Shown piece after piece: positions 1 to 41,527 of a stretch of 41,527 nucleotides of DNA. Under the pieces are notes generated by a model that saw nothing but the letters and a program-made list of their open reading frames with translations, was not told the DNA's origin and did not search any database. Location: contig CALSCP010000245.1 of assembly GCA_943704425.1 (NCBI GenBank), positions 50,396 to 91,922 on the forward strand, read 5' to 3'. This DNA comes from Ministeria vibrans ATCC 50519. Its lineage: Eukaryota > Protista > Filasterea. Numbering within the stretch: position 1 is the first letter of the stretch; every line of letters begins with the position of its first letter. The position numbers and the translations under genes are program-made.

Positions 1-85
1 TGGGTGGGGGATGGGTGGGGGAGTTTCTTGTTTGTATCTTGTGCATGCAACAACTTACTTTTTTGTTGCTTTTTTTCAACTATAG

Positions 86-178
86 AGAGACGGCTGTCCC
101 AAAATCATCAACTTGGGCTCGGCCAAGACAGACTTATTCTATGAAAGAAAGAAATACGGCGAAAAGAGACAATGGTAA
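86..178 (+). CDS. PHF5A: PHD finger-like domain protein 5A (SF3b subunit, Rds3), terminal exon; upstream exons lie outside the window
   Basis: After a pyrimidine tract and TAG acceptor (85), reads [30 protein letters not shown], nearly identical to the conserved PHF5A C-terminus [25 protein letters not shown]. Missed by the ORF track. Confidence 0.93.
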
Positions 179-308
179 CAGGGCGTCTCATTGGCTCATC
201 CAAGCGAGGCGTCCGTATTATTCCCCTTCTTACTCTTCTTGTTGTACAGTGCAAAATTAAGACAAAACTCTCCCCCAAAAAACAATAATATTTATTCAAA
301 AAATTGAT

Positions 309-1459
309 TCACTTCTTTCGCTTTCGCGATTTCCCCTTTGTGCCACCATTCTCATTGACACTACTACCGCCACGGCGACGGAGCGCATTTTCGGCACTAC
401 TCGTGCCGTCGGTGCCACCGTCGTCGTCTCCGTGCATTGCAAAGGTGTCGTTGAGCTGCCATTGTCGCACTTGTTGTCGCAACTGAGCATTTTCTGCCTC
501 GAGTCGTCGGGCCGTCTCGCGCGCCTTCTCCGCCTGCATTCGCGTCATTTGAAGTTTCTACTCAAAGAAGAAAGACCCATAATTATATTAATAAAGAAAC
601 AAAAGACATCCGTTTGGGTGACTACTCGAGCAGCAGCCTCTTGCGATGCGCCGTGGAGTGCGCTGCCGGACAACGGATGGGAGTTGTGATGCTGTTGCTG
701 CTGCTGTTGTTGCTGTTGCTGCTGATGTTGCTCGTGTTGTTGAAGCTGTTCTTTGAGTTCACTTAGAGTGCTTTGAAATACGGCAATTTTGTTTGCTAAG
801 ATGTAGAGAAAACAATCAACGTTGGAACACACGCGTCATTTCCACTGACTGTTATCGCGCGTTTCCGTTTCAGCTGTGCGTTTTGTCAGTTCGTGCGCTG
901 CCTTTTCATCGACAAGTTGCTGTTTTAGCTCACTTACACTTGTAGTGCTGACCACGAGATCCTGCGCGCCAAATATCAGAGACAGCTCAACGATAGAAAA
1001 CAATTTGGTTTCGTCTCGAACCTGCTTCGTTTTTTGCAATTCTTCTTCTGCCCTGACGCGCACCACTTCAACAGCTGCAATTTCTGCATCACAGTTGCGA
1101 GCACGACTCAGGGCACGTTGCGTCTCTTGCAGCTGCGTGTTGAGCGTTTCAACTTGCGTCGACGATTCGGCGAGTTTTCGACGTTCGAGTTGACACGTTT
1201 GTTCAAGCTGGAGTACAAAATGTAGCCCAGTTCAGATCGGCGCGTGGCCAGGAGTAGAATCGTATAAGACTCACCTCGGTAATGCGGAGCGTCGCTTCCT
1301 GTGAGGCCGCCTGCAACGTGTGGTGTTCCTGAGCCAAGAATTAGTGCGCAAAATAGTTATAATAATTATTATTAATAATAATTATTGTTGTCGTGTGCTC
1401 GTGGTGTCTTGTACCTTGGCGAGGATGACAATATCGTTAGAAAGACTTTCAAGGTCCAT
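309..1459 (-). CDS. Multi-exon coiled-coil protein with polyQ tract and C-terminal basic NLS-like tail (possibly CCDC152-like)
   Basis: Phase-consistent exons: 1459-1415 MDLESLSNDIVILAK; 1328-1275 EHHTLQAASQEATLRITE; then LEQTCQLERRKLAE...ELQKTKQ; DLVVSTT...; NKIAVFQSTLSELKEQLQQHEQ-polyQ; KLQMTRMQAEKARETARRLEAENAQLRQQV...KGKSRKRKK*. Heptad E/Q/K/R/L composition. Family name is tentative, from memory. Confidence 0.7.
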
Positions 1460-1562
1460 TTTATATCGTGATTTGACGAGAAAAAAAAGTAAAATCTGAA
1501 TCCACAGACTGCTTTACAATGAATAATTATATTTTTTATTAATAGTATTATTATTATTCATT

Positions 1563-4500
1563 TTATTCAATGAGAGTGAAATTGCCTTGCAATGTGCTAA
1601 GATCACTGCTGGGCGCCACAGTGACGAGAACAAGGGTCGGCTCGACAGCCCATTTCCACTGACGATTGAGCACGCGCAAGTCACGTTCGGGTTCAAGGGT
1701 GAAGGTGAGCCGTTGCGACGTGCCAGCGAGAAGGCGAACGCGACGGAAGCCCTTGAGGGCCCGCTGAGGAGTGGTCACGCTCGAGACGACCCGTCGAACG
1801 TACAGTTGGGGGACGTCGTCCGAGTCGCGAGAGCCAATATTGGTCAGCGTAAACGAGATGCTGATTGGTTCGTGAGCGTGTGCGCGCGTCGGTGTAATGG
1901 CCAAGTCGGTGTAAGAAAAGTCCGTGTAAGTCTAAGGTGAAAACGATACAAAAAAATATAAGAATGAATAATGTTATTCATAATATAAAATTTATTAATA
2001 ATAATAATTTATAATATTATACATATGGCTTGTTACCAATCCAAAGCCAAAGGGGTAGAGCGGAAACTGTTCATTCGTGATATCTACGAAAACACGATGA
2101 GCGAACATTCATCATGATGCACAGTGCGTTACAGTTGCTCGAGTGAGAACTGGGCATTGTATCAAAGAACATGGGCAATTGGCCGACGTGCAAGGGCCAG
2201 GTCATGGAGAGACGACCGGCGGGAGAGTAACGACCAAAGAGGACGTCGGCAAGGGCAGTGCCTTGGGCCTGGCCAGGCTTGAACGCTGCAAGGATCGCTG
2301 TGGTGTTAATGGAGGGAGGGAGGGCCACAGGACGACCGGCGAGCAGAACGAGCACAACGGGTGTGCCGGTAGCCAGCAGACGGTCAAGAAGCTGCTGTTG
2401 CCGACCGGGCAGGGTCAGGATGGTGCGGTCGTGTCCTTCGCCGCATGTCTTGGTGTCGTCACCGAGCACAACGACGGCCGCATCGGCACGGGACACAGCC
2501 GAGACGGCCCGCTCCATGCCATGCGCACCGACAAGGTTCCACATGAGAGACGCCGTCGCGTCGCCCGACTGCTTCCAGTACTCCATCACAATGGCATACT
2601 GACGCGTGGCATTGAGCGCAACCGGCTCGGACGTATGCACTCCGCCCGACGCATTCCACGCGTCAATCACCAGACGGCCATCCACGTACAGACGTGCTCC
2701 GCCGTTTCCCGCGTCCACCGCCCATCGTGCATCGTCACACGAGCATGGTGGAGCAACACTAGCACGCCAACGCACACTGAAGACGTTTGCAGTGACATTT
2801 ACAGAGGGACCGTAGAAATAGAAGTGAAAATTGATTTCGCTCTCGGTACGTCTCAAAAGGACCGAGCCCGTCAAATTGGTGTGCGCAAAGTACTCTGCGT
2901 CCACACGTGCATCCTTGTAGTGCCACCGGTGAACAATGGACAGTTCCGAGTCGGTCTGAATGCCTGTGCCGGGCTCATAGCGCAGTGCAATGGACGAGTG
3001 CGATCCACTGAGCAGCGCGGCAACCCCTTGCAGCACCGACGAAGAGTGGCGGTTGTTGATGTCGGCGCCGCCACCCGCATAGTCCCCGAGACGCAGCTCA
3101 TCGGCCGACGGACCCACCAGCACTAGCGATGAAAGCACCGACGCATCGTTGCCACCAATACTACCCTTCATTTCCGACGACAAAGCAAACGGCAAAAAGA
3201 GGTTCTGGTTTTGTAGCAGCACAACGGATTCGCGCGCAGCCCGCTCTGCGAGATCACAGTGGGCCTCGGTGAATACCCGTGCGCTCACCAACCCTTCGTC
3301 CGTCTGTGCCTCTCCTTCATTCAACCCTAGCCGCATCTTTACACGCAGCACATCAGCAACACGCATGTCTACTAGCGATTCGTCCAGCGTCCCATTCCCC
3401 ACCATGTTCACAATCGCCCCTTGGAAATCGTCATGAGAAAAATCATAAAATTGCATATTCCCGCCGGCCTATATTAACGCACGCCACATTTCAACATGAT
3501 GAGAAAGGTGAATCATAATGATAATAAAAACCACAGTAAAGGCACGTGCATACCTGAAGGTACTGTTTGATGGCATCGCCCACAGTGGATGCGACGGCGT
3601 GGACACCGTTGAGCTTGGCGATGGCGCCCAGGTCGCTCAGGACGAACCCTTCAAAGCCAAAGGTGGTGCGCAGCATGTCTGTCAGTGTGAACGAGTCGGC
3701 CGGATTGGGCACGCCGTCCGTCTCGCTGTACGCCGCCATGACACTGAGTGCGCCTGCATCGCGCACGGCCGCCTCAAAGGGTGCCATGAAGACGGAGAGG
3801 AGTTCGCGACGTCCGACGTGCACGGGCGCCGTGTTGCGACCGCCCTCGGGCACTGAGTGCGCCACGTAGTGTTTGGGCTCGCTCACAACAGCGCGCGTGC
3901 TGTTCAGTTGGCCATTCTGTTGCATTCCACTCACCATGGCGATGGCATACTGTGCGTTAAGGTACTCCGACTCGCCGTAGCCCTCTGTGTGCCAAAGTTA
4001 GTGTTCACTAATGGTCGGTTCTTTCTCAATGACGCGCACAGCACCACCCCCACCCCCCCACCCCTAAGTACCTTCAACACGACCCCAGCGGGGCTCGCGC
4101 ATCACGCCGAGCACGGGAGCGAGGCAGAAGTGGATCCCATAGGCGCGCGCCTCGGTCGCTATCGCCTGGCCAATCTCGTGAACCAGCTCGGTGCTGAAAG
4201 CGGCGCCCAGGCCGATGGGAGCTGGAAATACGGTGTGACTGTTCTGCTGATAGCCATGGAGACACTCCTCAATGAATAGGACGGGCGGTTGTCCGTGTTG
4301 CGCGGCGAGTCGTTGAAGTTCGTTTGTGTACGCGGCCGTTGGCGGATAGAAATCATGAATACTCCCCACACCGTCGCGCAGCAGCTGCTCTGCCGCCTTC
4401 ACATCCAAGGCACCGTTGCCATCAAGCAAGTCCGTGCCACGGTACATGTCCAATTGGCGCGCTGAGAGTACGAGTAAGCGCGATCAAAATAATTCAATGA

Positions 4501-4629
4501 AACGCCCTTACCTTTCTGCAGCACTGACATGGTGGCGATTCGCTTCCGAATAGCAGCTTCTTCGGCTGGAACAAAAGCGCCAATCGCACCACATGTGCCA
4601 AGTAGGACGATCAGGCCAACAGCGCGCAT
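1563..4629 (-). CDS. Secreted glycoside hydrolase family 3 beta-glucosidase/beta-xylosidase (signal peptide, GH3_N, GH3_C with PA14 insertion, Fn3-like C-terminus); multi-exon
   Basis: N-terminal hydrophobic leader MRAVGLIVLLG. GH3 motifs EECLHG, TVFPAPIGLGAAF, APVLGVMREPRWGRVE, KHYVAH, VMAAYSETDG and nucleophile SDLGAI; AARESVVLLQN. PA14-like segment FSVRW...GARLYVDGRLVIDAW...IVMEYW; GEGHDR, PAGRLSMTWP, PLYPFGFGL|TYTDF; Fn3 DDVPQLYV...LKGFRRV. Confidence 0.95.
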
Positions 4630-4797
4630 GCTGCAATGAAAGGAAGGGAAAATATTTGTTCATTTGATCGTTTGACGTTTTGACTTACTAAATAATTTCA
4701 CACACACACACACACACAATTTTCTTCGTTCGTTTCTCTACACTTTTCGTGATCACTTCAAGCTTGCTGCTTCGGGAGCCCAGTGCCATCGCCCAGC

Positions 4798-5904
4798 ATG
4801 TTGAAAGTGTTTGGCAAACTCGGATCGCAGAGTGTCAAGGTACTCCCGTCTGCCCTCCCTGCCGTGTCCCTCAACCAGCTTCTCCCCTAGGGCAACGACA
4901 CACAATACAACGATGCTGTGCGAGCTCACCGGAAACACGAAGCGAACACGGAAAAGCTGAACAAGGTTAAAAAAAAAAAAAAAAATACATTCATCAAACG
5001 AATGTGAAATCACTCTTGTAGGCGGTCAAGACATTTCAGGAGAAGTCTCGGGCTGCGGTGGCCGCATCACAGACACTGGACCACTCGGTTGCAGCGCTCT
5101 TTGAGGTGGTAGGCGACCTTGAAGAGACTGTGGCGACGTCCGTCCAAGAGTACGCCACAGTGTCGGATACGGTGGAGGCAAACGAGAAGGAGCTCGACTC
5201 GTGCTTGCGAACGACCCTGCAGGTGCGCTACATTGCTACATCTCACTCGCCTTTACTCACCTCCCCCCCTTTCTCTATCACTTTGTATCTTTCTCCCTCC
5301 TTTCTCTCTCTCTCTCTCACTCACTTTTGTATCTTTCTCCCTCCTTTCTCTCTCTATCACTTTGTATCTTTCTTTCTCCCTCCTTTCTCTCTCTCTCTCA
5401 CTTTGTATCTTTCTCCCTCCTTTCTCTCTCTCTCTCTCACTCACTTTCTTCCCTTTGCGTGCATCGCAGGAGCCCATGATCCGCTACCAGAAACTGTTTC
5501 CCTCCATCAACGAGACGATCAAACGACGCGAAACCAAATTCAGCGAATTTGAACGCTCACGCGAGAAATTGTCACGGGCACTTCGCGACAAGAACAAAGA
5601 TCCACGCAAGGTGGACCGTAACGAGGCAGCGCTCAAGGCGTCACAGTCGGGCTTTGAAGACATCAACGAAACACTCAAAGCGGAACTGCCCTTTTTTGAT
5701 TCGGTGCGCGCCGACTATTTTGACCCGTGTTTCGCGGCCATGGTGCGACACCAAATTGCTTTTCGCGCACGCAATGTCGCAGCTGTGGACCGAGCGGTTG
5801 ATGCGGCGTTTGCTGAGCCTCTCTGTGACATGGACTTTGAGCAGAGTGTGCGCGACCAACTCGACGAACTCGCGTCCCTCTCCATTGTTGGTGGTCGCAA
5901 GTGA
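4798..5904 (+). CDS. BIN3: N-BAR domain protein, BIN3/Rvs161-like (about 250 aa)
   Basis: Exons 4798-4839, 4891-4965, 5022-5222 and 5470-5904, all phase 0. Amphipathic N-terminus MLKVFGKLG, EPMIRYQKLFPSINETIKRRE, FEDINETLKAELPFF, DYFDPCFAAMVRHQ and terminal LASLSIV match BIN3. Confidence 0.88.
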
Positions 5905-6006
5905 TCCAACTCCCTGCCACCATTTGTAACTGTAACTGATATACACAATCGAATTGTAAACTCATCCGCCCCGTCACACACATGCAATAACAATTAAAAA
6001 AAGGGG

Positions 6007-7261
6007 TTACATTTGGAAAGAACCGCCCTGGCGCAACTGAGTCGCTTCCGAGCCGTCGTACGAGCTTGCAAGACGCGTCGAGCGCATTTCCATCATTTCG
6101 TCCTCTTGCTTGCGACCTCTGCGTGCCGACTTGGACGCCGAGGCTTTGTCGTTGTCGGAGCCGCGGCGTGCGCCGTGGTAAAGGTCGCGAGTGCGCAGAC
6201 CGGCCCAGGTGTAGATAAAGAGAGCTGCAAGGGCGCAGAGACCACCAATGAGCATGATGATGACAGACCAGCCTGACGTGCTCGTGCTGCCAAATGTACT
6301 CTGGTACGACGCCAGAAACACGGCCGCGCCCAGAATGGCAGCGACAGCGCCGCCAATGAGTGCACCCCCCACCTTGAACAGGGGCGCGCCGTACTTGGAG
6401 AACACCTTCTCAAAGTTGAGCGCCAACAGGCCCAGAATCACTCCAATAATCAGACACACGACGGCCATAACGCCAAGCACGCGGCCCGCCAGAATGGACA
6501 CGCCTGACAGCGATCCCGTGTTGAACAGTCCATATTTCGCTGAGTCGAAAAAAACAATCGAAGAATAAGAAGGGAAAGAACGAGTGCAGTGCAGATAGAG
6601 AGAGAGGAGAGAAAGCGAAAGAAAGAAAGAGGGGCGTTCGTCGTGGTCTGCGACACGGCAATGCGGGGATGGCAGCAGAGCAGGCAGGGCTGCAGTGGAG
6701 TACACAGAACGCAAAGGGTAACCGCAATTCCCATAAAACTGTGGGAACAAAAAAAAAACGAAACCCCGAGTGGTGCCTTGTTTGAAGCTGGATGGCAGCG
6801 TGTGTGGCATGTGGTCAAGACGAGAGCCAGCAGGAATACGGGCTGCATATCGAGCACAGAGAGCGAAACGGTTCGATTCGGTACGGACACTGTTTCACGA
6901 GGACCACACGCGTTGCGAGATACCCCACTTGACTCTCGTCGAGCCTTTGAGGCGTAGAGTTCAGTGTGTATATCGCTAGCACAGCGGGAAATCGCCAAGC
7001 GTCGGTTTTTTTTTTTTTTTATCTTTTATCTTTTATCATCTTGTCCCAAACGAAACACACACACAGACAGAGAGAGAGAGAGAGAGACACCAGACCCTGG
7101 TGCGACGTGGACAAGTACGTACCGCCAGAGGCCTGCGTGACCCACGAGGACGACGCAAGGCCGGCCAGGGCGCAGCAGGCACCCGTCAGAGTGAGCAGAA
7201 ACGCCACTCGGACCCAAGGCTTAATCTGTGCGCTCTGTTGTTGTCGACTCTCCAGACCCAT
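6007..7261 (-). CDS. Claudin/PMP22/EMP-like tetraspan membrane protein
   Basis: Exon 7261-7091 carries TM1 (VAFLLTLTGACCALAGLASSSW...HQGL). Probable micro-exon 6738-6723 (FYGNC). Exon 6539-6007 carries three more TMs, GWSVIIMLIGG before TM4, and a polar cytoplasmic tail. The W...GL[F/W]..C signature is restored by splicing. Confidence 0.75.
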
Positions 7262-7441
7262 CCTGGCACTTGTATCTTATTGCAGTCGACCAATCAACGC
7301 AATTTCTATTGAAATTTGATTTTGTTCAAGATTGATCTTTCCCTCGATTGATTGAATTGTGATTGAATCGTGATTGAATCGCTCGACACTCGTGAGTTGT
7401 GGCTCTCGCGAATAAAGCGATCAGATTCAGTTTGTTTGGTC

Positions 7442-7995
7442 ATGACGGAGCAGGTGGCACCCAACGCTGCGTGCATTGCCGCTGTCGATGCCGCGCTCGC
7501 AGCCAAGCCCGACGACGCCCAAGCAATAGCATCGCTGGCCGTCTGGGATGTCCTCTCCAAGTCGCAAATCGATACCCTGGCCATGGCTGGAGGTGAGGAC
7601 AGCACCACTGTGTCGCCTACACCCGTCTGCTTCGTCGCCCTTCCTTCCTTAGCGCCCAACGCACTGTCTTGTCGGTGGAAGTTTTTTTTTCTTTTTTTTT
7701 TTCTCGGTCAAAAGCGATTTTATCCATTGTCTGCCGTCGACTCCACGCTCTGCTGTGTCGCCTTCCTTCCGCTGATTCCACTGCGCATGCCTCTGTGGCG
7801 CGTCACCCTGCGCTCTGCGCTGTCGTGTGTTCTTTTGCTCAGCGTAGCGTCAACTCGATTCGTATCCATCGACGCCGATACGCCTTCGCTCCCTCCCAGT
7901 CCCTCTTACATACACACCTGTATTTCCTTGCAATCGCAGTCGATTTCAGGCATCTGCCGTGTCGCAACCCAAATCACTTACTTATCTCAGTTCTC

Positions 7996-8035
<40 letters not shown>

Positions 8036-8701
8036 CTTTTTTGCTCGCTTCTCCTTTCTCTAACTTCGAGGCGGTTTCTTTCTAGAAAAAATCCCCCGCT
8101 GCACTCTCTATGTGTTCACACACTCTATTCACATCTAATACATTCCTTCCTGTAGGCGGAACCGACATAGATTTCATTCTTTCCGTCGTCGAAATGTACT
8201 GCGACGAAGTCAAAAAATACTTTGCCAGCATGGAAATGGCCCTGTAAGACCCACATGGTCCACCGTGAATCGATATATAGATATCTATATATGTATATGC
8301 CGCTACCACGCGCGTTTACTCACGACCTTCTACTTTTCTCGTGTTGCCCTTTCGCCTTTGTGTCCTCGTTTGTTTTGATTTGCAGTGTTGTGAAGAATAT
8401 CAAACAGTTTGCCCAAAGTGCGCACACCATCAAAGGCTCGGCGGGCGCATCGGGTGCAGACAGAGTATCGAAGGCAGCCGAAGAAGTCAACAAGGCACTA
8501 AGACATGCAACCAACTTTGACGAGACGACGCGTGATTTGAGAAAAGATTTGGACACGCTCTATCGCGAACAGCGCATCTTTGTCAAAGTCTTTCACGCAA
8601 ACAAGGATGACTTCTTGAGTGACGACGAAGATGATGATGATGATGATGATGATGACGACGACGACGACGACGACGATGATGATGATGATGATGATGAGTA
8701 G
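7442..8701 (+). CDS. Histidine phosphotransfer (HPt) protein, Ypd1/RdeA-like, with poly-Asp tail
   Basis: Exons 7442-7592, 8156-8243 and 8386-8701 are phase-consistent. DIDFILSVVEMYCDEVKKYFASMEMAL...FAQSAHTIKGSAGASGADRVSKAAEEV contains the HPt H-x-x-KGS motif (His codon 8423-8425). Confidence 0.9.
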
Positions 8702-8880
8702 GGATGGTAATCAATAACAGTACAGTAGCAATAATAGACATGATCTTATTAGTATTAGATAAGAGATTCGTTTGTTTTCAGGTTTTCTTCTTCATTGTTC
8801 ACTCTTATTTAAGATATCACCTCTCAGGCACACGTTTTTCCTTGTTTTTCCCTGTTTTTTTTTTTTTTTTNNNNNNNNNN

Positions 8881-8927
<47 letters not shown>

Positions 8928-8947
8928 TCAATTTATTTCATCTCCTG

Positions 8948-11900
8948 TCACTCATCGTCTGCTTCAGCCACAATCTTGCGTCGCTTCACCCGACGACCTG
9001 CACCTCGACCCTTGCGACGACTCTCCTGCGCCAACTCTGTCGTGCTGTTCGGAGGCTCCTGTTCATCATTGCTGTCGCCTGCACCGGCCACGCGAGCCAA
9101 ATGTCGCCGTCGTCGCCCTTCTTGCTGTTTTTGTCGTTGTGCTTCCATCTCCGCCTCAACTCGCTCTGCAACTTCCTTTCCTTCATCATCCTCGTCGTCG
9201 TCGTCATCGCCTTCTTCGCCTGCTTCTTCTTCTTCTTCTTCCTCATCCTCCTCCTCCTCCTCCTCCTCCTCTTCTTCTTCTTTCTGCTGCTGCTGCAGCT
9301 GTTGCTGCTGCTGCTTCTTCACCTTCCCCTTCTTTAAGGGCGCTCTGCTCCGCTTTTTCCGCTGCTGCCCACCATCCTCGCCCATCTGATCCTCATCACC
9401 CCGCTCCTCTTCCTCCTCCTCGTCCAACTGCACCACCTGCGACGACACCACTTTGCCCTGCAAATCACGGTGCTTCAAATTGCCACACCAAAATGCCGCA
9501 CGCAAGTGGTGCGCCTCAAGCATTGCCTTGACACGGTAAATGAGCGTCTCCATTGAGCGTTTCACGGCCGGCACACCATTGATCAGTGCAACGTCCCGTA
9601 AGACTTTCGAGTGACCACAAATCGTCTGGAGCGTACGCGTGCCCGTCTGAAGCGTTTTGAAAATGCCGCCAATGGCGTCACGATACGCCACAAAGTGACG
9701 CTCAAGCAGCGGCATCACATTGCGCAGCCACACCTCAACAAATTGTCGGCCGTACTTCATGGCCGCCGACAAGAGACCTTTGGTCTCGCATCGCTTAGTC
9801 AGTCCCATGGCGTCGCGAAAAAGCATCGTGCATGATGACACGAGTACCAAAAGCGCGTCCACATCCAGCTCTTTTTTGACGGCTTTCGTTGTCGTCGTCG
9901 TGGAAATGTCGACGCTTTTCAACGACTCAATCATTTGCTCGAGTACAATGCGATAGCACAAGGGCAACTGTCGCTCAGTGATGGTTGGGAAGACGCGACC
10001 GGCACGTGCGTCTTCGTCGGCCACCAGTGCCACAATGGGACCCTGAAAAAGGGCTGTGGAAGCGTCGAGGGGATCGGACGCAAGAGACACGTGCTGCTTG
10101 AGTAGGTACGACAGATTGTTGGCAAAGGTGCGCGAGTCAGCTGTACCCTCCGCCAATGGTTTGCGCAACATGGCCCCTGCAATGCGACTCACCGCCGACG
10201 CACGTTGTGTATTCATGCCCGTCTTGGTGACCACCAGTGTGAGCAAACGCACCAGCTCCACCGCAAAGGTTGCACTCGGGATCGAGTTGCCCAGCCCCGT
10301 CAGGTAGTCAAAAGCGCCCACAAATATCTCTTGGTCACTGCTCTTGGCCAACGCCAAGTCTGGCACGAGCCGCTTGGCCATGGGCATCAGCAGCGTGCGC
10401 AACAACTCACGACCAGTCGCCAGTTCCACATTCATCTCGGACCAATGCAACAAATCTTCAATGCACTGCAGCAACAGTATGAAGCAGTGATGGCGCACAA
10501 CATTGCTCTCGCGCACCACACGTACATTGTCACCATCACCACCACCAAGGCCACCGCCCGTCGACGGCGACAACGGTAAATTGAGCGAACCCGCATTGTT
10601 ACAGTCATCCTCCTCCTCCTCCGCCTCCTCGGATGCGTAGGCAGTCACAAAGAACTCGAGATGGTCGCAAAAGATGGGGATGAGTGCGAGGATGCGCTTG
10701 GCAACGCGTTCGAGAGGATGCCGCAGCAGGCTCGCGTGACCCGTGGTTGGAGCGTTCGTTGCCACATTTACACTGTTACCAAAGTAGTTGAGGGTAGCAG
10801 AGGCGGGACGCGTAAGCACACGCACAAGTTTGCCATGAAAATCACGCAAGAGAAACTCCATCTCGACACATGACATTCGACAGGTCTCCTGTCGCACCGT
10901 ATCCTCACGTGTGTCCATCTCCTTGGTCGTCAGATGATGGTTTCCGAAATACTGCATTACCACCACCGTGTCAAACTCTAGCTCGCGGAACGCACCGGGC
11001 GCCGTCAGCATCACGTTGCGTGTGCGCCAACTGCTTGCCGCAGTGGCAGTGGAGGTGGCAGCAACAGCTTTGCCCTTGCCCTTGCCCTTACCACCCTTCT
11101 TCTTCTTCTTGTTATCGTCGTCCTCGTCATCTTCGTCGTCTTCGCCGTCATTGTTGTCCGCACTCTCGTGCTCGTCGTCGACCCCGAACGTTCCCGCTGC
11201 CGACGCTGCTGCCGTCCCATTAGGCTTTTTGGATTTGCCACCACCGGTGACGGCAGTGGTGGTGGTGGTGCTCGCTTGCACCGTACCGCCTTCGCCATCG
11301 TCGACGGTGAGAGCAAAGGACGGGCACACGTCCATGGAAGCGGCAAGCATGCGCTCGAGTAAGCACAAGTGAGTCGTGCGCGCGACCAGCTTCAGCTGCG
11401 TCTCGTAGCCCTGTTGCGTGCTAAAAGCATTGATCATCTCAATGATCCAGTTGATGCTGTGCACCAGCGAGTGTGCGAGACGTTCGCGCGAGAGTAAGTC
11501 CCAGCCCGCCAGATGCCGCCGAGTCCACTCGTACACAAGGTCGCCCTGTTCACCGTCGTCGCCGGTGCATCCAAACGATGCCTGCGCTTCGTCAAAGCAC
11601 TCTTGCACCAGCGAGTGCAACTCAATGGGACAACCAAGGAGTGCGTCAATGTCCGTGAGATCGCCCGCCTGGAGCACAAGCGTGCAGCCTTGCAAAAGTT
11701 TCACTTGAGGCGCCAGCGCCACAAGCATGCGCGCGCGACGCGGGTCCATCATGAGGGAGTGAACGCGCAATGTGTGAGTGGCATTGTCGCCGTCCAGGTT
11801 GAGACAAGCCCCATGCGCAGCGGCCGTTGTTGGAACTGCACTGGCGGTTGTTGGGGCAATGTCGGCCGAGCCACTCTCGGCGGCCTCCACGAGAAAGAGT

Positions 11901-13776
11901 TCGGGCAAGGGTTCGCAGAGTGTCTCGTTGATCCAGTTGACAAAGCGTACGTCGAGGCGACCGGCGTTTGTGGCGAGTGCATCGGCAATCACCTGGAAGA
12001 GCTCGTCGTAAAGGAAGGCGCGGCAGGCCGGCGTGTCGCAACTGTCGGTCATGAGACGCAAGAGTGCCACCATCTGCTCGGTGGCCGCGTCGCACATGAA
12101 CTCGGTGGGTTGTGTGGCATCGCTGGCGTTTCGCATGCACATGTGACGCACAACGGCGACTGCACCCACGATACCAATGCGCTTGTAGAGCACCTTGGAG
12201 TGTGCGAGTTGTTTACGAATGAGAATGTGCATGTCATCGGCAATGAGAGACTCGACGGCGTCCGCCGTGCCCTCATGCTGCCTCTCGTGTTGCAAGGGTG
12301 TCTCGGTTGTGGCCGCGAGCTTGGAGAGAATGAGGAAAAGAAGGCGCACCTGAGCCAAGCTCAGGTTGGAGAGGTAGTCGAGGATGCCCTTGATGAACAT
12401 GGTGAAGGGTTTCATAGCCAAGGGCTTGCGCTCGACGAGCGCCTGAAGGACACCCAGCGAGGCGTCCGCCTCGCAACGAATGCCCGAGCCAATGTGCGTC
12501 ACAAGATAGCCCACGACCTCTTGGCGGTAGTAGGCATCGAGGACGAGAAAACTGTTGCGATAAATGGCCGCTGCAAATGGGTGTACCGTTGAGTCGGCAC
12601 AGCGCAAGAGGGACTCGGCAATGGCCATGGCCGTGGAAAAATACTCGCGCGCCGACGTGCCATGAGCATAGAAGAGTTTGCGCAAAAGCGACGCGGTGAG
12701 CTGACCACGACGCACCTTGCGGCGTAGCAGGGTTTCGGCCGCCTTCTTGTGGGGCGCCATATCGTAGAGCATAAAGAGGACAAACACGTCGAGGACCGAG
12801 TGTTCGGCGGCATCCTCGATGGCACCCAGCACCTTAAGCCATGCATCGGCAATGATCTTTTGAAAGCGCATGCCCGAGCGCAAACTGTCCAGTGTGAGTT
12901 TTTCGCCCTCACGCAACGAGCTGGACTTGTCGCGTGCCGTTTGCACGCCAGGCACCTGCGAGCATGCATCGATGCTGGCGCTGTCGGGAGCGGCAGTAGC
13001 AGCGGTAGTGGCAGCGGCGGCTGCTGCGGCGCTGGTTGCCATGGCGTCCAGATCAAGGGTGGTTCGCAGTTGTTGCACAATGGGAATGGCCGTGTCGGCG
13101 GCGGCTGTCTGCAAGAGGAAGCGCACGCACACGGGCAGATCGTCCATGTCAATCGAGGACAAGTGCCCGACGACTGTCTGCCGCACGAGGTCCATGAGAT
13201 CGGCTCGCAAGTTGAGGTTGGAGAGCGCGTCAAGAATGGGGGCCATAAGACGGCTGTTGTCGGCGACAAGATCCTTGAGAAACTCGACAATCTTGTCGTG
13301 TTGACTGTCGTCGACGATCTCAGGAAGACTTGTAATGATCTCGCGCTGAGTCTCGCGCTCCGTCAACTGCAACATGTCAATAAGCTGATCGGCGAGGGCA
13401 GCCGAGTCAAAGACACGGTCAAGCCAACGAAGTTGCGAAATAAGCAAGCGTGGCATGTTGACACCCGTGTCCTCTTCGCAGTCGGGCAGACGTTCAAGGA
13501 GCAGTCGAATAACACCTCCCTGGAGCACCGCCACTCCGAGCAACAGGCGTAACAAACTGTCCATGCCACCTGCGCCGGCCACAGCCACTGCCGACGAGGA
13601 CGACGTGGCACTCGCAGCCGAAACGTACACAGTGGCACCCGCGTCATTTTCGGCCGGCAGAAAGTTAGACTAACCGAAAGAAACAAATTAGTCGAAAGAT
13701 TAGGGAGAAAGATAAAAGTGATTGAGAGAGCGGTACAAAGCGATATAGGAGAAGGGGAGGGAGATAAATACACGTA

Positions 13777-13830
<54 letters not shown>

Positions 13831-14330
13831 TTGTGAGAGGAAGGGGAGATGAGTGTGCGCGCCGTTTTCGAAAACAAAACAAGGCAAAACAATGGTCCTA
13901 CTGGAAGTCCTTGACCGTGCATGTTGTAGTTGGCATTGTTGATGCTGTCGTCGTCGTTGTTAGATGGGTTGTCTGGGAGGTAGGCGATGCGGACTGGCTG
14001 GAGAGCGGCGAGAAGCCAAGAGGCGTTGGATTCGAGGTGAGACGACAGATTTGCCAAAAAAGTGACAACCTGTTCCGACTCGGCGTCCTCTCCGAGCGTC
14101 TGCTGTAGGCTGCGACGGAAGGCAGCGCGATTAGCCGCCGACATGGCCCACACGTAGCAGAGATCGCCGTGGACCGACGGCAAATGCACCAGGTGAAGGC
14201 CAGATTTGGTCAACGGCTCCAAAACGCTTTTCTCGTCCAACGACGGTGCCGCAGCCTTGGTTGTGCCTCGTCCCGCAGCGCCCGTGCCTGCAGGACCCTT
14301 TCCCTTGGCGCCCGTATGCTTTCGAGGCAT
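8948..14330 (-). CDS. FANCD2: Fanconi anemia group D2 protein
   Basis: Two exons (14330-13902, 13669-8948). Motifs MPRLLISQLRWLDRV, QREIITSLPEIVDDSQH and YYRQEVVGYLVTHIGSG. Monoubiquitination site DDMHILIRKQLAHSKVLYKRIGIVGAV (human K561 context). C-terminal AFWCGNLKHRDLQG. Confidence 0.96.
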
Positions 14331-14604
14331 GGTTGAATCTATTTTATGAAAAGCCAAAGCGTGTTTGAGACGAGTTTGAAAAGTAAGAGTGAGCAAAAGA
14401 ACGACGAGTGAGAGAGTGAGAGGGCAGCCGGAGGAGACAACACAACACAACAGAGTAGCGTAGAAAGGTATAAGCAACGAATAAAGGCTCTGCGAAGAAG
14501 AGCGTACGTACCTGAAGAAAAAGTTTGAGTTTTTTTTTTATTCTTTATTATTTTCCGATCGCGTATTAGAAGAATAATAAAATAATATAATTATATTTTT
14601 TCTA
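14331..14604. promoter_or_regulatory. Putative bidirectional promoter between FANCD2 and TFB2
   Basis: 274-bp intergenic region between divergent start codons, with an AT-rich stretch near the TFB2 ATG. Confidence 0.55.
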
Positions 14605-15709
14605 ATGAAAAACTGGAAGGAATACCTGCAGCATCAGCCGACGGCAGCGTTGACAAGATTATTAAACCGCCATGCACTGTGTGGTCTTGCTGTCATGGGC
14701 GCGTGCAGTACGCTTGCGCGCACTCTGTTGATGCGTCTTGTCATTGTCGACGGACCTGTCCCCGTTCCAGCCACGTCGGCCAACTTGAAGGCCCTCGACG
14801 AGCTCGAGACGCTCTCGCTGTGCCACAAACGACAAGTGCGCGCCGGGAAACGCGAAAACAGCAGCGACGGCAGCAGCGACAAGTATTTTGTCGACGTCCA
14901 AGCGACCGACGCGGCACGACGGAGTCTTTTGCGTGCTTTCACGGGCACCGACACACTCTTGGCGGACGCCGCTGTGCCAGGACCTGCCCAGATCAATGCT
15001 GCTGCTAAGGGCCAGCGCGACACCGATGGCGATGTAGTCATGAGGGGAGATGAGACAGCGAGCGAGGACAGTGGCGACGACAAGGGACACCCCAGCACTG
15101 CCGGTGTGTCCTGTGAAACACTTGAGAAGCACGCAAGCGATAGCTGGCAAAAGCTGCTGTTGTTGCTTGTCAACCCCAGCAAGGCGAAGAAAAGCTCCTT
15201 GTCATCGGATCATCTGAGACCACTTCTCAAACGCGTCGGTTTGCTCAGTGAATCGTCTGGCGGCAAAGGCACTCTTGAAATCACCAGCGAAGGCTTTCAG
15301 TTTCTTCTACAAAATCCCTCAGCACAAGCCTGGCACCTCATGGTGATGCATCTGGATATTTTAGAGGTGAGAGCACTAAGCAAGAAGAAGAAACGAAAGA
15401 AAAGACATAGTTTTTGTTTAATTTTTTTTTCTTGGTTTCGTGTAGAATTCAGAAGAGGACCCTCTCGAGCTAACAGCGCTTCTTTGTTTCCTACATCACT
15501 CTATTCTTGGCGAACGCTACGCAGTGTCGGACCTGTCACCGACGCAGCACAATCTGCTGCCGTTTCTGCACGACATTGGACTCGTGTATCACTCGCGACG
15601 ACACACCGGCCCTTACTACTACCCAACGAGTCTGGCCCTTGCTGTGCTCGACGGCGAAGATAAACTCGACCTGTACCACCGTCAACAGCAACAACAACAA
15701 CAACAACAA

Positions 15710-15744
<35 letters not shown>

Positions 15745-16377
15745 CGAGAAGAAGGAGTTTGTCGATGGCTCGTCCCTCACGACTGGTTTTATAGTGCTTG
15801 AAACAAACTTTCGCTTGTGTGCCTTTACCGGTATACACAAAAGTATTCTCATGCAGCTCTCATGTTTTATTGTATTATTCCCACAATAGACTCTGAGCTT
15901 CACATTTCGTTGCTGAGTCTATTTGTGTCGCTGCGCGCCAACTACGGGTTTGTCGTGGTTGGGCAGCTCACACGACGGTCCATCAACGAGGCATTTCGAC
16001 GCGGCATTACCAGCACACAGATTCTGCGCTTTCTTGAGAGCAATGCGCACCCACAGATGCTTGCGCAACAGCCTATTGTGCCCAGTACAGTCAGTGACCA
16101 GATATACCTGTGGGAGCGCGAACGGTCCCGTTTGTCGTTTACGCCTGCGATGCTCTACCGCGACTTTAGTGCGGGCGCCGAGGCCTTTTTGCTTGTGCGC
16201 AACTACGCGCGCGATCTCTCGGTGCTCCTTGCCGAGAGCGATTCGTCTCTGCTTGAGTTGGATATGGATGACGATGAGCAAGGGGCGCGCACCAAGCGCA
16301 GTCAGTTTTACTGTGTCGTTGACAAGGACGCTCATTCGTCCATTAAGGAGTTCTGGAAGGCTAACAAGCCCGTCTAG
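14605..16377 (+). CDS. GTF2H4: General transcription and DNA repair factor TFIIH subunit p52 (Tfb2)
   Basis: Exons 14605-15366, 15446-15830 and 15890-16377. Motifs ITSEGFQFLLQ, YYYPTSLA, GFIVLETNFRLCAFT, LTRRSINEAFRRGITSTQILRFLESNAHPQM and VPSTVSDQIYLWERERSRL. Confidence 0.95.
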
Positions 16378-16511
16378 CACTTTCTTCTGTACAATCCGAA
16401 TGAAAATATGTATACTCTAAAATAATACTCATGAACGAATCATTTTTAAATTGACGAACAAGAGAGACGTTCCCAATTATAAAATGTTTGTGTTTGTGTT
16501 TTTGAGTTTTT

Positions 16512-16546
<35 letters not shown>

Positions 16547-16616
16547 CAATTTTTTTCAAAACTCACTTTAATTTCCGTTTATTTTTACTCCAAGGGGACT
16601 CAGCAAGTCGCTCTCG

Positions 16617-16927
16617 ATGGAAGTTGCACATCCGGCAGTGGGCGAAGAGACGCGGGAGGCGGCGGTGGCGCTGCAACGACAGGCGCCCGACACGGTCGAG
16701 AAATGGAAGCGGCTGCAGAAGCAGGCCTTCACCGGCTGGGCCAACTGCTACCTTCGTGAAGTGTATGCTCCATTGTCTCCTCTCTCACCTGAATTTTTCG
16801 TCGCGAACCTTTTTTTTTATATAATAATATATTTTTTTATTATAGGAACAAAACTATTGACGATTTGTTCACTGACCTTGACGACGGTCTTCTTCTCCAT
16901 GCCCTCTGCGAGACTGCCAGTGGCAAG
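16617..16927 (+). CDS. Filamin/alpha-actinin-type calponin-homology (CH1) actin-binding domain exons; 5' part of the gene that continues across the gap
   Basis: Exons 16617-16762 and 16846-16927 splice to WKRLQKQAFTGWANCYLREVNKTIDDLFTDLDDGLLLHALCETASGK, matching filamin CH1 (WKKIQQNTFTRWCNEHL...LQTDLSDGLRLIALLEVLS). Confidence 0.85.
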
Positions 16928-16999
16928 GTATGACGTGCGCACGCGCCGAGCCCATTTGTGCCAGTGTGTCTTGTCTTACATCTCATCCTGCAATCGCTC

Positions 17000-17189
17000 T
17001 CTCTCTCTCTCTCTGTCTTTCGCGTTGTTTCCTCGCTCTGTCTGTCGGTCTCTCACTTTGTGTCTGTCTCTCTCTCTCCCCTCTCTCTCTTTCTTTGCCT
17101 CTCTCTCTATCACTTTGTTTCTTTCTCCTCTCTCTTCCTCTATCACTTTGTGTGTTTGTGTGTGTGTGTGTCTCTCTCTCTCTATCACT

Positions 17190-17255
<66 letters not shown>

Positions 17256-17381
17256 TTCGCGTTGTTTCCTCGCTCTGTCTGTCGGTCTCTCACTTTGTGT
17301 CTGTCTCTCTCTCTCCCCTCTCTCTCTTTCTTTGCCTCTCTCTCTATCACTTTGTTTCTTTCTCCTCTCTCTTCCTCTATC
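17000..17381 (+). repeat. Intronic CT-rich tandem repeat (about 237-bp period) running into an assembly gap
   Basis: A block of about 130 bp starting tgtctttcgcgttgtttcctcgc occurs at 17014 and again at 17251; the second copy ends at the N-run. Confidence 0.85.
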
Positions 17382-18070
17382 NNNNNNNNNNNNNNNNNNN
17401 NNNNNNNNNNNNNNNNNNNNNNNNNNNNNNNNNNNNNNNNNNNNNNNNNNNNNNNNNNNNNNNNNNNNNNNNNNNNNNNNNNNNNNNNNNNNNNNNNNNN
17501 NNNNNNNNNNNNNNNNNNNNNNNNNNNNNNNNNNNNNNNNNNNNNNNNNNNNNNNNNNNNNNNNNNNNNNNNNNNNNNNNNNNNNNNNNNNNNNNNNNNN
17601 NNNNNNNNNNNNNNNNNNNNNNNNNNNNNNNNNNNNNNNNNNNNNNNNNNNNNNNNNNNNNNNNNNNNNNNNNNNNNNNNNNNNNNNNNNNNNNNNNNNN
17701 NNNNNNNNNNNNNNNNNNNNNNNNNNNNNNNNNNNNNNNNNNNNNNNNNNNNNNNNNNNNNNNNNNNNNNNNNNNNNNNNNNNNNNNNNNNNNNNNNNNN
17801 NNNNNNNNNNNNNNNNNNNNNNNNNNNNNNNNNNNNNNNNNNNNNNNNNNNNNNNNNNNNNNNNNNNNNNNNNNNNNNNNNNNNNNNNNNNNNNNNNNNN
17901 NNNNNNNNNNNNNNNNNNNNNNNNNNNNNNNNNNNNNNNNNNNNNNNNNNNNNNNNNNNNNNNNNNNNNNNNNNNNNNNNNNNNNNNNNNNNNNNNNNNN
18001 NNNNNNNNNNNNNNNNNNNNNNNNNNNNNNNNNNNNNNNNNNNNNNNNNNNNNNNNNNNNNNNNNNNNNN
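17382..18070. other. Assembly gap (N-run) inside the filamin-like gene
   Basis: 689 N bases. Confidence 1.
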
Positions 18071-18133
18071 TTTTTTTTGAACTTTTTTTTTTTTTTTCTT
18101 TTCTTGTTCTTGTTTTTTTTTTTTTTCTTGTAG

Positions 18134-21101
18134 GTGTTGGTGCGTATAGATGCACCCAACAAGGAGTTGGTGGAGGTAGACGTGGTTGATGATGGTCCCG
18201 GTCGCTATGTGGCACATTTCACGCTCACCGAAGCGGGTGTATACAGCTTCTATGTGTCGGCCAATGGTGTGCAGGCGCAAGACTCGCCCGTCTCCAAAAC
18301 CCTTTCACCGACCACTACCTTCACAGCCACCGCTTACCCTTCTTCTACCTCTGCTGAGCCTGTCTCGCCGCTGTTGGTGTCCTCCCAAGTCGATGATGAT
18401 GTTGCGAGTGCACTCGTCACGCCCGAGTCGCCCATTGCGACTGAAACGAACTGCGACCTTCCCACTGCCTCCTCTTCTCCCATTCCTCTAATTTCACCTT
18501 CATCTGTTGTTGCTCGCTTGCGCTGCACCACATCAGGACCGTTAGCGACCGAAGTGTGTTCCTTCACTGCCGTCACGTACCTCGATGATGATGCACAGAC
18601 GCGCGTTGCTAGTGTGCCACTCTGTCTCACTGTACATGACGCCGATGGAGTTGAGCAAAGCATCGTAGACGTTCCCTCACACGACTCCGGTGTACACCGT
18701 TTCTCGTTTACACCACGCCTTGCCGGCGCCTACACTGCCACAGTTGCGGTGGCTGCTGCTACGGTCGATACATCGCACGTGAGCCTTCCAACACCGACGC
18801 TGGTGAACGTGCGTGCTCCTCCACTCTCCTACACGGTTAAGGTGATTCCTGCAAGCACTGAGGCATCGCGTGCCACGTTGCGCATTCGTGCCGTTACCAA
18901 GAACTCGGGCGTTCCCTACTGGGGCAGCATTTCCCTCGTGTGTGTCGATCCGACGGGTCAGCGCAGCTTCATTCAAACGGTGCCAACAGACGACGACTTT
19001 GACTTTGTCAACACTAGTGCATTACACGCGGGTGTGAGTGCCGCCGTGATTCTCGTGCCCCTCAAGGGAACCTACACACTTTGTGTCGAAGAACCTCCCT
19101 CGGTCAGTGGACACGCACGCGCCGAACCGACCATAATCAAAATCGCAACGTTCCATGTCGACCATCAACAGCCCGACGATGATGTGCCATCACCATTGTC
19201 GTCCGCACCTCCATCACCCTCCAAACAATCACATCTACAGCAGCAACAAGAACAACAGTCGCAGCAAGAAGAGAAACGCCGTGTGCTCAGCAGTTCTCGT
19301 CAGGAGCAACAACGATACGGACATGCGTCAGCCGCGTCGTCAGCCACGACCACCGCCGGGTCCTCACGTCGCCAAGTCCGCATGTCTACCATGTCATCCG
19401 CATCGTATCGCAACGACACGGTCAGTCGAGATGCCTTGTACACGACCGACAATGTGGCAAGCGAGGAGATTGGCAACGAAAAGAATCTTCGATATGATGA
19501 GAACGATGATGAGCGGCTCAACCGTGACGATCTGACGCATTCCATTGTGACTGTCACCGAGGCACTCGATCGCTTTGGCTATGGCCGTTTTCAATGGCTC
19601 ATGCTTGCTCTTTGTGGCGCCGGCTACTTTGCAGTGTGTGCCGAACTTCTCTTGTACGTGTTCATTCAGGACCCGTTGAAGGCGCGCTTCCACTTGGGCA
19701 CCTACGACTACGACTGGCTGCCCTTCGCCACGTCCTTGGTGGGTCTGGTCAGCAGTCCGCTGTGGGGTATGCTCAGCGACCGCATTGGACGTCAGCGTCT
19801 TTTTCTGCTGACTGTGCTTATCTCGGGCATTGCTGGCCTCATCTCGGCCTTTTCGCCCGCCTTTTGGTTCTTTGTTCTGATGCGTTGCGTTGTCGCATTG
19901 GGTCTGTCGGGCATTGTCTCCGTAGACTTTGTGCTGTTTCTTGAATTCATTCCAACCAAAAACCGCGCGCGTGCTATGATTCTTATCACCGCCTGTGGCA
20001 CCCTCGGCGTGTTGCTCGTGGCAGGACTCGCGTGGGCGCTCAGCGAGTGGGACAATGGCGACTGGTGGCGCTACCTGACGGGCCTCAGCGCGACACCACT
20101 TTTGCTGGCCGCCCTAGTCCGCTACAAGTGCTCGTACGAGTCTCCACGCTACTTGGTGGCGTGCAGTCGTCGTCAGGAGGCGCGTGACGTTCTTGAACAT
20201 GTGGCCACGATGAACGGCGCGCAACCACTGGGCGCACACGAAGTGCTTGTGGGCGAAGACCAGCCGGCGCGCGGTCGTCTCATGGAGCTTTTCTCCAAGC
20301 GAGACGAGCCTCTGCGACGACGCACCACCGCCTCGCTTTTTGTTATGTGGTTTGCTCTGTCGACGGGCTACTGGGGCGCCACCATGTACCTTCCCGCTTA
20401 CTTTACGGCCGTCAATGTCAATGTCTACGAGACCTTTTTTCTCATGGTTCTGTGCGAAATTCCGGGCCTGCTTGTTGCCATGCACTTTGTCGAGCACCGT
20501 CGCATTGGGCGTGTGGGCACAGTGCGCGCCTTCTTCCTTGGTTCTGCCCTTTTTATGCTCATCTTCGCGGCCGTATCGCGTCCACCGGGTGCTCTCGTCT
20601 TCCTCTCCTGCATGGTCTACTTCTGCGTCACCCCCATCTACGGTGTGCTTTTTGCTCTCTCTCCCGAATGCTATCCCACTCGGCTGCGCTCCACCGCAAC
20701 AGGCGCCATCAATATGGTCATGACGTAAGATTCCGCAAGCCCCAATAATCACACAAAGATGAAAACCCCTAATTTTTTATACGTTTTACAGGATTCCGTC
20801 TCTTGTGACTGCGTTTGCAGGACAAGCACTGATCGACTCGAACATCCGCATTCTTTACCCCCTCGTGTGGGGCTGTTTTTTCGTCCTTGGCTTCGCAGCG
20901 AGTCTCGCTCTTGCCGCCCGCCATGGCATGGACCGTGACCTCGACCGTGCTCGCGTCCGCGGACGCAGTGCCTCGCTGAGTTTTGGCAACACCAATGTGA
21001 GCGAGTGCCCCAGTTACGACGGCGACGATGGTGTCTACAACAGCGCAGAGGCATCCACTCAAGAAGCTCACCAAAATCTTCTCAATCATTCGTTCAGTTA
21101 A
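18134..21101 (+). CDS. Filamin Ig-like repeats fused in frame to an SV2/SVOP-like MFS transporter (12 TM)
   Basis: A single stop-free exon 18134-20724 holds filamin-type repeats (DDGPGRYVAHFTLTEAGVYSFYVSANG.Q..DSP; DSGVHRFSFTPRLAGAYTATV), a S/Q-rich linker, then EALDRFGYGRFQW, motif A LSDRIGRQR, EFIPTKNRAR, ESPRYL and PECYPTRLRSTATG. Exon 20792-21101 supplies the last two TMs. Confidence 0.88.
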
Positions 21102-21356
21102 AATTAATATTAATTGAGAAACGTGTAATAATTATAATAAAAATAAAAATATACGAGTTTGTGCTGTTCTCTCTCACTTTTGTTCTCTCCTTCCTCTCTC
21201 ATTCCTTCTCTTGTTCTCTCTCTCTCTATCACTTTGTTTCTTTCTCCCGCCCTCCCTCCTCTCTCTATCACTTTGTTTCTTTCTCCCTCCCTCCCCTCTC
21301 TCTCCTCTTAGTTAGTCTCTCTTTCTCTATTTGCTTTGTTACTTTCTTCTCTCCTC

Positions 21357-23468
21357 TCAATCACTTTGTGTTTCTTTCTCCTCTCTGTCAAGCCTCTCTC
21401 TCGGCTCTTCTTCCCTATTTTCTTCCAGAAGCGTCACAGTGACGCACAAGGACAGTCCTTCAAGAGTCTGTCGTGCGTCGTGCACGTGAGCCCTATCCAC
21501 TTCCGTCAGCTCGCCCCTGCGCGACAGACTCTCAAGAGTCTGGAGTGCGTCCAGGGCTTTTGCAAATGGGACGCTCACATCGTCGACGTCGTACGCCTGC
21601 GCAAGGGTCAAAAGATCCTTCAGAGTGTCGCTGGTCACTGTCGTATCGTTCGCAAGCGCCGACGCCAGACGACCACACACTTGGCACATAATACGATGGA
21701 CGCTCGCTTGATACACACCGCGCTTGTTCACCTTCTCCTTGTCTTCCATGTCGTCGTCGTCGTCGTCGTCTTCGCACTTGAGCGTCGATCGGTTGGTTGC
21801 AGGACAACGATGGTGCCAGTCAAGGTACCACGCAACGCTCGCCTTGTCCTCACAATGGCGCACCAAAAGCTCGAGCCAGGCGGCGTCGGCCAGGGCGAGC
21901 ACGACGGCATGCCACGACGGCAGAACGACACCCAGCGCGTCAGGCTCAACTTGACGAACGAGTGCGACGAGGTTGTCAAGCGACACGTTCTCGTTGTCCA
22001 TAACTTTACTGGTAATGCGCGTGTGGATGTCGTCGAGAGTTGACGCGAGCGATCGCACCTTGTTTACCAGTGAGTCATCTCCAAGCGTCAAAGGCAATAA
22101 GTCAACCGAGGCAAGCCATCGATCGACGCGAAGGGCCGAGAAGACGTCAGCAGAGTGTGTTTTTGTCGAAATGGACGCCATATCAACCATGTGCCACAGA
22201 TCGTCGTCGGTGATGTCCCGAGACTCAATGACATCGTCGCACGTCAGCCGTACCTGCAGCGCAGTCACAGCCTCCTCGACTCGGAGCAACACCTCACCTC
22301 GAGCGCGCCACTTGGAAATCGCGCTCAGCATCAATCGCACTTGCTTGACCTCTTTGAGGGGTTCACCCAGGGCAGATGAACGCACCAGCAACGCCTCGAA
22401 CTCGGCCGGACTCGGCTTGATAATGGTGGGGAGGTTGCTGGCTGCGGACGAGCGCGCAAGCAACTTGTTCAATTCGTCCACCCATGCGTCAACGGGACGA
22501 GCGTGGTCGGCAAGAAGCGACAACATGCGCGCGAGTTCGTCCTTGTCGTAGCGATAGAGCATGGTCCACTCCGAAAGAGGACATGCTCCACAGTGATCCG
22601 TGTAGGGCTTGTCGGAGTTGGTGGGTATGGCGTGGCGCATGCACACAAAGACATCGGGCTTGCAGGCGCAGTGGAGCGCCGACAAAAAGTAGGTGGTGTG
22701 ACAGAGATTGCACTGGCGCTGATCGTCGTTGAGACGCTCGGCGGCGACGCGTGCGGTGGCGCGGATGCCGTCCTTGGCGGCGAGCACTAAGGCACGTCGC
22801 TGCGCGTCCTGGATACACACCTGGGAGAACTCATCGCGACAGGCACGCGCAATGGCAGGCGTGGTCTTTTCGACACCGGTGGCGACGCTGCACAGGAGCT
22901 CTTCGTGACTGAAGACGAGGTGGCGGCCGTCGCGAGAGTAGGCTGAGACGCTCTCGCGACCAAATGGCAACCAGTCGGCCGGTGCAAAGTTGACGGCTTC
23001 GGCGACGTTGAAGCCGTTGTTAAAGCCGGCGTGGTAGGCACGCGGGAAAGTGACGATAAACTCGCCAGCGTGCTGGTCGGTGCGCACGACAGGAATACCC
23101 TTCTCCATGAGAAGAGTAGGCGAAATGAGAGTGGTCAGTTGGTACAGCAGCTGGGGGTTCCGGTCAAAGAGCTCGGGCACCGTCTCGCGCACAACTCGTT
23201 CAAATGCATTTGCATGCACATCGGAAATGCCGTACCACGTCTTGGGTGCGCCCGTATGGTTGTAGTTGATCGAGTAGGACCAGTGGTCTTCGGTGTGCCA
23301 ACAGAAGGCCGAGAAACACATGCCCACATACACCCAAGGTACCATCATTCCACTGATATTGCCATTCACATGCTTCAGCAGCGACCCATCCAGTGTCGCC
23401 ATGCGGTTCAAATTCCACGCCGACGACTGAAAAGAAGAATAATAAATAAATAATAATAAATATAATTA

Positions 23469-23514
<46 letters not shown>

Positions 23515-24062
23515 TCTTTTTCTGTTTGTTACCCAACAAGACTCGTCGTCGTCGTCGCTTTTGCCGCCATTGTTGTCACATGGGAAGCCACTGCCATGCT
23601 TGACAGTGTGCAAGTCCGCGCCGTACTCCACATTACCCACCACTTCATCGTCAAGCTCCTCCGAACCGCTCGCCAAGCGCCAGAAATGTCGCTCAATCTC
23701 GGCGGTAGGCACAGTATCAAATGTCCTGAAAAAGTGGCGCTTGAAGCGATCGTCTTTGGCTTTGAACGACCGCAGTGTGTACGTGCGCTCGCCCGAACTG
23801 AAGCCGTACACGGACGGCGGTAGACTCTCGCTGGGCGTGAGTTCAAGCAAAGTCACTCGCGAACTTCCACTACCGGTGCTGCCTGGACGGCATGCCGAAC
23901 AGCACCATTCTGCGCGTGGCATTCGTCCCAGGGGAGGATGCAGGCATCGTAAGTGAAAGAATCGCATGCAACGCTCGCAAAACTACGTAATATCATGATT
24001 AATAACATAATAATTCGTGTTAAACAGGGAAAGGGGCGAAAAACACGCACACACATGCACAT

Positions 24063-24143
<81 letters not shown>

Positions 24144-25349
24144 TTCGTACAATCATGTCAGTCGCATCACCAGGACCCGCACACTCTTCGCAATAGCCCA
24201 TAGCCTCGTCGTTGCCTGTCCTGACGTCGTCCTTGCGTAATCTCTTTGCGGCGGGCCCCTCAACTTCCTCTTTCACCTTGCTGCTTTTGTTGTGGTTGTC
24301 GGGCTCGGTGTCCATCTCCTCCTCCTTCTTGATCGTGCTGTGTGTGTCGTTGGCAGTGGTGGCGTTTGCGTCAAGGTTGGCCAGGTGCGAATCCCGCTTG
24401 AGCGATAATAATGATGATGATGATGCTGATGATGGTGCTGATGATGATGGTGCCAATGCTGATGCTGATGGTGTTGATGCTAATGGAAACGGTTCGGTTG
24501 TGGCAATGTCGGGCTGGGTGACGGCGGTGGTGATCGGTTGTGACGGAGACGAGTCACCATCACGAAATTTGGCAAAGTAGGCGTCTCCCTTGACTTTGCG
24601 CTCGTACGTCTCGTAGGGCAATAGATAGCGCTCGTAACGGGCGCGAATTTTCAAGTAATCGGAGCGAGCGACTAGACACGAATGGTGTGTGAGAATCAAA
24701 AGGGGAACGAACACACAAGACAAAAGAGGGAAAATGTGAAATATGGAACGAGAAAACGTATCGTTCAGACCCAGCCAGACACGGGTGAGAGCAATAAGAA
24801 CAGATTAAGAAAAGAGGTGGGCGGTGAGGGGGCTTGCTGTACCGTCTGCGTTGAAGCCAAGGTGCCTCATGACAGAGGCCCATTCGCGCTGTCTGGTCAC
24901 ACTGTTGAAACCGCCGAGTTGGCGGACGCGCGAGTAGAGGGCGTACAAGTCGATGACTTGACCCAAGAGAGTCGGTGCGTAGCGAAAGGGACGGCCGTGC
25001 AGCGCACAGATCTTTTGAACGGCCGCGACGAAATCGAGACGGACGCGCGACTGCCCTTCGAGCTCAGCGAGATGCTGAATGCGCGTCTGGAAACGGAACT
25101 TGTCCCAGCTAATGCAAAAGGGCGGGTTCCACGACTTGGGCGGTACAATCTTGCAAATGCCCGCCACCTGAGCGCGCTCTCTGGGACAAGGGAGAGGTCA
25201 AAAAAAAAAAAAAATCGAGTTGACTTGTGAGTTTATCATAAGACGAGAACGACTTACCTAATTGAGTCGATGTAGCTCAGTGGATTGGCAAATTCTTCTT
25301 CGGTTGGAAAGAAGACGGGTGCTTCGGGGGGTCGTACAAACGTCGACAT
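21357..25349 (-). CDS. KDM5: Lysine-specific histone H3K4 demethylase KDM5/JARID1 (JmjN, ARID, PHD, JmjC, C5HC2 zinc finger, degenerate PLU-1)
   Basis: JmjN EAPVFFPTEEEFANPLSYI...GICKIVPP; ARID IDLYALYSRVRQLGGF..VT..REW...LKIRARYERYL; PHD ...FHLRCLHPPLGRMPRAEWCCSAC; VEYGADL; JmjC [25 protein letters not shown]...QHAGEFIVTFPRAYHAGFN with Fe ligands intact; C5HC2 RQCNLCHTTYFLSALHCAC...CMRH. Exact 3' end uncertain. Confidence 0.95.
24065..24140 (+). repeat. (CA)n microsatellite in KDM5 intron
   Basis: Perfect CA run. Confidence 0.95.
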
Positions 25350-25607
25350 GAGAAAAGGAACTATATAAAACTAAGAAAGTGTGTGAAGTGTGATTGTTCT
25401 GTGAGTACACTCTTTCTCAGTCATGTAAATGTTAAGTCGTTAACGAAAACCAGCCAACAAAGAACACCATTGCCCCGTGGGCCGTGGGCTTTGAAGAAAG
25501 TGGAGATGAGCATGTGATGAGCATATAGTTTTATTCAACCCACATTCAACCCTTTAGTCTTTACTCTTTAGTCAAACCATTTTATTATTTTTCTTTTGCC
25601 TCTGTCG
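25350..25607. promoter_or_regulatory. Putative bidirectional promoter between KDM5 and FGD, with clustered short direct repeats
   Basis: 258-bp divergent intergenic region containing ccgtggg x2, gatgagcat x2, attcaaccc x2 and ctttagtc x2. Confidence 0.5.
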
Positions 25608-33456
<7,849 letters not shown>

Positions 33457-33571
33457 TTGTACAGTGTGAGTGAGAGTGCCCAATAAGAGGGATTAGAAAG
33501 ATCCGTGATTATAATACAGGTTATATAGTATATTTTTACATTTGCACACACACACACACACAAACTAAGCC

Positions 33572-33880
33572 TTAGGCAGTTTCGTCAATGGTCCGTTTCC
33601 GGCGGTGCGATACCAACTGCGAAGCATGCATGCGGTCAGAACGGCGACTTTTCCACACGTTGAACTCGAGAACGGCCAAATTTCCCGCATGAAACACTAA
33701 AATGGTATCGATTACTGAGATGACGAGCGACCGAAATCTGTTTTGTAGTACGTCGTTTTTCTAATGAATCCAGAATGCGCGTCAACTCGTTAATATCTTT
33801 GGTCTGGGAGTTTTGAGACAAGTCCATAATGCTTCGGTAGCGTTGAACAAATGCCTAAGGGACAACGAATGAACGAATGC

Positions 33881-33923
<43 letters not shown>

Positions 33924-34634
33924 TCTCCGATGAACAAAGTAAAAACTGACCTCTATGAGAGTTTTGACAATATCACTGCGTGCGCTGCCTTCCTGCTTCA
34001 TGATTGACGCGCAAGCAAGACCAAACTGATAGTAGTAAAAAGACCATTCGGCAAGATTGACCACCTGTGAGGAGCATTTGCACTGCACTGTCAACACACA
34101 ACTGGTGTGACTCATGTCTATCGTACGTTTGCGTCCGCTTTGAGAGATGCTCGGTAGCTCGACGTGTAGCACTTGGGCACTTCAACAAAGACAAAGTTGC
34201 TAATGAGAAGGTCAAGGCAAACAGACAAAAAAAAAATTCATTCAACGGTTTGTTTTCGGCGCCACTTCTTGAAATGGACGACAAGAGCCAGAAGTCGCAT
34301 GCGACGCCGGCTGAGTCGACGTACCTTTGGGCAATGGTCTCAATCATCCAGTAGGGCAGTTCGATTTTCGTGTCGGCGTCAATCTGACGAAGAGAGAAAG
34401 GTTGAGACGACTCTTTTTTTTTATTCGAGTTAGAGTTTTGAATTTTACGTCGTTTCCTTCCGAACTTGGGTTCAAGTGCCCAATGCCTTTCCCTCTGATA
34501 TTGAATACAACTGGTACAAGCTAAGGAGACGGGAAAACACAACGAGAGAGTGAGACGGAAGCATAAAGGAAAAAGTGAACAAGCAGCACCTCTTGCGACA
34601 TGAGAAGGTCATCGAGGCGGTAGTAGTTGGACAT
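33572..34634 (-). CDS. GINS3: DNA replication complex GINS subunit Psf3 (7 exons)
   Basis: Spliced: MSNYYRLDDLLMSQE|LVPVVFNIRGKGIGHLNPSSEGND|IDADTKIELPYWMIETIAQ|..VEVPKCY...LKADAN|VVNLAEWSFYYYQFG...|AFVQRYRSIMDLSQN...LDSLEKR|LFHAGNLAVLEFNVWK...ASQLVSHRRKR. Matches Psf3 throughout. Confidence 0.93.
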
Positions 34635-34823
34635 GGGCAAGTCGCAAGAGGGGAAATGGCCGAAATCGCAAATACAAAGGAAACTCAAAGAAAGTTGTGA
34701 CTTATGATCGAATCAATCGAATCATCAGTGTGCCATCAGTTCACCACTCGAACACACTTCGCTGTTGTGTTTCATTGTATTCTCTCTTTCTGAGTCTCAT
34801 CTGTCAATACTCTGTCGAGAATC

Positions 34824-35680
34824 ATGGTGTTCTGTACGCAGTGTGGAGCGGAAGGTTTGAAGAAAGCCATAAAAAGCCCTTTTCCCGTTCTCTCTCTTCG
34901 CTCTTGAGATCAAATATCCCCCCCCCCCCCCCCCCATCTCGCTCAACCTTTACAACCCGCGTGGCGTGTGTGTGTAGGAACGGGCAATTTCTGCGCGACG
35001 TGCGGGCACAGCCTGAAGGCGCCCAAGTCCAGCCGCGGCGCCGCCCCGCCTCGCCCGTCTGGCCGTGGTCCTGCTCCAAAACCGCCGGGGGCACCTGCGC
35101 CATCGACAGTTACTCATGATCCAAGTAGCGCCAGTGCCAGTGGGGTCACCAGTAAGCTGTTTTTGCGACGAGAGCGTCGGTTTTTTTTTTTTTTTTTTAT
35201 GGCACTGCAACTCTCGTTGAAAACACGTCTGTAGTTGCAAAAGACGACAGCTTCATGGAGCCTACGACGGCCGAGCAGTATGTGATTTTTGAAGGGACGA
35301 CATGGCCGTGTGGTCCGATCTCGTGGGCGTGCCACTCGTCGACGTACTGGCGGATTACGTACGGCGCATCAGCGGCAGCACAAAGCGCCCTCTTGACACT
35401 TCGCCTTTATTCCTATTTTCACAGGAACAAGCGCATTGACTACACGCATGGTTGCTGTGGCAACAACATGGACACGATTGATTTGCGTCGCGTGCGCGAC
35501 ATTGCGTGGGAGCGGTCCATGTTTCAGCTGTGCTGCCTACGCGGCACCCTTGTCATCTACGAGAATGGCTCGCAAGACCGACCCATTCGCCTGAGCACCT
35601 TCAATACCAAAGTCATTTTTCGTCGTCTGCGCGAAGCATGGTCTAAGGCACGCGTTGCCACGGCCATTGAGGCCTCTTAA
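34824..35680 (+). CDS. Zinc-ribbon plus bacterial-type PH (bPH_2/YdbS-like) domain protein
   Basis: Spliced MVFCTQCGAE|GTGNFCATCGHSL (CxxC..CxxC ribbon), a Pro-rich linker, then YWRIT|NKRIDYTHGCCGNNMDTIDLRRVRDIAWERSMFQLCCLRGTLVIY, fitting the bPH_2 pattern Y.lT..R....G......i.l.ri.dv....s..q....Gt..i. Confidence 0.75.
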
Positions 35681-35766
35681 AGCTAGAAAATGGGAGGGAG
35701 AGAGAGAGAGAGTGAGAGAATAAGTAATGAATTTTGAAGTGTATTTTATTTTAATCCGATTTTCTG

Positions 35767-37350
35767 CTATACAAGGGAGGTCTTGCGGCGGAGCAGGCGA
35801 CGGGAATCGCCGGTACAAGAGCGCTGGTGGATTTCGACGCGGGAGGCATCGCTAAAGCCTCGTCCACATCGGTCGCAGGGGACACGGTTGCCAAGGAAGG
35901 CAGCGAAGGCGGTGTCGTTGGCGCTGGCAAGCGAGGACGACGACGACGACGATGGACCTGTAGTTGTTGTGGAGTGGGGGTGGGTAGGGGCGGGCGGAGG
36001 GGCGCGGTTGTGCTCACGTGTGTACTTGGCCTGACACTGTGGAATGTGCAATGGTAGCGATGCAGAGCCATAGGGACGACCGCAGAGGTAGCACAGATGG
36101 CCAATGGCCGAGGAAGAAGGGGAACTTGTCTGAGGTCTTTTCGTAATGGGCGTCTTGGCAATGGTCGGGAGGGATGGTGTTGCATTGGGTGCAATGTGTG
36201 GACGAGTGAGTGTCTTATCCTGCCCTTGGGCCGAGGGAAGCGTTGCGGTGCTGGGCCGATCAGGAGTAGTATTAGTAGTAGTAGTAGTAGTAGTACTTGT
36301 AGTAGTAGTAGTAGTAGTAGCCGCGGTGGGCTTTGGGCCTTTGCAGCTGCGCTGGTGGACGGAAAGGCGTTCGGCAGAGGCAAAGCCGCGGGAGCAAAGC
36401 GGACAGGGGATGCGATTGGCCATGTACTGCGCAAACGCAGTGTCGTTGAGCTCGTGTTGTGTCTGTCCTCCGGCTGTGCTGGCACCAATGGGTCGCTCCG
36501 ACATCAAGCCGCGCGTCGGTTGGTCGTCAGTGGTGAGTCCAGGGACTTCGGGAAATGTGCGTCGCATTTCCGCGGGCAAATGTTCTTGTTCGCGTGCCCA
36601 TTTTTGGCGACAGTGAGGCAAATGGAGACGTAGCGAGGTCGTGCCATAGTTGCGACAACATCCGGGACAGAGCAGGCCCGCCGGACCGGAAGCAAAGCGT
36701 CGTTGGCGTGGGGATGTCGACCGCGGACGTACGGGTGGCGGCGTCTCGGTCGCGGGTGAGGTCTGTGCCAGTGGCTCGAGTGTCACGGCCCTCCCTCGAG
36801 AAGTACACGTAGAGCTAGTAGTGAGTGCATCAGCTGTTTTTGGACGGTTCATTGTGCTTGCGCTCCGTTTTGCCGAGAGACGTGGAGCAAGTTTGGCGGG
36901 ATTCGATGCTAGAAGAATTAATAAGAATAATAAAATTATTAACTTATTGTGAGTGTCATTGACAAATATGACAACTGCAGTTGGCTTGGTTGAGTACCGG
37001 TGCAGCTGCGTTGATGAACAGAGAGTCTCTCGGTGGCAAACGTGCGGCCGCAGTGCTCGCACGGTGCAAGTGCTTCGTTGTACGACTCGAAAGCAATATC
37101 GGCAAGCGCCGCGGTTGTCGGCTTCAGACCACGCTCCAAAGCGACTTCTTCTGGAGGACGTGGGAGCGGTCTTCTCTGGTGTTTTGGCAGACGAAGCTGC
37201 TCGCTAAAAGGCACATCACGTCCGTGAAAATCGTCACCATAGCAACGAATCGAAGTACATTTCAAATTTGCGCACACACTGCTTCAAATGTATATCAATA
37301 GATGCCTTGGAATAGTTGCGTCCACACACATGGCATATTACGATGCCTTT
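35767..37350 (-). CDS. ZNF474-like protein with three pairs of C2HC/C3H-type zinc fingers; 5' end at assembly gap
   Basis: Fingers CHVCGRNYSKASIDIHLKQC, PCEHCGRTFATERLSVHQRSC, CPGCCRNYGTTSLRLHLPHC, PCPLCSRGFASAERLSVHQRSC, CYLCGRPYGSASLPLHIPQC and PCDRCGRGFSDASRVEIHQRSC; two phase-consistent introns. A possible start ATG-GGG lies just across the 10-N gap (about 37371). Confidence 0.9.
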
Positions 37351-37651
37351 NNNNNNNNNNCCCCCCCCCATGCACTGTGAGGATCATTACTCCGTACTAC
37401 TCCAGTACTACTTCGTACGGAGGTACGGAGGTACGAAGTACACTGCCAGGGCGTCCGTTCTGGAACCCGACCACGGCCGAGCTCTACCTGCCGCCTCCGC
37501 TACCTAACTTGCACGAATACTGTCCCTCATCTCACCTTCTTGCGTAGTGACTGTATAATAATAAATGCGTTGTATTCTTCTTCTTCTTCCAATTACAAAT
37601 GCAAGATGTAATCTGTTCTATCGTATATGGCTCAAGCCAGAAGTGCTCGAA

Positions 37652-38353
37652 TTACACGCGGGTACTCGGAGGGCTCTCGCGTGCAGCGTCCACTGTGACC
37701 GGGAGAAAACTCGAGACCTTGGTTCCAATCTTTTTGTTCCACTTTTTTAGTAACTCTTCAAAAGAGTTCTTAACAAACTCGTCGAGGGTGCGAGGGAAGC
37801 TGAGGTTTTTCAAGGTCAAATCCGTTTTTGTTTCTTGCTGACAAGTGTCCTCCAAAGATCCGATGTCAGTGCTCCCGTCAACAAGTTTCCAATAAAGCGT
37901 TTCTTGCAATACCAGGGTCTGGTAGTATACGAGAAAATCAGAAAATATATCAGGAAACTTTTCGGTATTAGCCAGGTAACTGTGCTTCAGGATAACGTCA
38001 GATATTTGCTTAAGCAGGGGCATATTCGACTGCTTCATCCAATTAATATACGCACGTGTAACATAGGGCTCTTGAGGCGTTGCCGAGGTTTTCCAAGAGG
38101 GATATTTAGTCACGAACACAGCATATGCATCTCCGGAAGCCTTGAGGAGAACATATAATGGTCCATACAAGCACTTCAATTGACGCTCGATGTGGTCCAG
38201 TCGACTTTGTTCCTTACTTGCCTTCCGAGATAACTCATGCGGAATACAATAACTACAAGAGCCAATGAAGGCGGCAACAACAGCCGCGACGAACAAACTC
38301 CAATTGAACGATGCATCTTGCTGCGTTAAAACAATGTGACAGGTTGCATTCAT
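37652..38353 (-). CDS. Hypothetical single-TM alpha-helical protein resembling a bacterial uncharacterised family; divergent partner of the CD-NTase
   Basis: Intronless 233-aa ORF from ATG 38353 (open frame extends to 38512). TM FNWSLFVAAVVAAFIGSCSYCI, then RLDHIERQLKCLYGPLYVLL...W...NMPLLKQISDVILKHSYL...FPDIF..F..YY...W...SFP..L...V...FEEL. I recall this pattern from bacterial and algal hypothetical proteins; not verified by search. Confidence 0.7.
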   Translation of the reverse strand: MNATCHIVLTQQDASFNWSLFVAAVVAAFIGSCSYCIPHELSRKASKEQSRLDHIERQLKCLYGPLYVLLKASGDAYAVFVTKYPSWKTSATPQEPYVTRAYINWMKQSNMPLLKQISDVILKHSYLANTEKFPDIFSDFLVYYQTLVLQETLYWKLVDGSTDIGSLEDTCQQETKTDLTLKNLSFPRTLDEFVKNSFEELLKKWNKKIGTKVSSFLPVTVDAARESPPSTRV

Positions 38354-39375
38354 TGAATCCAGCGTGATTGACCTAAATTCAACATTGAAGTGGTGCAGGC
38401 ACCAATGTGAGAGAGTTGGCAATGTAATACCAGGCGTAGTTGCCTGGATTTCTGGCTGGACACAAACAAAGAAACGACAAAACGACTGACCCAAAAAAAA
38501 CGACTGACCCAAAAAAAAAGGAAAAAGAACTGCAACATAGAAAAAACGGCAAATCGATGTGCTCTCAATATCTCAAACGCCCAAACCGTTACAGCAGACC
38601 TCAAATTGATAAAAATGAGGGGAAATTGTCGCGGTGGATCGGTTGTCTTGTGGTAATCGGAAAGCGCCTCAATGCAGAAACACCATCTCTTCACACAGTT
38701 GTATCTGTATCCATGTACGTAGTACTTACGGGATATTTAGTCGGTCTCAACTATGCACGATTCTGGCCTTATACTTACTAAAAAGATTGCTTTGGAGTTT
38801 GGCCTTTGAGACTTGAGTTTTGACTTTTGACTTTTGAGTTTTGACCGCCTTCAGCGGCGATAATCGTATACTGTGTAATGGGCTTTTTTTAAAGAATCCC
38901 TTCAGCAAACGCAGCATTTTGCCGATATTACTCTCTGGTAACGAAAGGCGTTTGAAAAGACACGTTCTCGAGACGTCGGAGACGATATGAGACGTCAAAA
39001 GGTTGTAAACCTGAAGAAGTAACCTCAAGATTTTCAAGCTCCGTACTCAAGAGCGCGAGTGTAGTGACTGTAGTCACTACCACTCACTGTAGTGGAGACA
39101 CATGACCCCGATCACCCCATGTTCTATATAACGTCTATTAGCAGTCTTTGAACAGTCTTTACAACCTTTGCTAGCCACGACTAAAGCAAGCGTTTGAAAG
39201 GGCTAAGCGCCACCCTTAATAGTATGTCCCTTATACTACAGCTTACAGTACTGAACATTACCTTACGTATTCAACTCAACGTAAGGTGTTACGTAAATGT
39301 TTCCTTACTACTTCTCACAAACAGTCAAAATACGAGGAGTAATCAAATTTCAGTATTTCCACGCTTCTCTGTACC

Positions 39376-40351
39376 ATGTTGACTCCCAGTCAGCGGTTTT
39401 GCAGACTTCAAGAGAGAATTGAGCCTCAAGGTGAGCAAGACTGCGATCTTACGGCAACAGAATCGAAAAAACCCCTTTCATTTAACACCCAGATGATAAA
39501 TGAGTGTCAGCCAATCAACCTAAGTCCACTCTTTCCTTGTATGTACTGCCTCAGAGGGAAGAGCAGCTCACTTTCATGCACGTGTGCGTGAGATTTTGCT
39601 GAAATTTGATTTTGTTGAAGGTACGAGCCTCGTCGGCTCGTATGCGCGAAATACAGCTATTGCGGCCACTAGTGATATCGATATCCTTGTCTATGTCAAG
39701 GGCGATGCTCTTGGATACTCTTCGCATCGTTCAGTTGATCGCCTACGACGCAACTTACGAGAAATTGGAGGTGTCAACTGTGTTGGCAAATTGAAACAAT
39801 CCGTTTGCATCGCTTTCAACGAAGCAGATGTCACCATTGACCTCATCCCAGCTGTGGAGTGTGGGGACGGCATTGCGATTCCGGATAGCGATGAGATGGG
39901 GTGGATTTACTCCAACCCGAGAGCAGCGACGGAAAAAATTCAACAGGCCACCAAACAACTCGACAGCAGTGCCCACCTGCGCAAGCTCATCAAACTCCTG
40001 AAGCACTGGAACCACCTTCACGAAGAAGACAATTCAAAGCCTCTGAAGAGCTTTCACCTCGAGCTGATGTGCTACGACTTCAAGTCTTTTGCAGAAGACG
40101 ATCGAAGATGCTTTGCAGAACTCCTGCGCCACGTGAGCTGTGCCGTAAAATGCCACATTGACGCACCGGGAGTGCCAGGCGAAGACGTTAGCTCATATCT
40201 CGACGAGCCGAACTGCAAGCTTCGTCGTGACCGAGTTGCAGAGCTTCTGGAACAGGCTGTGCAAGATAGCGAGGCAGCCGTTGAGGCCGAGGAGCGTGGA
40301 GATTACGCCGCCGCTCATCGCCGCTGGACACGTGTTTTTATTGACTATTGA
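39376..40351 (+). CDS. SMODS/CD-NTase (cGAS/DncV-like) cyclic oligonucleotide synthase of bacterial CBASS type, 283 aa, 2 exons
   Basis: Exon 39376-39430, GTGAG...CTCAG intron 39431-39554 and exon 39555-40351 give MLTPSQRFCRLQERIEPQEGRAAHFHARVREIL. Pol-beta NTase motifs GSYARNTAI..SDIDIL and third acidic residue in IDLIPA. CD-NTase motifs IPD...W..SNP, LIKLLKHWN, KPLKSFHLELM, DAPG and A...W..VF at the C-terminus. Confidence 0.9.
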
Positions 40352-41471
40352 CAGTTTTCCAGCTCATTAGTCTAGAGAAAAACGGACTCACTCACACACG
40401 CATTCTCCCTCTCTGCTGCTCATCCACTTTCAAACTCTCTTGCTCCGTCTCCCTCACCCACTCCATTGGAGTCTGACTCTCGCGCTTACTCTCTTGTTCG
40501 TGCTGCAACGAGGGCTATTCTATCTGATCGAGCGAGGCAGACAATGGCCGACCGTAGGGAGAGGGGTGGCTTATCTGTCACGCCACCCGCAGCCACAAAA
40601 TGACCATTATTCTGTGCTCTCCCTAGCCCTTCTCTGCCTCTGCTTCTGTCTCGCCTGGCTATTCTCCCCAACTACAACCTCCCTCCTTCTCTCGCTCATT
40701 CTTTAGCCTCTCTCGCTCTCGCATGCCTCATTTTCTTTGAAGCGTACTCGATCAATTCCGCCTCTATAATCTCCCAAGAAGTGTCACCATCGTTGTCTCG
40801 TCGTGAATGACACTTCCTCGCCACCTCCACCCTCTGCTCCTTCTTCACCCTCCAAGCGCCGTCGACTCATCATGTCCGCCTCACCCAGCCAGGCGAGCCA
40901 TCCCTCTCTGGTCCACCCAGCCAGTTCTCTCTGCCTCGCCTGGCGTTGGCCCCTTTGACCAGCTCTCGCTTTTATTGTTTGGAAGTCCAGGGTAGTAGTT
41001 TCATTGTACAAGACAATCAATCTAACGACCCGATGCGGCTGCTCCGCCTTTCGCTCTCTTACCCTGCTCCTCAAATAAAACATTTTCTCTGTGACGCAAC
41101 GCATTTTTAAATCATTCAAAGCACGCGTCGACACGGTCCATCCAGTGTGGTTCTGATGCAGGCGGTGACATGCTTCTTCCATGCTTTTTTGATATGCGTT
41201 GCAACTACCTCGAGACGGTCGCGAACACTATCTCCCAGCACCGTCAGCGTCCCCCATGCTTTACGTGAATAACGTGATGGTCATCCTGGTCATTCTTGAG
41301 GCATACAGTCGCTGCATGAACCACGAGCATGTGCTCGACGATGATCAGGCGCTCTTTGACACAGAGCCAGAGTACCTGCCCTCTGATGAGCTCGTCAACT
41401 CACCGAAAACTCACCCCCACAGGAAACCTCTTCAAAACCCCCACTCTTCTCTGTCTCCCCCTCGCCCACTC

Positions 41472-41477
<6 letters not shown>

Positions 41478-41527
<50 letters not shown>
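41478..41527 (+). repeat. (CT)n microsatellite at window end
   Basis: CT run of the same type as in host introns; supports host origin of the distal segment. Confidence 0.9.

Follow-up and report, generated by a model that had tools for sequence, protein, structure and literature searches.

A spliced gene joining filamin-type CH exons and Ig repeats to an SV2/SVOP-like MFS transporter in Ministeria vibrans

The window analysed here, a stretch of 41,527 nt from Ministeria vibrans ATCC 50519 (contig CALSCP010000245.1), carries a gene for which the evidence supports one spliced transcript holding, in frame, CH exons, filamin-type Ig repeats and a complete SV2/SVOP-like MFS transporter. The best reading of this arrangement, and one towards which we lean, is a lineage-restricted fusion that would tether a small-organic-solute transporter to F-actin. 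With similarly modest preference, it may be the first solute carrier to contain a filamin actin-binding arm of its own, MFS transporter and membrane-to-actin linker being combined in one polypeptide. The predicted product of 1,331 residues consists of CH1, a presumed CH2, a linker, three Ig repeats, an S/Q linker and a 12-TM MFS, a membrane protein that likely ties a working transporter to actin filaments.

Gene architecture and transcripts

The features of the gene are as follows.

16589..16616 (+): 5' untranslated part with an in-frame stop upstream of the ATG (RNA contig X4, beginning at 16589)
16617..16762 (+): exon 1, with start codon, 28-residue leader and first helix of CH1, filamin/alpha-actinin type (RNA contigs, PDB matches)
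16763..16845 (+): intron 1, 83 nt, GT..AG, spliced out (joint 16762->16846 in X1 and X4)
16846..16927 (+): exon 2, CH1 continued, Pfam CH positions 22-43 (Pfam, PDB, RNA contigs)
16928..18133 (+): CT-microsatellite intron sequence and 689-N gap (contig record coordinates, arithmetic)
18134..18319 (+): C-terminal half of Ig repeat 1, where the large exon begins (Pfam Filamin, E 6e-8)
18320..18490 (+): S/T/P-rich insert of ~57 residues, predicted disordered (sequence; pLDDT 31-51)
18491..18817 (+): Ig repeat 2 of filamin type, divergent (filamin-C E 0.04; Pfam Filamin sub-threshold at E 0.004)
18818..19174 (+): beta-rich domain 3, perhaps an Ig repeat in degenerate form (beta strands, low-confidence model)
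19175..19555 (+): S/Q/acidic linker of ~127 residues, with in-frame Met at 19382 and 19391 (sequence; RNA contigs without a joint)
19556..20724 (+): SV2/SVOP-like MFS, TM1 to TM11 (Pfam, alignment, fold model, profile score)
20725..20791 (+): last intron, 67 nt, GT..AG, spliced out (joint 20724->20792 in X1 and X4)
20792..21101 (+): last exon, with the end of TM11, TM12, a cytosolic tail and the stop codon (RNA contigs)

Exon order, splicing and frame of the CH-Ig-MFS gene are visible in two runs of a single study, X1 and X4, each of which places the CH exons, the Ig repeats and the MFS on one spliced contig (4056 and 4119 nt, one per run). The contigs covering the CH exons are those that cover the Ig-MFS part, with identical length and depth. 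Both lack the two GT..AG introns and continue without an intron from the Ig repeats via the linker and the MFS up to the final exon. In X5, a run from another study, the exit from exon 2 is identical, and further contigs cover 19130-19360 and 19347-19526, the second crossing the Met at 19382. X1, X4 and X5 are taken as RNA-derived since they skip introns, their run records carrying no such label; being short-read contigs, they drop minor isoforms and fall short of proving a single molecule. Run X6, which bears another organism label (word share 0.30), gave no contigs on the CH exons, the part compared.

The stop-free frame of 864 codons at 18134-20728, noted in a sequence-only reading that proposed a single CH-Ig-MFS gene, is present, and the spliced in-frame contigs of X1 and X4 support the proposal. 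Across 18134-19560 the remaining two plus frames contain 13 and 21 stops, and the chance of 475 stop-free codons, estimated from base composition, is ~6e-8. Two neighbouring genes joined by mis-assembly or by a contig chimera would be a scarcely credible source of the fusion. The genome does have a gap inside the gene, and overlapping transcripts can be joined in short-read contigs, but a genomic DNA contig runs unbroken over the Ig-MFS junction (18125-20328), and mis-assembly, which the earlier reading had allowed for, was rejected on this ground. Furthermore, the RNA and DNA contigs are identical at every base over the junction, neither a stop codon nor intergenic-like DNA lies between the halves, and the CH-Ig link is made by in-frame splicing.

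CH exons and hidden middle

The CH exons are individually weak in their matches (Pfam CH E 0.008; PDB E 0.03-3), exon 1 matching the filamin-A ABD at E 0.03 and also alpha-actinins and filamin-B. Both align gaplessly and in exact register to chain 2wa5 of filamin-B (offset 13), and the visible CH positions, the first ~47 of 109, are those of a CH1 of the tandem actin-binding type. The 28-residue leader is without a signal peptide.

X1, X4 and X5 all leave exon 2 at 16927 with one common in-frame loose end, and the 689-N gap noted earlier was confirmed at 17382-18070. Between exon 2 and 18134 the transcript holds 867 nt (289 codons, in frame), read over 30 nt at each end and presumed open over the other 807 nt. 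Since 867 nt of exon must fit into this region, the gap must be under-sized in the assembly. The hidden stretch probably encodes the rest of CH1, CH2 with a linker and the beginning of Ig repeat 1, as ~188 residues remain after CH1 and the start of Ig 1, giving room for CH2 plus linker. Its length suits two more Ig repeats equally well.

Filamin Ig repeats

The earlier count of two or three Ig repeats was a fair one. With the large frame as query, Pfam Filamin matches residues 3-53 above cut-off (E 2e-10), covering profile positions 42-92 or half a repeat, and the best PDB match of repeat 1 is the Dictyostelium gelation factor 1wlh (E 1e-7). The third domain matched neither Filamin in Pfam nor any PDB entry. 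The similarity searches point to a filamin rod with a firm first repeat, a weak second and a putative third. A single-sequence fold of the Ig region is of low confidence (pLDDT 48); Foldseek matched this model to tandem beta-sandwich proteins, which is not counted as evidence. A homodimer prediction for Ig 2-3 scored 0.00 and gives no answer either way.

Dictyostelium filamin (ddFLN, ABP-120, gelation factor; 1wlh, 1qfh) and the vertebrate filamins have the same order of an N-terminal CH1-type actin-binding domain and Ig repeats. They are, however, soluble dimers, whereas here only about three repeats are seen, two of them diverged, together with a low-complexity insert, and in place of the known C-terminal dimerisation repeat stands the 12-TM MFS. 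Because of this C-terminus the protein does not have a filamin architecture, and the label of cross-linker, given at first, is unsupported, as dimerisation would be required.

The MFS transporter

In the large frame Pfam finds MFS_1 at 503-863 (E 1e-30) and Sugar_tr at 529-858. An alignment of 17 rows has 17 invariant columns, all of which are kept here (among them G83/D87/G90/R91, R122, E142/R149, E207/P209 and R390), and motif A, the TM4 Arg, the E-x6-R loops and the PESPR-like motif are in place. The model of TM1-11 (pLDDT 95) has a TM score of 0.87 to human SV2A, and SLC22 structures were matched too. TM12, which completes the two-bundle fold, is supplied by the spliced last exon, corresponding to the C-terminal part of the homologues (BLAST spans the query up to position 447). 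The earlier term ‘SV2/SVOP-type’ holds as a likeness, given the SV2A fold, and fails as membership of SV2: the profile of SV2 proper, TIGR01299, reaches 63 bits in the N-half only, against a cut-off of 637, and the model has a short TM7-8 loop, in contrast to the large luminal domain of SV2.

The TIGR00898 score (191 bits) is close to those of two stand-alone relatives (194 and 209), and the end branch measures 0.98 against a median of 0.87 in a quick tree. A degenerate MFS was rejected, as ordinary relatives are matched in motifs, profile score and branch length; with the motifs kept, an SV2A-like fold and a normal branch length, the MFS part is probably a working carrier, to judge from sequence and model. 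This bears on a mainly structural role, in which the protein would be an actin membrane anchor or cross-linker with the MFS as membrane foot or dimerising unit, transport being lost or secondary. Such a role would fit the organisation of cortical actin by filamins and its joining to membrane proteins, as described before (PMC8305917), and of the Asp-x-x-Glu pair found in other SVOP-like rows TM1 retains the Glu alone. Stand-alone proteins of the same clade, however, have the identical TM1 change. An anchor-only MFS, also raised by the sequence-only reading, is disfavoured by this lack of degeneracy, and we regard it as improbable.

The linker

An intron at 19170-19380 would, in the earlier reading, have separated the two halves; the RNA-derived contigs have no joint there, and an intron in the linker is rejected for the major form. 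The linker has a GC of 0.50-0.57, against 0.22-0.36 for the flanking introns and intergenic DNA, and a search within it for AATAAA-like or poly(A)-like signals found none.

The strongest challenge to an actin-tethered transporter is a nearly neutral recent fusion in which the long transcript is real but the working products are separate, the MFS arising from the Met at 19382 or by linker cleavage, and the filamin part either binding actin as a free piece or being carried along as a passenger. We consider this unlikely, though it has points in its favour. This Met lies ~55 residues ahead of the start of MFS homology (the median extension of relatives is ~20) and is plausible as the ancestral N-terminus. 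The codon score does not favour the frame at 19175-19381 (-0.22 vs -0.23) and climbs past the Met (0.33 vs -0.22), and divergence is seen in Ig repeats 2 and 3. On the other hand, the exon has no AT-rich promoter- or terminator-like stretch (minimum GC 0.42 over 60 nt), each run gives a single unbranched contig, and 1.4 kb of open frame precede the MFS while the other frames have many stops. The MFS and CH1 are at most ~40% identical to any relative, which gives no pointer to a fresh accident.

Relatives

The separate-products explanation also gains from the distribution of the fusion: none of 151 MFS homologues matches the Ig or CH part. A second species with the fusion was not found among the relatives searched, and selection on the fusion itself is therefore not in evidence; the CH-filamin Ig-MFS architecture was not found in the literature searched. 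A word-indexed search with ORF residues 1-350 gave no match among 7,995 candidates (475-1512 aa), the same search with exon 1, a weak test, none among 4, and metagenome scans confirmed none of 573 (large ORF) and 595 (exon 1) pattern matches. In the ESM Atlas (large clusters only) residues 1-350 retrieved filamin-repeat clusters (0.90-0.91) and the whole ORF plain MFS clusters, nothing else.

In the quick tree the MFS falls into a group of 28 rows with mollusc, cnidarian, sponge and Perkinsus proteins, its closest named match being a Mercenaria ‘synaptic vesicle 2-related protein-like’ (40% identity). The Planoprotostelium protein that bears the name SV2-related (P0040) falls into a different group; the rows include no verified SVOP. 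SV2/SVOP-like carriers (SLC22-related) share the 12-TM MFS fold, but these relatives are stand-alone and mostly of 440-560 aa, compared with ~830 extra N-terminal residues here. Its likely origin lies in this lineage, where a stand-alone MFS gene would have fused with a truncated filamin gene.

Function

The N- and C-termini of MFS proteins are both cytosolic. With no signal peptide in front of it, the CH-Ig arm would therefore be cytosolic as well. In an actin-tethered transporter, CH1 with the hidden CH2 would bind F-actin along its side, the spacer would be formed by the Ig repeats together with the flexible 127-residue linker, and the 12-TM carrier would move a small organic solute by alternating access. 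Tethering would keep the carrier at the cortex, or else on an actin-coated vesicle, phagosome or vacuole, so that uptake or efflux would be placed at actin-rich membranes (cortex, phagocytic cup, vacuole); the cytoskeletal state might also control transport. Mechanical regulation, suggested by the sequence-only reading and unsupported here, would make it a carrier or transceptor whose transport cycle is altered by actin tension via the Ig repeats, and seems very doubtful. The arm joins directly before TM1 and filamin Ig repeats are force-sensitive in animals, which may hint at it, but a disordered linker of ~127 residues and the S/T/P insert would slacken the pull.

Cells usually attach transporters to actin via separate adaptors (filamin, ERM proteins, ankyrin). 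A natural covalent tether would be a Rosetta-stone case, suggesting that SV2/SVOP-like carriers, whose role is poorly defined, gain from actin attachment. The weight of this is limited, the fusion being known so far from one organism and the protein predicted from transcripts and DNA only. As a single-gene system it would make tethering and transport separable by deletion of one half.

An actin-binding module is likewise combined with a polytopic membrane protein in the myosin-motor chitin synthases (Ustilago Mcs1, Aspergillus CsmA). These pair a myosin head with an enzyme rather than a CH-Ig arm with a solute carrier, are not homologous, and are conserved across fungi, whereas the CH-Ig-MFS fusion is seen in one organism. 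The myosin-17 motor domain of Mcs1 tethers vesicles to F-actin (PMC3252574). The fusion would be the covalent counterpart of the link that filamin A makes in trans to transporters and channels. Filamin A binds NCC in this way, linking the carrier to actin and affecting its abundance and activity (PMC8698651); that link is non-covalent and regulated, whereas here it is predicted to be hard-wired in one chain.

Transcript structure of the fusion gene

The fusion of a CH domain, filamin-type Ig repeats and an MFS transporter is real and transcribed, and its parts are joined in one spliced, in-frame CH-Ig-MFS transcript contig. The gene (16617..21101, +) is laid out as follows.

16617..16762, +, exon 1, first part of the CH domain
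16846..16927, +, exon 2, further part of the CH domain
17382..18070, 689-N gap
18134 onwards, +, large exon: Ig repeats, S/Q linker and MFS
20792..21101, +, last exon

Six of the 21 listed sequencing runs share at least half of the sequence words, and no run is recorded as RNA; contigs of four runs were compared with 18125-21165 and of four runs with 16560-16985. X1 and X4, two runs that skip introns, each yield a single contig (4056 nt at depth 137.1 and 4119 nt at depth 47.9) that matches 18134-20724 with zero differences and zero gaps, omits a 67-nt GT..AG intron and runs on beyond the stop codon. Contigs identical to these in length and depth cover exon 1 in both runs, omit an 83-nt GT..AG intron and exit exon 2 at its donor. 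As both GT..AG introns are omitted, these contigs are spliced. Between 16927 and 18134 they contain 867 nt, exactly 289 codons, and so bridge in frame the N gap across which the sequence-only reading had suspected a CH-to-Ig link. At each end of this middle 30 nt are seen, open in one frame (TTQRKINRTP after exon 2, RPREEAGADD before 18134), and the remaining 807 nt are unseen. The predicted protein has 1,331 aa (76 + 289 + 966).

X5, an intron-skipping run from another study, leaves exon 2 identically and gives short contigs at 19130-19360 and 19347-19526. The internal Met at 19382 lies within the second of these contigs. X6, a run under another organism label (word share 0.30), has no contig on the CH exons. 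The end-to-end link from CH to MFS is drawn from two runs of one study (P1), as short-read contigs, which drop minor forms, are blind to starts and levels and do not prove a single molecule.

In X19, a DNA run, one contig extends over 18125-20328 with intron bases included. Because it is unbroken, the Ig-MFS junction, which had been flagged for possible mis-assembly, is not an assembly error. An artefactual fusion is extremely improbable. X19 also shows two alleles at about equal depth at 20329 and 20340 (one synonymous difference, one Phe to Cys near TM7), of which X5 carries the other allele; this suggests a diploid. The N gap is too small in the assembly, as at least 867 nt of exon sequence must fit there.

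Domains of the predicted protein

The frame reported as stop-free over 18134-20728 is indeed open over 864 codons. The two remaining forward frames contain 13 and 21 stops within 18134-19560, a stretch for which the probability of zero stops is ~6e-8. Pfam places a half filamin repeat at large-exon residues 3-53 (E 2e-10) and the beginning of an MFS_1/Sugar_tr match at about residue 503. The "two or three" filamin repeats proposed earlier fare unequally: the first stands, with the Dictyostelium gelation factor as its best structure-bank match, at most a hint of an amoeboid protist; the second, scanned alone, is weak (Filamin E 0.004, below the cut-off; filamin-C E 0.04); and the third domain, rich in beta strands, matches neither Filamin nor a PDB entry when scanned alone.

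Taken singly, exons 1 and 2 give weak CH matches (Pfam, PDB). Exon 1 residues 29-47 align to residues 16-34 of filamin-B chain 2wa5, and exon 2, after splicing, to residues 37-62 with the same offset of 13, an agreement that would not easily arise by chance. The two exons lie in one register with filamin-B, in keeping with the filamin-type CH1 assigned to them. By profile positions, completing CH1 takes ~62 residues of the middle and the beginning of Ig repeat 1 another ~39, leaving ~188, a length that fits CH2 plus linker and equally two extra Ig repeats. In proteins with a CH1 of the tandem actin-binding type a CH2 almost always comes next, and we infer a CH2 in the hidden middle.

A gene boundary could have been hidden in the linker. 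An intron between about 19170 and 19380, named earlier as evidence that would speak against the fusion, is absent from the X1 and X4 contigs, which are gap-free there. GC is 0.50-0.57 in the linker and 0.22-0.36 in local introns and intergenic DNA, and no 60-nt window of the large exon falls below 0.42. An AATAAA-like signal is absent from the linker. A codon score, with three neighbouring exons as its training set, puts the expected frame top in 9 of 9 segments, with a tie-level margin in 19175-19381. As no stop separates the halves, two separate genes would require a non-stop upstream mRNA. An extra internal start for the MFS is possible; a near-neutral fusion with separate working products is rather unlikely.

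The MFS transporter

Among named relatives, a mollusc SV2-related-like protein comes nearest (40% identity, E 7e-83). All invariant columns are kept (alignments of 17 and 84 rows), and the TIGR00898 score is 191 bits with the last exon left out; two stand-alone relatives reach 209 and 194 bits. The model from the 84-row alignment (pLDDT 95) matches SV2A best (TM 0.87), then OCT, OAT and URAT1. Of the "SV2/SVOP-type" label, likeness of fold to SV2A is retained and membership of SV2 proper is rejected (SV2-model score 63 vs cut-off 637). A quick 71-row tree, rooted at midpoint only (the fusion MFS and the best 70 of 114 near-full-length matches, from 151), places it in a 28-row group (SH-aLRT 100) alongside mollusc, cnidarian, sponge and Perkinsus proteins, on an end branch of 0.98 vs a median of 0.87. 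Given the kept columns, profile score, fold and ordinary branch, the MFS appears to be a functional carrier for small organic solutes; an anchor-only role is improbable. SVOP/NiaP proteins reportedly transport nicotinate.

Possible role and distribution

With somewhat better than even probability, the CH-Ig arm would lie in the cytosol, bind F-actin and keep the carrier at an actin-rich membrane. Mechanical control is very unlikely. Filamins cross-link actin via dimerisation (PMC8305917); as the C-terminus of the fusion is the transporter, cross-linking is not implied, and the earlier name "actin cross-linker" is too strong. There are two analogues: filamin A binds NCC in trans (PMC8698651), and Mcs1, a myosin-17 chitin synthase, tethers vesicles to F-actin (PMC3252574). 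The fusion is apparently new to the literature, while its kind, a cytoskeleton-binding module with a polytopic membrane protein, is already known. It is surprising and directly testable, and is known from one organism at the level of sequence and transcript.

When 1.84 billion representatives were searched, 10,223 matched at E <=0.001, of which the best 150 all align best on the MFS part (top identity 43%). Among these 150 and one further MFS homologue (P0002), 0 of 151 align to the Ig or CH portion at E <=1. Pfam CH or Filamin is found in 0 of 20 long or top matches, and CH or Filamin in 0 of 10 matches of a separate homologue search; further searches for relatives of the fusion (word-indexed, and metagenome scans with the large ORF and exon 1) were blank. 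The organism's own fusion protein is likewise absent from the searched libraries, so close relatives may simply be missing there; the fusion is unseen elsewhere and not thereby unique. Judged by title and opening of the abstract, no paper matched in the open literature describes it, subscription journals and InterPro architecture tables lying outside these searches; it could yet appear in the domain tables of a genome paper.

Neighbouring genes

The surroundings are gene-dense, the GT..AG introns are short and CT microsatellites occur; a Pfam scan identified FANCD2, Tfb2 and a KDM5-type demethylase among the neighbours.

1560-4480, -, GH3 glycosidase carrying a PA14 insert
5022-5904, +, BAR-domain gene
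8171-8701, +, stand-alone Hpt-domain gene with acidic tail (two-component signalling)
8948-16377, FANCD2 and Tfb2, head to head, Tfb2 ending ~240 nt before the fusion-gene ATG
21357-24800, KDM5-type gene, converging on the fusion gene's 3' end
25572-33456, +, large proline-rich RhoGEF-FYVE-PH gene (FGD/frabin-like), in which a long PET-rich tandem repeat spans ~27900-28650
35767-37203, -, zf-C2HC protein, repeated
37652-38572, -, 306-codon ORF of low GC with a predicted membrane segment and zero Pfam matches, flanked by a 10-N gap and the SMODS gene
39524-40351, +, SMODS nucleotidyltransferase, apparently single-exon

The last of these, in a eukaryote, matches Pfam SMODS at E 5e-11 and the CBASS oligonucleotide cyclase model NF041117 at E 4e-33 (115 bits, below the cut-off of 200); it is possibly a CD-NTase/OAS-like immune enzyme or a horizontal transfer.

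What the first reader, a model, noticed from the sequence alone, without database searches (positions are those of the whole stretch)
39376..40351. Bacterial CBASS-type CD-NTase (SMODS) domesticated in a eukaryote, with a spliceosomal intron
Seen: a compact, stand-alone 283-aa nucleotidyltransferase with an intact catalytic set (GS, DxD, third Asp in IDLIPA) and a C-terminal lobe (LIKLLKHWN, KSFHLELM, W..VF). A 124-nt GTGAG..CTCAG intron joins an otherwise orphan 18-codon exon in frame, restoring the N-terminal helix typical of CD-NTases (M.T.SQ.F..L...IEP....A...H..VR..L). The ORF track missed this. Known: these motifs are those of bacterial CD-NTase/SMODS enzymes rather than metazoan cGAS/Mab21 or OAS, and scattered eukaryotic SMODS-like proteins acquired from bacteria have been reported, with their products and receptors largely unknown. 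Inference: a functional second-messenger synthase gained by horizontal transfer. The intron argues against bacterial contamination. Ser in W-I-Y-S-N-P may occupy the lid position that favours purine substrates (Ser in cGAS/DncV, Asn in CdnE).
Basis: partly seen in the sequence, partly recalled or inferred. Interest (0 to 1): 0.88.

Follow-up and report, generated by a model that had tools for sequence, protein, structure and literature searches.

The report
Intron-bearing eSMODS nucleotide-signal synthase gene
A small marine-type eukaryote carries, inside an ordinary chromosome region, an expressed and correctly spliced copy of a bacterial-type immune signalling enzyme of the recently named eSMODS family. 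Unlike its relatives, it has no recognisable receptor gene beside it.

Summary
Exon 1 (39376-39430), a 124-nt GT..AG intron (39431-39554) and exon 2 (39555-40351) encode a 283-aa CD-NTase. Transcript-like contigs from two 2025 runs skip precisely that intron, while DNA runs read straight through it.

Exon 2 matches SMODS, CBASS cyclase models and the P. aeruginosa CdnD structure, and the GS / DxD / D catalytic residues are intact. The gene is single copy on a 98-kb contig among typical eukaryotic genes.

It is not a new kind of gene. It groups with, and shares the KPLKSFHLE(V/L)MCY signature of, the eSMODS superfamily named by Culbertson & Levin (2023). That study did not analyse introns or genomic context, and no functional study turned up.

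New here:
- Chromosomal, intron-level and expression proof for an eSMODS gene.
- Seven of nine relatives with flanking DNA have a SAVED sensor gene next door, one of them with its own spliceosomal intron.
- This genome has no detectable SAVED. The divergent neighbour is instead an orphan, co-expressed membrane-anchored protein.

The product and the receptor are unknown. The scan had already noted the neighbour pairing and a separate cGLR-STING pair in this genome.

Verdict: a new member of a known kind, of moderate interest.

The parts
39376..39430 (+). Exon 1 of the eSMODS gene: ATG plus 18 codons and 1 nt, encoding the N-terminal helix (M.T..QRF.....RI.P).
   Evidence: Sequence. First start codon after the upstream in-frame stop. 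Transcript contigs begin at 39378 and continue into exon 2. The peptide aligns with the N-terminus of the nearest relative at 8/17 identities, E 8e-4.
39431..39554 (+). Spliceosomal intron, 124 nt, GTGAGC...CTCAG, phase 1, 43.5% GC.
   Evidence: Joint 39428>39553 (cut +2), GT..AG, present in contigs of runs X6 and X7. It is absent from DNA run X1, which is colinear. GC. Relatives L003, L005 and L013 have no intron at this site, so it was probably gained after the transfer.
39555..40351 (+). Exon 2: the remaining 264 codons of the CD-NTase plus the TGA stop.
   Evidence: SMODS 5.6e-11, PADLOC cyclase 5e-45, CBASS_cyclase_b 6e-33. AlphaFold model with pLDDT 93.9. Foldseek best hit P. aeruginosa CdnD, TM 0.82, E 2e-16.
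39635..39682 (+). Catalytic G-S (exon-2 residues 27-28) and D-x-D (residues 40 and 42).
   Evidence: These columns are 95-99% conserved in alignments A1 and A3 and are kept here. They align with the GS and DID (D62/D64) of P. aeruginosa CdnD.
39839..39841 (+). Third catalytic Asp (exon-2 residue 95, within TIDLIPA).
   Evidence: Invariant in A1 and 97% conserved in A3.
40037..40075 (+). Family signature KPLKSFHLELMCY (exon-2 residues 161-173).
   Evidence: It is the consensus of the clade. It occurs in the published eSMODS sequences of Cunea and Armaparvus. A scan of 185,579 prokaryote species genomes for this motif gave 5 matching stretches, only 3 of which encode a relative.
40352..41500 (+). 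Probable long CT-rich 3' UTR. The transcript contig runs about 500 nt past 41000 and ends at the CT microsatellite.
   Evidence: X6 contig of 2001 nt: 51 nt in exon 1, 1448 nt to window position 41000, and 502 nt beyond. Contigs cannot show strand, so overlap with a convergent transcript is not excluded.
38753..39375 (.). AT-rich (42% GC) spacer between the two divergent transcripts; a presumed shared promoter region.
   Evidence: Transcript contigs of the neighbour end at 38739/38752 and those of eSMODS begin at or before 39378. Only low-depth contigs lie in between. GC.
37652..38353 (-). Divergent neighbour: an intronless 233-aa orphan protein with one N-terminal transmembrane helix and a predicted all-helical body. 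It is a candidate partner only, not a shown one.
   Evidence: The ORF is. An unspliced transcript contig spans 37548-38739/52 in X6 and X7. No hit was found in Pfam, PADLOC, PHROGs or the k-mer protein search. It is single copy in the genome. The single-sequence AlphaFold model has pLDDT 37. Its GC3 of 0.50 is like that of eSMODS (0.51), against 0.61-0.75 for most flanking genes.

Best explanation
This is a single-copy, chromosomally integrated, transcribed and correctly spliced gene for a 283-aa cGAS/DncV-like nucleotidyltransferase of the eSMODS superfamily. That lineage branches among bacterial clade-D-like CBASS cyclases and entered eukaryotes by horizontal transfer.

Shown here:
- family membership;
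- the CD-NTase fold;
- intact GS / DxD / D catalytic residues;
- the eukaryotic setting;
- the intron, its removal and expression.

Inferred:
- The enzyme still condenses NTPs into a cyclic di- or tri-nucleotide second messenger when triggered, probably as part of a cell-autonomous defence response.
- The ancestral cassette was cyclase plus SAVED-domain effector, as in most relatives and in the nearest bacterial locus.
- In this genome the SAVED receptor has been lost or replaced, so the signal is read by something else. The candidates are the co-expressed membrane-anchored neighbour or the genome's own STING.
For: - **Family.** SMODS, PADLOC cyclase and NCBIfam CBASS cyclase hits. PDB sequence search gives P. 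aeruginosa CdnD at 6e-15. The AlphaFold model has pLDDT 93.9, and Foldseek returns only CD-NTases at the top, CdnD first at TM 0.82.
- **eSMODS membership.** In a tree of 86 top hits the protein lies in a 23-row clade with SH-aLRT 95. That clade holds P0040, P0058 and P0036, which are the published Armaparvus, Cunea and Oscarella eSMODS sequences (against the strings). They share the KPLKSFHLE(V/L)MCY and LIKLLKxWN signatures.
- **Constraint.** 26 of the 29 columns that are at least 85% conserved in the clade are kept, including all catalytic ones, even though the nearest relative is only 38% identical.
- **Eukaryotic and expressed.** Flanking genes; spliced contigs in X6 and X7, fragments in X11, colinear DNA in X1. 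14 rows from 6 studies hold all or part of the stretch, 10 of them half its words or more. There is only one SMODS gene in the 29.7-Mb genome.
- **Ancestral cassette.** A SAVED gene lies beside the cyclase in L003, L005, L011, L013, L035, L043 and L083, and in Comamonas L014.
- **No SAVED here.** Nothing was found with the Pfam model, a relative's protein, a profile of four relatives, or a local search without filters.
Against: - No biochemical data exist for this protein, and no functional study of any eSMODS turned up in the held library.
- Support for the eSMODS clade drops to 75/49 in the smaller careful tree. One versus several transfers is therefore unresolved, and some members of the clade (L013, L035, L043) may be bacterial.
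- NCBIfam scores are far below the equivalog cut-offs.
- With no recognisable receptor, the gene could be an expressed orphan.
- Three conserved columns differ: P37A, Q79L and T119S.
- The assembly has an N run of about 1.16 kb starting just after the window and a 10-N gap at 37351-37360. A missing partner gene could hide there.
Confidence: 0.8

Rival explanations
1. The cyclase and the divergent membrane-anchored neighbour (37652-38353, minus strand) form a two-gene signalling module. The neighbour would have replaced the ancestral SAVED effector and would be the receptor/executor of the nucleotide signal.
For: - The genes are head to head, with about 0.5 kb between transcript ends, and both are transcribed in the same runs.
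- Both have a GC3 near 0.50 against 0.61-0.75 for most flanking genes, in a low-GC stretch.
- Relatives keep an effector gene directly beside the cyclase, several with an N-terminal membrane segment.
- The same genome links cGLR and STING head to head.
- The ESM Atlas places the neighbour nearest to unnamed bacterial and giant-virus clusters of small proteins, scoring 0.92-0.95.
Against: - There is no homologue, domain or defence-model hit of any kind.
- It has no similarity to the relatives' SAVED proteins.
- The structure model is unusable at pLDDT 37.
- The DUF4760 lead is not backed by the HMM.
- Adjacency of two genes in a eukaryote is weak evidence.
Confidence: 0.22
2. The enzyme feeds the genome's own transmembrane STING, acting as a second cyclic-dinucleotide source beside the linked cGLR.
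For: The genome encodes a 347-aa TM-STING (STING_LBD 1e-25). STING proteins bind several bacterial-type cyclic dinucleotides (established knowledge). Culbertson & Levin speculate that eSMODS may make varied cyclic di- or tri-nucleotides.
Against: STING already has a cGLR head to head with it on another contig. Characterised clade-D enzymes make cyclic trinucleotides, which STING is not known to read. The relatives' partners are SAVED, not STING.
Confidence: 0.1
3. It is an expressed relic: the cassette lost its SAVED effector and the cyclase persists without a pathway, on its way to decay.
For: No SAVED was found anywhere in the assembly. The gene is single copy in a low-GC, island-like stretch. 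Three conserved columns are changed.
Against: The frame is open, all catalytic residues are intact, and 26 of 29 conserved columns are kept at only 38% identity to the nearest relative. The gene gained an intron that is spliced accurately, and it is expressed in runs of two studies.
Confidence: 0.15
4. The segment is bacterial or symbiont contamination, or the protein belongs to another nucleotidyltransferase family such as OAS, cGLR/Mab21, CCA-adding enzyme, poly(A) polymerase or an MNT antitoxin.
For: Weak sub-threshold hits to OAS1_C (0.063), archaeal CCA-adding enzyme (0.0016) and MntA (0.032).
Against: - A spliceosomal intron is removed in RNA.
- The contig is 98 kb, with eukaryotic genes on both sides.
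- DNA contigs are colinear in two independent studies.
- SMODS/CBASS models win by 25 to 40 orders of magnitude.
- The top fold matches are all CD-NTases.
- There is no excess of bacterial promoter or terminator motifs.
Confidence: 0.02

Closest known systems
eSMODS superfamily of eukaryotic CD-NTases (Culbertson & Levin, PLoS Biol 2023, PMC10732462)
   Same: - The top Pfam domain is SMODS, with NTP_transf_2 and Polbeta as well.
- It is in the same tree clade as the published Armaparvus, Cunea and Oscarella sequences.
- It shares the signature KPLKSFHLE(V/L)MCY and has affinity to bacterial clade D.
   Different: - In the paper the family comes from Amoebozoa, choanoflagellates, Ancyromonadida and one sponge.
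- In the part of its catalogue that I read, every eSMODS-positive species is on the transcriptome list.
- The paper holds no analysis of introns, SAVED or gene neighbourhood.
- Here the gene lies on a long genomic contig, has a proven intron and has a known context.
- Its nearest relative is only 38% identical.
P. aeruginosa ATCC27853 CdnD (PDB 6P82/6P8U/6P8J), the clade-D cyclase of a type III CBASS
   Same: It is the best solved-structure match by sequence (6e-15) and by fold (TM 0.82). The GS, DxD and third Asp align.
   Different: Identity is only 25%. The bacterial enzyme works in an operon with HORMA, Trip13 and the NucC nuclease. No such operon exists here, and the nearest bacterial locus with the family signature (Comamonas L014) is a simple cyclase plus SAVED pair.
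Minimal (type I) bacterial CBASS: a cyclase plus a SAVED-domain effector
   Same: This is the architecture of the nearest bacterial locus and of 7 of 9 signature-bearing relatives. Their effectors are TM-SAVED, patatin-SAVED or about 610-aa SAVED proteins.
   Different: In the window the adjacent gene has no SAVED or any known effector domain, and the genome has no detectable SAVED. The genes are monocistronic, divergent, carry eukaryotic UTRs, and one has an intron.
Animal-type cGLR (cGAS-like) and STING pathway
   Same: It has the same enzyme superfamily fold and the same logic of nucleotide second messenger plus receptor. The same genome carries a linked cGLR-STING pair.
   Different: There is no Mab-21 domain. 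The enzyme is much smaller and bacterial-like, it lies on another contig, and its receptor is unknown.

Membership tests
[quoted passage not shown] | Pol-beta-type catalytic residues: G-S, then D-x-D, then a third Asp. | tested here: met
   G27-S28, D40/D42 and D95 (exon-2 numbering) are conserved in 95-100% of relatives and kept here. They align with those of P. aeruginosa CdnD.
[quoted passage not shown] | A two-lobed fold: a nucleotidyltransferase core plus a C-terminal helical lobe. | tested here: met
   AlphaFold model with pLDDT 93.9 and pTM 0.90. All top Foldseek hits are CD-NTases: CdnD, CdnB, CdnC, DncV, CdnE and CdnG.
[quoted passage not shown] | Synthesis of a cyclic di- or tri-nucleotide. 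| not testable with these tools
   This needs recombinant enzyme and TLC or LC-MS.
eSMODS superfamily | The top-scoring Pfam domain is SMODS (PF18144), with NTP_transf_2 (PF01909). | tested here: met
   SMODS 5.6e-11 is the top hit, with NTP_transf_2 at 2.1e-6 and Polbeta at 0.0016. The criterion is quoted from the paper.
eSMODS superfamily | Clusters with the published eSMODS sequences, apart from other bacterial CD-NTases. | tested here: inconclusive
   It lies in a 23-row clade with three published members at SH-aLRT 95 (quick tree of 86 rows). The same grouping gets only 75/49 in a careful 46-row tree. The shared signature motif supports it.
eSMODS superfamily | Encoded by a eukaryote, not by an associated bacterium. 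| tested here: met
   A GT..AG intron is removed in transcripts. The contig is 98 kb with eukaryotic neighbours.
CBASS defence system | The cyclase is genetically linked to a cyclic-nucleotide-activated effector such as SAVED, STING, patatin, a TM effector or an endonuclease. | tested here: not met
   The neighbour has no PADLOC, Pfam or PHROG hit. No SAVED was found in the window, in the rest of the contig or in the genome. Relatives do meet this feature.
CBASS defence system | Protects against viral infection. | not testable with these tools
   This needs challenge experiments.
Type III CBASS (HORMA/Trip13-regulated CdnC/CdnD) | Adjacent HORMA and Trip13-like regulator genes. | tested here: not met
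   No such genes lie within the window or the 7 kb downstream. The nearest bacterial locus also lacks them. Genome-wide eukaryotic HORMA proteins were not examined.
OAS and cGLR/Mab-21 families | An OAS1_C or a Mab-21 domain above the Pfam threshold. | tested here: not met
   OAS1_C scores 0.063 (13.3 bits against a cut-off of 19.9), and there is no Mab-21 hit.

The most novel reading that the evidence does not exclude
The cyclase and its orphan membrane-anchored neighbour would be a eukaryote-made variant of CBASS. After transfer of a cyclase-SAVED cassette, the SAVED effector was swapped for a new, unrelated transmembrane receptor/executor. The pair would sit on a low-GC accessory island that may be present at half the depth of its flank. 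That would be a previously unseen cyclic-oligonucleotide receptor class in eukaryotes, running in parallel with the same cell's cGLR-STING pair.
Probability: 0.15. Interest if true: 0.85.

Novelty: new member of a known kind. Interest (0 to 1): 0.55.

Why it matters
eSMODS were defined in 2023, apparently mostly from transcriptomes. The authors themselves warned that transcriptome-only data cannot fully exclude bacterial symbionts.

This locus gives chromosome-level proof of a eukaryotic eSMODS gene:
- it is flanked by ordinary eukaryotic genes;
- it carries a spliceosomal intron gained after the transfer;
- it is expressed.

The related loci fetched here also show that this lineage usually travels with a SAVED sensor gene, and in at least one eukaryotic contig that SAVED gene has its own intron. 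Whole CBASS-like cassettes, not just the cyclase, therefore seem to have entered eukaryotes.

The window's organism keeps the cyclase without SAVED, alongside a separate cGLR-STING pair. That makes it a tractable place to ask what reads the signal once the bacterial receptor is gone.

Tried and rejected
**The neighbour protein (37655-38353, minus strand)**
- Pfam at E up to 10, PADLOC, PHROGs and the k-mer protein search all found nothing usable.
- The single-sequence AlphaFold model has pLDDT 37 and was not fit for a fold search.
- The ESM Atlas pointed to unnamed bacterial and giant-virus clusters and to 'DUF4760'. The DUF4760 HMM does not hit the gene, and the single paper holding the term was not read. 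I kept this as an unsupported lead.
- BLASTP against a relative's SAVED protein found no similarity.

**SAVED in this genome**
- The Pfam model, a relative's protein, a four-sequence profile and an unfiltered local hmmsearch of window 30000-41527 plus the rest of the contig were all negative.
- Assembly gaps remain a caveat.

**Other checks**
- Viral vector: a scan of IMG/VR with the family motifs found no relative.
- Bacterial promoter and terminator motifs are not enriched.
- Organism name: not obtainable with these tools. I considered Capsaspora and rejected it. The published catalogue lists no cGLR, STING or eSMODS for it, while this genome has all three.

**Steps deliberately not taken**
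- The lid-Ser idea was not tested, because no residue-level superposition tool was available.
- The two exons were never joined into one query.
Full report
**Observation**

- There is an ATG at 39376 and 18 codons plus one base up to 39430.
- A 124-nt GTGAGC...CTCAG interval follows (39431-39554).
- An open frame then runs from 39555 to the TGA at 40349-40351, giving 283 codons in all.
- The GS, DID, TIDLIPA, LIKLLKHWN and KSFHLELM motifs are all there.

Exon 2 (window:39557-40348, 264 residues) and exon 1 (18 codons) were used separately by reference.

**Family**

Exon 2 gave these scores:
- Pfam SMODS PF18144, 5.6e-11 (top hit), NTP_transf_2 2.1e-6 and Polbeta 0.0016. OAS1_C scores only 0.063 and there is no Mab-21 hit.
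- PADLOC oligonucleotide-cyclase model PDLC00823, 5e-45, plus 44 further cyclase models.
- NCBIfam CBASS_cyclase_b, 6e-33, well under its equivalog cut-off.
- Among solved structures, the best sequence match is P. aeruginosa CdnD (6P8U/6P82, 6e-15). CdnC follows far behind at 2e-5.

An AlphaFold model built on 72 relatives is confident (pLDDT 93.9, pTM 0.90). Its Foldseek neighbours are all CD-NTases, led by the same CdnD at TM 0.82. Placement among OAS, cGLR, CCA-adding or poly(A) polymerases is therefore excluded.

**Is it really a eukaryotic, spliced gene?**

The flanks encode typical eukaryotic proteins:
- a GH3/PA14 glycosidase;
- a 1,560-aa FANCD2-like protein (my own reading of its sequence, not tested against a family model);
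- a filamin-MFS protein;
- a KDM5-type JmjC demethylase;
- a RhoGEF and a zf-C2HC protein;
- downstream, a gamma-glutamyltranspeptidase-like ORF and a 977-aa cadherin-repeat-like protein (again my reading).

14 rows of public runs from six studies hold all or part of the stretch, ten of them half its words or more. I laid four runs on 37000-41000.
- The two runs guessed to be RNA (X6 and X7, from 2025) each have a contig that starts at 39378. It jumps from 39428 to 39553, with the cut shiftable by +2, so exactly 39430/39555. The skipped 124 nt have GT..AG ends, and the contig runs on past 41000.
- The DNA run X1 is colinear through the intron.
- X6 and X7 behave like RNA. They have no cover at 37000-37535, low cover between the two genes, and only the joined form.
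- A 2011 run (X11) adds low-depth fragments over both genes.

The exon-1 peptide aligns with the N-terminus of the nearest relative (M.T..QRF.....RI.P; 8/17 identities; E 8e-4). The gene is single copy. Contamination is ruled out.

**Where it belongs**

An exhaustive phmmer search of 1.84 billion cluster representatives found 739 relatives, but nothing close. The best is 38% identical (P0004, 1.5e-31).

- In a tree of the 86 best hits, the window protein sits with P0004 inside a 23-member clade (SH-aLRT 95).
- Three members of that clade are sequences printed in the supplement of Culbertson & Levin 2023 (PMC10732462). P0040 is Armaparvus languidus P005138, P0058 is Cunea sp. P010115, and P0036 is Oscarella pearsei P025570.
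- These are the founding members of the 'eSMODS' superfamily. The paper places that family within bacterial clade D and calls it uncharacterised.
- The clade shares a striking signature: KPLKSFHLE(V/L)MCY, LIKLLKxWN, GSYxRxTA and TFDVVPA.
- A scan of one genome from each of 185,579 prokaryote species for that motif gave five matching stretches. Only three encode a relative.
- A smaller, more careful tree recovers the same grouping with weak support (75/49). It puts the best bacterial locus, Comamonas sp. KCTC 72670, on the other side.

I therefore file the gene as a new member of eSMODS. I leave open whether one or several transfers produced the eukaryotic members.

The protein keeps 26 of the 29 columns that are at least 85% conserved in the clade, including all catalytic ones. 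The three exceptions are P37A, Q79L and T119S. The family norm there is Thr, and I could not test the 'lid' idea.

**What the relatives add**

The paper contains no analysis of introns, SAVED or gene neighbourhood. In the part of its catalogue that I read, all eSMODS-positive species are on the transcriptome list. Its authors note that transcriptome-only data cannot fully exclude symbionts.

I fetched the contigs of relatives. Of nine loci that carry the family signature and have flanking DNA, seven have a SAVED-domain gene directly beside the cyclase:

| Locus | Neighbouring gene | SAVED E-value |
|---|---|---|
| L003 | divergent | 1.2e-9 |
| L005 | convergent | 3.4e-4 |
| L011 | partial | 0.027 |
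| L013 | patatin + SAVED | 1.6e-5 |
| L035 and L043 | about 610-aa SAVED proteins | 4.8e-20 |
| L083 | two cyclase-SAVED pairs | weaker pieces |

- L022 and L030 showed no SAVED in the ORFs I tested.
- The Comamonas locus is a plain cyclase followed by a 609-aa SAVED protein (8.5e-18).
- L003, the contig of the nearest relative, is clearly eukaryotic. Its SAVED gene has an upstream exon with a membrane segment, separated by an intron of about 430 nt (26% GC, GTGAGT...TTTTGCAG).
- Neither L003, L005 nor L013 has an intron at the window's intron site. The window's intron therefore looks like a later gain.
- L003 and L022 have single-base frame shifts, all at homopolymer runs. I read these as probable sequencing errors.

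**What is different in this genome**

No SAVED domain is detectable. The Pfam model, the L003 protein, a profile of four relatives' SAVED domains and an unfiltered hmmsearch of window 30000-41527 plus the rest of the contig were all empty.

There are two caveats. A 10-N gap lies at 37351-37360, and an N run of about 1.16 kb starts just after the window.

The gene that occupies the partner position is 37652-38353 on the minus strand.
- It encodes a 233-aa protein from the first ATG, with one N-terminal transmembrane helix and a helix-rich body.
- It is transcribed as an unspliced RNA (37548-38739/52) in the same runs as the cyclase.
- It is single copy and has no detectable relative or domain anywhere.
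- Its structure model is unusable.
- Language-model neighbours are unnamed bacterial and giant-virus clusters and 'DUF4760', but the DUF4760 HMM does not match it.

Both genes have a GC3 of about 0.50, against 0.61-0.75 for most neighbours, and they lie in a 45% GC stretch. This makes the neighbour a candidate partner, not a shown one.

The genome also has an animal-type TM-STING placed head to head with a cGLR on contig C2136. The scan had already reported that pair. It shows that the organism links synthase and receptor genes. It also shows that STING already has its own synthase.

**Mechanism, with status**

Shown: an intact, expressed, spliced CD-NTase of the eSMODS lineage in a eukaryotic chromosome.

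Inferred:
- It makes a cyclic oligonucleotide. Characterised clade-D relatives make cyclic trinucleotides, according to the paper.
- The ancestral partner was a SAVED effector.
- That partner is gone here, and the signal is read by the membrane neighbour (about 0.2), by STING (about 0.1) or by nothing (about 0.15).

**Novelty and score**

The kind is known (eSMODS, 2023), and no functional study turned up in the held library. This is a new member of that kind. The new elements are:
- chromosomal, intron and expression proof;
- the recurrent SAVED linkage in relatives, including a eukaryotic, intron-bearing SAVED gene;
- the loss or replacement of SAVED in this genome.

I score interest at 0.55.

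Noticed in passing
G000:C2136:6689-8739 (loci L004, L009, L010): A 347-aa TM-STING gene (STING_LBD 1e-25) lies head to head with a cGLR/Mab-21 ORF that has GS, DFD and VDLVP motifs. The first ATGs of the two ORFs are only about 20 bp apart (7732 and 7753 by my arithmetic). The scan had already reported this pair (s1-765386), and its follow-up says a 2025 preprint describes similar linkage in two choanoflagellates.
   Followed up: partly
L003 (Logan contig SRR16126897_130296), 1-2831: This is the contig of the nearest relative of the window's cyclase. It holds an eSMODS gene (1599-2437, +) divergent from a SAVED gene (3-623, -). The SAVED gene has an upstream exon with a membrane segment (about 1213-1415) and an AT-rich GTGAGT..TTTTGCAG intron of about 430 nt. 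That makes it a eukaryotic CBASS-like cassette with introns. Both genes show a 1-nt frame shift at a homopolymer run, which is probably sequencing error.
   Followed up: partly
L005, L011, L013, L035, L043, L083 (metagenome contigs): Cyclases with the eSMODS signature lie next to SAVED genes, usually tail to tail. L013 has patatin-SAVED. L035 and L043 have SAVED proteins of about 610 aa. L083 holds two cyclase-SAVED pairs. Whether each contig is eukaryotic or bacterial was not settled.
   Followed up: partly
window 37000-41000 (run X1): The k-mer depth of the contig over 37000-37350 is 325, while the contigs over 37364-41000 have 170. Yet 36750-37350 is single copy in the assembly. The two-gene island may be hemizygous or have a very divergent second haplotype. 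This is unresolved.
   Followed up: partly
window 37351-37372: A 10-N assembly gap is followed by a run of nine C. The X1 contig continues after 37350 with at least 36 letters that are absent from the window. Some sequence is therefore missing at the left edge of the island.
   Followed up: partly
window 38354-38752, minus strand: The neighbour's mRNA has a leader of about 400 nt with several short upstream ORFs. One is a 62-codon uORF whose TGA overlaps the main ATG (ATGA). An 18-nt tandem-repeat unit at 38479 is missing in runs X6 and X7, so there is a length polymorphism in the leader.
   Followed up: partly
window 39238-39325: Short alternative contigs in X1 share only this stretch of about 90 nt, with 2-3 mismatches, and diverge on both sides. 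A 36-mer in it has depth 427. This looks like a small dispersed repeat in the shared promoter region, and it explains the contig breaks there.
   Followed up: no
window about 17400-18100 and L002 about 925-2085: Long N runs directly follow CT/GA microsatellites. They may be assembly gaps or withheld stretches. The second starts 2-3 nt after the window's end, 1.2 kb downstream of the cyclase stop.
   Followed up: no
L014 (Comamonas sp. KCTC 72670, BNCN01000020.1): This is the nearest bacterial locus with the family signature. The cyclase and a 609-aa SAVED protein sit in a defence-island-like row with a kinase-nSTAND NTPase, an ECF sigma factor, a Ser/Thr kinase and a RAMP protein.
   Followed up: partly
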